64,000 nt of DNA from an uncultured Candidatus Saccharibacteria bacterium (GTDB taxonomy: Bacteria; Patescibacteriota; Minisyncoccia; Phycocordibacterales; UBA5272). The stretch lies in assembly GCA_964576685.1 (NCBI GenBank), contig CAZNVC010000001.1, positions 3,775-67,774 on the forward strand, written 5' to 3'. The notes below the pieces were generated by a model. The model saw only the letters and a program-made list of their open reading frames with translations. It was not told the DNA's origin and ran no database searches. The position numbers and the translations under genes were made by a program. Positions 1-64,000 of the stretch are shown in pieces; the first letter of the stretch is position 1, and each line of letters starts with the position of its first letter.

Positions 1-2759
1 GCTGGATTAAGCGGGGTTGAAGCTGGTGCGGCTCCTGAAAGTGTTCCTATAAGAAATCCTCCAAGAGTTGTATTCGCTGCTGCTGAGTGAGTTTTACCTA
101 TACCACCTTTATTGCCAAATGCGGTCGTTGCATCCCTTCCACAAAGTTTACTAATGGCATAGGAACCGCCTGGATGGAATGAAAGGTACGCCGCCACGGA
201 ATATACGTTAGTTCCAACAACAATCCAACAATCAGATGCTGATGAGTGTGCAGCTATCTGTGACGCTGTATAAGTACTCGATGTAGGTGTTGGGGTAGGA
301 GTTGGTGATGGCGTTGGTGCAGGACCCGAAAGAGTTCCAATGAGATATCCACCAAGAAGAGTATGGGCGGAGGCAGAGTGAGTACCTGTACCCCCACGAG
401 TATTAAATCCTGTAGTAGCATCCTGTCCACACAAATTTGTAATCACTGTCATCCCCCCTGGATGCATTGAGATATAACTTCCCACAGAATAGACATTAGT
501 GCCGACAACTATCCAACAATCAGATGCTGTGTTATGGGTAGCTATCTGAGCGGCGGTATAAGGGCCCCCTGTTGGGGTTGGAGTTGGTGTTGGCGTTGGG
601 GTTGGAGTTGGGGTAGGTGTTGGAGTTGGCGTTGGGGTCGTGCCTGCAACATATCCGATAAGAAAACCTCCAAGCAACGACCACGCAGTTGACGAGTGAG
701 CTCCAGTTCCACCACGTGTAGTGAACCCTGATGTTGCATCTTTTCCACAGAGATTTGCTATCACAGTAGTTCCTCCTGGATGCATTGAGATATAACTTCC
801 CACAGAATATACATTGTTGTTAACGATAATCCAGCAATCTGATGGTGTAGCGTGAGATGCTATTTGTGTAGAGGTATATGCAGTAGTTGGGGTAGGAGTT
901 GGAGTGGGTGTTGGTGTTGGTGTCGGAGTTGGAGTTGGTGTTGGAGCTGGGGTTGGTGCAGGTGATGGTGAAGCGGCACCAACTGTCCCCACAAGGTAGC
1001 CACCAAGTAACGACCATGCGTATGACGAGTGTGCCCCAGTTCCCCCTCGTGTTGTAAACCCTGTAGTTGCATCTTGTCCACAAAGCGCAGAGATAATACT
1101 TACTCCTCCTGGATGCATTGCAATATAACTTCCCACTGAATAAATATTATTAGACACAATAATCCAACAATCTGATTGAGTGGTGTGTGTTGCAACTTGA
1201 GCAGCGCTATATGTTCCAGACGGACTTGGAGTTGGTGTTGGAGCTGGGGTTGGTGTAGGAGTCGGAGTAGGAGTTGGGATTGGCGTGGTTCCGGCAATTG
1301 TCCCTACGAGATACCCTCCAAGCAACGACCACGCAGTTGACGAGTGAGCTCCTGTTCCACCACGTGTAGTGAACCCTGATGTTGCATCTTTTCCACAGAG
1401 ATTTGCTATCACAGTAGTTCCTCCTGGATGCATAGAGATATAACTTCCAATAGAATATACATTGTTGTTAACGATAATCCAGCAATCTGACTTTGTGCCA
1501 TGACCAGAGACCTGAGAAAGAGTATATTCGTTAGACGAAGATGTTTGTGGTTGTTTAGTTACCGGAATAGGAGCAGGTGAAGGAGTGACTGGGATTGCCG
1601 ATGATAGTGCACCTACCAGATACCCACCAAGTAACGACCATGCATATGATGTATGGGCACCAGTTCCATCACGAGTAATAAAAATAGTTGTCGCATCTTT
1701 ACCACATACATTGATAATATTGAGTTTCCCTCCTGGGTGAAGTGCAATGTAACTCGAGACTGAATAGACATTACCAGAAACAATTATCCAACAGTCAGAC
1801 TCCTTAGCATGGGTTGCAACTTGCTCAAACGTGTAGCCACTTGTGGTATTTTGAGGCGTCTGAGGCTGATTTGAAGATGGTAGTGCTCCAACAAGAAAGC
1901 TACCAAGCAACGACCACGCAGTTGACGAGTGAGCTCCTGTTCCACCACGTGTTGCAAACAGTGTCGTCGCATCCGTGCCACACGAATTCACAATTGCTGA
2001 CCTTCCTCCAGGGTGAAGCACGATGTAACTCGACACCGAATATACTTTTCCAGATACAATTATCCAACAATCAGATGGAGTATTATGTGTCGCGACCTGA
2101 GATTCAGTAATACTCTTTATAGTAGTTTTTGATTGGGGTTGCGCTACAGAAATAAAGGTTGCTGTCACTTCGTGCGCTTCATCCATTTTTACTACACATG
2201 ATCCTGTGCCGGTACATGCACCACTCCAGCCCGAGAATGTGCTTCCTGGTCCAGGGGTTGCGACAAGTGTCGCTGAAGAATCTTTCGCAAACTTAACAGA
2301 ACAAATTGTTCCACAAATCATTCCTGAAGAATAAATAATACTCCCGTCCCCTTTAACAGAGGTATTAAGTGCGTATGACGAATCTGTGTTAGTCTGTTTA
2401 TTTGTGACAAGATCAAACAGTTTACCAAAAATTGACTGATCGGTATCGGTAGTATCACTAGGGGTATTAAGGCTAGTATCTGTAGCGACTGCATTCTGTG
2501 TACTTGTTGCCCCCTCAAGCAAAGGTAAGTAGTAGGCACCGATATCTGAGGACACGATTGATTCGTGAAGTTTTGCTGATTTTGTGACAAGTACTGCAAC
2601 AGGATCATTTGTCGCAGCTGGAGCATTAACAACAATTGAATTTGCATCGTTTGTCGCCTGTATCATTTTACTGTTCTCATTATGAACCAATGCCGAAGAA
2701 AGTGAACCGACAAAAAGTATCCACATGAGAGTCATTGTTCCTAGATACGGTGACGGCAT
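1..2759 (-). CDS. Secreted multi-cytochrome b5 repeat protein (partial; C-terminus runs off the window start). N-terminal signal peptide/TM, one divergent InlB B-repeat-like domain, then >=7 tandem cytochrome b5-like heme-binding domains separated by Pro/Thr-rich linkers
   Basis: Hand translation of the minus strand in one continuous frame from ATG 2759..2757 (MPSPYLGTMTLMWILFVGSLSSALV...). No complete ORF in this frame appears in the ORF track, consistent with it being open to position 1. The unit (H/T)xxxSDCWIIVxGxVYSVxSYIxxHPGG...CGxDATxxFxxRGGTGAHSxxAWSLLGxxLVG recurs about every 300 bp (repeat starts near 2070, 1770, 1470, 1170, 810, 510, 210). The HPGG heme-ligand motif and second His match cytochrome b5. 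The N-terminal segment GxICGxxCxxKFAKDSSATLVATPGPGSTFSGWSGACTGTGSCVVKMDEAHEVTATF matches the divergent InlB B-repeat pattern. Confidence 0.75.
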   Translation of the reverse strand, partial: MPSPYLGTMTLMWILFVGSLSSALVHNENSKMIQATNDANSIVVNAPAATNDPVAVLVTKSAKLHESIVSSDIGAYYLPLLEGATSTQNAVATDTSLNTPSDTTDTDQSIFGKLFDLVTNKQTNTDSSYALNTSVKGDGSIIYSSGMICGTICSVKFAKDSSATLVATPGPGSTFSGWSGACTGTGSCVVKMDEAHEVTATFISVAQPQSKTTIKSITESQVATHNTPSDCWIIVSGKVYSVSSYIVLHPGGRSAIVNSCGTDATTLFATRGGTGAHSSTAWSLLGSFLVGALPSSNQPQTPQNTTSGYTFEQVATHAKESDCWIIVSGNVYSVSSYIALHPGGKLNIINVCGKDATTIFITRDGTGAHTSYAWSLLGGYLVGALSSAIPVTPSPAPIPVTKQPQTSSSNEYTLSQVSGHGTKSDCWIIVNNNVYSIGSYISMHPGGTTVIANLCGKDATSGFTTRGGTGAHSSTAWSLLGGYLVGTIAGTTPIPTPTPTPTPTPAPTPTPSPSGTYSAAQVATHTTQSDCWIIVSNNIYSVGSYIAMHPGGVSIISALCGQDATTGFTTRGGTGAHSSYAWSLLGGYLVGTVGAASPSPAPTPAPTPTPTPTPTPTPTPTPTPTTAYTSTQIASHATPSDCWIIVNNNVYSVGSYISMHPGGTTVIANLCGKDATSGFTTRGGTGAHSSTAWSLLGGFLIGYVAGTTPTPTPTPTPTPTPTPTPTPTPTGGPYTAAQIATHNTASDCWIVVGTNVYSVGSYISMHPGGMTVITNLCGQDATTGFNTRGGTGTHSASAHTLLGGYLIGTLSGPAPTPSPTPTPTPTSSTYTASQIAAHSSASDCWIVVGTNVYSVAAYLSFHPGGSYAISKLCGRDATTAFGNKGGIGKTHSAAANTTLGGFLIGTLSGAAPASTPLNP
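150..2100 (-). repeat. Coding tandem repeats of ~300 bp (cytochrome b5 domain plus PT linker), 7 copies in the window
   Basis: Near-identical stretches such as ccaggatgcat..tataacttcc and caacgaccacgcagttgacgagtgagctcc recur with ~300 bp period. Confidence 0.8.
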
Positions 2760-2776
2760 GATATTTGCAATAATTA

Positions 2777-3343
2777 TTACAGTTTAACTGTAGCTCCAAG
2801 TGTCCCTACGAGAAACTGACCGAGAAGTGACCATGCAGACGACGAGTGCTCCCCTGTTCCGCCTCGTGTTGTGAAAGAGGTGGTCGCATCCTTACCACAT
2901 ACATTCACAATTGCCGACCTTCCTCCTGGATGCATCGCAATATAACTCGACACTGAATATACTTTTCCAGAAACAATGATCCAGCAATCTGATTGAGTAG
3001 TGTGAGAAGCAACAAGAGTCTTAGTAAGTACAGTTCCTGATGGCGCTTTGGTTGTTGTTTTTGATGTTGTGGTAGTAGTTGTTTTCTTAGCGGTTGTAGA
3101 AGTTGTCTTTTTGGTAGCAGGTTTTGCCAATCCATCAGCTTGGAATTGTTGTTCTAATAAATCTATTTTTTTCTGAGAATCATCTACTGAAGTTGTGATT
3201 TGAGCCAACTGCAATTGCATTTTTTTTGTATAGGCTTCTTTAGTTAAGCGATTATCATAACTAATATATCCTGCAATAAGAATAGAAGAAACTACCCCCA
3301 AGAAGAGGAAAGAAAAGAATGTGAAGAAAGTTTTCATTGACAT
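2777..3343 (-). CDS. Membrane-anchored cytochrome b5 domain protein (N-terminal TM helix, coiled-coil/Lys-Thr-rich linker, C-terminal cyt b5-like heme-binding domain)
   Basis: ORF 2777..3451, with the internal start MSMKTFFTFFSFLFLGVVSSILIAGYI at 3343 avoiding overlap with the upstream gene. C-terminus HTTQSDCWIIVSGKVYSVSSYIAMHPGG...CGKDATTSF...GEHS is a cytochrome b5 signature. A 5-bp gap to the upstream gene suggests an operon. Confidence 0.75.
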   Translation of the reverse strand: MSMKTFFTFFSFLFLGVVSSILIAGYISYDNRLTKEAYTKKMQLQLAQITTSVDDSQKKIDLLEQQFQADGLAKPATKKTTSTTAKKTTTTTTSKTTTKAPSGTVLTKTLVASHTTQSDCWIIVSGKVYSVSSYIAMHPGGRSAIVNVCGKDATTSFTTRGGTGEHSSSAWSLLGQFLVGTLGATVKL

Positions 3344-3348
3344 AGTGT

Positions 3349-4680
3349 TTATTTTAGAAGTGCGAACCGTTCCGAGTGTATACGGCCACGGGCAATACCA
3401 GAAGTAACAAGAGCACCAATGAGTGCTGACATCATTGGTGGTGGACCACACACAAAGATGTCTCGCTTTGTAGCATTATCGACTGTCTTGATAATCCCCT
3501 CTGCAGTCACATACCCAGCGGTGTCGCTTGGCATAAAATGAAAGACAAATGATGGATGCTTTTTTGCAAGACTTGTAAATAATTCTTTATAGACGCCATC
3601 CTTCTCGCTTCGTGCTGAGTAAAAGAAATCAATTGTGTAATCAATAGTTTCTTTACTCAAAAGATCTTCTGCCATACTTGTAAATGGTGTTACTCCTATC
3701 CCCCCTGCCACCCAGATCTGAGCACGAGACCCATTTGTATAAGTAAATTCTCCAAAAGGCCCCTCGAGGCGTGCCTTGGTACCTACAGCTAGTTGTGGAA
3801 GAAGTCCGGTATAATCTCCAAGTGATTTAATAGAAAAACGAACTTCACCAGTGTCATGTGACGCACTACTAATAGTAAACGGATGCTCTTCATCCCCAAC
3901 CACTTTTGAATTGACAAAAGAAAGCATGGCAAACTGTCCAGGAAAATGTTTCAACATTTTTTTCACAGGAGCCAAAGTAATTTCAGTTACTCCTTGTCCA
4001 AGATCGCTCACACTACTTACATTGTACTTAAAGCGTGGGACAAGAACATTCCCAAGAAGAGTTCTGTATACAAAAGCAATACATCCAATAATTGCCATCC
4101 CGAGACAGGAAACCTTTAATACAATATCCGAACTTGCTGAACTTGGAATCACATAAATATGTAGTGCCGCCAAGAAAAAAGCTGCCCCCATAAAACGATG
4201 TGCATTCTTAAGTGATCGATACGAAAAAATAGATCCATAGAATGTAATAAAAAGAAGCACTATCATAAGGAGCAGTGCATAGATGCCGTAGTCTCTTGCG
4301 AGAGTGTTGTGAATAGGTACTAAAAACCACATTACATCCTCAATAGAGTCTCCAAGATAACGAAATGCAAGAATAAGAGGATGAACCGCAAGGAGTGAAA
4401 AAGCTATTACCCCGATGCGATGATGGATTACATATAATCTATCAAGACCACCAAAGAAAAATTCCATACTCTTTAATCGTGCACTAAGGAGAAGTGCAAA
4501 TGCAAAAAGCTGTGCCCCGATAATTCCCGTTAACTGCCCAACCAATGTCATGAAAAGAAATGACGAATATACACTATCCTTAAGTGGAGCATGCAAGAAC
4601 CACGATAGTACCGGCACACCTACTATGATAGTAACAAGTGGTATCCATAATATCCTAGAAATGTTGTGTGGAATGTGCAT
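3349..4680 (-). CDS. Ferric reductase / NADPH-oxidase (NOX)-like transmembrane flavocytochrome b (FRD heme domain + FAD-binding + NAD(P)H-binding)
   Basis: 443 aa. Two bis-His pairs in TM helices (HHRIGVIAFSLLAVH = H-x13-H; AHRFMGAAFFLAALH = H-x12-H). FAD motif HPFTISS. NAD(P)H motifs GGIGVTPF and CGPPPM, typical of the FRE/NOX family. Confidence 0.8.
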   Translation of the reverse strand: MHIPHNISRILWIPLVTIIVGVPVLSWFLHAPLKDSVYSSFLFMTLVGQLTGIIGAQLFAFALLLSARLKSMEFFFGGLDRLYVIHHRIGVIAFSLLAVHPLILAFRYLGDSIEDVMWFLVPIHNTLARDYGIYALLLMIVLLFITFYGSIFSYRSLKNAHRFMGAAFFLAALHIYVIPSSASSDIVLKVSCLGMAIIGCIAFVYRTLLGNVLVPRFKYNVSSVSDLGQGVTEITLAPVKKMLKHFPGQFAMLSFVNSKVVGDEEHPFTISSASHDTGEVRFSIKSLGDYTGLLPQLAVGTKARLEGPFGEFTYTNGSRAQIWVAGGIGVTPFTSMAEDLLSKETIDYTIDFFYSARSEKDGVYKELFTSLAKKHPSFVFHFMPSDTAGYVTAEGIIKTVDNATKRDIFVCGPPPMMSALIGALVTSGIARGRIHSERFALLK

Positions 4681-4704
4681 AGAACGTATATAATGTGAAC
4701 GAAA

Positions 4705-5136
4705 TTAAAATGTAAAAAGCGGGAATACAAATTCGCGAAGTGGTCCGTACCAAAAGACAAGATTGAAATAGGCAAGTACCAAAAACCATACAATGGTCCA
4801 ACGCACTAAATACAGCTGCAAAAACTTCCCCCACTTAGTTTTTGCAAAACGATAAAGAAGGTAGATGACAGCAAAAACTGGTGGTGCGAAAATAATTTGC
4901 ATAAGCCAACCATGAAGTGACATATCCATTGTCCAATTAGGAGCAAGGAATGTAAAAATCATTGGAGCAACAAAATTTGGTCCATTACAAATAGTGACAC
5001 ACTCCTTTGCACCGTGTGGTGCCCAAAGAAATATTACAAGAAAATATATCGTATAGCGGTTAATCGGTTCAATATATTTTTCGATATTAATTTTTTCAAA
5101 CACCTTCTTAACAACCATTATTCTTAAGTGTATCAT
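4705..5136 (-). CDS. Hypothetical integral membrane protein (4 predicted TM helices), first gene of the cyt b5/NOX module
   Basis: 143 aa hydrophobic ORF, 24 bp upstream of the NOX-like gene on the same strand. Confidence 0.5.
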   Translation of the reverse strand: MIHLRIMVVKKVFEKINIEKYIEPINRYTIYFLVIFLWAPHGAKECVTICNGPNFVAPMIFTFLAPNWTMDMSLHGWLMQIIFAPPVFAVIYLLYRFAKTKWGKFLQLYLVRWTIVWFLVLAYFNLVFWYGPLREFVFPLFTF

Positions 5137-5239
5137 ACAAGTTCATGCCAAAATACCGTATTCCCCATATATGAAGCATATTGACTTATACTCCATATAC
5201 ACGGTACGATAGAGCATCTCTTTACAAGGAGAATTCTTA

Positions 5240-5623
5240 ATGGAAGCAATTGCTCTTGTGGCGATTGTGTGGGGAGTTGCTGGACTTTTATTGTTCAGTA
5301 TTTACCGACTGTATAAAAAGAAAAAGATTTCTTGGAAACAGGCAAGTGTTGCGGTTCTCATTGTTTTCTCACTACGAGGGACACTCATTACGTTTTTAGC
5401 TGGTGTCCTTATTTATGATATTTACATTGCGTACGCAGTCCCTGTGACTGAATATCTTGCTTCTCTTTTCCAAGAGGACGTTTCCGACGCAGTACAGGAA
5501 ACATCATCTCAAGGAGAGCAAAGTGAACAACTTCCGCCTTTCACCAAAGAAACTGCGGAAGACGGGGAAGCGAGTGCTCACGAAAGCGAAACATCTGCTC
5601 AATCAGAATCCGATGAGGAGTAA
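5240..5623 (+). CDS. Hypothetical small membrane protein with acidic Ser/Glu-rich C-terminal tail
   Basis: 127 aa ORF with two hydrophobic helices followed by EDVSDAVQETSSQGEQSEQ...SESDEE. Confidence 0.45.
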   Translation: MEAIALVAIVWGVAGLLLFSIYRLYKKKKISWKQASVAVLIVFSLRGTLITFLAGVLIYDIYIAYAVPVTEYLASLFQEDVSDAVQETSSQGEQSEQLPPFTKETAEDGEASAHESETSAQSESDEE

Positions 5624-5644
5624 GCGTCACATGGAGTACAACAT

Positions 5645-6880
5645 CTATGCGACGCTTTTATTTTTGTAATATCGTGCTATGAAATTATTTTTAAATTCCA
5701 TGAATGTTCCATCCATAAGATGTCGGCGTGCATCAGCACAGAGCGTTGTAAGAAATGTGAGATTATGAATTGAAGCTAATGTTGCTGCAAGCATCTCATC
5801 TGATCGAAAGAGGTGCGCAAGGTACGCCTTAGTATACGTATGTGTGTACCATCGCTCATCATCTGAAACTGGTGACATATCTTCTTTATATCGAGCATTG
5901 GTGATATTAATACGACCATCAAGCGTATAGAGAGCACCGTTACGAGCAATACGTGTTGGTGCAACACAATCAAATGTATCAACACCATTTTCTATACCAA
6001 GCAAAATATCAATTGGTTCACCAATACCGAGCAAATGTCGTGGCTTATGCTCTGGCAAAATTTCATTCACCCATCTCACTGCGGTCCCCATATCTTCTTT
6101 TGTAAAACTCCCCCCTATTCCATAACCATCAAAATCCATCGCACCGAGCACTCTTGCTGACTCTTTACGAAGTTCTTCGTAGGCACCCCCTTGAACAACA
6201 CCAAAGAGCGCTTGCATTTCTCCTGTGGCTTTACTTTTCCCAAGTCTTTTATGTTCAGCGAGACTTCTTTCTGCCCATTTGTGAGTACGAGCAATTGCTT
6301 TTCTTTGGTAGTCGATTGGTGCAAGCGGTGAGGTACACTCGTCAAAGGCAAAGAACATATCTGCACCTAAGTTATGCTGAATCTGCATACTGCGCTCAGG
6401 AGTAAAACGATGAACACTCCCATCATGGACAGATTTAAATGTTACTCCATCATCATCAATCTTCGCCAACTTCTCATGAACTTGCTCATGATCACGCTCG
6501 ATTGTTTCCCTTTTACTTATTTCCTCCGACGTTGCAATCTTACTCACCCCGTGCCCGAGTGCCTGACCAAGTGAAAACACTTGAAATCCTCCAGAGTCAG
6601 TAAACGTTGGACCAGACCACCCCATCATCTTGGCAAACCCTCCATGCTTTGCAATCAATTCGTCTCCTGGTTCAAGATAGAGATGATAGGTATTAGCAAG
6701 AACACACTGAGCTCCAACGTACTCTTTTACTTCTTCTACGGTGAGTGCTTTCACTGTTGCTTTGGTGCCTACCGTAATAAATGCTGGCGTCTCTACATCA
6801 CCATGAGGAGTATGAATTACCCCCGCTCGTGCAAGCGGTGCTTCTTTTGATGCATGAAGTATTGTAAATGAAAAATCCAT
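5645..6880 (-). CDS. tgt: Queuine tRNA-ribosyltransferase (tRNA-guanine transglycosylase)
   Basis: TPHGDVETPAFITVGTKATVKALT...LANTYHLYLEPG...GPTFTDSGGFQVFSLG matches the Tgt N-terminus. Start placed at the internal Met (MDFSFTILHAS, 6880) rather than ORF-track 7111, which would overlap the divergent downstream gene. Confidence 0.85.
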   Translation of the reverse strand: MDFSFTILHASKEAPLARAGVIHTPHGDVETPAFITVGTKATVKALTVEEVKEYVGAQCVLANTYHLYLEPGDELIAKHGGFAKMMGWSGPTFTDSGGFQVFSLGQALGHGVSKIATSEEISKRETIERDHEQVHEKLAKIDDDGVTFKSVHDGSVHRFTPERSMQIQHNLGADMFFAFDECTSPLAPIDYQRKAIARTHKWAERSLAEHKRLGKSKATGEMQALFGVVQGGAYEELRKESARVLGAMDFDGYGIGGSFTKEDMGTAVRWVNEILPEHKPRHLLGIGEPIDILLGIENGVDTFDCVAPTRIARNGALYTLDGRINITNARYKEDMSPVSDDERWYTHTYTKAYLAHLFRSDEMLAATLASIHNLTFLTTLCADARRHLMDGTFMEFKNNFIARYYKNKSVA

Positions 6881-7024
6881 GCTTCCTATACTACCATACA
6901 CTCCCTTCTTCTGTATGACGACATGAAGCATATAGTAGAAAGATGGAAGAAAAATAACAACACTGTACAAAACTACCATTTTAATGTAGTGTGATGGTGG
7001 TCCGAACATTGTAAAAAGGGTACT

Positions 7025-7735
7025 ATGGACACACTCACTCTCGAAAAGCGCAGGCTTCTCGAGAGACTCGAGAAAGCCATCGTCCCACTTCACTTCCAGG
7101 AAAAAGAACACAGGAGCATTATCACTGCCTTTAATATTTCATTCGAAGGACACCGACTTGCTCCGAGGCGTGCGACTGGTGAAATCTACTTCATGCATGT
7201 CTTTCGACAATTCATGAAAATGACTCGTCTCATGATTCGCCATCACGTCTCCTCATCTGATCTTCTTGCTGCAATTTTACTCCATGACGTTGTTGAAGAT
7301 GCGGAAAAAGGGAAGACAAGTGATTTCATGGTAAGATCACAAATTCACCTTCAGGTTAACCGAAGGATTGAATATTATGTCATGTGCCTCACCAAAAGAA
7401 AAAATATTGAAAGTCGCGGAGATTACCTCCGTAGAATTATTGGATGCGAAGAATGGAGAGTACTTATTGCAAAAGGAGGTGATGCCAATGATAACATTAT
7501 CACTCTTGCAGCAACTCCTCTTCACAATCAAGCAGAGAAAGTAAGAGAAATTTTTGTGTACTATCCGATTATCAAGAAAAAAACTATCCATCTTATCACC
7601 TGTGAAGGAATGGGTGGTGTACTTCCCAAGTGGAGAGGATGGATCGCCATCACAAATGCCCTCCATCATAACCTACGCAGAAATGCATGGAAGGAACGGA
7701 GGCGTCTCGAAAATCTAGAAATCAAAGTCATGTAA
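7025..7735 (+). CDS. HD-domain protein, RelA/SpoT-family (p)ppGpp hydrolase-like (small alarmone hydrolase)
   Basis: 236 aa. LLAAILLHDVVEDA matches the RelA/SpoT HD-domain signature (LLHDVVEDT). Confidence 0.6.
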   Translation: MDTLTLEKRRLLERLEKAIVPLHFQEKEHRSIITAFNISFEGHRLAPRRATGEIYFMHVFRQFMKMTRLMIRHHVSSSDLLAAILLHDVVEDAEKGKTSDFMVRSQIHLQVNRRIEYYVMCLTKRKNIESRGDYLRRIIGCEEWRVLIAKGGDANDNIITLAATPLHNQAEKVREIFVYYPIIKKKTIHLITCEGMGGVLPKWRGWIAITNALHHNLRRNAWKERRRLENLEIKVM

Positions 7736-7748
7736 ACTCACAGAATGG

Positions 7749-8666
7749 TTACATGACTTTTTTTATTTCCCCCACAGTAGCATCGGTAACTTCTCGTAAT
7801 TTTAAATAAATAAAGTGACGCTTAGACGCAACTGCCGCAAAAACAAACGATAGTACCATTATCATTCCACCAAGCACCTTTACAGGAGATGTCGCCTCAG
7901 CAAAAACAACCCATGAGACAACTGCCCCGGTAAGAGGTTCAACTACTCCATCATAAATCGCTGCAACCATTTCATCTGCATATCTGCTTGCCCACTGAAT
8001 GATGACATAAGGAATAGTGGTGAACATAACCACCTGCCACAATAGATCAACGCGCACTCCTTCAGGAACACTAAACGAAGTTCCTGAATATTTCGCCCAT
8101 ACAAAACAGATAATCGAAATGACAAAAAATTGTTGCACACAGAGCGTTGTGATATGCCGAGCTTTTTCAGCTTCAAATCTTTCTGAGTAGATAAAATAAA
8201 ATGCGCTCGCAAGTGCTGAAAGGAGAAGAATTCCTTCGCCTAGACCAAAACCCCCAACACCTCCTACAAGTAAATACATTCCGACGGTTGCTATTATAAT
8301 TGCGATACTGTCTTCTTTTTTTACTGTTCGTTTAAAAAAGAGAAATCCAACGAACGGAATAATAAGCATACCAAGATTTGTAAGAAATACTGTATTGGCA
8401 GAACTCGTCATCTTGAGTCCGACCATTTCAAGAATCTCCATGCCACACAAAAAGAAACCAAGTATCGCCCCCTCTTTCCATCTATATGCAATAGGAATCT
8501 TTTTTATTAGAGCATACGCAAAGAAAAAAATTCCGGAAAGAAAAAAATTCCAAAAAGTAAAGACAACAGGGTCAACAACCTGAAGAAGTGGTTTCTGAAC
8601 TGCGTAACTTGCGCCCCACAAGATTGCAGCAATAAAAAATACTATTTTTGATTTATTTTTATTCAT
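7749..8666 (-). CDS. EamA/DMT-family drug/metabolite transporter-like membrane protein (10 TM)
   Basis: 305 aa polytopic membrane protein with two similar 5-TM halves. Confidence 0.5.
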   Translation of the reverse strand: MNKNKSKIVFFIAAILWGASYAVQKPLLQVVDPVVFTFWNFFLSGIFFFAYALIKKIPIAYRWKEGAILGFFLCGMEILEMVGLKMTSSANTVFLTNLGMLIIPFVGFLFFKRTVKKEDSIAIIIATVGMYLLVGGVGGFGLGEGILLLSALASAFYFIYSERFEAEKARHITTLCVQQFFVISIICFVWAKYSGTSFSVPEGVRVDLLWQVVMFTTIPYVIIQWASRYADEMVAAIYDGVVEPLTGAVVSWVVFAEATSPVKVLGGMIMVLSFVFAAVASKRHFIYLKLREVTDATVGEIKKVM

Positions 8667-8704
8667 AGTTATATTTCTGCTTCTTCAATTGACACCGAAC
8701 ACTC

Positions 8705-9595
8705 CTACTGCATGTACAGTGACATCTTTGCGCGAACAACTTTTTTCATCTCTTCTTGTCCCTCATGCCCAAACTTATACGGCGCCACTTCGTTTGGATG
8801 CTCTTCTAGATAATGCATCTCTCCGTCACGGAATGCCTTTCTAATCTCTGTATTGATATGAATGATAGCAATACCATTATCAATTGACCCTTTAAGATCT
8901 TCGTCAGTGTTACCACTTGCCCCGTGAAGTACAAGAGGAACATCAACTGTTGCACTAATCTCTTGCAGTCGTTCGATGTGCAATTTTGGTTCTTCTGCAT
9001 CAATAAGCATTCCATGAACATTCCCAATAGCCGGAGCGAACATATCGATACCGGTACGAAGTACAAAATCTCTTGCTTGGTCAGCAGTGGTGAGATTCGC
9101 TTCTGTTACCCCCTCTGGAAGGGCGGTGTTTAGTGAAGACGACTGACCGATGTATCCAAGTTCTGCTTCCACAAGTACACGCTTTCCCGTTTTTGCTTCA
9201 TAGTTCCTCACAAAATCAACACATGATTTTACAAGCGCCACATTCTCCTCATAGGAAAGCTTCGCTCCGTCAACAATCACACTATCGTATCCTGCTTCTA
9301 CCACCTCTTCTACTTTCTCAAGTGTATAGGTGTGATCCGCATTAAGGAATATTGGAGTATCGTATTCTTGATTAAGTTCATTCACAATCGTGCGAACCAT
9401 TTCAACTCCCATGTAATCTCTCTCCCCTTCGCTTGCACCAATGATCACTGGCTGGTTAAGCTCTTGTGCCACTTCCACGATTGCCCGTGCCTGATCAAGG
9501 TTAGAAATATTAAAATGAGCGATTGCCTTCCCTGACCGTTTGTACTCATTAATAAGTTCTAAATAATATTCACTTTGTGGGGTTAATGTCTTCAT
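8705..9595 (-). CDS. fba: Class II fructose-bisphosphate aldolase
   Basis: 296 aa. AHFNISNLDQARAIVEVAQELNQPVIIGASEGE...LHGASGN matches the class II FBA/tagatose-bisphosphate aldolase family. Confidence 0.8.
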   Translation of the reverse strand: MKTLTPQSEYYLELINEYKRSGKAIAHFNISNLDQARAIVEVAQELNQPVIIGASEGERDYMGVEMVRTIVNELNQEYDTPIFLNADHTYTLEKVEEVVEAGYDSVIVDGAKLSYEENVALVKSCVDFVRNYEAKTGKRVLVEAELGYIGQSSSLNTALPEGVTEANLTTADQARDFVLRTGIDMFAPAIGNVHGMLIDAEEPKLHIERLQEISATVDVPLVLHGASGNTDEDLKGSIDNGIAIIHINTEIRKAFRDGEMHYLEEHPNEVAPYKFGHEGQEEMKKVVRAKMSLYMQ

Positions 9596-9640
9596 ATCAA
9601 CATAGTATACAGCATCTCACTGCTATACTAGAAAGACACT

Positions 9641-10633
9641 ATGGAAAACACACCACAATTTGATTTTATCGCTATTGGAGATACTGTAATTGACGCTTTT
9701 ATTAAGCTTTCTGCTGGACATATTCAAGAAACCGCACACGGGCGGGAGCTATGTCTAGCGTATGGAATGAAGGTCCCTTTTGACGAAGTGTATATCCTTC
9801 CTGCAGTAGGAAACAGTGCAAATGCTTCTGTTTCAGCTGCGCGCCTTGGACTAAAATCTGGACTTATCACTTCGCTTGGGAAGGATTCGTACGGGGAAGA
9901 TTGTCTTAAGCAACTCGCAAAAGAAGGAGTGGCGACTGACTTTATTAGACAAGAAGAAGGAAAGAAAACCAACTATCATTATGTCCTCTGGCAAGGTGAT
10001 GATAGAACCATTCTTATCAAGCATGAGCAATTCACTCCTGTGATACCAGAAATCGGTAATCCAAAATGGCTTTACCTCTCCTCTCTTGGCAAACATACAC
10101 TTCCTTTTCATTATGAACTCATTGATTACATTAAAGGTCATCCAGAAGTGAAGCTTGCATTCCAACCAGGAACATTCCAACTTGGTTTTGGCACCGAAAT
10201 TTTGGAACTCTACAAGAACACAGAAGTAATTTGTATGAACAAAGAAGAAGCAGAAGGCCTTCTTACTTCAGAAGGAGCAGAAATGAAAGACCTCCTCGAT
10301 GGTCTAGGCAACCTCGGGCCAAAGACGGTAATAGTTACTGATGGACCAAATGGCGCATACATGAAATTTGAAAATACGTATTTCAGTATGCCACTTTATC
10401 CAGATATCGCACCACCTTATGAACGTACAGGTGCCGGTGACGCATTCTTCTCCACCTTCATCGCATACCTCGCAAAAGGATATGATGCAGCATATGCAAT
10501 GAAGCGTGCACCTATTAATAGTATGAATGTGGTACAACACATAGGTGCACAAGAGGGACTCCTCACTGAAGAAAAACTTGAGGAACTCCTCAAGCAAGCA
10601 CCAGCCGGATATGAGCTTACGATAATGCAGTAA
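9641..10633 (+). CDS. PfkB-family carbohydrate kinase (ribokinase/fructokinase/phosphofructokinase-B-like)
   Basis: 330 aa. N-terminal FDFIAIGDTVIDAF, C-terminal TGAGDAFFSTFIAYL (PfkB signature 2). Confidence 0.75.
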   Translation: MENTPQFDFIAIGDTVIDAFIKLSAGHIQETAHGRELCLAYGMKVPFDEVYILPAVGNSANASVSAARLGLKSGLITSLGKDSYGEDCLKQLAKEGVATDFIRQEEGKKTNYHYVLWQGDDRTILIKHEQFTPVIPEIGNPKWLYLSSLGKHTLPFHYELIDYIKGHPEVKLAFQPGTFQLGFGTEILELYKNTEVICMNKEEAEGLLTSEGAEMKDLLDGLGNLGPKTVIVTDGPNGAYMKFENTYFSMPLYPDIAPPYERTGAGDAFFSTFIAYLAKGYDAAYAMKRAPINSMNVVQHIGAQEGLLTEEKLEELLKQAPAGYELTIMQ

Positions 10634-10654
10634 TAACAGCCATTAGCTTAATGT

Positions 10655-10690
10655 AAATACGCGACCACTTCGTGGTCGCGTATTTACATT
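10655..10690. terminator. Bidirectional intrinsic terminator hairpin (GCGACCACTTCGTGGTCGC core, UUCG-type loop) between convergent genes
   Basis: aaatacgcgaccacttcgtggtcgcgtattt is a perfect 13-bp stem flanked by A/T runs. Confidence 0.65.
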
Positions 10691-10735
10691 TATTTTGTAT
10701 TTTCTACACGCTACTCCCTACTCTCTACGCGCTGT

Positions 10736-11722
10736 CTAATGAAGTGTCTCTCGTATTTTCTGTGCAATATGCTTTGCAGAGAGTCCATATTCATCATAGA
10801 GCTCACCTACTTTTCCACTTTGACCGAATCTATCTTGTATCCCAACACGACCAATTCGAATTGGGTGATGTTCACTTAAATATTCAGTAACAGCACTTCC
10901 AAGTCCTCCCGCAATCTGATGTTCTTCAACGGTGACAATAGCTCGAACATCTTTTGCAAGCCGAAGGAGGAATCCAACATCAAGTGGTTTTACTTGTGGC
11001 ATGTTCACTACCGTTACTCCTATCCCCTCTTTCTCTAACTCAAACGCAGCTTTAATTGCTTCATAAATAATAGGACCACACGCTATCACTCCGACTGAAT
11101 GCGCAAAAGTTCCGCCGTATTTATGTTGTGGCATATGAATAACATAGCCCTTCCCATGGCCCCATACATAGTTATCTGGAAGCAAGAGTGGTGTCTTCTC
11201 ACGGGTAAGGCGAAGGTATGCAGGCTCTTTTGTTTTAGCGATATGCTCAGTAATCGCACGTGCTTCTATCGCATCACACGGCACAAAGACTTGCATGTTA
11301 GGAATCATGCGCATAAGGGCAATGTCTTCTATCGCTTGGTGAGTCGCTCCATCTGGCCCAACAGAAAGACCAGTATGTGCACCAATTACTTTCACAGGAA
11401 CATTGTTATATGCAATGGTTGTACGTATTTGCTCCCAATTTCTTCCTGGAGAAAAAGCAGCGTAGCTCGCAAAGAATGGAATATACCCCATCGTAGCCAT
11501 CCCTGATGCTAGTCCTGACATTGCTTGTTCTGTGATCCCGGTTTCAAAAAATCGCTTTGGGAATTTTGCTCTAAAACCATCCATCTTCACACTTTCTGTA
11601 AGATCAGCACAAAGCGCTACAATTCTATCGTCTTTTTCTCCTGCAATAACAAGCCCCTCACCGAATCCTTCTCGGGTTGCTCTTTCTTCTTCTTGTGCTG
11701 TGAATGCTGTTTTTCGTAACAT
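10736..11722 (-). CDS. tkt: Transketolase, C-terminal (pyrimidine-binding) subunit of a split transketolase
   Basis: 328 aa. FETGITEQAMSGLASGMATMGYIPF...HTGLSVGPDGATHQAIEDIALMRMIPN. Confidence 0.85.
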   Translation of the reverse strand: MLRKTAFTAQEEERATREGFGEGLVIAGEKDDRIVALCADLTESVKMDGFRAKFPKRFFETGITEQAMSGLASGMATMGYIPFFASYAAFSPGRNWEQIRTTIAYNNVPVKVIGAHTGLSVGPDGATHQAIEDIALMRMIPNMQVFVPCDAIEARAITEHIAKTKEPAYLRLTREKTPLLLPDNYVWGHGKGYVIHMPQHKYGGTFAHSVGVIACGPIIYEAIKAAFELEKEGIGVTVVNMPQVKPLDVGFLLRLAKDVRAIVTVEEHQIAGGLGSAVTEYLSEHHPIRIGRVGIQDRFGQSGKVGELYDEYGLSAKHIAQKIRETLH

Positions 11723-11861
11723 GATTGTGATAGTTATAAACTAGGATAATAAAAATGCTTTAGATGCGCGGTGTGGGGAAAGTTTTGAGGGAGACGTACA
11801 AGAGAGTACGTTGACCGAGAAACTGGGGACCCGCAACAAAACAGATGAAGTATTTTTATTA

Positions 11862-12728
11862 TCATAGCTCTCCGTATTTAATTTTCCCTTTAAGAGTACG
11901 CAACTCTTTCAAAGCCGCTCTCCCTTCTTCTAGGTTCGGGGCTTTACCATGCCATCTATAATCACCCTCAAAAGCAGTTACCCCTTTTCCTGGAATAGTA
12001 TGAGCGATGATAATAGTTGGTCTATCAAGACTACTCTTTGCAGTCCCAATCGCACGCACTATATCCTTAAAATCATGTCCATCAACATCTATCACATGAA
12101 AGTTAAAACTCTCCATCTTATCTTTGAGTGATTCAAGTGGAAGAATATCTTCAGTGTATCCATCAATCTGAATAGTATTGCGATCAATAATCGGAATTAC
12201 TTTTGTAAGTTTATATTTATTAAGAAGTAATAATGATTCCCATACTTGTCCTTCGTTAATCTCCCCATCTCCCATACAACAATAAAAATATCTATCTGGT
12301 TTATGTTCCTCAAGTTTATCCATTAGCGCCATACCAATTGCCTGTGAGAGCCCTGACCCGAGTGGCCCTGATGATGTCTCTATTCCAGGAAGGGCTTCAC
12401 GATGTGGATGCCCTTGTAATCGTGAGCCGAAGCGTCTTAACGTCTTAAGTTCTGTTACCGAAAAGTACCCAGCGTGTGCAAGGGTTGCATAGAGTCCTGG
12501 TGCAATGTGACCATTAGAGAGGATGAATCTATCACGCTCAACCCAATCAGGATGACGTGGATTATGTTTCATCACTCTAAAGTAGAGCGCCGTGAACACA
12601 TCTGCCATACCGAGCGACCCTGCAGTATGACCACTCCCTGCTTCCACCAACATCTTAATAATACTTTCTCGAATATCTTCCGCGCGCAGTGTGAGCGCTT
12701 GTACTTCAACATCAGTTAATGAATGCAT
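11862..12728 (-). CDS. tkt: Transketolase, N-terminal (TPP-binding) subunit of a split transketolase
   Basis: 288 aa. GSGHTAGSLGMADVFTALYF...DRFILSNGHIAPGLYATLAHAGY...CCMGDGEINEGQVWES. Confidence 0.85.
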   Translation of the reverse strand: MHSLTDVEVQALTLRAEDIRESIIKMLVEAGSGHTAGSLGMADVFTALYFRVMKHNPRHPDWVERDRFILSNGHIAPGLYATLAHAGYFSVTELKTLRRFGSRLQGHPHREALPGIETSSGPLGSGLSQAIGMALMDKLEEHKPDRYFYCCMGDGEINEGQVWESLLLLNKYKLTKVIPIIDRNTIQIDGYTEDILPLESLKDKMESFNFHVIDVDGHDFKDIVRAIGTAKSSLDRPTIIIAHTIPGKGVTAFEGDYRWHGKAPNLEEGRAALKELRTLKGKIKYGEL

Positions 12729-12747
12729 ATGAACTACAGTATACAGC

Positions 12748-12900
12748 GTGTAGCGTGTAGCGTGTAGGGAAGTAGTGCACAGGATGGGACATGCCGTTAG
12801 GCGTTAGGCGTTAGGCGTTAGAAAGATTATAAACGATACATTTATATCCGAACTAATTATTATTTTCTTCCAACCTCACAATCTTCTTATCTTATAATCT
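12748..12900. repeat. Intergenic microsatellite cluster: (GCGTGTAG)x3, (GCGTTAG/TTAGGCG)x4, (CAATCTT)-type repeats
   Basis: agcgtgtagcgtgtagcgtgtagg ... ccgttaggcgttaggcgttaggcgttag ... cacaatcttcttatcttataatcttacaatctt. Confidence 0.7.
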
Positions 12901-12915
12901 TACAATCTTGCCCCT

Positions 12916-13572
12916 CTACCTCACACTTCTCTCGAGAGCCTCAAGCGTCTTTTTCACATCCCCACTCTTAAAAAGGTACGATCCGACGATCGCGGTTGTT
13001 GCGCCAGCATTTTTCACTTTTACAATTGTCTCAGGATTCATGCTTCCGTCTACTTGTATCTCGATATGTTTACATTCATGGGCAAGATATTTGATTCTCG
13101 AAAGCACCTCTTCATCAAAGGGTTGTCCCTGTGCACCGATATGCTTAATTCCCATCACTTGAATGAATAGTTTTGAATACCGAGGAATTATTTCCTTAAT
13201 ATGTGTAGCAAATGTCTCGATAGCGTAGTCATTCGATACACAAAGCCCAAGACTCACTCCGGTTGGTGTAATTGTTTCGAGGAGCTCATCAATATCGTTC
13301 TCACTAAAATGGTCAATATGCATCACCACTCTCCCGACACCGAGTGCAAGCGTACGAGTAAGGTACTTCCTCCAATCATTCACCATAAGGTCGAATTCAT
13401 AATTGAATCCGTGTGGGAGTGAGTCCTCTTCGTATGGGAGCCATGTCTTCTCGAGTCCGAATACTCCATCACAGAGATCAATTTGTACCCTTTCGCATAA
13501 CCCTTCTACTAAAAAAAGTTTGTGAGTAATGTCTTCATAACTGTCTGTGAGTATCGTAGGAAAAATGTTCAT
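12916..13572 (-). CDS. rpe: Ribulose-phosphate 3-epimerase family protein (divergent)
   Basis: 218 aa. IDLCDGVF...MHIDHF...IQVMGIKHIGAQGQPF...IEIQVDGSMNPETI...GATTAIVGSYLFKSGD follows the Rpe TIM-barrel motif order. Confidence 0.6.
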   Translation of the reverse strand: MNIFPTILTDSYEDITHKLFLVEGLCERVQIDLCDGVFGLEKTWLPYEEDSLPHGFNYEFDLMVNDWRKYLTRTLALGVGRVVMHIDHFSENDIDELLETITPTGVSLGLCVSNDYAIETFATHIKEIIPRYSKLFIQVMGIKHIGAQGQPFDEEVLSRIKYLAHECKHIEIQVDGSMNPETIVKVKNAGATTAIVGSYLFKSGDVKKTLEALERSVR

Positions 13573-13584
13573 GGTAAGAGATGG

Positions 13585-13755
13585 TTACTTGTGAGAAAAA
13601 TATTTAGAATACAAAGATACATACCCCACTCCTTCGTCACACGTATCGAGTGACCCACTTTCACACTCAATTGGTGCATCTTGTGGAACAAGTGGCACAA
13701 AGAGTACTGCAAGGAGTACAAGTGCGAGAAGGATCCAAGAAGTTTTTGTATTCAT
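13585..13755 (-). CDS. Small secreted Cys-containing peptide (56 aa), paralog 1
   Basis: Hand translation: MNTKTSWILLALVLLAVLFVPLVPQDAPIECESGSLDTCDEGVGYVSLYSKYFSHK. Signal peptide; not in the ORF track (<60 aa). Confidence 0.45.
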   Translation of the reverse strand: MNTKTSWILLALVLLAVLFVPLVPQDAPIECESGSLDTCDEGVGYVSLYSKYFSHK

Positions 13756-13762
13756 ACTATGT

Positions 13763-13943
13763 TCTAGTGAGAAGTATATTTCTTGTAAAGCGACGTGTGA
13801 GTATCTTTACATTTCACATAGTACCCTCCGGCTCCGTCCGGATAGGTAGTACAATCTTTCGGTGTTGGATTAGCAAGAATCGGCACAAAAAGAAAAATGA
13901 AAGCGATAATAAAAAGTGTGATATAAAAAAATTTTACTCCCAT
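13763..13943 (-). CDS. Small secreted Cys-containing peptide (~59 aa), paralog 2 (coordinates approximate +/-2 nt)
   Basis: Hand translation: MGVKFFYITLFIIAFIFLFVPILANPTPKDCTTYPDGAGGYYVKCKDTHTSLYKKYTSH. Shares the LFVP...C...LY(S/K)KY(F/T)SH C-terminus with paralog 1. Confidence 0.4.
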
Positions 13944-13944
13944 A

Positions 13945-14403
13945 CTATTTTGTTACTTCTTCAATTTGAATAATTCTTTCCGCATGACGTTCCTCATGCG
14001 AAAAAGGAGTGTCGAGAAAAAGTCTAATCGCTTGTAATGCTTCAGAAAAAGTAACGAAGCGTGCTCCAATAGAAAGGACGTTTGCATCATTATGTTCGCG
14101 TCCAAGCTTTACAAGTTCGAGATTCCCTCCTGCATACACGATAGCCCTCACATGTCGAAAGCGATTAGCAACAATTGCCTCCCCTTGCCCAGAGCCCCCA
14201 AAAATAATTGCCATAGATGGTTCATGCATCGAATCCTTCTGTACATTCTCCGATGCTTGTGCCATATATCCTGGATAATTGTCTCCAGGTTCAAGAGTAA
14301 GTGCACCACAATCGTATACTTCTTTTCCGTCGTCTTCCAAATACTTCTTTACTTCCTCTTTAAGCGAGAATCCTGCGTGATCAGTTGCTAAATAAATTTT
14401 CAT
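13945..14403 (-). CDS. rpiB: Ribose-5-phosphate isomerase B
   Basis: 152 aa. MKIYLATDHAGFSLKEEVKKYLEDDGKEVYDCG matches the RpiB/LacAB family N-terminus. Confidence 0.8.
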   Translation of the reverse strand: MKIYLATDHAGFSLKEEVKKYLEDDGKEVYDCGALTLEPGDNYPGYMAQASENVQKDSMHEPSMAIIFGGSGQGEAIVANRFRHVRAIVYAGGNLELVKLGREHNDANVLSIGARFVTFSEALQAIRLFLDTPFSHEERHAERIIQIEEVTK

Positions 14404-14440
14404 ATAGTACTAAGTATACAATTACTTGATAGGTAAGTGA

Positions 14441-14475
14441 AATAATAAGCGCGACCCCTTCGGGGTCGCGCTTAT
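14441..14475 (-). terminator. Intrinsic terminator downstream of gap (GCGCGACCCCTTCGGGGTCGCGC hairpin + T-run)
   Basis: aataagcgcgaccccttcggggtcgcgcttattatttttc. Confidence 0.65.
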
Positions 14476-14496
14476 TATTTTTCATACTACAATCTA

Positions 14497-15567
14497 TTAT
14501 TTGATTGCCTTCCCCACCTTTGAAACATGTTCTACAAGCGTATGAGTGTACCCCATTTCATTATCATACCAAGCGAGTACCTTCACAAGATTACCTCCTA
14601 CCACACGTGTCATCTTCAGATCAGCAATCGACGCAAACGGAAGTCCAATAATATCACTCGATACTAGCTCTTCTTCTGTTGCTTGGAAAATCCCTGACCA
14701 TCGTTCTGATTCTCCTGCTTTTCTTAAGATATCGTTCACCTCCTCTGCTGAGGTTGTGCGCTTTGCAATAAACGTAATATCTGCAATTGAGCCAGCTGGC
14801 GTAGGGACACGAATAGAAACACCATCAAAGAGTCCTTCAAGTGCTGGAAATGCTTTTGTTACTGCAATCGCCGCCCCCGTTGAAGAGGGAACGATATTTT
14901 GCGCTGCCGCTCGCCCTTCACGAAAATCTTTTTTATTAGGACCATCTACAATTCCTTGCGAAGCAGTATATGAGTGCACGGTATTTAAAATAGCCTTTTC
15001 GATACCAATTGCTTCATCGAGAATTGCAATCACCGGTGATGATGCGTTTGTCGTACATGATGCATTAGAGGTTACCGCACAGGTACCGAACTTCTCTTCG
15101 TTGACTCCAAGAAGAATCGTTTCCCCATGAACAGATTCATCCTCCCCTTTCTTTGCAGGAGCAGAAATAACCACCGCCTTTGCACCACCTTTGAGGTGTG
15201 CTGATGCCTTATCATACGCGACGAAAAGTCCGGTTGACTCGACAACAACATCAACGTCAAGACTTCCCCAAGGAATCACTGCTGGGTCTTTCTCTTGAAA
15301 TACTCGTACACGAGATTCATGCTCCCCGCTTGCAACAATATACTGCTCTTTTACTTCTGGAGTCGCACCATCATGAATCTCAGCGTTCACATCAAAGTGT
15401 GACACACGGTACACAGTGTCATACTGAAGGAGGTATGCGAGATTATGCACATCCCCTAAATCATTAATAGCAACCACTTCCATATCATCACGTTCAAATG
15501 CAACTTTAAAGAAGGCTCGTCCGATACGCCCAAAACCATTAATACCTACGCGAATTTTTTTATCCAT
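14497..15567 (-). CDS. gap: Glyceraldehyde-3-phosphate dehydrogenase
   Basis: 356 aa. IRVGINGFGRIGR ... SNASCTTN (catalytic Cys motif). Confidence 0.9.
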   Translation of the reverse strand: MDKKIRVGINGFGRIGRAFFKVAFERDDMEVVAINDLGDVHNLAYLLQYDTVYRVSHFDVNAEIHDGATPEVKEQYIVASGEHESRVRVFQEKDPAVIPWGSLDVDVVVESTGLFVAYDKASAHLKGGAKAVVISAPAKKGEDESVHGETILLGVNEEKFGTCAVTSNASCTTNASSPVIAILDEAIGIEKAILNTVHSYTASQGIVDGPNKKDFREGRAAAQNIVPSSTGAAIAVTKAFPALEGLFDGVSIRVPTPAGSIADITFIAKRTTSAEEVNDILRKAGESERWSGIFQATEEELVSSDIIGLPFASIADLKMTRVVGGNLVKVLAWYDNEMGYTHTLVEHVSKVGKAIK

Positions 15568-15781
15568 ATAAGAAACAGTATATAGGGACTACTAGCTGGG
15601 GACTAGTTGATAACCGAGAACAAGATCTCAAGACACTCTAACCGCTTCGCCGTGAAAACGAAAAGGTACTATGGCACCTTGACTATCTTAATTATCTTTT
15701 TGTATTAGAGTATTTCACTTTAATGTCTTGTAATTTTGTCAATGTTGCCCGCCCTCCCACATTTGCTACTATAGTATCCAT

Positions 15782-16552
15782 ATGACAAACGATATCGTTA
15801 TTTCCAGCCTCTCAAAATCGTATGGAACAAAAAAGCAAGTCCATGTTGTGAAAGATGTGTCGCTTACTGTTACTAAAGGTACTGTATTTGGATTTATTGG
15901 CCCAAACGGCGCAGGAAAAACATCTACCATCAAAATGCTTGTAGGGCTCTCGACGCCAACAACAGGCACTATTATGGTAGGTGGAGGATCCCCTTCTGAT
16001 ATGGCAGTGCATAAGAAAATTAGCTTCATGCCAGAATCACCAACGTTCTATCAGTACCTCACAGGTGGGGAGTTTCTTGATTTTGTTGCCACACTCTTTA
16101 GAATTAAAGAAAAGGAAGAAACCATTGCCCGACTACTTGAGGAAGTTCACCTTACTAGTGCAAAAGATAAGCGTATACGCACCTACTCCAAAGGAATGCT
16201 TCAACGTCTTGGGCTCGCTCAAGCGATGATCAATGATCCAGAAATACTTTTTCTTGATGAACCACTTGATGGCCTTGACCCAATTGGGCGTGCCGAGGTG
16301 AAGAAAATAATTCTCGACCTAAAAAAGAAAAACAAGACAATCTTTATCAACACACACATCTTGGGTGATGTCGCAGAAATATGTGACATGGTGGGTATCC
16401 TAGACTTAGGAAAACTTCTTCGAGTCGATACACCGAAAAATATTGCAACAGGTTATCGCGACCTTGAGGATGCCTTTGTGCATATCATCCAAAAAGCACG
16501 GAAAGACGCTGTTGAAAACGTCAACGAACACAAGAAGGATATTATCCAGTAA
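15782..16552 (+). CDS. ABC transporter ATP-binding protein (ABC-2 type exporter)
   Basis: Walker A GPNGAGKTST, signature LSGGxxQR-like YSKGMLQRLGLAQ, Walker B ILFLDEP. Confidence 0.85.
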   Translation: MTNDIVISSLSKSYGTKKQVHVVKDVSLTVTKGTVFGFIGPNGAGKTSTIKMLVGLSTPTTGTIMVGGGSPSDMAVHKKISFMPESPTFYQYLTGGEFLDFVATLFRIKEKEETIARLLEEVHLTSAKDKRIRTYSKGMLQRLGLAQAMINDPEILFLDEPLDGLDPIGRAEVKKIILDLKKKNKTIFINTHILGDVAEICDMVGILDLGKLLRVDTPKNIATGYRDLEDAFVHIIQKARKDAVENVNEHKKDIIQ

Positions 16553-16563
16553 CACAATACTCC

Positions 16564-17334
16564 ATGAACACGAACATTTTCACCATTGCAAAAAACACTT
16601 TTAGAGAAAGTTCCCGCGATAGAATTCTTCTTTCTGGGTTCTTGGTAATCATCGCCATCATTCTTTTCACCCTCTTCATTGCATCAATTTCGCTAGAACA
16701 AAGCACGAGAATGATCATAGATTTTAGTGTTACCGCTATTTATGCGCTTCAGATGTTTGTGGCAATCTTCATTGGATCAATGCTCATCTATAAAGAAATA
16801 GAGCGTAAGACATTTTATCTTCTCCTTCCAAAACCTATCACAAGAACTGAAATTGTTATTGGTAAATGTTTGGGGCTTTCACTTACCACTATTCTTGTTA
16901 CGCTTCTTTCAACAGGAGCGTTGTATATTATTCTCTACATACAGAGCGGACAATTCTTTTTTTATCCGATTCTTCTTTCTGTGTTTCTTAGCACCCTTGA
17001 GGCAATACTTCTCATTCTTATTTCTATCCTCTTCTCAGGAATTACTTCCCCTATCCTCGCAGCAATCTCTACTATCACGCTCTATCTCGTGGGACATGCT
17101 GGGAGTATCTTTCGCTATATCTTCATGACAAACAAAATCCCTCTTGTTGATTGGATTACTCGTGCCATCTATTATCTTCTTCCGAATCTTGAAAAATTTA
17201 ATATCAGAAACGACATTATCTACGCAACAACACCATCACTCTCAATGGTTGGAGTTACCACACTCTACGCCTTCTCCTATGCGCTACTTCTTCTTGTGAT
17301 CACCCAGATAGTCTTCAAGAAAAAAGATTTCTAG
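16564..17334 (+). CDS. ABC-2 family transporter permease
   Basis: 256 aa, 6 TM helices, immediately downstream of the ATPase. Confidence 0.7.
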   Translation: MNTNIFTIAKNTFRESSRDRILLSGFLVIIAIILFTLFIASISLEQSTRMIIDFSVTAIYALQMFVAIFIGSMLIYKEIERKTFYLLLPKPITRTEIVIGKCLGLSLTTILVTLLSTGALYIILYIQSGQFFFYPILLSVFLSTLEAILLILISILFSGITSPILAAISTITLYLVGHAGSIFRYIFMTNKIPLVDWITRAIYYLLPNLEKFNIRNDIIYATTPSLSMVGVTTLYAFSYALLLLVITQIVFKKKDF

Positions 17335-17361
17335 AACCCTGTCTCTGATTTCCCTTCTCGT

Positions 17362-18225
17362 ATGAAACTCCCAGCCTCTCTCACAAAAAACATTAGTCTT
17401 CTTGTTGTGATTGCCCTTTTTGTGCTGGTGGTCTTATTTCAAAAAATACATGATGATCTTGGGCCACCCTTTACCACGAGACTCACTCTTGCAAGACGCA
17501 ATCTTCTTCCGCCACAAATTCTTCCGTATATAAGTTTTGGATTTACTAATTTGATCACCGACTTCTATTGGATACGTGCTATACAAGACTTCGTGGCATG
17601 GAATGGAAAGGAAGGCTTTTTCATTGGATATTTCAAAAACATCACTACACTTGACCCGAAGTTTGAGTACCCATACCTCTTTAGTATTTTAACTATTCCA
17701 CAAAATAAAGATGTAAAAACACTTGATGTGGTAGCAGGGATTGCACAAAAAGGAATACAAGCAATTCCAACGAGTTGGCAGATCCCTTTCTATCTCGGGA
17801 CTCAATACTATCTCTTTACAAAACACTACGACCCAGCGGAGCAATATCTTGCTCTTGCTGCAAAAAAACCAGGGGCTCCTCAAGGGGCATCACTCGTCTA
17901 TGCAACGTTTGTCTCAAGGACAGTAGGAAAGGGAGTAAGTAGCTACAAAACTTCTCAGGATCTGATAAAAGTAATCTACGATACTACCGACAATGAAATG
18001 ATCAAGAAACTCTCAGGAAAAGGGATACAGGCTGGCGTCGTAACACAAGCACTAGAGAAAGGGATCCTTGCATACAAAACTAAATATCAACGTTATCCAA
18101 AGAATGTTAACGAATTGATTGCCGTTAATTTCGTTTTACTTCCTCAAACCTTACTCGATAATTTTACTATCGAAATCAATCAACGAAACGGGAATTTCAA
18201 GATTGCCGAAAAAGAAGAACAGTGA
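17362..18225 (+). CDS. Hypothetical protein with N-terminal TM anchor (third gene of the ABC-2 operon)
   Basis: 287 aa ORF, one N-terminal hydrophobic helix, no recognisable motif. Confidence 0.45.
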   Translation: MKLPASLTKNISLLVVIALFVLVVLFQKIHDDLGPPFTTRLTLARRNLLPPQILPYISFGFTNLITDFYWIRAIQDFVAWNGKEGFFIGYFKNITTLDPKFEYPYLFSILTIPQNKDVKTLDVVAGIAQKGIQAIPTSWQIPFYLGTQYYLFTKHYDPAEQYLALAAKKPGAPQGASLVYATFVSRTVGKGVSSYKTSQDLIKVIYDTTDNEMIKKLSGKGIQAGVVTQALEKGILAYKTKYQRYPKNVNELIAVNFVLLPQTLLDNFTIEINQRNGNFKIAEKEEQ

Positions 18226-18247
18226 GTAGGGAAAATAGGTGGCTTCC

Positions 18248-18293
18248 TGTCGTTCAACAATAAAACGTTACAGAATTTCTGTAACGTTTTATT
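18248..18293 (+). terminator. 21-bp-stem perfect hairpin downstream of 17362..18225 (putative intrinsic terminator)
   Basis: caacaataaaacgttacagaa-tt-tctgtaacgttttattgttg. Confidence 0.6.
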
Positions 18294-18295
18294 GT

Positions 18296-18372
18296 TGGCG
18301 GACCCACGAGGAATCTCCTACAAGTTTCGTGTCGCCGTCGCTCCACGAATTGGCGGGCCCACGAGGAAATTC
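18296..18372. repeat. Two partial copies of the tRNA-Trp 3' end (GGCGG(G/A)CCCACGAGGAA) upstream of the intact tRNA
   Basis: ggcggacccacgaggaatctcc (18296) and ggcgggcccacgaggaaattcgg (18350) versus the tRNA 3' region ggcgggcccacgaggaatcgaacc (18597). Confidence 0.6.
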
Positions 18373-18597
18373 GGTCACCACTTTGGTATTTTATTTCTTA
18401 ACTTTGTTATTCATAAAACACTCAAAGTCTCGACCCCGTAAAAACCGACAAAAGTTCCAACCAAAAATATTTGAATACAATTTTTATTTGGAACTTTAGT
18501 AGACCGGTTTTTTGTTCGATTCCTCACACCTGTGACCTTGGTCACAGGCTGTGGGCCCGCCCATACAAAAACTCCCCGAAAGGAGTTTTTGTATGGG

Positions 18598-18668
18598 CGG
18601 GCCCACGAGGAATCGAACCTCGACCAACGGATTTGGAGGCCGTTGTTCTGCCACTAAACTATAGGCCC
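18598..18668 (-). tRNA. tRNA-Trp (anticodon CCA)
   Basis: Minus-strand GGGCCTA-TA-GTTT/AGTGGCA/GAAC-A-ACGGC/CTCCAAA/TCCGT-TGGT-CGAGG/TTCGATT/CCTCG-TGGGCCC-G folds as a 71-nt cloverleaf (one 31:39 mismatch). U33 and A37 flank CCA. CCA 3' end not encoded. Confidence 0.7.
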
Positions 18669-18742
18669 GTGTAGAAAGATTCTAACACAAAAGCGGTCGC
18701 TACGCGACCGCTTGTATCTCACCTTCTATACTCAGAAATAAA

Positions 18743-19111
18743 CTAGACCTCAGGTTTCACGATAGTTCTTACATTACCAAGTCCTAAAATGTTTTGCATA
18801 AAGACAATAATTCCCCAGATTGATACCATTACAAAAATAGCAACAAGAGAATACATCATGAATTGTTTTGACTTTGTTAAATTCTCTCCACCCTCTTTAC
18901 CTTTCCAAATAAACATCACAAGACCATAAAAGAAAGTTATCACTGCAAGACCTATCAAAAATGGCACCGCTTGAGATACTAATGCCTGCGCACCACCAAG
19001 TAAATTCTGAAGTGGTGAGATATTCACTTGACCTGGCTGTTGCGCGAAAGCAAAACTTATACCAGCTACAACACTAAAAACAGTACTAATGGCGGTAATT
19101 GATTTTTTCAT
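18743..19111 (-). CDS. VirB2/TrbC-like 'pilin-like' secreted two-helix protein, paralog A
   Basis: Signal peptide ending AFAQQ, then LVSQAVPFLIGLAVITFFYGLVMFIWKGKEGGENLTKSKQFMMYSLVAIFVMVSIWGI (hydrophobic hairpin with basic WKGK loop). Confidence 0.6.
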   Translation of the reverse strand: MKKSITAISTVFSVVAGISFAFAQQPGQVNISPLQNLLGGAQALVSQAVPFLIGLAVITFFYGLVMFIWKGKEGGENLTKSKQFMMYSLVAIFVMVSIWGIIVFMQNILGLGNVRTIVKPEV

Positions 19112-19195
19112 ATTTTTATCTATACAAAAAGTATATAAGCTATATATATAACGCAAGCAGGAAGTCCCCTGTTTTTGATGAATAAACAGAATACC

Positions 19196-19240
19196 AGGTG
19201 CAAGAGAAAAGCGACGCCGTAGGTGTCGCTTTTCTTCTAA
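19196..19240 (-). terminator. Intrinsic terminator downstream of rpmG
   Basis: aaaagcgacgccgtaggtgtcgctttt hairpin followed by a T-run on the minus strand. Confidence 0.55.
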
Positions 19241-19258
19241 GTGTGTATGGAAAAGAGT

Positions 19259-19420
19259 TTACTTCTTTGTTTCCTTGAACATCACGTGTTTACGAAGCTT
19301 CTTTGAGTACTTCTTGAGTTCAATCTTACGGGTAACAAGCTTCTTATTTTTAGAAGTGAAGTAGACCTCGCCTGTTTCCTTATTTTTCAATTGGATAAGA
19401 TTATCTTGTGCCTTTGCCAT
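19259..19420 (-). CDS. rpmG: 50S ribosomal protein L33 (Cys-less form)
   Basis: Hand translation MAKAQDNLIQLKNKETGEVYFTSKNKKLVTRKIELKKYSKKLRKHVMFKETKK (53 aa) fits the L33 pattern (T.KNK......ELKKY....KH....E.K). Below the ORF-track length cutoff. Confidence 0.65.
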   Translation of the reverse strand: MAKAQDNLIQLKNKETGEVYFTSKNKKLVTRKIELKKYSKKLRKHVMFKETKK

Positions 19421-19468
19421 AGTTGTGTGATTGTAGCATGAAAATAAACAAGAATCAAGAAGATATTT

Positions 19469-20866
19469 CTAACCAAGCTTCTCTGAAAAGTACTGTATAA
19501 GATCGCTGATGGGGACGCGTATTTGTTCCATAGTATCCCTGTCTCGTACTGTTACCGCATTATCAGTGAGGGTATCAAAGTCCACCGTAACACAATATGG
19601 TGTTCCTATCTCATCTTGCCTGCGATAGCGCTTACCTATTGACTGAGTATCGTCATATTCTACGAACATTTTTTTAGAAAGTGTCTTCCAAATTTCTTGC
19701 GCTTTTTTGCTTAACTCTTCCTTCTTAGAAAGCGGGAGGATTGCCACCTTCACAGGAGCAAGTCGCTTGTCTAACTTAAGAACAGTACGAGTGTCGTCCC
19801 CGACAACTTCTTCAGTATATGCATTATCAAGGAATGCGAGCATCATACGTGCAACACCAACAGAAGTCTCCACGATATGTGGTACAAAGCGTTCCTTGGT
19901 TGACTCTTCAAAGTAAGAAAGATCCTGTCCAGAGAACTTCGCATGTTGAGTAAGATCCCAATCGCCACGAGCATGCACCCCTTCTAATTCCTTGAAACCC
20001 CCAAGCATCGCATAGTGATACTCTATGTCATACGCTTCACTTGCATAGTGTGCAAGCTTTTCATGTTTGTGCCAATTAAGTTTTGACTCTGGAATACCGT
20101 ATTCGAGATAAAAATTCCATCGATCACGATGCCATCCTTCGAAGATTTCTTTCGTCTGTGATGGATGATGAAAGTACTGCATCTCCATCTGCTCGAACTC
20201 ACGTGTACGGAAAACGAACTGCTTCGCAACAATTTCATTACGAAAAGCCTTACCGATCTGTGCGATACCAAACGGAAGCTTTGGGTGAAGCGAGTCGATA
20301 GTATTCTTGTACTCAAGATAAATACCCCCACATGTTTCTGGTCGTAAGTACACCACATTCTCTTCGGTGAGCGCATCTGTTGGCGAACCAAGATTAGACT
20401 TTACCATAAGCGAGAACACCTTTGCTTCAGTTAAGTCTGCACTTTTACAGTTGGTACATACAAGCTTCTTCTCTCTACGAAGTATATCGAGCTCTGTATT
20501 GATCCATTCAAGAGATTGCTTATCAGCATCAATACCGAACTCTTCGAGCATATGATCAGCACGAAAGCGACTCTTACACTTGCGACAGTCAACTTGTGGA
20601 TCATTGAACCCATCAATATGGCCAGATGCCTTCCATGTTGTCGGGTGCATGAAGATAGCACTATCAAGAAGTACCACATCGAGACGCTCTTGGGCAACGC
20701 TCTTCTGCCAAGCATTCTTCACGTTCGCAAGGAGGAGAGTTCCATAATGCCCGTAGTCATAGACACCAGAGAATCCTCCATAAATTTCTGATGATGGGAA
20801 AATAAATCCTCGACGTTTGCAAAGGGAAACTATTTTTTCCATCCGTTCTTGATGTGATTCGTTCAT
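19469..20866 (-). CDS. glyQS: Glycine--tRNA ligase (dimeric archaeal/eukaryotic type)
   Basis: 465 aa. GFIFPSSEIYGGFSGVYDYGHYG ... class II aaRS motifs ... anticodon-binding C-terminus. Confidence 0.85.
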   Translation of the reverse strand: MNESHQERMEKIVSLCKRRGFIFPSSEIYGGFSGVYDYGHYGTLLLANVKNAWQKSVAQERLDVVLLDSAIFMHPTTWKASGHIDGFNDPQVDCRKCKSRFRADHMLEEFGIDADKQSLEWINTELDILRREKKLVCTNCKSADLTEAKVFSLMVKSNLGSPTDALTEENVVYLRPETCGGIYLEYKNTIDSLHPKLPFGIAQIGKAFRNEIVAKQFVFRTREFEQMEMQYFHHPSQTKEIFEGWHRDRWNFYLEYGIPESKLNWHKHEKLAHYASEAYDIEYHYAMLGGFKELEGVHARGDWDLTQHAKFSGQDLSYFEESTKERFVPHIVETSVGVARMMLAFLDNAYTEEVVGDDTRTVLKLDKRLAPVKVAILPLSKKEELSKKAQEIWKTLSKKMFVEYDDTQSIGKRYRRQDEIGTPYCVTVDFDTLTDNAVTVRDRDTMEQIRVPISDLIQYFSEKLG

Positions 20867-20927
20867 ATCGGCTTATTCTAACACAATGTAGGCGATAGTT
20901 GATAGATGGCAGGTGTGAGCAAAAAAC

Positions 20928-20960
20928 ACTACAGCATGACCACTTCGTGGTCATGCTGTA
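20928..20960 (-). terminator. Intrinsic terminator (CATGACCACTTCGTGGTCATG hairpin)
   Basis: cagcatgaccacttcgtggtcatgctg; same ACCACTTCGTGGT core as at 10655 and 59340. Confidence 0.6.
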
Positions 20961-21000
20961 TCTACATTCTCTCTACCCACCGAAACCCATCACCTCTTAA

Positions 21001-21255
21001 TTAGTAAGTAAACATCCCTCCGAGGACGTCGTTGAAAAATTTAAGTATCCCTCCGACTGAAAAAATAATAAGGAGTCCAACTGTCCCCCAAAGTAGATGG
21101 CGCTTACCAATATTTTTCTTTTCTGGATCATTCATATCAATAATGAATCGCACCCCTCCGTACAAAAAATAAACAAAGGCACACGCTGCGACAAGTTCGT
21201 AAAGCGGACTGAATACTTCTGTAACAACTCTTCCTAATACATCTTCGCCATTCAT
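21001..21255 (-). CDS. Pilin-like two-helix membrane protein, paralog B (no signal peptide)
   Basis: 84 aa. LVAACAFVYFLYGGVRFIIDMNDPEKKNIGKRHLLWGTVGLLIIFSVGGI has the same hairpin architecture. Confidence 0.5.
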   Translation of the reverse strand: MNGEDVLGRVVTEVFSPLYELVAACAFVYFLYGGVRFIIDMNDPEKKNIGKRHLLWGTVGLLIIFSVGGILKFFNDVLGGMFTY

Positions 21256-21291
21256 GTAATGATAAATAAATTAAATATATGATACCTCTTA

Positions 21292-21894
21292 TTACTTTGC
21301 TCCCTCACCTGGTAAATTGAATCCAGATATACTTCCTCCTTGCCCTATGCCAAGTATTCCTCCAATAAAGGTGATAATCCCCCACAACGATACCATCACG
21401 AAGATAGCAAGAAGAGAATACATCATCCCTGCACGGCCTTTCTTCTGCTCTTCTGGATTATCCTTTCCTTTCCAGATGAAGGTAACGAGGAACCAGAAGA
21501 ATACGACGACAGCAAGACCAACAAGAAAAGGAACGAGTCTGCTCACAATAGTCTGAGCAAGCGCTAGAAGGCCAAGAGGCCCACTAAAATTAAGATTGGT
21601 GCCGACAGAACCGGTGCCTCCACCTATGCCTATATTCCCGCTCCCCCCTATTCTTACCCCGCCTATTGTTCCTGCACCGCTCACTGTACCAGTATTAACA
21701 TTACCGCTCACACCAGTGCCGTTACCTGTAGTTACTTGCCACTGCCCTGTGGTCTGATTATAACAAGCAGGCTTACCATTATACGTTCCACATATTTGTC
21801 CAAGATTCACCTTCACATCCCCTACCTGTAACTGTGCTGACGCAAAAAAAACACTACTAACAATGAGTGAACATGCTAGTAGTGTTTTTTTCAT
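21292..21894 (-). CDS. Pilin-like secreted protein, paralog C (Gly-rich insert)
   Basis: 200 aa. Signal peptide FASAQ; TGNGTGVSGNVNTG...GIGGGTG; core LVPFLVGLAVVVFFWFLVTFIWKGKDNPEEQKKGRAGMMYSLLAIFVMVSLWGI. Confidence 0.6.
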   Translation of the reverse strand: MKKTLLACSLIVSSVFFASAQLQVGDVKVNLGQICGTYNGKPACYNQTTGQWQVTTGNGTGVSGNVNTGTVSGAGTIGGVRIGGSGNIGIGGGTGSVGTNLNFSGPLGLLALAQTIVSRLVPFLVGLAVVVFFWFLVTFIWKGKDNPEEQKKGRAGMMYSLLAIFVMVSLWGIITFIGGILGIGQGGSISGFNLPGEGAK

Positions 21895-21917
21895 AGGACT
21901 AAATACTTACCCGATGA

Positions 21918-22319
21918 TTATTGTGTTGGCACTGGAACACCAGGAACTGGAACACTACCACCTTGACCAACACCAAGTATACTTCCGAGGAAACCAACAA
22001 GTCCCCAGATAGATACCATCACAAAGAGTGCGAGAACTGCATACCCCATACCAGAAAGTGAACGTGTCTTTGCTGCAGCATCATCACGACCTTTCCAGAT
22101 GAACTCAATAAGGAACCAGAAGAATGCGAGTACTGCAAGACCGATAGCAAAAGGAACGAGACGTGCTACTAGTGTCTGTGCAAGCGCAAGGAGAGAGAGA
22201 AGTGCTCCTCCATTTACTTGTCCTTGTGACGCCCCAACGTTGATAGTTCCTGATACCTGTGCGAGGGCAACAGCGACGTTACCAGCAATAAGAGATAAGG
22301 TTGTTAGTATTTTTTTCAT
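21918..22319 (-). CDS. Pilin-like secreted protein, paralog D
   Basis: 133 aa. Signal peptide VALAQV; LVARLVPFAIGLAVLAFFWFLIEFIWKGRDDAAAKTRSLSGMGYAVLALFVMVSIWGL. Confidence 0.6.
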   Translation of the reverse strand: MKKILTTLSLIAGNVAVALAQVSGTINVGASQGQVNGGALLSLLALAQTLVARLVPFAIGLAVLAFFWFLIEFIWKGRDDAAAKTRSLSGMGYAVLALFVMVSIWGLVGFLGSILGVGQGGSVPVPGVPVPTQ

Positions 22320-22619
22320 ATATTTTATGTGTATATCTATAAGTATAGCCTTATATCAAGCGTTTGCAAGGGAGGATGTGGACAAAGGGGTGGCGTTAGG
22401 CGTTAGAGAAAATTGTAATGGAGTTATATATTGGAATACAAGTATTTTGTGTTGGTATGTAAAAAGCTACACGCTAAAGGCTAATAGCTACCGGCTACCA
22501 AATAAAAAAAGAGAGGCTACCTCATCGCGTCATCGCGATGAGACGATGAGCGAAGAGGATAACCTCTCCTGCCATAGTACGTTTGGCGAACGGTTTATAC
22601 GTGTTGTCTCACGGGAGAA

Positions 22620-22865
22620 TTAATGTTTCTCTCCACCATCATCCTTTTTCTTGGGCCTAAGCAACAAAATAAAGGCAGCAAGAATCAGGAATGCGCCAGC
22701 GTGGGTACGCACCATAGAGAGAAGGTTTCCCATTGCGTTGGTAAAAATATCCAACACTCCGGAGAAAAGGAGGACAATCACGAGGATACCGTATCCCCAT
22801 GCCTTGCCAACTCCGCTTCCACCTCCTCCATGGCCGTGGTCGTCCTTCTTTTTCTCATCTGACAT
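22620..22865 (-). CDS. Small membrane protein (Gly/His-rich N-terminus, 2 TM)
   Basis: Internal start MSDEKKKDDHGHGGGGSGVGKAWGYGILVIVLLFSGV... (81 aa). Confidence 0.45.
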   Translation of the reverse strand: MSDEKKKDDHGHGGGGSGVGKAWGYGILVIVLLFSGVLDIFTNAMGNLLSMVRTHAGAFLILAAFILLLRPKKKDDGGEKH

Positions 22866-22875
22866 AATATCCTCC

Positions 22876-23700
22876 TTAGTTGAGAATGATTTCCCCGCCA
22901 TCTTCGACCACCACTTGGATGGCCTCACCACGGCGAGAGTTGATGTAGTCGGTACATTGGCGCAGGGTAAAATTCACCCCATCAATGTCACCGCACCCTC
23001 TGAAGTTTCCAGGAGTGACCTCCTCACGGAACACGTATCCGTGTCCGACAAGGCTCTTGACGTAGACGTCAAGTTTGATCCATGCACACCCAGAGGTGAT
23101 CCGGTACTGGGTACCGGGTTGCTGGGCACGCTGGATTTGGTTTTTCTTGAACCCCTCATCACGCTCCTCTCTTGTCACACAAGAGAACGTACGGAGCACG
23201 ACAGGATCCTGTGGAACCACAGGCGCCACTACTGGAGGAGACGCAACCGCCGAAGGGGCTGGCATCGGAACAGGTTGCCCTGTCCTTGCTGCGATACGCA
23301 TCTGCTTCGTCGTTTCCTCCATCTGCTTGGTCTTTTCCTGCTCCTTCACCTTCTCGAACCCCGCTTCTTCAAGCTTGGTACGATTGGGCCTGGCGTCGGT
23401 GACATAGAAGATAGTTGCACCGATAAGCGCAAAAAGTGCTGCAATGGCACGGAGAGACCCCAACCAGTCGAAGCTTCGACCACTAGAACCACCTCCACCA
23501 CTTCCACCACTACCAGTCGGAGTAGAAGGCGGGGGCGTACCCCCAGCAGTCGGAGCTGCGGGAGTTGCGGGTGTAGCTGGAGTGGCACTGCCAGCACTGG
23601 AAGATCCAGCACCAGAAGCACCCCCCGCGCTCGCACGTGCCGCACGAGCGATAACAGCAGCCGCTTGTTCAGCAGCGATTTCTTCTTGGCGCGTGGCCAT
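22876..23700 (-). CDS. Hypothetical membrane-anchored protein encoded in a GC-rich segment (Ala/Gly/Pro/Thr-rich N-terminus, TM helix, Cys-containing C-terminal domain)
   Basis: 274 aa. The minus-strand product has protein-like composition (TM FDWLGSLRAIAALFALIGATIFYV; C-terminal CVTRE...GCAWIKLDVYV...RGCGDIDGVNFTLRQC). The opposite-strand ORF 22651..23721 is Arg-rich junk. Confidence 0.5.
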   Translation of the reverse strand: MATRQEEIAAEQAAAVIARAARASAGGASGAGSSSAGSATPATPATPAAPTAGGTPPPSTPTGSGGSGGGGSSGRSFDWLGSLRAIAALFALIGATIFYVTDARPNRTKLEEAGFEKVKEQEKTKQMEETTKQMRIAARTGQPVPMPAPSAVASPPVVAPVVPQDPVVLRTFSCVTREERDEGFKKNQIQRAQQPGTQYRITSGCAWIKLDVYVKSLVGHGYVFREEVTPGNFRGCGDIDGVNFTLRQCTDYINSRRGEAIQVVVEDGGEIILN

Positions 23701-23874
23701 GAGAATCCTTTCAAAAATTAGTCAAAGAGCCGTTAACCTCTCTTCCTCTTATACAACAAGGAATAAGAAGTCCTTGAAGAGCACTCTACACGATAAATCT
23801 ATATTTGTCAAGCTTTTTTATATCAACTTAAATTTCATCGAACCCCCCTTCAAAAAAATTCACATGCAAGCCTA

Positions 23875-24732
23875 TTACGGAGTTATTTGAGCATCGTACG
23901 ATGGATCAAGAGAACAGCCAGACGCTGCCTGATCATCAGGAAGATACCCTACCGGACAAGAGCCACTATTTCCGACACTGCCGTATGATGGATCAGGTGA
24001 ACAGCCAGACGCTGCCTGATCATCTGGAAGATAGCCTGTAGGGCATGAGCCTGTACTCCCTCCTGTATTCGCCGTCCCCCCATTTTGCCCAGCTGTACTA
24101 TTCGTTATATTACGACACTCAATAACTCCTCCTCCACTTGCAATACACTGATCAAAAGCAGCATTACCTGTCGGCCCCGTCACCGGACTCACCCCACCCC
24201 CTCCAAGAGGAGAAGTATTATTCCCTCCAGCCGCGTTATTAAGAGGACCGGTGTTATTTGGATTATTAGGATTATTAGGATTAGCTTTGGAAGATTGTCC
24301 GAAGTTGATACCTGGGATAGTGATGGTATTAAAGTCAGTGCCTGGCATGATAATGTTCTGAGCGAACTTGATGATACCGTAGACAGAGAACATTACAAAG
24401 AGTGCAATGAGTCCCCAGGTCATGAATTGATTACCATTCTTTGTCTTCTCGATATTTCCTTGGCGTCTTCCCCAGATGTATTCAACAATACCGTAGAAGA
24501 AGGCTACTACTCCTGCTGCCATGAAGAGTCCTCCTAGAGCTTTCATAACTGTGGTAGTGAAAGCATTGATGATTCCTCCTAGGGTACCTATTCCTTGTGC
24601 TGCGGTACATCCTGTAGCAGTTGGAGTAACACTACAATCAACTTGTGCGTGGAGTGTGAGTGGTGAGAGGAGAATGAACAACAAAAAGAAACTAGTAAGG
24701 AAGATACCAGTGGGGGTGGAAGATTTTTTCAT
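23875..24732 (-). CDS. Pilin-like secreted protein, paralog E, with C-terminal tandem SCPxGYLPDDQAASGCSxDPSY repeats
   Basis: Start MKKSSTPTGIF; signal peptide LTLHAQV; core LGGLFMAAGVVAFFYGIVEYIWGRRQGNIEKTKNGNQFMTWGLIALFVMFSVYGI; two C-terminal 22-aa repeats. Confidence 0.55.
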   Translation of the reverse strand: MKKSSTPTGIFLTSFFLLFILLSPLTLHAQVDCSVTPTATGCTAAQGIGTLGGIINAFTTTVMKALGGLFMAAGVVAFFYGIVEYIWGRRQGNIEKTKNGNQFMTWGLIALFVMFSVYGIIKFAQNIIMPGTDFNTITIPGINFGQSSKANPNNPNNPNNTGPLNNAAGGNNTSPLGGGGVSPVTGPTGNAAFDQCIASGGGVIECRNITNSTAGQNGGTANTGGSTGSCPTGYLPDDQAASGCSPDPSYGSVGNSGSCPVGYLPDDQAASGCSLDPSYDAQITP

Positions 24733-24887
24733 AATTAAGCAATTAATTGTATACAACAACAAGTGTACAAAGAGTCAGTAAAAAGGGCAAGGAGTAACGA
24801 GATGGCAGGTGCTTGTGCACCATGATTCCCATAAATACCAAAACATCATTGGGGAGAAAAGTGTAAATAGTAAAAAACACAATCTAG

Positions 24888-26264
24888 CTAGTGACAAACT
24901 CTGTTCCACCCAGCAAAAATACAGTTATTAGAAGCACAGTCGTCGTTAACAGAACAGTATTCTCCGTAAGCTTTTTTTCTAGTAGTAATAGGCGCTGGGG
25001 TATTGCAAAGTATTCGGTAGTCTGACTGATTATAGTACTTGTTCTTACCATCTGGACATAAACGTCCCGCAACACATGTACCATTGTCCATAGTACCTTC
25101 GTTACCATCTGAGGTAATGCACGGGTCATTGTTTACCGCTTTTACACATGACATGCTTCCATCACTGCCACTTTTACATGTCCCAGAGACAGACCCCGAA
25201 CTATCGGTAACAGTACATAATGTTCCTGCTGGTTTTCCATTACAGTAATATGAGGTGTTAGTAGAACCTGCCCCACGACCAGAAAGACAAGTCTTTCCAT
25301 CTGCTCCAACTATACCAGTAGAACCATCAGGAAGCTTACATGCTGAATTCGTCTGACCATCTATTGGTGCCGGTCGAGTATTGAGTGTTCCTGAGGTGTT
25401 GGCAGTATTATTTTGTGCGGGTGGGGTAGTGGTCGTGGTTGTGGTGTTCACCCCTTGGAACCCAGGAAGAATCTTTTTCACTGTTCCTTGTGCTGCAATG
25501 AGGAACATCTGAAGCATAAAGATAAGAAGCGTTGTAAACACTGCCCAGAGTAACCATTTTTTTGCCTTACTTAACCCCTCTGGATTACCTTGTGCCATCA
25601 CGAAACCAAATCCAGTCCATACCCAAATAGCAATAAGCGCCGGATAGACAAAGAATCTCATGATGATACGAAGCATGGAAAGAATAAAATCATAGAGACT
25701 GCAGATCCCTGTCATATTGAAAGGACTGTTGCATGCAGACGTAGGTGGGGTAGTAGTTTGCGCATATGCGTGAGGAATAAATGCATCACTAAACAACTTA
25801 AGAACTTGTAGAGGTCCATCTTTTACACCAAAATACTTAAGCATCACATACATGAGCCCCCCAAAGAGAGCGACAATAAAGAGGAAGCCTATGGTAGCAT
25901 TAAAAGATTTTTTCAATGCCTCTTTATATGCATTAGCATTTCCTTGTTGAAGTGCAAACCAAGCCATGACAAAGCGGTAGGTAATGAAGACTACAAGAAG
26001 CGGAAGTCCAAGACCAATCACGTACGTAAGTAAGTTTTTCGTGACAACTCCTATCTTATTAATATCGCATGGATTGACTATTGCCCCTTTCCCCCCGTTA
26101 GCACTTGGATCCCACGCTCCACAAACCTCATCTCCAGAAATTGATTTTCCTCCCGTCTGTGCGTATGTGTAAAGTGGTGTCACCGAAATAAGAATCAAAA
26201 AAATACCACAAAGAACTGGGAGAGTTCGTAAAAAATGTGGATGTCGTTTCAGAAAATTTTTCAT
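24888..26264 (-). CDS. Large pilin-like protein, paralog F: two tandem VirB2-like hairpin modules plus Thr-rich linker and Cys-rich C-terminal domain
   Basis: 458 aa. Module 1 ...AYAQTGG...LPLLVVFITYRFVMAWFALQQGNANAYK...FLFIVALFGG. Module 2 ...HAYAQTTT...ALIAIWVWTGFGFVMAQGNPEGLSKAKKWLLWAVFTTLLIFML. C-terminal >20 Cys. Confidence 0.55.
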   Translation of the reverse strand: MKNFLKRHPHFLRTLPVLCGIFLILISVTPLYTYAQTGGKSISGDEVCGAWDPSANGGKGAIVNPCDINKIGVVTKNLLTYVIGLGLPLLVVFITYRFVMAWFALQQGNANAYKEALKKSFNATIGFLFIVALFGGLMYVMLKYFGVKDGPLQVLKLFSDAFIPHAYAQTTTPPTSACNSPFNMTGICSLYDFILSMLRIIMRFFVYPALIAIWVWTGFGFVMAQGNPEGLSKAKKWLLWAVFTTLLIFMLQMFLIAAQGTVKKILPGFQGVNTTTTTTTPPAQNNTANTSGTLNTRPAPIDGQTNSACKLPDGSTGIVGADGKTCLSGRGAGSTNTSYYCNGKPAGTLCTVTDSSGSVSGTCKSGSDGSMSCVKAVNNDPCITSDGNEGTMDNGTCVAGRLCPDGKNKYYNQSDYRILCNTPAPITTRKKAYGEYCSVNDDCASNNCIFAGWNRVCH

Positions 26265-26269
26265 AACAG

Positions 26270-27583
26270 CTACTTCTTGGAATACAGATCTCTCATACGC
26301 GCTACAAACAGGTTCGAGGCATCGTTAACACCGTAACGATAATTAATAATATCTGAAATCATTGTCGTCGTATATGCAGTTGACTCCCTCTCATGGCTAT
26401 CATACCAACCGTGCGCAACGAGCATCCCTCGTGCCACCACTGGATCAAGCCCCTGTGTAGCAGCGTATGAACGAAGTGCAGGAGTGGCACCAACGATCGC
26501 CGCAATGGACGGCGCAACACCAGCACCTGCGAACTGTGATTCCGCAGTAAGTGCAGTGGTAAGATTTTTTGATGCTTTAAGGGTGGCTATTGCATACATA
26601 CTCATTCCAGTTACCAAAGTATTGTACCCCCGTGTCTGTGGGAGACTTGTCATCCCAAAATCAGCACGAGGGTTACGAGCACGAAGTGTTGGATACTCTC
26701 CTGCATATCCAATATACATTGCAAGCTTCTCCCCTACGAAGAAATCAGTTGCATTTCCAAGAGAATCTGACCATGTGAATGTAGTTTGACCAGGGTCACC
26801 AAATTGTGTAAAGAAACGGTTCGTCGTCGCAAGCGGTAAAATCTCCCCTCCTTCTGTTGCAGGAGTATTAGCTACTACACTAAAATAGCTTTCTCCTCCT
26901 TGAGCCATAATTCGTACAACAGGTGCTTGACCGAGCTGTGCAATAATCGACATAATAATGTCTTTTGCATAAGGAACTCCTGGTGTACCAAGTGCAATAG
27001 CTGACTCAAGGAATTTTCCATTCTGACGAACAGTAAGCGCAGGGGTGATTGTGCCAACTTCATCCCAATACGAAGGAGGGTTGATAATCCCGTGCTTAGA
27101 AAGTAATGTACGATTATAAAAGAGCACCATCGGATCAATAGAAACAGGAAGAGCAAGTGCCCCTTGTGGGGTAAAAAGCACAGAAGCACCATCAACGAAT
27201 GTATCTTTAAATGTCTTTTCTGGAAGGCTGTTCGTAGGGAACGGATAGATTCTTGCTTCCTGTGAAAGAATCATCTGATATTTACCAATAATCATATCTG
27301 GTCCTGTACCGGAAGCGAGCGCCTCAAGAAGACGCTGATTAAACTCATTTTCTGGAACATACGTATATCGAACAGCATAGGTCTTAGCTTGAGGGTTGAA
27401 AGACTGAACAACCGCATTCATTTCTGACTCAGGAAGCGTCCCCCAGAGCTGTACCTCCCCTTGAGCGGTCACATCCTTTCCTCCAATAGAAATTTTTCCA
27501 GAAAAGATAAGGACAGCAAACAATGTGGCGAAAAGCCCAACGCCAAGCAAGATATTACGTAATGAAAACACTGAAGAATGCAT
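26270..27583 (-). CDS. Extracellular solute-binding protein (ABC transporter substrate-binding protein, family 1-like)
   Basis: 437 aa, N-terminal signal/TM, size and composition typical of SBP_bac_1 proteins. No sequence-specific motif confirmed. Confidence 0.45.
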   Translation of the reverse strand: MHSSVFSLRNILLGVGLFATLFAVLIFSGKISIGGKDVTAQGEVQLWGTLPESEMNAVVQSFNPQAKTYAVRYTYVPENEFNQRLLEALASGTGPDMIIGKYQMILSQEARIYPFPTNSLPEKTFKDTFVDGASVLFTPQGALALPVSIDPMVLFYNRTLLSKHGIINPPSYWDEVGTITPALTVRQNGKFLESAIALGTPGVPYAKDIIMSIIAQLGQAPVVRIMAQGGESYFSVVANTPATEGGEILPLATTNRFFTQFGDPGQTTFTWSDSLGNATDFFVGEKLAMYIGYAGEYPTLRARNPRADFGMTSLPQTRGYNTLVTGMSMYAIATLKASKNLTTALTAESQFAGAGVAPSIAAIVGATPALRSYAATQGLDPVVARGMLVAHGWYDSHERESTAYTTTMISDIINYRYGVNDASNLFVARMRDLYSKK

Positions 27584-27742
27584 TGGACACAGTATATAGG
27601 TTTTATATGGTAAGGACTAGTGGATACACGAAATACTGCCTTCATCTTGTAGTGATTAGTCACTGCAGAATGCAAGCACAACCTTCAATCACACTCGTGT
27701 TTATATAGCTAAAGGCTAACGGCTACTATCTACGAGCTGTCC

Positions 27743-28267
27743 TTACGAGCTTATCGCTAGAAACGCGTAATGATAATCCCCCGCTGGAAGGCGCTTCAAA
27801 AGTCTAAACCCGTGCGCCTGTACAAGCGAAATAGCATGTTCTTCTTGTACCACATGTGACGCATGAGGACCTATTCCTCCATGAGAATCAGTCCAATCAA
27901 CTACGAGCAATTGTCCTTCTGGTTTTATGAGTTTACTTATTACAGAAAGCGCTTTATCAATATCTTCTAACTGAAAAAGAATATTCGAAATCACAACCGC
28001 ATCAAGACTATACGCATCAACCGGTACCGCTTTCTCTACATCTGCCCACAGCATTTCGACATTAATGATTCCTCGTTTATCAAGAGTTCCTGCAAGTGTG
28101 TGGAGTGCCTCTCGGTGCACATCTACTGCATAGACCTGCCCCATATCACCAACATCATGAGCAAGTGCTATGGTATAGACACCAGTACCACATCCAATAT
28201 CGGCAACTCTATCACCTGGTTTCAAATATAATTCTTTCACGAGATGTTCTGGAGTAAGAAATGACAT
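27743..28267 (-). CDS. Class I SAM-dependent methyltransferase
   Basis: Motif I VADIGCGTGVYTIA; internal start MSFLTPEH chosen. Confidence 0.7.
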   Translation of the reverse strand: MSFLTPEHLVKELYLKPGDRVADIGCGTGVYTIALAHDVGDMGQVYAVDVHREALHTLAGTLDKRGIINVEMLWADVEKAVPVDAYSLDAVVISNILFQLEDIDKALSVISKLIKPEGQLLVVDWTDSHGGIGPHASHVVQEEHAISLVQAHGFRLLKRLPAGDYHYAFLAISS

Positions 28268-28378
28268 AAGGGTAGTATATAGGGAATGATTAATTGTTAA
28301 TAGTGGATACACGATAACCTCAATACACCACATTGACATAGAGAGTGATATAGACTACTATGACTGACGTCAGACTCT

Positions 28379-28639
28379 TTGCCATGTTACCAAAAAGGAC
28401 GGAAAATGGATATCGAGAATGAAAGAGATAAAGTCATCAAAGTCTTTGAAAAATCAAGAGGAATCATGTTGATTATGAATAATCACAAGGTTCTCGACGC
28501 AACAAATTCTGATGTGCTGGCATGGATCTATCCTGACAAAAACAAACCTGTTGGCAATGAGCAAGAAGTGCTCATGCGGTATGAGGAATTCTTAGAAAAA
28601 TTTCCAGAGCAAAGATTTTTTTTCTACAGATTTCCATAA
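28379..28639 (+). CDS. Hypothetical small protein
   Basis: 86 aa ORF only; no motif. Confidence 0.3.
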   Translation: MPCYQKGRKMDIENERDKVIKVFEKSRGIMLIMNNHKVLDATNSDVLAWIYPDKNKPVGNEQEVLMRYEEFLEKFPEQRFFFYRFP

Positions 28640-28711
28640 TACCAGCAAGCCGTCACCATAATCATGGCGACGGCTTTTACTTTACCTTCAATAATTAATA
28701 ATTAAAGAGGG

Positions 28712-28745
28712 TGAAACCCAAAGAGCGACGCCTTCGGCGTCGCTC
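28712..28745. terminator. Intrinsic terminator hairpin downstream of gyrA
   Basis: aaagagcgacgccttcggcgtcgctctt (UUCG loop). Confidence 0.6.
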
Positions 28746-28832
28746 TTACTGTGCTTTTCACACACCTCTTGAATATTGTAGTTTTCCGCGACAGTCTGCA
28801 TGATCTGCTTCAGTCTGCGAAGTTAGTACCTT

Positions 28833-31307
28833 TTAGAGTAGATTAAATGACGCAAGCGAATCTCCGTCACGAAGCTTCATAATTCTCACTCCTTGTGTAT
28901 CACGACCAAGCGTTGGAATAGATTCTACTTCAGTACGAATCACTTGTGATTCTTTCGATACAGCAAGAAGCTCTTCATTTTCTACCGTCACAACGCGCGC
29001 AACCATGAGCTTCCCAGTTTTCTCAGTTACCTTCACAGTCTTAATTCCAGATCCTCCTCGCTTCTGAATCTTATACTCAGAAATCTTTGTCTTCTTTCCA
29101 AAGCCGTTAGCAGTCATAATAAGAAGTTCAGCATTTTTTGTGCCTGTTGGGATCTTATCTGCCGCCACGATGACATCCCCTTTATCAAGTTTCATTCCTA
29201 TGACCCCAGCTGCGGTACGACCCATTTCGCGAACGTCATTATGATTGAAACGAATAGACTGACCATTTTGAGTGGTGAGTATTACACTGTCTTCATCACG
29301 AACAAAAAGCGCAGAAAGGAGTTCATCTTTTTCTTCAAGACGAATTGCAATGAGACCATTACGACGAACATCTTTGAAACTCTCAGCTGAAGACTTCTTC
29401 GTAGTACCATCTTTGGTGATCATCATAAGTGACACGCCTTTCATTTCTTTTATATCCTTTGGCATCGGAAGAATAGAGGTCACCTTCTCCCCTTCAGTGA
29501 GTTGGAGGAAATTCATAATACTCTTACCACGGGTTGCACGCTTTCCTTCTGGAAGATCATACATCTTCATCTGATATGCCTTTCCTTTATCAGTAAAGAA
29601 GAGAAGATCAGAGTGCGATGAAGTAGTGAGTGACATCGTCACGAAATCCTCTTCTTTAGTATTCAAATCAACAACCCCTACACCACCACGCTTCTGTGTA
29701 CGGAACTCAGATGGATCGGTACGCTTTACATAACCACCAGATGTATAGACAAGCACTTCTTCTTTGTCAGCAATGAGATCTTCTGGATTAAATTCTTTAG
29801 CTTTATGCTTCACAATCTTCGTGCGACGCTCATCGCCATACTTCTCTTTTATTTCTCCAAGCTCTCCCTTAATAATAGAGAGCATTTTCTTTTCTGACTT
29901 GAGAATTGCCTGAAGCTCTGCGATGAGTGCTTGTACGGCCTTCAAATCATCTTCAATCTTCTTACGTTCGAGTCCAGCGAGACGCTGAAGCTTCATTTCA
30001 AGAATTGCAGTTGCCTGGATATCAGAGAACTTCCATTTCTTAATAAGTTGAGCATGAGCGTCAGGTGTATCTTTTGATGCGCGAATGGTCTTAATAATTT
30101 CATCGATGTGATCAAGCGCTTTCTTAAGTCCAAGTAAGATATGTTCCTTCTCAAGAGCACGCTTAAGATCAAACTCTGTACGACGACGCACTACTTCCTT
30201 TCTATGACCAACGAATGCTTCGAGCGCACCCTTAAGTGCAAGGGTCTGTGGAATCCCGTCAACAAGCGCCACTACGTTATAGTGGAACGTGCTTTCGAGT
30301 TCAGTATGCTTATAGAGATAGTTGAGTACCTTCTGTGGCTGAGTACCACTCTTAAGATCAATCACTACACGGATATCCTTCGTTGATTCATCACGAAGTC
30401 CTTTGATACCTTCAATCTTCTTATCACGTACAAGGTCAGCTATAGTTTCAATCAAGTTACTCTTCACAACACGAAAAGGAATTGAAGTGATAATAATCTG
30501 GAACTGACCATTCTTTTGTTCTACAATTTCTGCTTCCCCTCGTACCACCACACCACCACGACCAGTTGCATATGCAGCACGAATATCCGACTGACCAAAG
30601 GCAATACCCCCCATCGGAAAATCTGGACCTTTAATATGTTCACAAAGCTCTTCAGTCGTTGCTTGAGGGTTATCAATAAGATGTACCGTCGCATCGATTA
30701 CTTCACGAAGATTGTGTGGAGGGATGTTGGTCGCCATACCAACAGCAATACCAAGTGTTCCATTAAGAAGAAGATTAGGAACAGCAGTTGGAAGCACTCG
30801 AGGTTCTTTCTTGGTGCCATCGTAGTTAGGTTCCATCTGGACTGTATCTTTTTCAATGTCACGAAGCATTTCCATTGAGAGTTTCGACATCTTCGCTTCG
30901 GTATAACGATACGCAGCTGCTCCATCACCGTCAATAGAACCAAAGTTACCTTGCCCCATTACGAGTGGATAACGATACGAAAAATCTTGCGCAGATTTCA
31001 CCATCGCATCATACACAGACGCATCACCATGAGGGTGATAGTTACCGAGTACGTCTCCAACAATTGTTGCTGACTTACGGAACTTAGCCCCAGGGGTAAG
31101 CCCCATGTTATTCATAGAAAAGAGAATACGACGATGTACTGGCTTAAGTCCATCACGAGCATCCGGCAAAGCACGAGAAGTAATCACACTCATCGCGTAG
31201 TCGAGGTACGCAGTACGCATTTCTTCTGCGATACTTACCGCTTGAAGTCCAGTTCGAGGCACCTCAGGTTCCTGTATTTCTTCTTTGTGTGGTGTCTTTT
31301 TTGCCAT
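28833..31307 (-). CDS. gyrA: DNA gyrase subunit A
   Basis: 824 aa. [17 protein letters not shown]...[21 protein letters not shown] (active-site Tyr) and C-terminal beta-pinwheel repeats. Confidence 0.9.
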
Positions 31308-31428
31308 AGATAAATGAGACGATAGTGGGTACTAGTATAGCATAAAACAAGAGATTATGTAAGACTTTAAGACCATTTCATTCTTAAGACAATACCATAA
31401 TATCTTTAGTGTCTTTATATCTTGGTAT

Positions 31429-31803
31429 CTACTGACTACCAGCTTCCCCTTCATCCCTAGAATACGTATCCTTCCCTTCAAGGAGACTCGTACTGCTCAC
31501 ATTAATATTCTTTAATTTATCAGACGCCTCCCTAAAAAAACCACCAATCATCTCTCCTGGTGATTGAACGGTAACCATAGGATCGCCTGTAGTATGTACT
31601 TCTACAATATCTTCTGCACGCGTATACCGTTCATGCCAAAATCCGTAGTCAAAATAGAGAATCACCATAGCAATAAGTCCAGTGATACATCCTGCAAAAA
31701 GAATCGCATAGAGGTGTTGCATATGTGCAGGCTGTCGACGAAGTACTGCAATATAGTGATGAACACTCAGATATCTCTCGTACTTTTTAAGAAAATGCTT
31801 CAT
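31429..31803 (-). CDS. Hypothetical membrane protein
   Basis: 124 aa ORF with one long hydrophobic helix. Confidence 0.4.
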   Translation of the reverse strand: MKHFLKKYERYLSVHHYIAVLRRQPAHMQHLYAILFAGCITGLIAMVILYFDYGFWHERYTRAEDIVEVHTTGDPMVTVQSPGEMIGGFFREASDKLKNINVSSTSLLEGKDTYSRDEGEAGSQ

Positions 31804-31940
31804 TGAAGAGTAGTATACAATGAAGACAAGAAATTAAGACATAAAGACAGTTAAGACACTAGAGATGTATACAGTATTATCTTAATATCTTAAAAGTGAA
31901 GCGGTCTTTTAGTCGTAACAATCTTACCTTCCTAGATTCC

Positions 31941-32062
31941 TCTAGTTAAAAAAATGGCACCAGATACTAGGCGGATACATTTTTACGACCAAAACGTACA
32001 AAGAAGTACGTTGCGGGAGGAAAAAATGCATCCAACAACGTAGATGGTGTCATTTTTTTAAC
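31941..32062. repeat. ~120-bp intergenic element: 22-bp terminal inverted repeats (CTCTAGTTAAAAAAATG(G/A)CACC) enclosing an ACGTACAAAGAAGTACGT palindrome
   Basis: ctctagttaaaaaaatggcacc...aaacgtacaaagaagtacgttgcgggagg...ggtgtcatttttttaactagag. Confidence 0.6.
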
Positions 32063-32757
32063 TAGAGTTCGTGGAAGAGAACCACTTCACTTAACTTCCC
32101 TTCAATATCCTTTTTCTTAATAGTAAGTTTCTCTACTGGCTCAACCTTCTCGACACCTGCCTCCTTTAAGAACACTGGAAGTGATTGCTCATCATAATCC
32201 ATCGGAATAATAAGTTTTGGTTCAAGCGATACTGCAAGTTTCTGAGCATCGTAAGGATTAAGCAAGAAAGAATCATGGCCAACTGGAATAAAGAGAACAT
32301 CTGTTTCGTCGATAATTTCTTTATGCTCTGGTTTAAGCATCTCAGATAACGCCCCGAGGAATGTCACACGGATACCATCAATCACGAACACATAACTAGT
32401 ATTTTGATACACCTTTTCTTGTTTCCCTTCTTTGAGAGTCACTGGTGTTGCAAATCCTTTGATAAAAATATTCTGTACTTCATATTCCCCTGCCCCACGA
32501 ATCACAAAGGGTGTCTTTGCACCAAGTTCCGTCTGCTCGACACCGTTATAGTCAGGGTGATTAGTGGTAACAAGCGTAACATCGGCGCCATATTTTGAGA
32601 CCTTTCCTTTGCCTTCCTTAGAAACCGGATTGATGGCAACAGTAAGATCCCCAACCTGTAATTTGAAATGCTGTCGTCCGTAGTGCGAAATAATCATGGA
32701 AGAGATTATAGCACAATCTATAGTGCTTTTTAAAATCCATTCATCTACTCCTTTCAC
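32062..32757 (-). CDS. Metallo-beta-lactamase-fold metal-dependent hydrolase (UPF0173-like)
   Basis: 231 aa. VTTNHPDYNG ... VLFIPVGHDSF; start may be the internal MIISHYG (32697). Confidence 0.5.
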   Translation of the reverse strand: MKGVDEWILKSTIDCAIISSMIISHYGRQHFKLQVGDLTVAINPVSKEGKGKVSKYGADVTLVTTNHPDYNGVEQTELGAKTPFVIRGAGEYEVQNIFIKGFATPVTLKEGKQEKVYQNTSYVFVIDGIRVTFLGALSEMLKPEHKEIIDETDVLFIPVGHDSFLLNPYDAQKLAVSLEPKLIIPMDYDEQSLPVFLKEAGVEKVEPVEKLTIKKKDIEGKLSEVVLFHEL

Positions 32758-33181
32758 GCTATAGTATTAACGCAAGACCTAAGAGGTCTAGAATGAAAAA
32801 AACTCTTTACACTTTTATTTATTCCTCTTTTTTAAACTTTTCCTTAATAAAGCACGAAAATTTCTTGCTAGAAATTTTCTCCATTCCGCACCGTCGTGCT
32901 TCATGAGGCTTTATAAAGAAAAAGTTTGGAGTAATCTGAATACAAATGCTTATATTGGTATAAATGGATAATATTTTATTATATTGAAAACACTCATCTT
33001 TTTTATGAGAAGCAACTCGTCATAGGACGACGGTCCGAGACGGAAGAAATCCGCCAGTAGGCGGATATTCTGTTTGCTTCGATGAAAAAGGTGAGTGTGA
33101 AGGATACAAATACGAGAAAAATACAACATAATTCGATTATTATTGTAAATAAAGCGTTTTTTGTAGTTGTCAAGAGAGCTA

Positions 33182-33216
33182 TTGACAAATATATTTAATT
33201 ATGCTATAGTATTCCC
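33182..33216 (+). promoter_or_regulatory. Near-consensus sigma70-type promoter (TTGACA-N17-TATAGT) followed by an AGGAGG RBS
   Basis: ttgacaaatatatttaattatgctatagtatt ... aaggagggaaactATG (33262). Confidence 0.55.
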
Positions 33217-33261
33217 AAGCAGTTCCATACAACAAAGCACAATTTCCTAAGGAGGGAAACT

Positions 33262-33678
33262 ATGTGCCATCTGATCATCAACGGCGTCGTCAAACAGATC
33301 GCCTACCATAGCGACGGCCGACTGCCGGACCATCTGCGGTCCGAAGTCACGGTCGCTGTCGTGCAGGCGGTCGCCATGCAAGTGGTGACCGCCAACATCC
33401 CGTTCGCCTCCGGCGAGCGGGCGCCGATGGCCCCGCGCACGACCGACAGGCGCAAAGACGACCCGCCGGTTCAGCGCAAGCGGATCGGCATCGGTAAGCT
33501 GCAACCGACCACGAAATTCGTGGTCCGGTACGCCGACCGACACATGGTCTTCGCTGGCGACAAGCTGGTGAAAGAGTGCACTCAGTATCATGTGCGCTAC
33601 TCCGCGCCGCGAAGTGCGCGGAAACCGAAGTACAAGGACCTCCGGTCCGGACACTTCCGGGCCACGGACATCCAGTAG
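33262..33678 (+). CDS. Hypothetical protein encoded by a high-GC foreign gene (138 aa)
   Basis: ORF with a strong RBS; codon composition very different from neighbours; followed by the terminator ccaccagaacgacgtgagtcagtcctggtgg+T-run (~33860..33895). No recognisable motif. Confidence 0.55.
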   Translation: MCHLIINGVVKQIAYHSDGRLPDHLRSEVTVAVVQAVAMQVVTANIPFASGERAPMAPRTTDRRKDDPPVQRKRIGIGKLQPTTKFVVRYADRHMVFAGDKLVKECTQYHVRYSAPRSARKPKYKDLRSGHFRATDIQ

Positions 33679-34053
33679 TAGTACAACCACAAGACCAAAA
33701 GGGAAAAATGATGCAACGAATATGATGTAGCCAGGCAATCAACCTGGCAAAGGAGTAGAGGTCTCGCGAACCTCGTGATCAGAACTCCTGAACCCCAAAA
33801 GCCGGCAGGCGAATCGGGTTCATGGTCGAAAAAGGACCAGTCTGATCAAGCCACCAGAACGACGTGAGTCAGTCCTGGTGGTGTTTTGTTTTTTATAACC
33901 ATAAGACAGCAATATTTTACATAAAACCATCATACTATTACTCAGACACAAATATAATCATATTGATTTATACACAAACCTACTATAGTATAATTCTAGG
34001 AGTCTCTATTTCAGACTAACCATATGTCGTTTGGCTAACCTGAGGAGCAAATC

Positions 34054-34314
34054 ATGAGCAAACAAAGACAGCAGACAGACATAAGCACATTGCCTCGTAG
34101 TCATGGGAGATTAGCTGTCAATCTTCCTGTTGATTCGTTAGAAACGATCAAGAGTTATATGAAAAAAGATGGAATCACTGCAACAGAGTTCATTCGTAGA
34201 GCAATTTCAGCAGAAAAATTTTTACGTGAACAACAAGAGAAAGGAAATGAAATATTAATTCGAGAGAAAGGTAACCAAGACGTAACAAGAATTGTGATGT
34301 TCATTACAAAGTAA
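34054..34314 (+). CDS. Small hypothetical protein, possibly ribbon-helix-helix/DNA-binding-like
   Basis: 86 aa. RBS tgaggagcaaatcATG; own terminator (34330..34375). Function inferred weakly from size and charge. Confidence 0.4.
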   Translation: MSKQRQQTDISTLPRSHGRLAVNLPVDSLETIKSYMKKDGITATEFIRRAISAEKFLREQQEKGNEILIREKGNQDVTRIVMFITK

Positions 34315-34494
34315 TAATAAAAAACTTCTGATGAGTAAACCGTACCACATCTTTGTGGACGGTTTTTTGTTTTTGTAAAAGACTCCTGCACTGACCCCAG
34401 ACAATATTTGCATCTTTATGTAGTAGTGATATAGTAGAAAGTACAGGGAATGTTCCCTGCAACCCATTACTACACTCAAGAAAGGAAACACGAA

Positions 34495-34719
34495 ATGGGC
34501 ACAGTATCAGTTGACGCAAAAATGCGAGCATTCCCCTTCCGGGGAGCAACCGTGCCTACGGAAGAAATTCCGCCAGGACACGATCCTCGCTGTACGCCTT
34601 CCCATTTCTCGCATGATGGCGAACTCTGGGATGAAGAAGCTCTGTATGATACAGATCTTGAAGAACTTGATCGCATGCTTTGCGAAGAGTTCGGTGACAC
34701 TCTCGATATGATTCAGTAG
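34495..34719 (+). CDS. Small acidic hypothetical protein (74 aa)
   Basis: Start MGTVSVDAK after RBS aaaggaaacacgaaATG; TTGCAT-N16-TATAGT promoter-like upstream; terminator aaccgcgaccttgtgtcgcggttttttg at ~34815..34845. Confidence 0.4.
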   Translation: MGTVSVDAKMRAFPFRGATVPTEEIPPGHDPRCTPSHFSHDGELWDEEALYDTDLEELDRMLCEEFGDTLDMIQ

Positions 34720-35267
34720 TAAGACTCCTATCAAGACTGCTTTCGTCTTGAGCTCCACCGCTCGACGACAGTATGTCACCCACCGAGGTGGGACCGGTTG
34801 AGTAACACTCTTCCGGGGAACCGCGACCTTGTGTCGCGGTTTTTTGATGTCCTAATGATATAAACCAAAACAGTACATCTGAGTCTTGGTTACATCCTCA
34901 CACCCCATCTTTTTCATGAGAAGCAACTGGCAAGGATTACAACCAATTCCCGTATTGTATTTGTTATCCAATTACTCCAAACTTTTTCTTTTAAAAACCC
35001 CTCGGAGGCGGGTAGCCGAGAGAGAACGCATTTTCTAGCAAGAAAATGACGTGTTTTTTAAAAGGAAAAGTTTAAAAAAGAAAAAATAATTCTACTTAAA
35101 CACTTTTTTTAAGAAAGTTGCTATTTCTTCATAATAGTTGTAGTATTTGTGTATTCTTTATTAAAAGAAAACGTTTCGGACTTAACCCTCGAAAACACAA
35201 CGAAAGTTGTAGACACGAGACCCCGTTACGCGCACACGTCCACAATCGTGTGGACTATTTTATTTTT

Positions 35268-36347
35268 ATGACAACAAACACAGAAACAATTGCACCGTAT
35301 GCAGTTGATGCAATTATCTTTAAGGAAGACGATATTATCGAAGGAGTAATCGTCGCTATCGAGAAGTCTGCTCTCTATGTAGACTTAGGCGTTGCAGGCA
35401 CAGGTATCATCTATGGTATCGAGTTCATGAATGCTCGCGATGTGATTAAGCGTATCAACATTGGTGATACTATTTCAGCGAAGATTGTCCTTCGTGAGAA
35501 CAAGAATGGCTATGTTGAACTTTCTCTTAAGGAAGCTCGTCAGGCGCTTATGTGGAACGATGCAGAACAAGCTATCAAGGATAAGCGTGTCATGGATCTC
35601 GTTGTGAAAGATGCCAACAAAGGTGGTCTTATCATCGAATGGCAAGGCATGTCTGGATTCCTTCCAGCATCTCAGCTTAAAGAAGATAAGTATCCTCGTA
35701 TCGAAGATGGTGACAAGGATAAGATCCTCCGTGAACTTAAGAAGCTTATCGGAAAGCGTATTTCTGTTTCTATTATCTCCGCTATTCCTAAGGAAGGGAA
35801 GCTTATCTTCTCAGAAAAAGACGGAGGCACTTCTTCTAAAGAAACAAAAGAAGTATCTCTTGGTAACTATGTGGTGGGCGACGAAGTAGAAGGTACAGTC
35901 ACTGGTGTTGTTGAATTCGGTATCTTCGTGAAGCTTACTGATGGCGTTGAAGGACTTGTTCACAAGAGTGAAATTGATTGGGGTCTTGTTGAAGACACTA
36001 AGGCTCACGCTCGTGTTGGTGACAAGGTTCGTGCCAAGATCATCGAAGTGAAGGATAACAAGATCTCTCTTTCACTTAAGGCACTTAAGGAAAATCCTTG
36101 GAAGGAAGCTGCTAAGAAATATAAGAAAGGCGATGAAGTACAAGGAGTTGTGATTAAGTTCAATAAGCATGGCGCACTTGTTTCTATTGAAGAAGGAGTT
36201 GCTGGACTTGTTCATGTGTCAGACTTCGGCGACGAAGCGACACTTCGTGCAACCCTTTCTCTTGGAAAGAGTTACAAGTTCACCATCACTCTCTTTGATG
36301 CAAACGAGGAGAGAATGACACTTACCTACGGAGAGAAGAAGGCATAG
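35268..36347 (+). CDS. rpsA: 30S ribosomal protein S1 (short, 4 S1 domains)
   Basis: Repeated S1-domain motifs GDTISAKIV..., VGDEVEGTVTGVVEFGIFVKL, GDKVRAKIIEVK, KGDEVQGVVIKFNKHGALVSI. Promoter-like TTGCTA-N17-TAGTAT at 35128 and ~110-nt leader. Confidence 0.8.
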   Translation: MTTNTETIAPYAVDAIIFKEDDIIEGVIVAIEKSALYVDLGVAGTGIIYGIEFMNARDVIKRINIGDTISAKIVLRENKNGYVELSLKEARQALMWNDAEQAIKDKRVMDLVVKDANKGGLIIEWQGMSGFLPASQLKEDKYPRIEDGDKDKILRELKKLIGKRISVSIISAIPKEGKLIFSEKDGGTSSKETKEVSLGNYVVGDEVEGTVTGVVEFGIFVKLTDGVEGLVHKSEIDWGLVEDTKAHARVGDKVRAKIIEVKDNKISLSLKALKENPWKEAAKKYKKGDEVQGVVIKFNKHGALVSIEEGVAGLVHVSDFGDEATLRATLSLGKSYKFTITLFDANEERMTLTYGEKKA

Positions 36348-36458
36348 GATTATCCTAAAATACTCTCGTAATACTCCACAAGCGCGACCTTCGGTCGCGC
36401 TTGTGTATTTTCTCACTCCCTAAAAAAATAAAGACCCCGCTCAACACGAGGTCAAAAA

Positions 36459-36662
36459 TTATACTGTTGTTGTTTTCAAGTACACAAAAAGTAACGCATC
36501 TCCTTCGCCAATGTGCCCTTGAAAAATATTCTGAGAGTCATCTTCAAGAGGAGCTTTACTAATCACAAAAGGAGTTTCACCATACTTAAAATCAAAAGAC
36601 GTAGCAGTGTCGTTGAGGGGAGCTTCTTCCTTGATTTTTTCTATAAAATGGTTACTGAACAT
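36459..36662 (-). CDS. Hypothetical small protein
   Basis: 67 aa ORF only. Confidence 0.25.
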   Translation of the reverse strand: MFSNHFIEKIKEEAPLNDTATSFDFKYGETPFVISKAPLEDDSQNIFQGHIGEGDALLFVYLKTTTV

Positions 36663-36735
36663 AGTTATGTACCTAAAAAATGAACTTGGCTTATAATACT
36701 ATAAATAATATCACATGTCAATTTGTGGCGTTGAT

Positions 36736-37524
36736 TCATTGTTGTAGTAACGCCCTAAGATCCACCTCTATTTTCTCTAAATTTAAATAATCAGATTCTC
36801 TAAGTTTTTTTGCGCGTAAGCTTTCTTCTTGATAACCAACCCGCACCGATCGACCAAAATCAATAATATAAGGACTACCTGTTATTGAATCTACCATTAC
36901 ATTTCGCGCCTCAAGATCGTTATGAACCACCCCAATTTCATGAAGATTATCAACGTAGGTATATAGTGTATCCATAAAGCTTTTAAGATTAAAGGATTCT
37001 GGTAATGCATTATTCCCTAAGATAATATTCTGTAAATTTATTGCAGAAAGCTCTTCCATAACAAAAGCATAGAAATCATTTTTGCAATTAAGTAACTGTA
37101 ACGGTCTTGGACATTTTGTGATTTCGTCTGTATTAAGCGAAGCAACATCACTTTGTATACGAAACTCTTCGATGGGATCATTTCCTCTATCTGCTGTATG
37201 ATACGAATCCCGTGTATGTCTCATTACTTTGATACATACTTTTTTATCTTCTCCGTCAGGCGACTCAAAGCTGTATACTCTCCCCTTCCCTCCTTTTCCA
37301 AGATAATTATTTTCGTTCCAAAGACTACGAGCAACAAGATCATAGTATCTTTTTTGATCTGGGTAGTGGAGCCCTTTGTTTTCTAGATATTGTCTTATTC
37401 TTAGTAACTTCAAATTATCAATAATAATTTCAAAGTTTTCTGGTATCGGTTGCAACGTTGACCAGCTCTCGAGTTTATTCGTTGCAACTTCCACAGTATT
37501 ACTTTCTAGATTGTTGAATGACAT
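36736..37524 (-). CDS. Eukaryotic-like protein kinase fold protein (Ser/Thr kinase / RIO-Kdo-kinase-like)
   Basis: 262 aa. Gly-rich loop GKGGKGRVY, VAIK-like VCIKVM, catalytic loop HNDLEARNVMV, DFG IIDFGRS. Confidence 0.6.
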   Translation of the reverse strand: MSFNNLESNTVEVATNKLESWSTLQPIPENFEIIIDNLKLLRIRQYLENKGLHYPDQKRYYDLVARSLWNENNYLGKGGKGRVYSFESPDGEDKKVCIKVMRHTRDSYHTADRGNDPIEEFRIQSDVASLNTDEITKCPRPLQLLNCKNDFYAFVMEELSAINLQNIILGNNALPESFNLKSFMDTLYTYVDNLHEIGVVHNDLEARNVMVDSITGSPYIIDFGRSVRVGYQEESLRAKKLRESDYLNLEKIEVDLRALLQQ

Positions 37525-37532
37525 ACGTAAAA

Positions 37533-38069
37533 TTATTTTCCATTATACACCTCCATAGCCTTTTGATACCCCTCTTTTGTAATTACTTGTATCGCGCCAA
37601 GTACTCGTGAAGCAATGAGACGGAGCATTTCCTCTTCCTCTTCTTTAATAATCCCCATCACATACTTCTGTACCCCTTCACCGTGAGGAGCTTTTACCTC
37701 CTTACCATCGACTTCCTTTGGGGCAATGCCAATACGGATGCGAATAAAATCCTTCTTCTGTAAGACCTCAATAATACTTCGCACACCATTATGACCCCCA
37801 TCTCCCCTATCATATGAAATACGAAATGTTCCATATGGCAAATCCTTATCATCATACATCACTACGATTTCTCTCCCCTTATGATACTTAAGGTAGTCAC
37901 GCACTGCTACTCCACTTTCATTCATAAAAGTACTTGGTATCATTATCTCGCAATCAACAATCTTCATTACTTCATCTTTAATCATCGAAAGGAGTACTCG
38001 GGCAACATTGTGACGAGTGTGAGCATACTTCTCCCCTGGGTTACCGAGCGGAATAAGTGTGTACATCAT
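37533..38069 (-). CDS. pth: Peptidyl-tRNA hydrolase
   Basis: 178 aa. LIPLGNPGEKYAHTRHNV is the Pth N-terminal signature. Confidence 0.85.
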   Translation of the reverse strand: MMYTLIPLGNPGEKYAHTRHNVARVLLSMIKDEVMKIVDCEIMIPSTFMNESGVAVRDYLKYHKGREIVVMYDDKDLPYGTFRISYDRGDGGHNGVRSIIEVLQKKDFIRIRIGIAPKEVDGKEVKAPHGEGVQKYVMGIIKEEEEEMLRLIASRVLGAIQVITKEGYQKAMEVYNGK

Positions 38070-38150
38070 GATTAAAAGTGTAACACACTCCTTGATTTTA
38101 AAAATTATTAATTATTATTTTTTAATTTTCAAAACAATAAAAAAGAAAAC

Positions 38151-38918
38151 TTGCATGTACTGTTCTGTATCTATATACTGGGAGTCACAATGTTTTCTTC
38201 TATTGCAAATGCCGTCTTCAGTTCAGTTTCTGACATGACGCAGAATCCAGTCTCGATTACTATCTTTGGAATTCTTTCTCTTGTGATCGTCTTGTTAGGG
38301 ATTGCAATATTCTCTCCTGCTGTGCGCGACATGCTTGTTCGTATAAAGCTTCTCGAAGAAGATGAAGAGCCTTCGTCACTCCTTATCTGGATTATTGGTA
38401 TCATCATTCTTGTGAAGCTTGTTCAAGCATTTCTTATTCAACCATTTATAGTTGATGGGGCATCGATGCTTCCTACCTACCATAATCAAGAATTTTTATT
38501 GGTAGACAAGCTATCCTATCATCTTGAAGCACCATCTCGTGGAGATATTATGATTTTTAAACTCTACGAAAATAACAATAACCCCTATGAAGGGAAACAT
38601 CTCATTAAGCGAGTGATAGGACTCCCTAATGAGCGGGTAGTTGTAAAAGGTGGCGTTACCACCATTTACAACACAAAAAATCCTAATGGATTTATTCTTG
38701 ATGAGCCGTACGTTGAATACAAAGAGACACAAAAAGACGTTGATTTAACATTAAACGATCATCAGTACTTTGTGATGGGCGATAATCGTGCTCAAAGTTA
38801 TGATAGCCGTGATTGGGGGGCACTTGATGCGGTGAATATTAAAGGCCAAGTCCTTTTTAGAATATACCCCTTCAAGGCGGCCGGGTATGAACCTGGAAGG
38901 TATTCATTTATAAAATAA
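38151..38918 (+). CDS. lepB: Signal peptidase I (S26 family)
   Basis: GASMLPTY (Ser nucleophile), KRVIGLPNE, GDNRAQSYDSRDWG (box E). Confidence 0.85.
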   Translation: MHVLFCIYILGVTMFSSIANAVFSSVSDMTQNPVSITIFGILSLVIVLLGIAIFSPAVRDMLVRIKLLEEDEEPSSLLIWIIGIIILVKLVQAFLIQPFIVDGASMLPTYHNQEFLLVDKLSYHLEAPSRGDIMIFKLYENNNNPYEGKHLIKRVIGLPNERVVVKGGVTTIYNTKNPNGFILDEPYVEYKETQKDVDLTLNDHQYFVMGDNRAQSYDSRDWGALDAVNIKGQVLFRIYPFKAAGYEPGRYSFIK

Positions 38919-38952
38919 ATAAGGGACATCTAAGCATAACAACCACCACTGT

Positions 38953-40260
38953 ATGAATGAAAATGAAAAACAACCAAAGAAAGAGGTTCCAACATCACTA
39001 AAAGGGATGTTCGATGTGATGGACGAAACCTATTATGCCTACCAAGGACTCTTTGAAAAAGCTCAGGAGATCGCTGTTTACTATGGGTTTAAACCAATAG
39101 AGACACCTGTACTTGAACGAGAAGATGTCTTTGTCTCAGCAATTGGAGAAGGAACTGATGTCATTGATAAAGAAATTTATGCATTCAGATCAAAAGGAGG
39201 CGAGCGTCTTGCAATGCGCCCAGAATACACTGCCTCAATTATGCGTGCATATCTTGAGCACGGCATGCAAACTCTTCCACAGCCGGTAATGCTTTACTCA
39301 TACGGGCAGGTCTTTCGTCATGAAAATCCTCAGAAGGGTCGTCTACGACAGTTTAGACAATTTAACCTCGAGATACTCGGGACTTCAAAATCAATCGCTG
39401 ATGCTCTCATTATTCGTACCCTCACTACTATTCTTGAAGAATATGGTTTTAAAGATCTTATTGTTGATATCAACTCGATGGGTGACAAAGAGACTCGGCC
39501 AACATTTATCAAAGAACTTACAAATTATTACAAAAAGCATCTTGAGAGCTTGTGTAAGGATTGTCATGAGCGTATCAAGACGAACCCACTTCGTCTTCTT
39601 GATTGTAAGCAAGCACAATGTCAGCCATTTAAAGATAATGCGCCGTCATCACTCTCCTATCTCTCAAATGATGCACGCACACATTTCAAGGAAGTACTTC
39701 AATATCTCGAGGAGATGGGTATTCAATACCGTATCAACAACTCTCTGGTGCGTGGACTTGATTATTACACACGTACAGTTTTTGAAGTCATTAAAGTTGA
39801 TGTTGACGAAAATGGAAAGGAGCGTGAGATAACAATCACAGGTGGAGGCCGTTATGACGGTCTTGCTAAAATGATGGGAGGGAAAAAAGATGTCCCTGCT
39901 GTTGGAACAGGGCTTGGTATCGAACGCATTATGATGTTCCCTGAATGTAAAGCACCTTCTCCTCGCATCATTAAAACACCAAAAGTATATTTTATTCAGC
40001 TCGGATTCGAAGCAAAATTAAAGAGCCTCTGTATTATGGAGACTCTTCGCAAGAACCGTATTCCTGTGTATCAATCTATATCAAAGGATTCTCTTAGCAC
40101 ACAACTCTCCTCAGCAGAAAAAATGGAGGTACCATACTGTATTATTTTTGGACAAAAGGAAGCAATGGATAACACCGTAATTGTTCGTCACATGGGAACA
40201 CGTTCACAAGACACCGTGAAGATAGATGCATTGTCTGACTACATTAAGCACTTAAAGTAG
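38953..40260 (+). CDS. hisS: Histidine--tRNA ligase
   Basis: 435 aa. RLAMRPEYTASIMRAY...QVFRHENPQKGRLRQFRQFNLEILG (class II motif 2; HisRS-specific). Confidence 0.85.
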   Translation: MNENEKQPKKEVPTSLKGMFDVMDETYYAYQGLFEKAQEIAVYYGFKPIETPVLEREDVFVSAIGEGTDVIDKEIYAFRSKGGERLAMRPEYTASIMRAYLEHGMQTLPQPVMLYSYGQVFRHENPQKGRLRQFRQFNLEILGTSKSIADALIIRTLTTILEEYGFKDLIVDINSMGDKETRPTFIKELTNYYKKHLESLCKDCHERIKTNPLRLLDCKQAQCQPFKDNAPSSLSYLSNDARTHFKEVLQYLEEMGIQYRINNSLVRGLDYYTRTVFEVIKVDVDENGKEREITITGGGRYDGLAKMMGGKKDVPAVGTGLGIERIMMFPECKAPSPRIIKTPKVYFIQLGFEAKLKSLCIMETLRKNRIPVYQSISKDSLSTQLSSAEKMEVPYCIIFGQKEAMDNTVIVRHMGTRSQDTVKIDALSDYIKHLK

Positions 40261-40374
40261 TAGTTGCTACATAAGTAATCTTTTAAGAGGAGGAAAGAAG
40301 ACTCTGGTATCGATTTGACAAAAATTGTTGGTTGAATAAAATTGTTTTAATTATGTTCATTATGGAGAAGGTGT

Positions 40375-40764
40375 GTGAACTATCCATCACTTTTTGTGGG
40401 GTGTATGATGGTTGCTCTGGTCTCTTTCTTTATCTACACTGAATATCACGCCAGAAAAAGTCTAAAGAGTGTCATCGATTGGTGTGACACAAGTGATGCA
40501 TTTTTTTATTGGAAGACAACAAACCCTTCTGTCTACATAGGACTTTCTGATGAAGGCAAAAGGTTACTGAGAGATTTAATACTTGCGTGGGATCGTTTTG
40601 TGACCATGCATCCGTATTGTCGAAATGACAAATACCGAGAACATCTAATGAGCCTTTTTGATGACCTCCCTCCACGACCATATAGGCCGTGGCCAAAAAC
40701 AAGACTGCCTGATTCTAGGGCAGTTTTTATTTTTGACAAAACCATACGCATACTAGTAGTATAG
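40375..40764 (+). CDS. Hypothetical protein (N-terminal TM)
   Basis: 129 aa ORF only. Confidence 0.3.
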   Translation: MNYPSLFVGCMMVALVSFFIYTEYHARKSLKSVIDWCDTSDAFFYWKTTNPSVYIGLSDEGKRLLRDLILAWDRFVTMHPYCRNDKYREHLMSLFDDLPPRPYRPWPKTRLPDSRAVFIFDKTIRILVV

Positions 40765-40793
40765 TAAGTGAATCATGTAACTAACCCCTTACC

Positions 40794-41117
40794 ATGGGAG
40801 AGAGTGAAGTGAGTAGAACTTTAACCAACATTAGAGAAAGAATTGTCATTATCGATACCTCTGTTTCTAATTTGCTAACAGAAAAACAAAGACTACTTAT
40901 GTTTCTTAAGCGGCCAGTCCAAAACATTTTTGACGGCGTTGATGCAAAAGACATAAAGACTATTGTCGATATCTTGGAACAGATTGAAATTCACACCGTA
41001 GAAGACTTGCTTCGATGTGAAAAGAAAACCCTTCTGGGAATGTTTTCAAGAGAAGCAAAAGATAAAATTCTTGCCATCAATGATGCCCTTGAACGACACA
41101 GCCTTTCCATTCTTTAA
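40794..41117 (+). CDS. Hypothetical protein
   Basis: 107 aa ORF only; no motif recognised. Confidence 0.3.
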   Translation: MGESEVSRTLTNIRERIVIIDTSVSNLLTEKQRLLMFLKRPVQNIFDGVDAKDIKTIVDILEQIEIHTVEDLLRCEKKTLLGMFSREAKDKILAINDALERHSLSIL

Positions 41118-41254
41118 GAAAGCAAGTTACACCCTTTATGACGAACACACAATACAGCAACTGAAAAGTTGCTGTATTCTTGTTTTAGATGAGAAATAAG
41201 AATAAGGTGTGACTGTTGCCAAATCTTCCTTCTTGTGATAAAATTCCCCTACAT

Positions 41255-41503
41255 ATGTCAAACGTCAACGTAGAAGTTAAAAGAAATTCAAGTGAAAACG
41301 CCCTTTCTCTTGTTCGTCGCTTTCAAAAGCGTGTACAAGAGTCCGGTGTCCTCCCACGTGTACGAGGTATTCGTTATAACGACCGACCTCTCTCAGTACT
41401 TAAGACAAAGCGAGCAAAATTGAAGAAACTTGCCAACCTTGCAAAGTACGAAGAAGATAAGCGAATGGGAAAGGTTATCGAAAGAAAGAAAGGACGAAGA
41501 TAG
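41255..41503 (+). CDS. rpsU: 30S ribosomal protein S21
   Basis: MSNVNVEVKRNSSENALSLVRRFQKRVQESGVLPRVRGIRY...KRAKLKKL matches the S21 pattern. Confidence 0.7.
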   Translation: MSNVNVEVKRNSSENALSLVRRFQKRVQESGVLPRVRGIRYNDRPLSVLKTKRAKLKKLANLAKYEEDKRMGKVIERKKGRR

Positions 41504-41571
41504 ATACCAGAAAAGATAAGGAGCGCCGGAAGGCGCTCCTTGCTCCGTAAATAAATCAACATCGTAGTACC

Positions 41572-41970
41572 ATGGCACTCCTTGAAACAAAAACACTCAC
41601 CGTTATCCGCAAAAACGGTCCACTTCCAGAAATACCATTTTCAAAAATAAAAGAAACCATTCTCGACAAGGGGTATATTCTTACAATTATTTTTTGTAGC
41701 GAAGAAGAATCACGAACACGTAATCAAGCATATAGAGAAAAAGATTACCCGACTAACATTCTTTCTTTTCCGCTAGAAAAAAACGAAGGAGAAATCTATA
41801 TATCACTTGCCGTTGCTCGAAAAGATGCCAAAAAATTCGAAATGTCCTACCGAGAATTTCTCCACCTCCTTATCATACATGGGATGCTCCATTTGAAAGG
41901 ACACGACCATGGTAGTACAATGGAGGAGTTGGAAGTGAAGTATTGTAAAAAATTTTTCCGTGGCAAATAA
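41572..41970 (+). CDS. ybeY: rRNA maturation RNase YbeY
   Basis: HLLIHGMLHLKGHDH zinc-binding H-x3-H-x5-H motif. Confidence 0.8.
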   Translation: MALLETKTLTVIRKNGPLPEIPFSKIKETILDKGYILTIIFCSEEESRTRNQAYREKDYPTNILSFPLEKNEGEIYISLAVARKDAKKFEMSYREFLHLLIIHGMLHLKGHDHGSTMEELEVKYCKKFFRGK

Positions 41971-43129
41971 CTCGAGAGATATGATAGTAGGGATAGATAT
42001 CGGTTCTGGAAATCTCCGCGCAGTCGGAGCTGTTCGACGTGAAGGAATAAAATATCCTGTCGTCGTAGGAACGTTTAAAAAATCAATTGATGGCATGGAT
42101 AGAGGAAATATTCTCGATGAGAGAGAAGTGATAAACGCCATCAGTGATGCAATCATCTCTCTGGAAGAACAATCTGGTATTACTACTTTACATACTCTCA
42201 TTTCTCTTGGTGCGGTTGGCCTTACCTCTCATCATACAAGTGGCTATGCGCAAGTCTCCCGTGGAGATGCCTCTGTTACTGATCTTGATATTGAAAATGC
42301 GATTAAGGATGGTAACCGAGCCATTCCTGACATCCGTAATAAATCCATCGTTCATGCTATTCCAATGGACTACAAAGTAGATGGCAACAAGATACAGGGA
42401 AGCATTATCGGCGTTCGAGGTAACAAACTCGAAGCAAAAACATTGTTCGTCACCTACCCTCTCCAGTGCATGAATGTGCTAAAAAAAACACTTGAGAGCG
42501 CTCAAGTTCGTATTACAGATATTGTTGCCGGACCTATTGCAGAAAGCATCCCCCTTCTTACTAAGAAACAGAAAGTAGCCGGTGTCGCACTCGTGAATAT
42601 TGGCCAAGCGGTAACATCACTTCTTGTCTACGAAAAAAATATCCCTCTCCTTGTGTCCACAATTCCAGTTGGTGGCGATGACATCACGAAAGACATTGCG
42701 CTTGGTATGAAAATTACTCTTGAAGAAGCAGAGGAAGTGAAATGTGGAAGAGCAACGAGCGCCTATTCAAAAAGAAAAGTAGAAGAAATTATTGAGGCAC
42801 GTCTCGAGGATCTTTGTATGAAGATTACAAAAGAACTCTCTCGTATACAGCGTTCTGAATTACTCCCTGCAGGGATCATCGTATGTGGATCATCTGCACT
42901 TGTCCCTCGTCTTGAATTTATTTTTAGAAATGAGTTACGTCTTCCTATAAAAATAGTAAGTAATGAACTTGTAAGAATCACTAATGATACGCTTCGTGAT
43001 AGTGGTTGGGCGCGAAGTTATGGACTCACCTTCTTAGCTCCTCATGATAGTGAAAAAGATGCTTTCAAGGAACTTTTAACATCATTTTTCACTCGTGTCA
43101 AAAAAATTGTTTCTCAGTTTTTACCTTAA
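41960..43129 (+). CDS. ftsA: Cell division protein FtsA
   Basis: 389 aa actin-fold ATPase; MIVGIDIGSGNLRAV N-terminus; immediately upstream of ftsZ. Confidence 0.8.
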   Translation: MANNSRDMIVGIDIGSGNLRAVGAVRREGIKYPVVVGTFKKSIDGMDRGNILDEREVINAISDAIISLEEQSGITTLHTLISLGAVGLTSHHTSGYAQVSRGDASVTDLDIENAIKDGNRAIPDIRNKSIVHAIPMDYKVDGNKIQGSIIGVRGNKLEAKTLFVTYPLQCMNVLKKTLESAQVRITDIVAGPIAESIPLLTKKQKVAGVALVNIGQAVTSLLVYEKNIPLLVSTIPVGGDDITKDIALGMKITLEEAEEVKCGRATSAYSKRKVEEIIEARLEDLCMKITKELSRIQRSELLPAGIIVCGSSALVPRLEFIFRNELRLPIKIVSNELVRITNDTLRDSGWARSYGLTFLAPHDSEKDAFKELLTSFFTRVKKIVSQFLP

Positions 43130-43234
43130 TAAATAAGACTTTTTTACTTATTGTCACTAAAAAAGGCCCCTTTGCAAAAAAGCGCTACAGTTGGTATAGT
43201 TACTATATAATAACGTAATGACACCAAACCCCTT

Positions 43235-44500
43235 ATGGCAAAAGTAAACCCGGAAATTGAAAGCTTCGCACGCATCAAAGTAATTGGTATCGGAGGATCA
43301 GGAAAAGGAGCTCTCAACCACATGATTAACTCTAAACTTCAAGGAGTTGAGTTCGTTGCGATGAACACTGATACACAAGATCTTCATCACTCACTTGCAG
43401 AGAAGAAAATTCATATTGGAAAAAATCTTACCAAAGGGCTTGGTGCTGGAATGGATCCAGAAGTAGGAAAGCGTAGTGCTGAAGAAACACGTGAAGAAAT
43501 TCAAGATGTCATTAAGGGAGCTGACATGGTCTTTATCGCAGGAGGAATGGGTGGAGGAACAGCAACGGGAGCTGCTCCTGTAGTTGCTTCGGTTGCAAAG
43601 AATGAAGGGATTCTTACCATCGGTGTTGTCACCAAGCCATTCTTTTTTGAAGGAGCAACACGCATGAAGCTTGCAGAGCGTGGACTTGAAGAACTTGAAA
43701 AGGAGGTCGATGCACTTATTGTTATCCCTAACGATAGACTCCTTTCAGTAATCGACAAAAATACTACCGTTAAGCAAGCCTTTGAGATGTGTGACGAGGT
43801 CCTCAAGCAAGCGGTTGAAGGTATCTCAGATATCATTCGTACCGCAGGAACGATCAACCTCGACTTTGCTGACATCAAGAGAATTCTTAAAGATTCAGGA
43901 ACCGCACTTATGGGTGTTGGTCGTGGAATGGGAGAGAACCGTGCACGTGAAGCGGCAACCGCTGCAGTGAATTCCCCTCTTCTTGATGTTTCTATTCATG
44001 GGGCAAAAGGAGTTCTCTTTGCAATCTATGGCGCTGAAGATCTTGGAATGCTTGAAGTACAAGAAGCTGCAAAGATTATCACCGAGTCAGTGGATAAAGA
44101 TGCAAAGATTATCTTTGGTATTGCAACTGACCCAACACTCAAGAAAGATGAGATTAAAGTAACAGTCATCGCAACAGGATTCCCAAGTGTCTTTTCAAGT
44201 CGAGTAGCTCCACCAACTGCTCATGCTCACCAAGCGCATGAAGCGCCTGTAAAAGAAAAAGAGGAAGCACTCCGCCCAGAACCTCGCCTTGATAAAAAGG
44301 AAACTATTCGCGAGACAATGACCACCGCTTCTCCTGACAATCGTATTGATAATGAGCTCGCAGAAGGAGAAACAAAACTTGTTGAGGACACCACAAAGAA
44401 AGCAACAACTCCTGCTAAGAAACCAGTATTTAAATTTGATGAAGAGGAGGAAGACGATGAATGGGAAGCGTTACCACCATTTCTCCGAAGAAAGAAGTAG
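43235..44500 (+). CDS. ftsZ: Cell division protein FtsZ
   Basis: IKVIGIGGSGKGALNHM, tubulin signature GGMGGGTATGAAPVVA, T7 loop, and a long acidic/Lys-rich C-terminal tail. Confidence 0.9.
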   Translation: MAKVNPEIESFARIKVIGIGGSGKGALNHMINSKLQGVEFVAMNTDTQDLHHSLAEKKIHIGKNLTKGLGAGMDPEVGKRSAEETREEIQDVIKGADMVFIAGGMGGGTATGAAPVVASVAKNEGILTIGVVTKPFFFEGATRMKLAERGLEELEKEVDALIVIPNDRLLSVIDKNTTVKQAFEMCDEVLKQAVEGISDIIRTAGTINLDFADIKRILKDSGTALMGVGRGMGENRAREAATAAVNSPLLDVSIHGAKGVLFAIYGAEDLGMLEVQEAAKIITESVDKDAKIIFGIATDPTLKKDEIKVTVIATGFPSVFSSRVAPPTAHAHQAHEAPVKEKEEALRPEPRLDKKETIRETMTTASPDNRIDNELAEGETKLVEDTTKKATTPAKKPVFKFDEEEEDDEWEALPPFLRRKK

Positions 44501-44519
44501 GAAATTAAATATACCGTTT

Positions 44520-44562
44520 AACGCAATAAGGACCTGGTCGCGACCCGGTCCTTTTGTAATAC
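44520..44562 (+). terminator. Intrinsic terminator after ftsZ
   Basis: aaggacctggtcgcgacccggtccttttg. Confidence 0.55.
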
Positions 44563-44648
44563 TTATTTAAAAAAAGTAACAGTAACATTGTCATGCTATA
44601 CTTTTCTCATCGTATCTATTACTAATAATGAATTACTGATAACTATTT

Positions 44649-45557
44649 ATGTACGACTTAATCATCATCGGTGGTGGACCAGCAGGATCTGCAGCAGCTG
44701 TGTATGCTGCACGTAAGCAATTAAAGACACTTCTTATTGTTAAAGAATGGGGTGGACAATCTACAGTCTCAGAAGATATTCAGAATTGGATTGGTACTCC
44801 TCATATTTCTGGAGCAAATCTTGCTAAAGCGCTTCGCTCCCATGTGGAAGAATACAAAGGGGACGTACTTACTATTCTTGAAGAAGAAGTCACAGGTATG
44901 AAGGGGTCAGATGGCGATTTTACCGTCACCACCTCAAAAGGTGACCACAGTGGGAAGACAATACTCATTGCAACAGGTTCAGCTCGTCGCAAGCTTGAAG
45001 TACCAGGAGCAGACACTCTTGAACATAAGGGTCTTACGTATTGTGCCTCTTGTGACGGACCCCTCTTTTCCGGTATGGATGTGGTAGTGGTTGGTGGAGG
45101 GAACGCAGGGTTTGAGTCCGCAGCACAACTTCTTGCATATTGTAAGAGTGTTACACTACTTTCCCGCAGTGCACCAAAAGCAGATGCAATCACTATTGAA
45201 AAACTAAAAAATAATCCTCACTTCACCCTCATCGAAAATGTTGCTCCGACTCGTGTTGAGGGATCTGTTTTTGTTGAATCAATTTCATATAAAGATACTG
45301 CTGGAGTCGAAATTGTGCTTCCGGTTGCAGCAGTCTTTGTAGAGATTGGCCAGATCCCGGCAACAGCGTTTGCTCAAGGATTCGTTGAAATGACTTCAAC
45401 CAGCAACATCATTACTAATCCAAGAACCCAAGAGACCTCAGTACGTGGGGTATGGGCAGCAGGTGATTGTACTGACGTACTCTATCACCAGAACAATATT
45501 GCAGCTGGAGATGCAGTTCGTGCCCTTGAAGATATCTACCTTCATCTTCACGCCTAA
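44649..45557 (+). CDS. trxB: Thioredoxin-disulfide reductase-like FAD/NAD(P) oxidoreductase
   Basis: YDLIIIGGGPAGSAAAVYAA (FAD GxGxxG), redox-active CASCDG, NADPH site VVVGGGNAG. Confidence 0.8.
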   Translation: MYDLIIIGGGPAGSAAAVYAARKQLKTLLIVKEWGGQSTVSEDIQNWIGTPHISGANLAKALRSHVEEYKGDVLTILEEEVTGMKGSDGDFTVTTSKGDHSGKTILIATGSARRKLEVPGADTLEHKGLTYCASCDGPLFSGMDVVVVGGGNAGFESAAQLLAYCKSVTLLSRSAPKADAITIEKLKNNPHFTLIENVAPTRVEGSVFVESISYKDTAGVEIVLPVAAVFVEIGQIPATAFAQGFVEMTSTSNIITNPRTQETSVRGVWAAGDCTDVLYHQNNIAAGDAVRALEDIYLHLHA

Positions 45558-45665
45558 ACAAAAACTCTAGTGATATGATTAATAGCCATCCTTAGGCTAT
45601 TTTCGAGTGTAAAGATTTGTGCTAGTATAAGTTCCTGTCTTCATATTCCAAAAAAGGATAATGAA

Positions 45666-46043
45666 ATGGTGAGAGAAATTAAAATGAGCTTTGGGCTTAC
45701 TCAAGACCAAAAAGAAAGATTCCGCACGTGGGCAACCGCTCTCCCAGAAAGTAGACTCATCGACAGACCTCGGTTTGAGTTCTTTTTTATTACAACATCA
45801 AATAACCACACAAGCATCTCTGTTGTGTGTCATGCAAGTAAAAAAAGTCTTAACCTTGGAGCCATGGAAGAAACAGGAACCTACAAGATAAGTGAAACCC
45901 CACTGAAGAAATCCTCTGTGGAGGTATTCAATACCCTCATCAATTCCTTTCCATCTGCTTCCTACACATTCTCCTTTTCACCTTCGGAGATTGGTGTTGC
46001 TACTGTGTTTTCAATCAACATTACAGATTACACTGCATGGTAG
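45666..46043 (+). CDS. Hypothetical protein
   Basis: 125 aa ORF only. Confidence 0.3.
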   Translation: MVREIKMSFGLTQDQKERFRTWATALPESRLIDRPRFEFFFITTSNNHTSISVVCHASKKSLNLGAMEETGTYKISETPLKKSSVEVFNTLINSFPSASYTFSFSPSEIGVATVFSINITDYTAW

Positions 46044-46084
46044 TCAGTACTACAAATGTAAAAGATGTCCTATGCACCGAAGTC

Positions 46085-46453
46085 CTATCGGTGCACTTTT
46101 TTATTCTTAACGTTCTGTGTAGATTTCTTTGGTAACACTGCAACCGAAAGTGCGGTGTGTAACCACACCTCAAGATCTTCTCTATGTTCATAAATCTCAG
46201 GCGGTACGAGAAAGTAGTTAAGATGTGCATCCTCTCCTTCTTTTGTATACGTAAATTGCTTACTTCCGCGTTCTATGTACCATGTAGCAAGTTCCTGTGA
46301 CCCCTTGAAATAGAGCTCTTCTTTTTCGACGATTGCAAAAGCTTTTCCTTCATAATAAAGAATGTATGCCCCCATCATTGCACGTGCAGTAATAGGTTCA
46401 TTTTCACCAAAAATATCATACAAGATATAGTCAAGAAAAGGTGTTGATTTCAT
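46085..46453 (-). CDS. TfoX/Sxy N-terminal-domain family protein
   Basis: 122 aa. ARAMMGAYILYYEGKAFAIVEKEELYFKG fits the TfoX_N pattern (R.MFG.Y.LY.DGK.FA.V..D.LYLK). Confidence 0.5.
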   Translation of the reverse strand: MKSTPFLDYILYDIFGENEPITARAMMGAYILYYEGKAFAIVEKEELYFKGSQELATWYIERGSKQFTYTKEGEDAHLNYFLVPPEIYEHREDLEVWLHTALSVAVLPKKSTQNVKNKKVHR

Positions 46454-46547
46454 CGTTGTAGTGTATCAGATTTCATAAGCAGTCTCCTCTCCCTATGGAT
46501 GACAGATAACTCACAACTGCGTCCATTAAATTTGATATACTTCTTCC

Positions 46548-47816
46548 ATGTCTAGAACATCTTTCATGAAGCGATTCGCTCGATCTATTGGCCCTGGGGT
46601 TGTAACTGGTGTTGCTGATGACGATCCATCAGGAATCGCAACCTATGCTCAGACCGGCGCTATCTTTGGTCTTTCACAGCTCTGGATGACACTCTATTCA
46701 CTTCCACTTATGATAGCGGTACAAGAAATGTGTGCCCGCATAGGCATGATCACTGGTAAAGGGATTGCGGGAGTAATTAAATCTCATTATTCAAAAACAA
46801 TCCTTTGGATTGCGGTCACACTCCTTAGTATTGCTAACATCATTAATGTCGGAGCTGACTTGGGAGCCATGGGGCAAGCGATGAGTCTTATCACTCCTCT
46901 TTCGTTTGGCATCTCACTCATCGCTATTACTTTTTTTACTCTTGTTTCAGCAATCTTTATTCCATACCACCTTTATGCGAGGGTACTTAAATATTTAGCC
47001 GCAACAGTACTCTCCTATATCGTAGCTGCATTTTTTATTCACCAGGACTGGGGGAAGGTAACATTTGCCACCATTGTACCTCATATTGAGTGGAACAAGG
47101 ATTTTCTTCTTAATATCACTGCCTTTCTAGGAACCACTATCTCTCCATATCTTTTCTTTTGGCAAGCAGACGAAGAAGTAGAGGAAGAAATTGAACATCG
47201 TAAAATTCTTGCGTTTGGGAAAGGACGTCCAAAGGTCACAAAGGGTGATATCCACCAGATGCGATCTGATACCGTAACAGGTATGTTTCTTTCTAATCTC
47301 ATCGCGTTCTTCATTATCATCACTGCCTCAGGGACAATTTCTGGAGGCCATCACACGATTACCTCAGCAACTGAGCTTGCGGAAGCGCTACGACCTCTTG
47401 CGGGCGACTTTGCAGTGTACTTGTTTGCTTTTGGTATTTTAGGTACAGGGCTTCTTGCTATCCCTGTACTCGCTGGAGCTGTCGCGTATGCTGTGGCCGA
47501 GACATTTAGTATTCCAATAGGGTTAAGTAAGAAATTTAAGCAAGCGATTGGTTTTTATGGAGTGCTTACTGTAGCTATTTTAGTTGGAGTAATTCTTAAC
47601 TTTATCAACATTGATCCAATTCTTATGCTGTACTATGCAGCCGCAGTGAATGGTATTCTAGCGGCCCCCCTTCTTGTAATTATACTTTTCGTTGCAAATA
47701 ACAAAAAAATTCTTGGCGATAAAGTAAACGGTACACTCAGTAATGTGCTTGTGATTGTGACAACAATTATTATGGCAATTATTTCCCTCTTCACTATTGA
47801 GTCATTCTTTAAATAA
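46548..47816 (+). CDS. mntH: NRAMP-family divalent metal (Mn2+/Fe2+) transporter
   Basis: 422 aa, 11 TM; GPGVVTGVADDDPSGIATYAQTGA N-terminal NRAMP motif. Confidence 0.75.
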   Translation: MSRTSFMKRFARSIGPGVVTGVADDDPSGIATYAQTGAIFGLSQLWMTLYSLPLMIAVQEMCARIGMITGKGIAGVIKSHYSKTILWIAVTLLSIANIINVGADLGAMGQAMSLITPLSFGISLIAITFFTLVSAIFIPYHLYARVLKYLAATVLSYIVAAFFIHQDWGKVTFATIVPHIEWNKDFLLNITAFLGTTISPYLFFWQADEEVEEEIEHRKILAFGKGRPKVTKGDIHQMRSDTVTGMFLSNLIAFFIIITASGTISGGHHTITSATELAEALRPLAGDFAVYLFAFGILGTGLLAIPVLAGAVAYAVAETFSIPIGLSKKFKQAIGFYGVLTVAILVGVILNFINIDPILMLYYAAAVNGILAAPLLVIILFVANNKKILGDKVNGTLSNVLVIVTTIIMAIISLFTIESFFK

Positions 47817-47931
47817 TTTCACTCGGGGTTTTGTAGAGGAAGACTTTCTTAGGACGTGTACAGTTTTTCTCTATAAGACTAATACCACATACTACACCTA
47901 TTAATATATCACATATGATATACTCTTTCTC

Positions 47932-49446
47932 ATGGAAGTAAACGATCAAGTAAAAATAGGGCTATTTATTAAAAAATTACGAGAAGAACAGGGAATGACA
48001 CAAGAAGAATTCTCTGAAAAACTAAAAACATCACAGCCGGCTGTCGCAAGAATTGAAGCCGGAAATCAAAACGTTACCATAGACCAGCTTATGAAAATGG
48101 GTGAAGTGCTTAAACGCACTATTGTAAGCATCCAAGATACCATTGATTTTCAAGTAGAAGGTGGAAGGAAACTAAGCGGAAGTATTACCACTAATACGTC
48201 AAAAAATGGAGCAATTAACATGATGGTTGCGGCACTCGTTAACTCTGGAACCACAACACTTCGCGACATCCCACATATTGAAGAAGTACATCGTTACAAG
48301 GAACTTCTCGAGAGTCTTGGCGTAAAGATTCGCTGGACACATGATGACACCGCCCTTGAAATCACTCCACCCAAAAAGCTTTCATTCTCAAAAATGAATA
48401 TGCCTGTGGCTGAGAAAATACGATCATTTACATTTGCTGGTGCCTTTATTCATTTCAGTAACTCATTCTCACTCCCTCATTCTGGCGGTTGTAAAATGGG
48501 TGAACGCACAGTAGCTTCACATAAGTATGCACTCGACTATTTAGGGGTACATGTGGTAACAAAGGAAAATCGCTATGAGATTACCTACAAGGAGCTACAC
48601 CCGGGAACTATCCCCCTTTATGAATCATCAGATACCGGCGCGATTACTGCCCTCATCGCTGCTGCAAAAATAGACGGTACGACAACAATAAAGTTTGCAC
48701 CTCCTAACTATCAAGTTCAAGATGTCTGTTTCCTTCTTCAGTCGTTTGGTGTTCGTATCGATGGAGTAGGGACAACCACACTCACTGTACACGGTAAAAA
48801 GAATATCAACTGTAATATTGAGCATTACAATAGTGAAGACCCTATCGAGAGCATGTTTTTCATCTCTGCTGGTATTGTCACAAAATCAAAGCTCACCATT
48901 ATGAGATGTCCAATAGAATTTCTTACCCTTGAATTAGAAAAGTTGAAACGTATGGGCTTACACTACAAAGAATCAAAATCGTATTTGGCCAAAAATGGTA
49001 AGACTTCTTTGGTTGATATCACAATATCACCTTCAGACCTTATTGCGCCTTACGATAAGATTCATACCCAGCCATTTCCAGGAATCAATAATGATAACTT
49101 GCCGTTTTTCGTCCCGATTGCATGTTTTGCATCTGGCCAAACTCTCATCCATGACTGGACTTGGGAGAATCGTGCAATTTATTTTACTGAACTCAATCGT
49201 CTTGGTGCCGATATTAAATTACTTGACCCACACCGAGCACTTGTCACTGGGGTAAAGCGCCTTCGTGGTGCGCAGATCGTTTCCCCTCCTGCATTACGAC
49301 CGACAGCTATCATTTTGATTGCCATGCTTGCCGCTGAAGGAACATCCATGCTTCACAATGTGTACTCTATTAAACGAGGCTATGCAGATATAGCAGAACG
49401 ATTAAATAGTATAGGGGCAAAAATTACAGTATTACGAGGAGTATAA
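47932..49446 (+). CDS. murA: Fusion protein: N-terminal XRE-family helix-turn-helix domain + UDP-N-acetylglucosamine 1-carboxyvinyltransferase (MurA)
   Basis: Residues 1-65 IGLFIKKLREEQGMTQEEFSEKLKTSQPAVARIEAGNQNVTIDQLMKMGEVL (Cro/C1 HTH). From ~70: FQVEGGRKLSGSITTNTSKNGAINMMVAALVNSGTTTLRDIPHIEEV... and catalytic-loop GGCKMGERTV (MurA Cys). No stop codon between the two parts. Confidence 0.75.
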   Translation: MEVNDQVKIGLFIKKLREEQGMTQEEFSEKLKTSQPAVARIEAGNQNVTIDQLMKMGEVLKRTIVSIQDTIDFQVEGGRKLSGSITTNTSKNGAINMMVAALVNSGTTTLRDIPHIEEVHRYKELLESLGVKIRWTHDDTALEITPPKKLSFSKMNMPVAEKIRSFTFAGAFIHFSNSFSLPHSGGCKMGERTVASHKYALDYLGVHVVTKENRYEITYKELHPGTIPLYESSDTGAITALIAAAKIDGTTTIKFAPPNYQVQDVCFLLQSFGVRIDGVGTTTLTVHGKKNINCNIEHYNSEDPIESMFFISAGIVTKSKLTIMRCPIEFLTLELEKLKRMGLHYKESKSYLAKNGKTSLVDITISPSDLIAPYDKIHTQPFPGINNDNLPFFVPIACFASGQTLIHDWTWENRAIYFTELNRLGADIKLLDPHRALVTGVKRLRGAQIVSPPALRPTAIILIAMLAAEGTSMLHNVYSIKRGYADIAERLNSIGAKITVLRGV

Positions 49447-49477
49447 GGTAAGGAATAACCATTAGGGTATAAGTTTT

Positions 49478-49512
49478 TAGAAATACAAAAAGCAGCTTTC
49501 GGCTGCTTTTTG
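49478..49512. terminator. Bidirectional intrinsic terminator between murA-fusion and the histidine kinase
   Basis: caaaaagcagctttcggctgctttttgtag. Confidence 0.6.
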
Positions 49513-49548
49513 TAGTACTACTAATCCCTATACTTAAGTGGTGAATGT

Positions 49549-50364
49549 CTAGTCCAATGTAGTTCTCCCCTCTTTCTTCACCATCCCTTTAGTAGGAAAG
49601 GTGACATAAAAAGTGGTTCCAACATTTTCTGTTGAAGAAAACCAAATCTTTCCTCCGACCCGATCAATAATTGTTTTCACAACATATAGACCAAGACCAG
49701 AATCTGACCCTTCTGTATCCTTAACATTACTTGCTCTAAACATCTTGGAGAAAATTTTAGGTTTTTCTGATTCTGGAATACCTATTCCAGAATCAGAAAC
49801 AGTAACAAGAATACTTTCTTCTTCCGTCACAATATCTCCAACTTTTTCTTGTGGGGCAATGAGGGTAGTCGCAACAACGACTTTCCCAGCGTTTGGTGAA
49901 AACGCGACAGCATTCGACAGAAGTGTTTTGAGAATTATAAAACATAGATGCTTATCAGCCTGTATGTTTTTAATTGCTCCCTTCTCTTCTTTTTCAACAG
50001 TAACATTTTTTTGGCTCGCGTCCTTTTTGAGAAAAACGATTGCCTCCTCAACCACGTCAGCAATAGACATGTCTACCGGTGAAATACTAAACGTATCCAA
50101 ATCTAGTCTGGATACGTTGAGTAACGACCTCACGAGGTCTATTGCACGCTGATTACTTGATTCTATTACGGTAAGATATTTACGCTGTTCCTCTGTAAGT
50201 GGTCCTGCATCACCATCAAGAAGTATTTCTGTATACCACTTAATGACTGAAAGAGGTGAACGTAACGCATGAGAAGAAAGAGAGACAAAATCATCTTTTC
50301 CTTCCTCTTTTTGAGGAACTGCACTATCTTTCTTACCAAAAAACCAAGCTATCATAGAATGCAA
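49549..50364 (-). CDS. Cytoplasmic sensor histidine kinase (HisKA + HATPase_c, no TM)
   Basis: H-box LSSHALRSPLSVI; N/G boxes LLSNAVAFSPNAG, DSGIGIPE, GSGLGLYVVK. Confidence 0.8.
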   Translation of the reverse strand: MHSMIAWFFGKKDSAVPQKEEGKDDFVSLSSHALRSPLSVIKWYTEILLDGDAGPLTEEQRKYLTVIESSNQRAIDLVRSLLNVSRLDLDTFSISPVDMSIADVVEEAIVFLKKDASQKNVTVEKEEKGAIKNIQADKHLCFIILKTLLSNAVAFSPNAGKVVVATTLIAPQEKVGDIVTEEESILVTVSDSGIGIPESEKPKIFSKMFRASNVKDTEGSDSGLGLYVVKTIIDRVGGKIWFSSTENVGTTFYVTFPTKGMVKKEGRTTLD

Positions 50365-50808
50365 CTAGCGAGTTGCTGAAATTGTCATTCCTTGCTCTGG
50401 GAACTGTGCAGAAACACTAATACGTCCTTCTGCGGTTCTAGAAACAGTGTACCCTGCGCCGTTAGCAGCAGTTTTCTGTGGTTCTGAAGGAATAGAAACG
50501 ACGTACTTAGGAATAAGCACTGAGAGATCTACAAGACCTGAACATGAAGCTGCTCCTGTAGCACAGATTTCAGTTGTTGTTGCAGTGATTCCTGTTGGCA
50601 ATGTTCCATTATTATCAATAGAATACTGGGAGATTGCGTTAAGAATAGTGTTAACGTCTGACTTTCTCTGTGCGTTACGTGTATCACCAAGTTGCTTGTT
50701 TGGGTTAATAGCAACAATAACGATACCTGCAAGAATAGCGATAGCTGCAACCACGAGAAGGATTTCAATAAGTGTGAATCCTTTCTGGTTACGTAGTATG
50801 TTTTTCAT
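50365..50808 (-). CDS. pilA: Type IV major pilin (copy 2)
   Basis: MKNILRNQKG^FTLIEILLVVAAIAILAGIV is the class III prepilin leader with Glu+5; 147 aa; disulfide-pair Cys in the C-terminal region. Confidence 0.85.
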   Translation of the reverse strand: MKNILRNQKGFTLIEILLVVAAIAILAGIVIVAINPNKQLGDTRNAQRKSDVNTILNAISQYSIDNNGTLPTGITATTTEICATGAASCSGLVDLSVLIPKYVVSIPSEPQKTAANGAGYTVSRTAEGRISVSAQFPEQGMTISATR

Positions 50809-50991
50809 AAATATAAAGAATACAATTTTAATTGTGTATTCAAAACTAATTAAACTATTAAATATACACTGTTAGGTTTTGGTTTACTATAACCTAAGTC
50901 AAGTAAAACCTTTACCAACCTACCTCCTAAGTATAGCAAACAATTGCCATTTTAGAAGCCATTAATCCCCTTTTCTGTGAAAACAGAGAAT

Positions 50992-51435
50992 TTAGCGAGT
51001 TGCTGAAATTGTCATTCCTTGCTCTGGGAACTGTGCCTCTACATAGATACGACTTGCTGCTGTCCTTGACACTCTGTACCCTGCACCATTTGCATCAGTC
51101 TTTTGTGGTTCTGAAGGAATAGAAACGACGTACTTAGGAATAAGCACTGAGAGATCTACAAGACCTGAACATGAAGCTGCTCCTGTAGCACAGATTTCAG
51201 TTGTTGTTGCAGTGATTCCTGTTGGCAATGTTCCATTATTATCAATAGAATACTGGGAGATTGCGTTAAGAATAGTGTTAACGTCTGACTTTCTCTGTGC
51301 GTTACGTGTATCACCAAGTTGCTTGTTTGGGTTAATAGCAACAATAACGATACCTGCAAGAATAGCGATAGCTGCAACCACGAGAAGGATTTCAATAAGT
51401 GTGAATCCTTTCTGGTTACGTAGTATGTTTTTCAT
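50992..51435 (-). CDS. pilA: Type IV major pilin (copy 1)
   Basis: Identical to copy 2 over the first ~110 codons and last ~14 codons; differs in a ~25-codon C-terminal segment. Internal start MKNILRNQ used. Confidence 0.85.
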   Translation of the reverse strand: MKNILRNQKGFTLIEILLVVAAIAILAGIVIVAINPNKQLGDTRNAQRKSDVNTILNAISQYSIDNNGTLPTGITATTTEICATGAASCSGLVDLSVLIPKYVVSIPSEPQKTDANGAGYRVSRTAASRIYVEAQFPEQGMTISATR

Positions 51436-51517
51436 AAATATAAAGAATGCTAACCAAATTAAAATAATAATAACGACACAAGTCAAACATTTCCTCTCTA
51501 CTGAGTATAGCAGACAC

Positions 51518-51949
51518 TCAGAAATCCGAAACCTCCTCCCAAGAGGATAAGGTGATAGACGGTGAAGTCCCGGTCACTATTACTTTTATTTTTGCAGTTA
51601 CCGTTCCCAGTAAACCTGTTGCTTTAATGGTTGTAATACTACTTGTTGACGTAATGATATATGTACATGTTCCAGAAGCAATAGTGAGACCACCAGAACC
51701 TGATGTAGTGCTTGTCTCAAGTATTTTTTGTAGAGCCTCTTCAGCACATGACGATGCCATACTCCTTGCACCTCCAGATTGTTGTAAAGAAAAATCGGTT
51801 TTTGATGCCATTACCCCAGACGCAATGACTGACACCATGATAGCAACACCAATAGCTGAGATAAGGATCACCGAAAGAAGTGCGATATACCCTCTTTTCA
51901 TTTCTAGTAACACTTTTCGTGTCTTTACTTTTTCTTGCATAGATATCAT
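51518..51949 (-). CDS. Prepilin-type minor pilin / pseudopilin-like (lacks Glu+5)
   Basis: MKRGYIALLSVILISAIGVAIMV. Confidence 0.55.
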   Translation of the reverse strand: MISMQEKVKTRKVLLEMKRGYIALLSVILISAIGVAIMVSVIASGVMASKTDFSLQQSGGARSMASSCAEEALQKILETSTTSGSGGLTIASGTCTYIITSTSSITTIKATGLLGTVTAKIKVIVTGTSPSITLSSWEEVSDF

Positions 51950-51952
51950 TAA

Positions 51953-52471
51953 TTACCGTAGTGTAGCACTTCCACTGAATGCTTTTGTAAAAGTATATTC
52001 ACTTTTTCCTGAAGAAGTCGCATAATCAATCACAAAAGAAATTCTTATGATTTTGTCTGTAGAACTTGCTGAAGAGATGTTTTGAAAACTAAGGGTGGAA
52101 ACCTTTACCCGTGAGTTAGTGAGCGGGACCACTGCTTTCGTTCCTTCCTTAATGGTAAACACAGTTCCGCTTGCAGTAAACACTGTCGGATTAAGGAGCG
52201 CATTACTTGTAGTAAGCGATAGTGTTGATGACGAGGTGCCTATAGAAGGAATCTGGATACTTCTCCCGTTGCGAACTGTTTGAGTAATAAGATGCATCAC
52301 CTCAAACCCTTGCTGATTCACTTCAGTAATTACCTGACTTTTCACACGAGCACCAAGCAGAAAGGAAAGGAAAGTGGAAAGTGAGAGAAGGATAATTGAA
52401 CACAACGCAACATATAAAGTCATTTCTATCAACGTAAATCCTTTTTTTGGACGAAAGAAAATCATAGACAA
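51953..52471 (-). CDS. Prepilin-type minor pilin
   Basis: KKGFTLIEMTLYVALCSIILL (G^FTLIE). Confidence 0.7.
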   Translation of the reverse strand: MSMIFFRPKKGFTLIEMTLYVALCSIILLSLSTFLSFLLGARVKSQVITEVNQQGFEVMHLITQTVRNGRSIQIPSIGTSSSTLSLTTSNALLNPTVFTASGTVFTIKEGTKAVVPLTNSRVKVSTLSFQNISSASSTDKIIRISFVIDYATSSGKSEYTFTKAFSGSATLR

Positions 52472-54781
52472 TTACTGTTGCCAAAAGGCAAATGAAAATG
52501 GAGATGAAATTGCTTGTGGTAATTTTGTCTGAAGAGGACCACCAGCATCTGAATTAGTCCATGTAAATGTCGAAGTACCGGTAAGCAGGAGACGTTTAGC
52601 GTAAAGATGGATAACAGTATCGGAAATATACGCAGAAGTGAGATACATAAGCTGGGCAGAGTCGCGAGGATTCATATGGATATCCATGTACCCACGAGGA
52701 ACTGGGATAGCATTCGTTGGTACGAAATCAGATTGACGAGTAAAGACTCCACCATTTCCGGTATACCAGTTAATGTTCCCCGAACTCACATCAGAATACA
52801 CAATGATTGATCGAGTGGTACTTCCAAGTGTAAGCCAACCAGTCGACACAAGCTTAGAAGCAGTATAGGGAACTTCACACGTTGTATCCACATTAGCGAC
52901 ATCTGACCAACCCAGTCCATTCCAATATCCAAGCTGAAGATCGCCGTTTGCGTTTCCAATTGAAGCGAAAACGATCTCGTCTGTTTTTGGGTTAGCTGAA
53001 ATATCAAGTGATGTTGCATCATCCAAAAATGCAGGAGGTGTAGTAACATTCCCCCATGTACACATAGCAACCCCTCCTGTACAGGTACGATACCTTACAC
53101 CATTTGTTCCATTGTTTCCATTAGCATTTGCCCATACAAGCATCACATCTCCTGACAACGATTCATATTCAATATCCATATCTTCAATATCGTGAGACCG
53201 TGATATCTTTTCAACGTTATTATCTGTCACCGCCCCAGGTTCATTAACCCAAGCATTTCCATCCCATATCTTGGCAGATATATCTTCACTTGTATCAACC
53301 CAAGTTGTAGCAAGAAGATTAGACCCCGCTCGTCTATCTTGAGCAAGTTTTACATACATAATATCATTAGAAGTTCGAAGAGGATCTAGCACCTGTTCAT
53401 TCCCCCATCCAGCACCACACCCAGTTCCACCAGCTTTTGTCTTATACCCGAGCTGTCCGAAGATATGCGTCCCTTTACTAAAAATAACCATTGCATCCCC
53501 TGAGGTTTTTTCAAATGCAATATCGAAACGATGTCTATTACCAACACCACCAGAGTCAGCAGCAAACTCCTTATTCCATGTAGTTCCATCAAAACACATA
53601 ATAGTAAGTGTTCCAGTAATATCATAGTACCCAGCAAGCGCAAGATGTTGAGTAGGTGATGTACGAATAAGCCATGTCGGTCCGACTGTTGCAGTAAATG
53701 TTCCCGTTTGGGCACCGAACACATTATTAACATGATCATATGTACGATATTTAGGAACAGTAGACGTACCATCACCATAAATAAGAATTCCAGCAAGTGA
53801 CTGACTGCCATTACCTTGTACAATTTCCTCGTTGGTAAGTGAACATGCTTTATTGTCCCCTGATGCAAGCGTAATAGAACCGTTAGTGAAACAGTCTCCA
53901 CTAAACGTAAGATTATAGTTAGCATCAGCTGCCTCAGTAACCATATACGAACCAGAGTTAATAGGTGTTGACGCCCCGAGGGTTATTGTAGTGGACCCAA
54001 CTTTAAATGGCGCAAAATCTGATGCAACTTTTGTTCTTCCATGATTTACAACAGTTTTATTAAGAGTAACATACGCAAGCTTTTCTTCATTAGTGATAGT
54101 ACAGAGCTTTGCGGTTCCAGTGCCAATAATAGTAATTTGCCCACTTGAATTACAGTCACCAGTAAAGGTTTGTGTGTAATTTGGGTTAGTTGTCTCAGAA
54201 ACAGTGTACGTTCCTGGTGGAAAAACTGTCGAGGAAGCAAGGGTCACCGTTGTTGTACCAACTTTAAATGGCGCAAAATCAGACGCAACCGTAGAAAGTC
54301 CGTGGTTGATGATTACTGTATTTACGGTAATACCAGTACCGAGATTAAGAATTGTTTTCCAGTTAGTGTATCTTGCTCCACTACTTACACTTCCTGTACG
54401 TCCTGGTGTTTGTTGCCACGTAACGGTAACCGTAACATTTTTTCTATTAGTTCCCGCACTCGTTACCACCACTTGCCGAGTAAAAATACCAGAGACATCC
54501 TGAGCTCCAGAAAAACTCCAAGTATTATTCGAATACGTAAGTCCGTACGTTCCATCAACAAGGTTAGAGAAATTTGCATTCCTTATGCTACGTACCGCCT
54601 CCTGCCCCTCTTCTGCTAACATTACCGCTCTTCCTCTGTCTCCTGCAAGTGATGATGACTGTAGCCCATAATAAAACACCCCCGCAAATGCTGTTAGAAA
54701 CAAAATAAACACCGAACTAGCAAGAATAATTTCAATGAGTAAAAATCCTCGCGTATTAGTACTCAACCATTCCTTTCTCAT
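52472..54781 (-). CDS. Large (~770 aa) prepilin-type protein with tandem ~95-aa Ig-like repeats and beta-rich C-terminal domain (pilus-associated adhesin / PilY1-like tip protein)
   Basis: Start MRKEWLSTNTRG^FLLIEIILASSVFILFL. Repeats VNHGxxKVASDFAPFKVGxTTxTL...GDCxxxGxIT...KxCxxTNEE occur twice. Confidence 0.65.
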   Translation of the reverse strand: MRKEWLSTNTRGFLLIEIILASSVFILFLTAFAGVFYYGLQSSSLAGDRGRAVMLAEEGQEAVRSIRNANFSNLVDGTYGLTYSNNTWSFSGAQDVSGIFTRQVVVTSAGTNRKNVTVTVTWQQTPGRTGSVSSGARYTNWKTILNLGTGITVNTVIINHGLSTVASDFAPFKVGTTTVTLASSTVFPPGTYTVSETTNPNYTQTFTGDCNSSGQITIIGTGTAKLCTITNEEKLAYVTLNKTVVNHGRTKVASDFAPFKVGSTTITLGASTPINSGSYMVTEAADANYNLTFSGDCFTNGSITLASGDNKACSLTNEEIVQGNGSQSLAGILIYGDGTSTVPKYRTYDHVNNVFGAQTGTFTATVGPTWLIRTSPTQHLALAGYYDITGTLTIMCFDGTTWNKEFAADSGGVGNRHRFDIAFEKTSGDAMVIFSKGTHIFGQLGYKTKAGGTGCGAGWGNEQVLDPLRTSNDIMYVKLAQDRRAGSNLLATTWVDTSEDISAKIWDGNAWVNEPGAVTDNNVEKISRSHDIEDMDIEYESLSGDVMLVWANANGNNGTNGVRYRTCTGGVAMCTWGNVTTPPAFLDDATSLDISANPKTDEIVFASIGNANGDLQLGYWNGLGWSDVANVDTTCEVPYTASKLVSTGWLTLGSTTRSIIVYSDVSSGNINWYTGNGGVFTRQSDFVPTNAIPVPRGYMDIHMNPRDSAQLMYLTSAYISDTVIHLYAKRLLLTGTSTFTWTNSDAGGPLQTKLPQAISSPFSFAFWQQ

Positions 54782-55205
54782 TGATTGTAATAGTTCTCGT
54801 TTCATTTGCTTGTGAAGTAAATATAAAAGTTCCTGTAGCGTTTGGAGTTCCTGTCGTCTTCGAAAAATTAACTTCAGTAATCCCTGTTGGAACAATTGTC
54901 GTAGGGATAGAAGTATTTTCATCATACGTAGTATCTCGTAGGATATAATTTGCTCCTTTGTAAACTAGTATACTCCCTACCCCCACATGAACCCCCCATG
55001 TAGTATCCCCATCTCCTGATTCCGAGAGTGATTGAGCACGTCGTAAATTTTGAGCAAGTGTTGTCGCGGCAATATCAAGATCATTACGCACCATAAAGGT
55101 ACGATACATTGGTATACTCATCCCACCAATAACACTGAGCAGTGTGAGTGAGAGAAGTATCTCTGGTAATGTAAATCCTCGTCTATACTTTTTTAATAAG
55201 ATCAT
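54756..55205 (-). CDS. Prepilin-type minor pilin
   Basis: MILLKKYRRG^FTLPEILLSLTLLSVIGGMSI. Confidence 0.7.
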   Translation of the reverse strand: MILLKKYRRGFTLPEILLSLTLLSVIGGMSIPMYRTFMVRNDLDIAATTLAQNLRRAQSLSESGDGDTTWGVHVGVGSILVYKGANYILRDTTYDENTSIPTTIVPTGITEVNFSKTTGTPNATGTFIFTSQANETRTITINEKGMVEY

Positions 55206-55212
55206 ATCACCG

Positions 55213-56634
55213 CTACGCATTATTAAGACCACCCACAAGACTATAGATAGGAAGAATCACAGCAAAGGCAACCGATACCACCCCTGCCCACACAATCACA
55301 AGAAGGATAGGCTCCATAATAATGGTAAGGTTCTTTGTGGTGGTATCTGATTTTGCTTCGAGCACTTGCCCAACTTTTATAAGTGTTTTATTTAAGTTCC
55401 CAGACTGTTCTCCTGAAATAATAAGCTGTTGTATTGGTTGAGGAATGAGCGCGTCGATATTTTTATATGCCTCGAAGCTTTTTTGAAATGAATTCCCCAT
55501 ATCGATAGACTCACGGAGCGCAAGGTAGAATTTCTTATATCGAATCACATCAGACGCTCCAGCAAGTGACTCAATTGCGCGGGTTACAGTAAGCCCTGCT
55601 TCAAGAAGGGTCCCCAGGAGATATCCGAATCGCGCTACTTCCACTTCCATAAGAAGGGTTTTAATTCCCGGGATTGAGAAAATGACCGCCTCCCCCATGA
55701 ACTTTGTCTTTTTGTTGAAAAATACTACATATCCAATAAGCCCAATCACCAAAAGACCAAGCGGAACAGCAACGAGTCCATGCTTACTTAAGAAGACTCC
55801 AAATCCCATGAGAATACGAGTAACAAGAGGAAGTGTCAGCTTAAGGTCAGTGAATATTTTTGCTAGTTTAGGGAGGATGAACCACGAGATTCCAATACCC
55901 ACCACCAAAGTAAGGGTAAGCACAAAAATAGGATACATGAGCGCTGAACGTATTTTTGATTTGAAATCTCGATCTTTTTCTTCTTCAAGCGAAACCACCT
56001 TTAAATTCTCTGCGAAGTTCCCTGACTCTTCTCCGAGTCGAATAAGTGAAATAGTGTAGCCCTTAAAAAATCCAGTCTTATCAAATGCCTTCCACACAGG
56101 AGAGCCTGCTTCGATTTCAAGTTGCATTCGCTCAAGGATTTTTTTCATCCCAGGAGATTTTGTTTGCTTAATAATAGAAGAGAGTGCGCCGATAATAGAC
56201 ATTCCGGAGAGCACAAGCATACTTAGATTCTCTATGAACTGATCGCGCTCCTTAGAGAGCCCAAAAGTAGAAAGTTTTTTCTGTTCTGGGAGTTTTCTTT
56301 CTGGAGCAGGTGTTGCCTTTACTGGTTCAGAAATGACAACATGCTCCTCTTTTGTCTCACTCTTTGGTGACGAAGCGACTTCCTTTACCTCTTTCTTTTT
56401 TTCATCAATTTTTTTCTCTTCAACAGGAGGAGGAGTAACCTCTACCCCTTGTGCGCTCGGTATTATTTCTTCCTTAGGCGCACTCTTTTTGTGGCGCCTA
56501 AGAGCAGAAAAAAGTGACTCAATATTCTTTGTTATTGATTTCTTTTGAGGGCTCTCTTTCGGTAATTTCTTTGGAGTTTTTTTAGTCGTTACAATTGGTG
56601 CAGGGATCTTTTTTTTAGTGGTAGTGGTTGGCAT
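55213..56634 (-). CDS. pilC: Type IV pilus assembly platform protein PilC/GspF with ~130-aa Lys/Thr/Pro-rich N-terminal extension
   Basis: Two GspF repeats (..LSMLVLSGMSIIGAL.. / ..LGTLLEAGLTVTRAIE..), 3 TM segments. Confidence 0.85.
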   Translation of the reverse strand: MPTTTTKKKIPAPIVTTKKTPKKLPKESPQKKSITKNIESLFSALRRHKKSAPKEEIIPSAQGVEVTPPPVEEKKIDEKKKEVKEVASSPKSETKEEHVVISEPVKATPAPERKLPEQKKLSTFGLSKERDQFIENLSMLVLSGMSIIGALSSIIKQTKSPGMKKILERMQLEIEAGSPVWKAFDKTGFFKGYTISLIRLGEESGNFAENLKVVSLEEEKDRDFKSKIRSALMYPIFVLTLTLVVGIGISWFILPKLAKIFTDLKLTLPLVTRILMGFGVFLSKHGLVAVPLGLLVIGLIGYVVFFNKKTKFMGEAVIFSIPGIKTLLMEVEVARFGYLLGTLLEAGLTVTRAIESLAGASDVIRYKKFYLALRESIDMGNSFQKSFEAYKNIDALIPQPIQQLIISGEQSGNLNKTLIKVGQVLEAKSDTTTKNLTIIMEPILLVIVWAGVVSVAFAVILPIYSLVGGLNNA

Positions 56635-56639
56635 GTAGA

Positions 56640-58319
56640 TTATTTTTCTTCCTTATCAAGAATTTTATCAGGTGGTGGAGCAATACGTACAAGCTCTTCA
56701 ATCGAAGTGATTCCATTCTTTACTTTTTCGAGACCATCTTCAAACACTGACTTTGCCCCCTCTTTACGAGCAAGTTTCCATATTTCTTGAGCAGATGGTC
56801 GCTTCACAATGAGTTCTTGAAGTGTTGGTGTAATCTTAATCACTTCATAGATCGATGTACGGCCTTTGTATCCAGTGAACCCACACACTTCACATTTCTT
56901 TCCCTCATAGAGAGTAAGATTTTTTGCCGGAAGATATTTCATCACCCCCTTTAGTTGTGGAGTATCGAAGTCAGAAGGCTTTTTTACCACACTCACTTTA
57001 CAATGATCACATATTTTACGAACAAGACGCTGAGCAATAATCAGGTTCATGGTCGAAGAAAGCAGGAATGGTTCTGTTCCCATATCAAGAAGACGAGGGA
57101 TTGCGGTCGCTGCATCGTTCGCGTGGAAGGTCGAGAGAAGAAGGTGCCCTGTGAGCGCTGCGTTCACAGAAATTTCTACGGTTTCGAGGTCACGAATTTC
57201 TCCCACGAGAATAATATCAGGGTCCTGTCGCACGATTGCTCGAAGCCCTCGTACGAAAGTAAGTCCAGTAACTTGATTCACTTGTATCTGGTTAAGTCCT
57301 TGCACTTTATACTCCACTGGATCTTCAATAGTGGTAATGTTCGTATCTGGAGTATTGAGCATCTTAAGGAGCGAATACAGCGTCGTTGTTTTTCCTGATC
57401 CTGTTGGCCCTACCACAAGAATCATTCCGAAGGGTTTATCTGCCGCTTCACGAAGAAGCTCTTGGTTTTTTGGAGTAAGTCCAAGGTCATTAAACGTGAG
57501 CCCTTGCACATAGGAACCAAGAATACGGAGCACCACTTTCTCCCCTTCTACAATCGGGATGATGGATGTTCGCATGTCAACAGAAATACCATTCTTGCTG
57601 TCATAGTGAAGTGATCCATCTTGTGCTGCATAATGTTCATCTATACGAAGCGCACTCTTCACTTTAATTCTATTCAAAACATTTTCATAATACTCCTTTG
57701 GAAGACGTCCTGCTTCATGGAGTACGCCGTCGACACGAAAACGAATCACAATCACACGCGCTTGAGGTTCAAAGTGCACATCTGATGCTTTATAGGTTAT
57801 CGCATCATCAAAAATCTCTTCAAGAATCTCTGGTGCAACACGATCTGATTCAGCAATAATTTTCGAAAAACGGGTATCAAGTGGCTTTTCATAAAAAATA
57901 AAGAAGCTATCAATATCCTCTGGAAGCGAGTAGGTAATTTTTACTTTCTTATCCTTAAAGAGAGGCTGTAGCTGCTTCGCAAGACCTTCTTGGAGAGGAT
58001 TATCGGTAGTGATGACTACTTCTTTTTCATTATCTTCACTAAAGAGGACCACACGTAATTTCTTAGCAACCTCTTCTGGTATTTTTCTCACTTGGTCGGC
58101 ACTAATTGCCGCTGAGTTGAGGTCAGCATAAGGAATCTTGAAACTCTCCGCTGTTGCTTGTCCGACAATGTCACTATTGACAATACCATCACGTAAAAGA
58201 GCATCCACAAAGGAAATATTCCCTTTCTTAGCAATATCCTCTGCTCGTTGGACATCCTCTTCACTGATGTAGTTTCCAGCGATGAGAATCTCTTTTATGT
58301 TTTTGGTGTCAATGTTCAT
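56640..58319 (-). CDS. pilB: Type IV pilus assembly ATPase PilB/GspE
   Basis: Walker A GPTGSGKTTTLYS; Asp box, Walker B and His box; C-terminal tetra-Cys C-x2-C...C-x2-C. Confidence 0.9.
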   Translation of the reverse strand: MNIDTKNIKEILIAGNYISEEDVQRAEDIAKKGNISFVDALLRDGIVNSDIVGQATAESFKIPYADLNSAAISADQVRKIPEEVAKKLRVVLFSEDNEKEVVITTDNPLQEGLAKQLQPLFKDKKVKITYSLPEDIDSFFIFYEKPLDTRFSKIIAESDRVAPEILEEIFDDAITYKASDVHFEPQARVIVIRFRVDGVLHEAGRLPKEYYENVLNRIKVKSALRIDEHYAAQDGSLHYDSKNGISVDMRTSIIPIVEGEKVVLRILGSYVQGLTFNDLGLTPKNQELLREAADKPFGMILVVGPTGSGKTTTLYSLLKMLNTPDTNITTIEDPVEYKVQGLNQIQVNQVTGLTFVRGLRAIVRQDPDIILVGEIRDLETVEISVNAALTGHLLLSTFHANDAATAIPRLLDMGTEPFLLSSTMNLIIAQRLVRKICDHCKVSVVKKPSDFDTPQLKGVMKYLPAKNLTLYEGKKCEVCGFTGYKGRTSIYEVIKITPTLQELIVKRPSAQEIWKLARKEGAKSVFEDGLEKVKNGITSIEELVRIAPPPDKILDKEEK

Positions 58320-58343
58320 ACGGAGTTACAATATAGTGTTATA

Positions 58344-58724
58344 TCACGAGGTGCTTATCTTACTCTTCACATTTTCAACGATTTCTGAAATAGGAGAATT
58401 TGACTTTACAAAGAATGAAGAAGCGCCGAGATCAAAGACTCGCTTTTTATCTTCCTCTTGGTTAAGATTAGTGATTACGATAACGGGTGTTTTCATCTTT
58501 TTTTCTTGGATGGTTTCTAGAATCTTGAATCCATCGACCCCTGGAATAATAAGGTCTGTAAGTACAAGGTCAAATTTTTCTTTTGCCAAATACTGAAGCC
58601 CTTCTTCGCCGCTCTGAGTTGCGATAACATCAAACCCTTCATGGGAAAGTTTGAGCTGAAGTACATGTGCAAGGGGTTTTTCATCTTCAATAATTAAAAT
58701 TTTCTTTTTTTCCGTTTCTTTCAT
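58344..58724 (-). CDS. Single-domain response regulator (CheY-like receiver)
   Basis: ILIIEDE...DLVLTDLIIPGVDG...KTPVIVIT...; first gene of the pilus operon. Confidence 0.8.
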   Translation of the reverse strand: MKETEKKKILIIEDEKPLAHVLQLKLSHEGFDVIATQSGEEGLQYLAKEKFDLVLTDLIIPGVDGFKILETIQEKKMKTPVIVITNLNQEEDKKRVFDLGASSFFVKSNSPISEIVENVKSKISTS

Positions 58725-58823
58725 TGTGTGTACTTTACAGTATAAGACTATACCTCAAGTGTATAACACTTCTTCCAAAAAAACTATAGTAATTAACACA
58801 TTACACCACCTTTAGAGGGTAAT

Positions 58824-59264
58824 CTAGGCTCCAACCACGAAGAGAACCGCGGACATGAGCGCAACAACTACTAAATAGTATCCAGAAGAAACAAGAAACT
58901 TAATCTGTGCCCTTGCCTCATAATGATTGCCACTTATTGTATAAATCATATCAATGAAGCGTGTGGTGACGATGAAGCCAAACGCAAGAAGAAGACCAAG
59001 GCTTACTGCAACATTAAGTGAAGTAATAGAAAGAACTTGTAACAAAATAGCCAATACTGTAGCGATTGCCCCATGAGTAATGAATGAATAAAGATTTATT
59101 TGTATCATGTATCGCAGTGACCGTTTTGGCATATGCTCTTTGGTAGTCCCTTCACCTTTCATCCATGCTTTCATAAAAAGAAGCGGTGAATACCACACAG
59201 ACCCAACAAGAAATCCAGCACATGTGGCCAAAAAAATAGCGGTTGGTGTTAAAAATGTTTCCAT
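58824..59264 (-). CDS. Hypothetical membrane protein (DUF1761-like)
   Basis: 146 aa, 4 TM; WYSPLLFMKAWMKGEG motif. Confidence 0.4.
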   Translation of the reverse strand: METFLTPTAIFLATCAGFLVGSVWYSPLLFMKAWMKGEGTTKEHMPKRSLRYMIQINLYSFITHGAIATVLAILLQVLSITSLNVAVSLGLLLAFGFIVTTRFIDMIYTISGNHYEARAQIKFLVSSGYYLVVVALMSAVLFVVGA

Positions 59265-59339
59265 AGTGATAGTATATCGTCAAACATTTAATAGTGACAG
59301 AGAAAGTATGCACAGTGTAAGTAAACGCTTACAAAAATA

Positions 59340-59372
59340 TACCACAAAAGAGCGACCACTTCGTGGTCGCTC
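59340..59372 (-). terminator. Intrinsic terminator (GAGCGACCACTTCGTGGTCGCTC hairpin)
   Basis: aaaagagcgaccacttcgtggtcgctcc. Confidence 0.6.
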
Positions 59373-59419
59373 CCCCGTATCCAGCATTCTCTACCATCTA
59401 CACTTCATCAGTTATTCCT

Positions 59420-59602
59420 CTACCACGAATACCCCTTCTTATTCATTACAATCACACTGATCCCAAGCGCAATAAATATTCCACCTCCAACGACCCCACC
59501 CATTCCATTTGGCCCTTGCATCGAAGCGAGAATACCGAGCGCGTTTACAAGACACCCAATGATAATAAACACAATCCCAAGAAGTTTAAAAAATAATTTC
59601 AT
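59420..59602 (-). CDS. Small membrane protein (Gly-rich, 2 TM)
   Basis: 60 aa ORF. Confidence 0.35.
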   Translation of the reverse strand: MKLFFKLLGIVFIIIGCLVNALGILASMQGPNGMGGVVGGGIFIALGISVIVMNKKGYSW

Positions 59603-59641
59603 AACGATGAGTATAACAAGTTAAAGAAAAATACATGTGGA

Positions 59642-59896
59642 CTACTTCACTGGACCACCGATGCGCTCAAGGGCGGTGCGGAATTCGGTTGCATAGTTAC
59701 TGAGCGCTGGAATGACTCCGATAATATTCAAGATCCACCCGACAATAATCACTACAAAGACAGCGCCGACCACATACCCAGCACCATATACGAGTCCTCG
59801 TATAAACACAGAAGAAAAACCATTCGACGTTTTGCGAAGCACTCTTAGTTCTTCTTCGATGGTTTCAAGATGAGATTTTAATTCTGGATCAATCAT
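59642..59896 (-). CDS. Small membrane protein
   Basis: 84 aa ORF, amphipathic N-terminus plus 2 TM. Confidence 0.4.
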   Translation of the reverse strand: MIDPELKSHLETIEEELRVLRKTSNGFSSVFIRGLVYGAGYVVGAVFVVIIVGWILNIIGVIPALSNYATEFRTALERIGGPVK

Positions 59897-59978
59897 ATCC
59901 TTTATAACAAAAGTATACCACGGTAATACCTGTCAGAAATGAATAGAGGGGGGTTAAATAGATGAAAAGTCTCTTGAC

Positions 59979-60290
59979 TTGCCAAACCCCCTACCCTATA
60001 CTATAGGGTATATGGTATATCAACACACACATAAACACGGGGAACCCAATACAAAAGCACGTAAAGTGATTAACATGGCAATCGGCAGTGTCGCCACAAT
60101 ACCAGCAATGGTTGACGATGGGCGCTATTGTCCAGATATTATTCAACAAATAGACAGTGTTATCGGACTCTTGCACAGTGCAAAGAAAGAGCTCTTACGC
60201 GACCACCTTGCATCATGCCTCACTGAGCGGCTCAAAACCGATAAAGAAGGCACAATCAAGGAATTACTCAAGATATATAACATGCAGTAA
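59979..60290 (+). CDS. csoR: CsoR/RcnR-family metal-sensing transcriptional repressor
   Basis: DDGRYCPDIIQQIDSVIGLLHSAKKELLRDHLASC matches the CsoR C-H-C ligand arrangement. Confidence 0.7.
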   Translation: MPNPLPYTIGYMVYQHTHKHGEPNTKARKVINMAIGSVATIPAMVDDGRYCPDIIQQIDSVIGLLHSAKKELLRDHLASCLTERLKTDKEGTIKELLKIYNMQ

Positions 60291-60330
60291 TTCTGTTTCA
60301 TTGTAGTATTCATTTTTTCATTAACACTTC

Positions 60331-60894
60331 ATGTCAAAAACTTCAATTGCATTAACAATCTCTCTTATGATCGTAGCAGGCATCGTAGGGATACTGTATG
60401 GCTATGCGCTCACCCCTGAATACAGGGTCACCATGTACGATAAAAATACCATGGACCTCGGGCGACCAGACAGACTCCTTGATCTACGCTATATCAACGC
60501 CATGATCGCGCATCATCGTGGAGCGATGCTACTTGCAGAACAGGCGTCAAGGGAGACACAACGACCAGAGATGAAGGATCTCTCAGCGAAGATTCTTATG
60601 GACGAACCAAAAGCAATCGCCGAACTCTACTTATGGAAGAAAACATGGTATGGAGATAGTCGTACCGTGAAAGACCCTATCGTTGCCAACCTTGGCACCT
60701 ACGATGAGAAGTTTGATCTGAGATTTTTAAACGCACTCATTGCACACCATGAAGTAGGAATTCTCATGACAAAAGAGATTACAGCAAAATCGAGTCGAAC
60801 TGAAATTTTGAATAATGCAGATGCGGTTGACACCTTCCTCACCACAACCCTCAAGCTCTTTAAAGATTGGAGGCTATCGTGGTACAACATCTAA
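60331..60894 (+). CDS. DUF305-family protein (copper-resistance associated; two HH-containing repeats)
   Basis: LRYINAMIAHHRGAM and LRFLNALIAHHEVGI. Confidence 0.65.
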   Translation: MSKTSIALTISLMIVAGIVGILYGYALTPEYRVTMYDKNTMDLGRPDRLLDLRYINAMIAHHRGAMLLAEQASRETQRPEMKDLSAKILMDEPKAIAELYLWKKTWYGDSRTVKDPIVANLGTYDEKFDLRFLNALIAHHEVGILMTKEITAKSSRTEILNNADAVDTFLTTTLKLFKDWRLSWYNI

Positions 60895-60906
60895 CCCATC
60901 ACTATC

Positions 60907-63180
60907 ATGATTCACAAAACACTTACTGTAGAAGGAATGCATTGTGCGAGTTGTGCATCCATCATCACAAAAAAAGTTTCGAAGCTTGAAGGTGTCGAGG
61001 ACATTAACGTGAACTTCGCAACAGAAAAAGCGACTGTCACCTTTGACCCTACACTAGTAACACTTCAGGCAATGAACACTGAGATTACAAAACTTGGTTA
61101 CACTTTTGTTGATAAAGAAAGTGAGAACGAAAACAACAGTGATGATGCCTCTTATGATAGGGTTCACGAACCGAAGAATAAAAAAGAAGAAGACCTTAAT
61201 GCAATGAAAGCAAAGATGCTGTTTGTAGTGCCAATTGCGCTTACTTTTTTTCTACTCATGATGTGGGATATTCTTGCGAAACTATTCGTTGATATTCCTA
61301 ACCTCCCAATTCCTGAGACACTCTTTACCACCATTTCTATGGTGATATCGACAGTGGTACTCTTCTGGATTGGACAACCATTTCTCGAAGGAGTGATGAG
61401 ATTCATAAAGTATCGTGTTGCCAACATGGACACACTTATCGGTATAGGGACACTCACTGCATATCTCTATAGTGTTAGTATCACCTTACTCCCTCAAGTG
61501 CGTCTCCGCTTTAATCTTCCTCTCTACACATACTTTGATGTCACCATTGTTGTTATCGGATTTGTGCTGTTAGGAAAATACCTCGAAGCAAGATCGAAGC
61601 TTCGTACAGGAGAAGCAGTTGAAAAATTAATTGGACTTCAGGCAAAGACTGCGCTTGTTGTTCGTGATGGTGTCGAGATGGAACTACCATTACAGGATGT
61701 TGTAGTTGGAGATCGTATCATCGTGAAGCCTGGAACAAAAATCCCTGTTGATGGAGTGATTATCGATGGCTCATCATCTATCGATGAATCAATGATTACC
61801 GGTGAACCTATTCCAGTTGATAAACATATTGGTGATACAGTTGTCGGAGCAACGATCAACAAACAAGGAAGTTTCGTCTTTCAGTCTACAAAGATTGGCA
61901 AAGATACCCTTCTTGCACAGATTATAAAAATGGTCGAGGATGCGGAAGGATCAAAGGCACCAATCCAGGCTCTCGCAGATAGAGTATCGGGAATTTTCGT
62001 CCCAGTTGTGCTCATTCTTGCGTGTGTTTCGCTTTTTATGTGGCTTACTGTTGGAACTCTCATGCTTGGATTTTCTACGGCACTCTCCTACGGCATTGTA
62101 TCGTTCGTGGGAGTTCTTGTAATTGCATGTCCGTGCGCACTTGGACTCGCTACGCCAACCGCGATTATTGTTGGCGTCGGCAAAGGCGCAGAACATGGCA
62201 TTCTCATAAAAAACGCAGAAGCACTCGAGTTACTGAGCAAAGTAGATACAGTTGTGTTTGATAAAACAGGAACGATTACACGAGGAACTCCTGAGGTGAC
62301 TGATATTATTTCGCTTGATACATCGTGGACTGTAACACAACTGCTCGAGATGTCAGCAAGTGTCGAAAAACTTTCTGAACATCCTCTTGCACATGCTCTT
62401 GTGAAGAAAGCAGAAAAAGAACACTGTGCGCTCAAAAACGTCGAGAACTTCTCTGCGCAAGAAGGTGTTGGGGTTACTGGTACTATTGGAAACGATACTA
62501 TTACCATTCATAAGCCACACTCCTCCGAGAAAGAACTAGGCACAGTTAAAGCGTTACAAGAGCAAGGGAAGACGGTGGTGGTCGTCACAATCAACTCACT
62601 ACAAGTAGGGCTTATAGCGCTTAGTGATACATTAAAAGAAGAGGCGGTAAAAGCGGTGAAAGAACTTCATAGACAAGGACTAAAGGTAGTACTCCTTACT
62701 GGTGACAATCACCTCTCAGCACAGTACATCGCCAAGCAAGCACATATCGACACTGTGATAGCAGAAGTATTACCAGAAGAAAAAGCAGGAAAAATTAGAG
62801 AGTTGCAAGCACACGGAAAGAAGGTGGTAATGGTAGGTGATGGTATCAATGATGCCCCCGCCCTTATGGTGGCAGATGTTGGTATCGCAATGGGAACAGG
62901 GACTGATATTGCAATTGAGTCTGCAGGTATCACCCTTCTTGGTGGCGATATCACAAAAGTAGTTAAAGCAATTAAACTTTCCACAATAACCATGAGAGGA
63001 ATACAGCAGAATCTTTTCTTTGCATTCGTGTATAACATCATAGGCATTCCGCTTGCAGGAGGATTATTCTACCCCCTCTTTGGATGGTTGCTGTCCCCTG
63101 TTTTTGCAGGCCTCGCAATGGCGATGTCATCGGTATCTGTCGTGTCGAACTCACTTCGTATTAAAACTAAAAAATTATAA
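60907..63180 (+). CDS. copA: Copper-translocating P1B-type ATPase
   Basis: N-terminal [14 protein letters not shown]; CPC motif [11 protein letters not shown]; DKTGTIT; [10 protein letters not shown]. Confidence 0.9.
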
Positions 63181-63183
63181 TCT

Positions 63184-64000
63184 ATGAAAACCTACACCTT
63201 TCACGTTTCTGGCACACATTGTGCATCATGCAAAATCTTAATTGAAGATATTTTAGGTGAACAGCCTGGTATCACACACGTTCATGTTGACCTGAAACAA
63301 CAAATAGTACACCTCGATGCAGATGAAGCTAATGAACACGCTCTTGCAAAAAAGCTTTCAGAAAAAATAGAAGGGAACGGCTACACTCTCTCGGTAAAAC
63401 CTATCGCAGAAGAGAAGATACATGACACGACCCTTCTTCAGGCGATACCTATTGGACTCTTTTTTCTTGCTCTTTTCTTTCTACTCCAGAAGTCAGGCAT
63501 ACTTAACTTCGGCATCGGAGGAAAGACAACTCCAGTTACTAGTTTCTTAGTTGGTCTTATTGCGTCAGTCTCGAGCTGTCTTGCCATCGTTGGCGGTCTT
63601 GTGCTTTCATTCTCTGCAAAGATTACTGAGGACAATAAAAATACTCGTGGTAACAAAAAACAATTATATCTCTTTCATATAGGGAGGCTACTAAGTTTCG
63701 GTATCTTAGGCGGAGTCCTTGGACTCATTGGGAAAGAGCTTGGTGTTAATTATATTTTCTCATCACTCCTTGGGCTCCTCGCTTCACTCATTATGATCAC
63801 GCTTGGTCTTACCCTTACCGGCATCTTTAAGAAAAGTAAATTCACACTTCCATCAGGAATATTTAAGTTATTTAGAAATGTCGAGAATCACACATTCACC
63901 CCACTTCTTCTTGGTGTAGGAACGTTCTTTCTTCCGTGTGGCTTCACTCAGTCTATGCAAGTTGCTGCGCTTTCTAGTGGCACGTTCATTTCAGGAAGTC
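63184..64000 (+). CDS. HMA (heavy-metal-associated) domain fused to a Cys-containing polytopic membrane domain (CcdA/DsbD-like or metal permease-like); partial, runs off the window
   Basis: Hand translation MKTYTFHVSGTHCASCKILIEDIL...; TM region with VSSCLAIVGG and FFLPCGF. Confidence 0.55.
   Translation, partial: MKTYTFHVSGTHCASCKILIEDILGEQPGITHVHVDLKQQIVHLDADEANEHALAKKLSEKIEGNGYTLSVKPIAEEKIHDTTLLQAIPIGLFFLALFFLLQKSGILNFGIGGKTTPVTSFLVGLIASVSSCLAIVGGLVLSFSAKITEDNKNTRGNKKQLYLFHIGRLLSFGILGGVLGLIGKELGVNYIFSSLLGLLASLIMITLGLTLTGIFKKSKFTLPSGIFKLFRNVENHTFTPLLLGVGTFFLPCGFTQSMQVAALSSGTFISGS

Follow-up and report, generated by a model that had tools for sequence, protein, structure and literature searches.

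A conserved chromosomal set of T4SS-pilin family genes beside gyrA in Paceibacteria

INTRODUCTION

In the Patescibacteria, VirB4 is encoded in 2,417 of 3,035 assemblies, VirB2-like pilins are found in 1,948 virB4-carrying assemblies, and arrays of 2 to 11 pilin genes are found in 383 assemblies (PMC12102498). Arrays of divergent VirB2-like pilins are already on record for these bacteria (Wang 2023, PMC10633639; Quinonero-Coronel 2025, PMC12102498), and S. epibionticum has a six-pilin array that is essential (PMC10633639, PMC12857230). The locus described here, which lies in an analysed stretch of 64 kb of DNA (the window), is a gene array of this kind and not a foreign island. It is a conserved chromosomal pilin gene set of Paceibacteria (Patescibacteria/CPR) made up of a gene for an anchored SBP-like protein, six genes of the Pfam T4SS_pilin family PF18895, and a gene pair encoding a bitopic and a small membrane protein (Table 1).

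With six pilin genes within 7.5 kb, the locus is an array as defined in the published survey, and it shares with the arrays described there, and with the "Sec-secreted array" of TM7x, the presence of several PF18895-type genes in tandem or split by non-pilin genes, Sec-type leaders on members, a chromosomal location without a relaxase, and low identity between members (published mean of 25% and maximum of 54%; about 17 to 62% in pairwise comparisons of the six pilins here) (PMC12102498). The published arrays are most abundant in Microgenomatia and Saccharimonadia, whereas this one is found in Paceibacteria, is not near virB4, includes a fused double pilin, and is fixed beside gyrA, a methyltransferase gene and the SBP-like gene; neither gyrA nor an SBP gene is mentioned in the survey (PMC12102498). 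The array of Southlakia epibionticum ML1, likened here by description, also consists of about six small pilin-like proteins, structurally similar and divergent in sequence, in a monoderm CPR bacterium, but it lies inside the T4SS cluster SEML1_0006-0019 and is essential by Tn-seq, while the present array has no T4SS gene nearby (Wang et al. 2023, PMC10633639; PMC12857230).

Likeness extends to the Mycoplasma ICE family Mbov_0395/MMCAP2_0565 (NF045849), whose model is covered almost completely in alignments with the hairpin module (about 80 aa) and whose host is a monoderm, matching the MPF-FATA affinity of Patescibacteria T4SS (PMC12102498), but the scores here fall under the 40-bit cutoff and the genes sit among chromosomal housekeeping neighbours and not on an ICE. 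The TrbC/VirB2 pilins (PF04956; A. tumefaciens VirB2, RP4 TrbC) are likewise small, with two hydrophobic helices, a short basic loop and a Sec leader ending in A-x-A|Q (A45, A47 and Q48 are invariant in a seven-sequence VirB2 alignment; cleavage in our proteins is predicted), and hhalign alignments run helix to helix in register, though they are not significant. They differ in that neither sequence nor profile comparison shows significant similarity, in that the genes here are not followed by virB3/virB4, and in that several members here have tandem modules or a large extracellular extension at the N- or C-terminus. The archaeal Ced/Ted import pilins (CedA1, TedC) are also VirB2-like two-helix proteins and work with a relaxase-free, T4SS-related machine that may import rather than export; likened by description, these systems encode a VirB4-like ATPase beside the pilin genes, unlike the array here.

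RESULTS

Table 1. Features of the pilin locus, with positions in the 64-kb window
Feature	Coordinates	Strand	Length (aa)	Description
SBP-like protein	26270..27583	-	437	N-terminal membrane anchor and SBP_bac_1/SBP_bac_8 domain; first gene of the conserved block
p458	24888..26264	-	458	PF18895 family; signal peptide (TYA|Q), module 1, linker, module 2, Thr-rich linker, beta-rich Cys domain
p458 hairpin module 1	25806..26075	-
p458 linker A-x-A site	25758..25769	-		AYA|Q
p458 hairpin module 2	25452..25718	-
p458 beta-rich domain	about 24891..25367	-		14 Cys
p285	23875..24732	-	285	PF18895 family; signal peptide LHA|Q, one hairpin, low-complexity Cys-containing tail
p285 repeat copies	23895..23973 and 23982..24060			SCPxGYLPDDQAASGCSxDPSY
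p274	22876..23700	-	274	Single-pass membrane protein, not a pilin; GC-rich gene
p103	22620..22865	-		Small two-TM protein (hydropathy), paired with p274; likely start MSDEKKK
Promoter-like site	22369..22342			Noted for p133
p133	21918..22319	-	133	PF18895 family; signal peptide ALA|Q, hairpin, FIWKGRD loop, GQGGSVPVPGVPVP tail
p200	21292..21894	-	200	PF18895 family; signal peptide ASA|Q, Gly-rich N-terminal extension (about 85 aa), hairpin
p84	21001..21255	-	84	PF18895 family; pilin module without signal peptide; last gene of the p133-p200-p84 operon
Intrinsic-terminator-like hairpin	20930..20960	-		14-bp stem and T-run; closes the p133-p200-p84 operon before glyQS
glyQS	19469..20866
rpmG	19259..19420
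p122	18743..19111	-	122	PF18895 family
p122 terminator	18691..18713			p122's own terminator
tRNA-Trp (CCA)	18594..18669	-		Ancestral rpmG neighbour, not an island boundary for the pilin genes
tRNA 3'-end copies	18295..18370			Partial; 3' of the tRNA

An initial annotation had taken six genes of this locus for paralogues, and pairwise BLASTP agrees: all six lie on the minus strand within the boundaries of Table 1 and form a single family, with links between p133 and p200 (E 8e-28, 62% identity, a value that refers to the core region), p122 and p133 (E 5e-27, 42%), p122 and p200 (58%), p285 and each of p133, p200 and p122 (E 1e-10 to 1e-15), p84 and p285 (E 2e-9), and p458 and both p285 (E 9e-5) and p84 (E 1e-3). 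The size range, put at 122 to 458 aa, becomes 84 to 458 aa with p84 included. Hydropathy and AF2 models give a plan of a signal peptide and two long helices with a short K/R-rich loop between them. A signal peptide cleaved at A-x-A|Q had been described as common to the set and is predicted for five members (ending in AFA|Q, ASA|Q, ALA|Q, LHA|Q and TYA|Q), but p84 has none, and the basic loop given as FIWKGKD reads FIWKG[KR][DE] in p122, p200 and p133 but YIWGRRQ in p285. The Gly-rich tail was recovered as GxGQGG in p133 and p200, and in each of the mature proteins the number of Cys is even.

For all six proteins, PF18895 ranks first or second among the Pfam matches. Its gathering threshold of 26.6 bits is exceeded by p84 (40.3 bits, E 3.4e-10, the best match) and p200 (27.4 bits), while p458 (19.1 bits), p133 (17.3 bits), p122 (15.2 bits) and p285 (13.9 bits, E 0.058) score below it and are tied to p84 and p200 by BLASTP (E 1e-3 to 1e-28). 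The module of about 70 aa, with two transmembrane helices and a short polar loop, is seen in hydropathy and in the AF2 models of p133 and p458, and 35 of 43 single-module relatives match PF18895 (best E 1.4e-14). NF045849, a Mycoplasma ICE pilin-like conjugal transfer family, matches p84 (E 1.5e-5, 24.6 bits, 69 of 80 model positions), p200 (E 5.7e-5, 22.7 bits), p285 (E 0.023) and p458, as well as 29 of the 43 relatives (best E 9.4e-10); p84 and p200 stay under its equivalog cutoff of 40 bits, so that the likeness is significant but the proteins are not equivalogs. The family is also expanded, as had been proposed, its module profile being matched by 16,088 clusters at 50% identity.

The assignment to VirB2/TrbC-type pilins stood in part, being favoured by the curated T4SS-pilin family PF18895 and the shared architecture but not by the PF04956 profile or hhalign. 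A search with PF04956, which the initial annotation had proposed, gave no match at E<=1 for the six proteins and none for the relatives (0/43), and hhalign against seven genuine VirB2/TrbC proteins gave probabilities of 0.2%, 0.8% and 0.6%. Since no TrbC/VirB2 sequence similarity is detectable, the link to VirB2 rests on the shared architecture and on published gene neighbourhoods. No pilin was found with hmmsearch against the PDB, Foldseek on the hairpin model was uninformative, and none of the six proteins matched PF07963 (N_methyl, the type IV pilin class III leader). Genuine N_methyl pilins and PilB/PilC are encoded elsewhere in the window (50992..58319).

The candidate for the major pilin is p133, the most conserved pilin of the set, with 58 to 83% identity across many Paceibacterota MAGs, 33 invariant columns in a 30-sequence alignment and a helical hairpin (35-76/81-115, pLDDT 72) in its AF2 model. 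Its paralogue p200 has a counterpart of the same length in one related locus (L007), and none was seen in two others (L009, L011). The orthologues of p84 are 54 to 62% identical and likewise without a signal peptide, and most arrays end with an ORF of about 83 to 110 aa. Those of p285 are 35 to 45% identical and differ in their Cys-rich tails; the tandem repeat that had been noticed in p285 is present as two copies (DNA 82 to 86% identical). p122 is a lineage-specific extra paralogue inserted between rpmG and tRNA-Trp: a 62-nt stretch of its DNA is 82% identical to p200, and no positional orthologue was found in L007, L009 or L011, where tRNA-Trp comes 88 to 215 nt after rpmG.

p458 had been described as two modules followed by a C-terminal domain with more than 20 Cys; the two modules are there, but the domain has 14 Cys and the whole protein 19. 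It matches PF18895 in two stretches, and the AF2 model places helices at 68-106/112-144 and 190-223/228-265, with the linker (155-183) disordered and a beta domain at residues 300-400 (pLDDT about 88). The two-module core is retained in the orthologues, whose tails differ. All 29 of 29 orthologues have A at position -1 of the linker site and A, V or T at position -3, and the motif x-A-[YHF]-A occurs in 22 of 22 near-clade genome loci. Counting against cleavage, the internal A-Y-A lies about 20 residues past the preceding transmembrane helix, a long distance for signal peptidase I.

The unit should also take in the SBP-like gene, whose stop lies 5 nt before p458 and whose product matches Pfam SBP_bac_1 (E 8e-13) and, weakly, a MalE-type NCBIfam model. 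Its orthologues (25 to 73% identical, 50 to 73% in the near clade) lie just upstream of the pilin genes and co-directional with them in all 64 related loci that carry SBP, and the co-directional order GyrA, methyltransferase, SBP-like protein and 4 to 8 pilin genes is found in 64 of 78 related Paceibacteria loci. Relatives bear the names Paceibacterota, Nomurabacteria or Parcubacteria. The spacing is operon-like: in about 39 of the 64, 30 nt or fewer separate the SBP stop from the pilin ORF that follows. The block encodes neither an ABC permease nor an ATPase as a partner for the SBP. In another locus (L096), TIG domains are fused to the pilin module, giving a decorated pilin.

The six pilin genes span 7.5 kb and are interrupted by p274/p103 and by glyQS/rpmG, the latter two interleaved with them as previously noted. 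The absence of VirB4/VirD4 here was also confirmed: no T4SS ATPase or other T4SS gene is present in the 64-kb window, and the large ORFs that were tested up to 10 kb to either side of the arrays in the 78 related loci yielded none. A virB/trb operon context, with VirB3/VirB4 beside the pilin, is not seen; the neighbours are SBP, glyQS, rpmG and gyrA, and likewise in the related loci.

The GC-rich gene that had looked foreign, p274, does have an anomalous composition (GC 0.57 against 0.42 for the window; GC3 0.61 in the C-terminal 199 codons against 0.28 to 0.40 in its neighbours), but relatives have positional, architecturally matching counterparts, such as a 271-aa protein of like architecture in L009. 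The protein consists of an Ala/Gly/Ser/Pro-rich N-terminus, one transmembrane helix, a charged helix, a Pro-rich linker and a 4-Cys C-terminal domain; it matched no Pfam or NCBIfam family, retrieved only itself in a word-limited homologue search, and has weak blastp matches (23 to 33% identity) in 7 of the 78 related loci. The true start of its partner p103 (GC3 of the 103-aa ORF, 0.55) is likely the one that gives 81 aa; orthologues at the matching position have 75 aa (L009) and 74 aa (L011).

DISCUSSION

We consider it rather probable that the locus encodes a pilin set whose subunits are polymerised by a Patescibacteria-type T4SS encoded elsewhere in the genome, for contact or exchange with the host cell. 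Five of the proteins would leave through Sec, with signal peptidase I cleaving them at A-x-A|Q, and p84 probably inserts without a signal peptide. Each module would form a membrane hairpin whose two ends lie outside and whose basic loop lies inside, a topology that would place the Cys-rich tails outside, where disulfides can form. After extraction, MPF-FATA-related machinery would polymerise the subunits into a VirB2-like filament or conduit, with p133 as the putative major subunit, p200 and p122 as its variants, and p285 and p458 as possible minor or tip subunits, presenting adhesin-like domains that are Cys-rich and variable. Cleavage of p458 at its internal A-Y-A|Q may give two pilins, and the co-transcribed SBP-like protein could be an extracellular partner that binds, for example, host-derived glycans or solutes.

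The hairpin proteins could instead be resident membrane proteins, inserted by Sec or YidC and not assembled by a T4SS, which either oligomerise there or serve as anchors for variable extracellular domains. Together with the anchored SBP they would make up a surface module for capture or uptake that needs no T4SS and is conserved beside gyrA in Paceibacteria. We think this unlikely, though several observations suit it: the lack of T4SS genes within ±10 kb in the window and among the large ORFs tested around the arrays of the 78 related loci, the lack of detectable sequence homology to VirB2, the invariant coupling to the SBP-like gene, and the Cys-rich or TIG extensions, which fit surface display. 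Family members with 3 to 8 fused hairpins (P0275, P0251, P0252) also have linkers without A-x-A, and are easier to understand as membrane-resident proteins than as extractable pilins. However, the likeness to NF045849, a family of conjugative elements, is significant, the block has no permease or ATPase through which the SBP could work, and PF18895 genes are near virB4 in 1,135 of 1,948 assemblies and form an essential array in a T4SS locus (PMC12102498, PMC10633639).

A horizontally acquired genomic island at tRNA-Trp with foreign cargo, as the initial annotation had suggested, is very improbable. The tRNA gene adjoins the cluster, partial copies of its 3' end are nearby, and the GC3 of p274 and p103 is well above the value of about 0.33 otherwise seen, but in relatives of different species the entire block keeps its synteny with housekeeping neighbours, tRNA-Trp follows rpmG there too, an order that is ancestral, none of the scanned ORFs matched an integrase family, the tRNA copies lie on the far side from the pilin genes, and the pilin genes' own GC3 (0.28 to 0.37) is normal for the genome. 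Since positional orthologues exist for p274 and p103, recombination exchanged no more than these two genes. A chance likeness between six unrelated, hydrophobic low-complexity membrane proteins could be argued from the four members under the Pfam gathering threshold and from the generic nature of a helical hairpin. It is refuted, and its probability is negligible, given pairwise E-values down to 1e-27, a seven-module profile that matches 3,530 clusters (E<=1e-10) in a set of 1.84 billion proteins, and orthologues that keep both order and sequence.

A bolder and rather doubtful idea is that the gyrA-methyltransferase-SBP-pilin block is a distinct, class-wide surface organelle operon of Paceibacteria, which would have escaped notice because its most conserved subunits score under the usual HMM thresholds. 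It may work independently of the dnaA-linked T4SS, as a VirB2-like filament coupled to the SBP for capturing or importing host material, with p458 as a polyprotein cut by signal peptidase at the internal A-x-A.

In conclusion, the tight operon coupling of pilins to an anchored SBP-like gene beside gyrA may be new, as may the fused double pilin with its invariant A-x-A signal-peptidase-like linker site and the p274/81-aa gene pair with its anomalous GC3. The role of this gene set in the Paceibacteria is likely one of contact or exchange with the host cell.

The pilin-like gene array

The six pilin-like open reading frames, named here by the length of their products in amino acids, are true paralogues, with pairwise BLASTP E values from 9e-5 to 8e-28 for the reported pairs: p133/p200 (8e-28, 62% identity), p122/p133 (5e-27), p285 against p133, p200 and p122 (1e-10 to 1e-15), p84/p285 (2e-9) and p458/p285 (9e-5). 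They range from 84 to 458 aa, and the lower limit of 122 aa in the initial annotation was an error. A lysine-rich hydrophobic leader is present at the N terminus of five of the six proteins, and the leader end that had been ascribed to the whole set as A-x-A|Q was found in these five (as AFA|Q, ASA|Q, ALA|Q, LHA|Q and TYA|Q) but not in p84, which, like its orthologues, has no leader. The loop motif FIWKG[KR][DE], the GQGG tails and the two SCPxGYLPDDQAASGCSxDPSY repeats of p285 were all recovered. The two modules claimed for p458 are real, but its cysteines number 19, 14 of them in the C-terminal domain, and not more than 20. The cysteines of each mature protein are even in number, as would fit disulfides outside the cytoplasm. 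The six contigs that carry p133 are all 99.9 to 100% identical to the window and hence uninformative on strain variation.

All real genes between 18.6 and 27.6 kb of the window are on the minus strand, with glyQS and rpmG interleaved among the pilin-like genes, between p84 and p122, as described earlier. Because of the short intergenic gaps (5 nt between p458 and SBP, the solute-binding-protein-like gene 5' of it, 23 nt for p133/p200 and 36 nt for p200/p84) and the terminators, the sequence suggests the transcription units SBP-p458, p285, p274-p103, p133-p200-p84, glyQS-rpmG and p122. Promoter-like sites were no commoner than in shuffled sequence and were left out of the evidence on transcription signals, which was restricted to terminators. 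An Rfam scan of 17000..29000 matched only the tRNA. A motif of 19 to 26 nt, GCTAAAGGCTAAYRGCTAC, is found in the same orientation upstream of p133 (at about 155 nt, 22473..22498) and of the SBP gene (at about 125 nt, 27708..27733), with just these two copies in 64 kb and none expected by chance. Its exact 12-mer GCTAAAGGCTAA was absent from all related loci fetched and carried by same-strain contigs only, and we claim no regulatory role for a motif that is missing in relatives.

Genes and signals of the pilin-like array, in order of transcription, and of the type IV pilus cluster
Feature	Position	Strand	Remarks
SBP-like gene	26270..27583	-	437 aa; first in transcription order
p458	24888..26264	-	second, after SBP
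p285	23875..24732	-	after p458
p274	22876..23700	-	after p285
p103	22620..22865	-	small two-TM protein; coordinates from likely start MSDEKKK; after p274
p133	21918..22319	-	after p103
p200	21292..21894	-	after p133
p84	21001..21255	-	after p200
Terminator-like hairpin (strong)	20960..20930	-	between p84 and glyQS
glyQS	19469..20866	-	after the hairpin
rpmG	19259..19420	-	after glyQS
p122	18743..19111	-	after rpmG
Second terminator	18713..18691	-	between p122 and tRNA-Trp
tRNA-Trp	18594..18669	-	last in transcription order
PilB-like ATPase	56640..58319	-	type IV pilus cluster
PilC-like T2SSF	55213..56634	-	type IV pilus cluster
817-aa protein	52472..54925	-	type IV pilus cluster
N_methyl prepilin	51953..52471	-	type IV pilus cluster
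N_methyl prepilin	50992..51486	-	type IV pilus cluster

Family assignment and relation to VirB2/TrbC

PF18895 (T4SS_pilin) was the best or second-best Pfam match for all six proteins. Its gathering score of 26.6 was exceeded by p84 (40.3 bits) and p200 (27.4 bits), with the other four at 13.9 to 19.1 bits, and it matched 35 of 43 single-module relatives. A second, independent family link is to NF045849, the Mbov_0395 family of pilin-like conjugal transfer proteins of Mycoplasma ICEs, which matched 29 of the 43 relatives (best E 9.4e-10) and, in the window, p84 (1.5e-5), p200 (5.7e-5), p285 (0.023) and p458 (0.06), although the window proteins fall under its 40-bit equivalog cutoff. This sequence similarity fits with the published nesting of the Patescibacteria T4SS within the monoderm MPF-FATA class (PMC12102498). 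The six proteins should be filed under PF18895. The family is large: among 1.84 billion representative proteins, a profile of the seven hairpin modules picked up 16,088 clusters with E<=1e-3, of which 3,530 reached E<=1e-10. Some PF18895-like members (P0275, P0251, P0252, P0254 and P0273) carry five to eight hairpin modules in tandem on a single chain, up to the largest, with eight in 820 aa; the literature examined contained no account of "poly-pilins" of this sort. In one related locus (L096:6821-8929), TIG domains precede a single pilin module.

The proposed likeness to VirB2/TrbC holds for the architecture but not for the sequence. VirB2 and the pilin-like set have in common two hydrophobic helices, a short basic loop and, at the end of the leader, A-x-A-Q, which does not vary in the VirB2 alignment. 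The TrbC/VirB2 model PF04956, however, matched none of the six proteins or the 43 relatives, and hhalign of seven genuine VirB2/TrbC proteins from conjugative plasmids against three profiles of increasing diversity gave probabilities of 0.2%, 0.8% and 0.6%, none significant. The AF2 model of p133 is the expected hairpin (helices 35-76 and 81-115, pLDDT 72), but helical hairpins are too generic to discriminate, and Foldseek found no PDB match at E<=0.001 for the models of p133 or p458. A search of the PDB with the p133 family profile returned no pilin. The PF18895-type proteins of the window probably work like VirB2, but they are not established members of the TrbC/VirB2 family.

Conserved synteny in Paceibacteria

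Orthologues of p133 with 58 to 83% identity are found in many "Candidatus Paceibacterota" MAGs, and three long contigs (559, 494 and 254 kb) have the gene order of the window: GyrA, methyltransferase, SBP, pilins, GlyRS, L33, tRNA-Trp, GAPDH, RpiB, Rpe, transketolase. Scanning a single genome for each GTDB species gave 78 related loci with one to eight pilin-module ORFs each, typically four to six. GyrA, methyltransferase, SBP and pilin genes were co-directional in all 64 loci that contain SBP, and in about 39 of these no more than 30 nt separate the SBP stop codon from the pilin ORF that follows. This order is kept even where SBP identity drops to 25 to 35% and GyrA identity to about 60% (loci labelled Kaiser-, Adler-, Vogel- and Campbellbacteria). 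GyrA served as the conservation yardstick, with 84 to 92% identity throughout the near relatives (L020-L047); GlyRS was not used because its identity to them is bimodal (83 to 89% versus 48 to 53%), a pattern that points to xenologous replacement of glyQS in this clade.

The tRNA-adjacent island suggested earlier has to be rejected: the block is syntenic in relatives, which also have tRNA-Trp 3' of rpmG, no integrase is present, and the tRNA-derived repeats are confined to the 3' side of tRNA-Trp, away from the pilin genes. The only lineage-specific insertion between rpmG and tRNA-Trp is p122, probably copied from p200 or p133, judging from a DNA stretch of 82% identity. Partial direct copies of the tRNA-Trp 3' end, with two and three mismatches in 21 nt and none expected by chance, are found at 18295..18315 and 18350..18370, and an interrupted inverted copy at about 18545..18562; they may be the footprint of integration events on the side opposite the pilin genes. 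Downstream of tRNA-Trp, relatives have a DUF5667 gene, and the window has, on the opposite strand, an ABC ATPase (15782..16552), an ABC-2 permease (16564..17334) and a 287-aa ORF (17362..18225).

The GC-rich gene p274 had been described as foreign-looking. Its anomaly is real, with a GC3 of 0.61 in the C-terminal 199 codons and 0.55 in its small neighbour p103 against 0.28 to 0.40 (roughly 0.33) in neighbouring genes, but counterparts occupy the same slot in relatives. The product is a single-pass membrane protein whose N terminus has a GC2 of 0.88 because it is rich in Ala, Gly and Pro, and a homologue search, in which this low-complexity region saturated the word index, returned p274 alone. 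Proteins of the same architecture (271 and 75 aa) are in this slot in locus L009 and a shorter pair (103 and 74 aa) in L011, both with GC3 somewhat above their neighbours, and weak blastp matches to p274 (23 to 33% identity) were found in 7 of the 78 loci. The pair is therefore resident in the cluster, yet evolves fast. Allelic replacement, through recombination from a relative of higher GC, would explain the GC3 anomaly most economically, although this is admittedly a guess.

A double pilin with a conserved internal site

Orthologues of p458 retain a core of two modules, about 250 aa long, while the Cys-rich tail varies widely. In the AF2 model, two hairpins are followed by a disordered linker (155-183), a Thr-rich spacer and a beta-rich Cys domain that is confident at residues 300-400 and without a PDB match. 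The linker contains A-Y-A|Q, with Ala at -1 and Ala, Val or Thr at -3 in 29 of 29 orthologues; x-A-[YHF]-A was found in 22 of 22 near-clade double pilins of the genome set, and in P0122, a three-module relative, AYAQ recurs after modules 1 and 2. Elsewhere in the wider family, other members with three to eight fused modules lack A-x-A sites in their linkers. It is conceivable, if somewhat doubtful, that the motif is a retained signal-peptidase I site and p458 a pilin polyprotein; cleavage is disfavoured by the position of the site, about 20 residues beyond the preceding TM helix.

Search for secretion genes and other features of the window

The reported lack of VirB4/VirD4 is borne out, as all ORFs of the window with 150 aa or more could be attributed to other functions, including one of at least 927 aa that leaves its left end. 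This ORF, secreted and with seven cytochrome b5-like domains, shares the interval 3..4680 of the minus strand with a ferric-reductase/NOX-like membrane flavoprotein (3349..4680) and another Cyt-b5 protein (2777..3451), which are next to it. Together they resemble a module for extracellular electron transfer, which is unusual in a CPR genome without a respiratory chain. A separate type IV pilus cluster occupies 50992..58319 on the minus strand, and a 504-aa protein on the plus strand (47932..49446) fuses an N-terminal HTH_3 DNA-binding domain to a full-length EPSP-synthase/MurA-type domain.

Across the 78 loci, Walker-A ORFs with 450 aa or more were grouped into clusters, and we scanned one member of each together with ten other large ORFs, leaving out about twenty other singletons without a Walker A motif. 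No T4SS genes were found among the scanned ORFs, which encode IF-2, ClpB, FtsH, HsdR, UvrA, RecG, DnaB, helicases and metabolic enzymes, with one 600-aa ORF without a Pfam match.

Discussion

The best-supported model, which we consider fairly probable, is that two-helix pilins are processed by Sec and signal peptidase and would be built into a VirB2-like filament by a T4SS located elsewhere in the genome. The most conserved and undecorated protein, p133, is for these reasons the proposed major subunit; p285 and p458 would be minor subunits bearing adhesins, p84 a subunit without a leader, and the SBP-like protein a co-expressed extracellular partner. A study that mentions neither gyrA nor SBP genes has placed the virB4 of Paceibacteria near dnaA/dnaN and found pilin genes near virB4 in 1,135 of 1,948 assemblies (PMC12102498). 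The main rival, a membrane or surface module coupled to SBP and independent of any T4SS, is favoured by the co-directional SBP genes and the lack of T4SS genes among the scanned ORFs and opposed by the NF045849 matches and the published closeness of PF18895 genes to virB4, and we regard it as rather unlikely.

Pilin arrays are already known from an essential six-pilin array in S. epibionticum (Wang et al. 2023, PMC10633639) and 441 arrays of 2 to 11 genes (Quinonero-Coronel et al. 2025, PMC12102498), and the topic has been reviewed (PMC12857230). Since this kind of system has been published, our finding is modest as a discovery. Three features appear to be undescribed in the literature examined: linkage of the array to gyrA and SBP throughout the class, a double pilin that contains a conserved A-x-A site, and the p274/p103 pair with its anomalous GC3.

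Patescibacteria are host-dependent, and few of their systems have been shown to be essential for epibiotic growth, T4SS and pilin arrays being among these (PMC10633639, PMC11665869). The locus is a Paceibacteria version of the array that is well defined and has clear orthologues: a candidate major pilin that is conserved, decorated pilins that vary, and one pilin without a leader. Its obligate SBP-like partner and fixed address adjoining gyrA give handles for phylogenetic profiling against virB4 and for biochemistry, and the conserved internal signal-peptidase-like site of the double pilin offers a processing hypothesis that is open to direct test.
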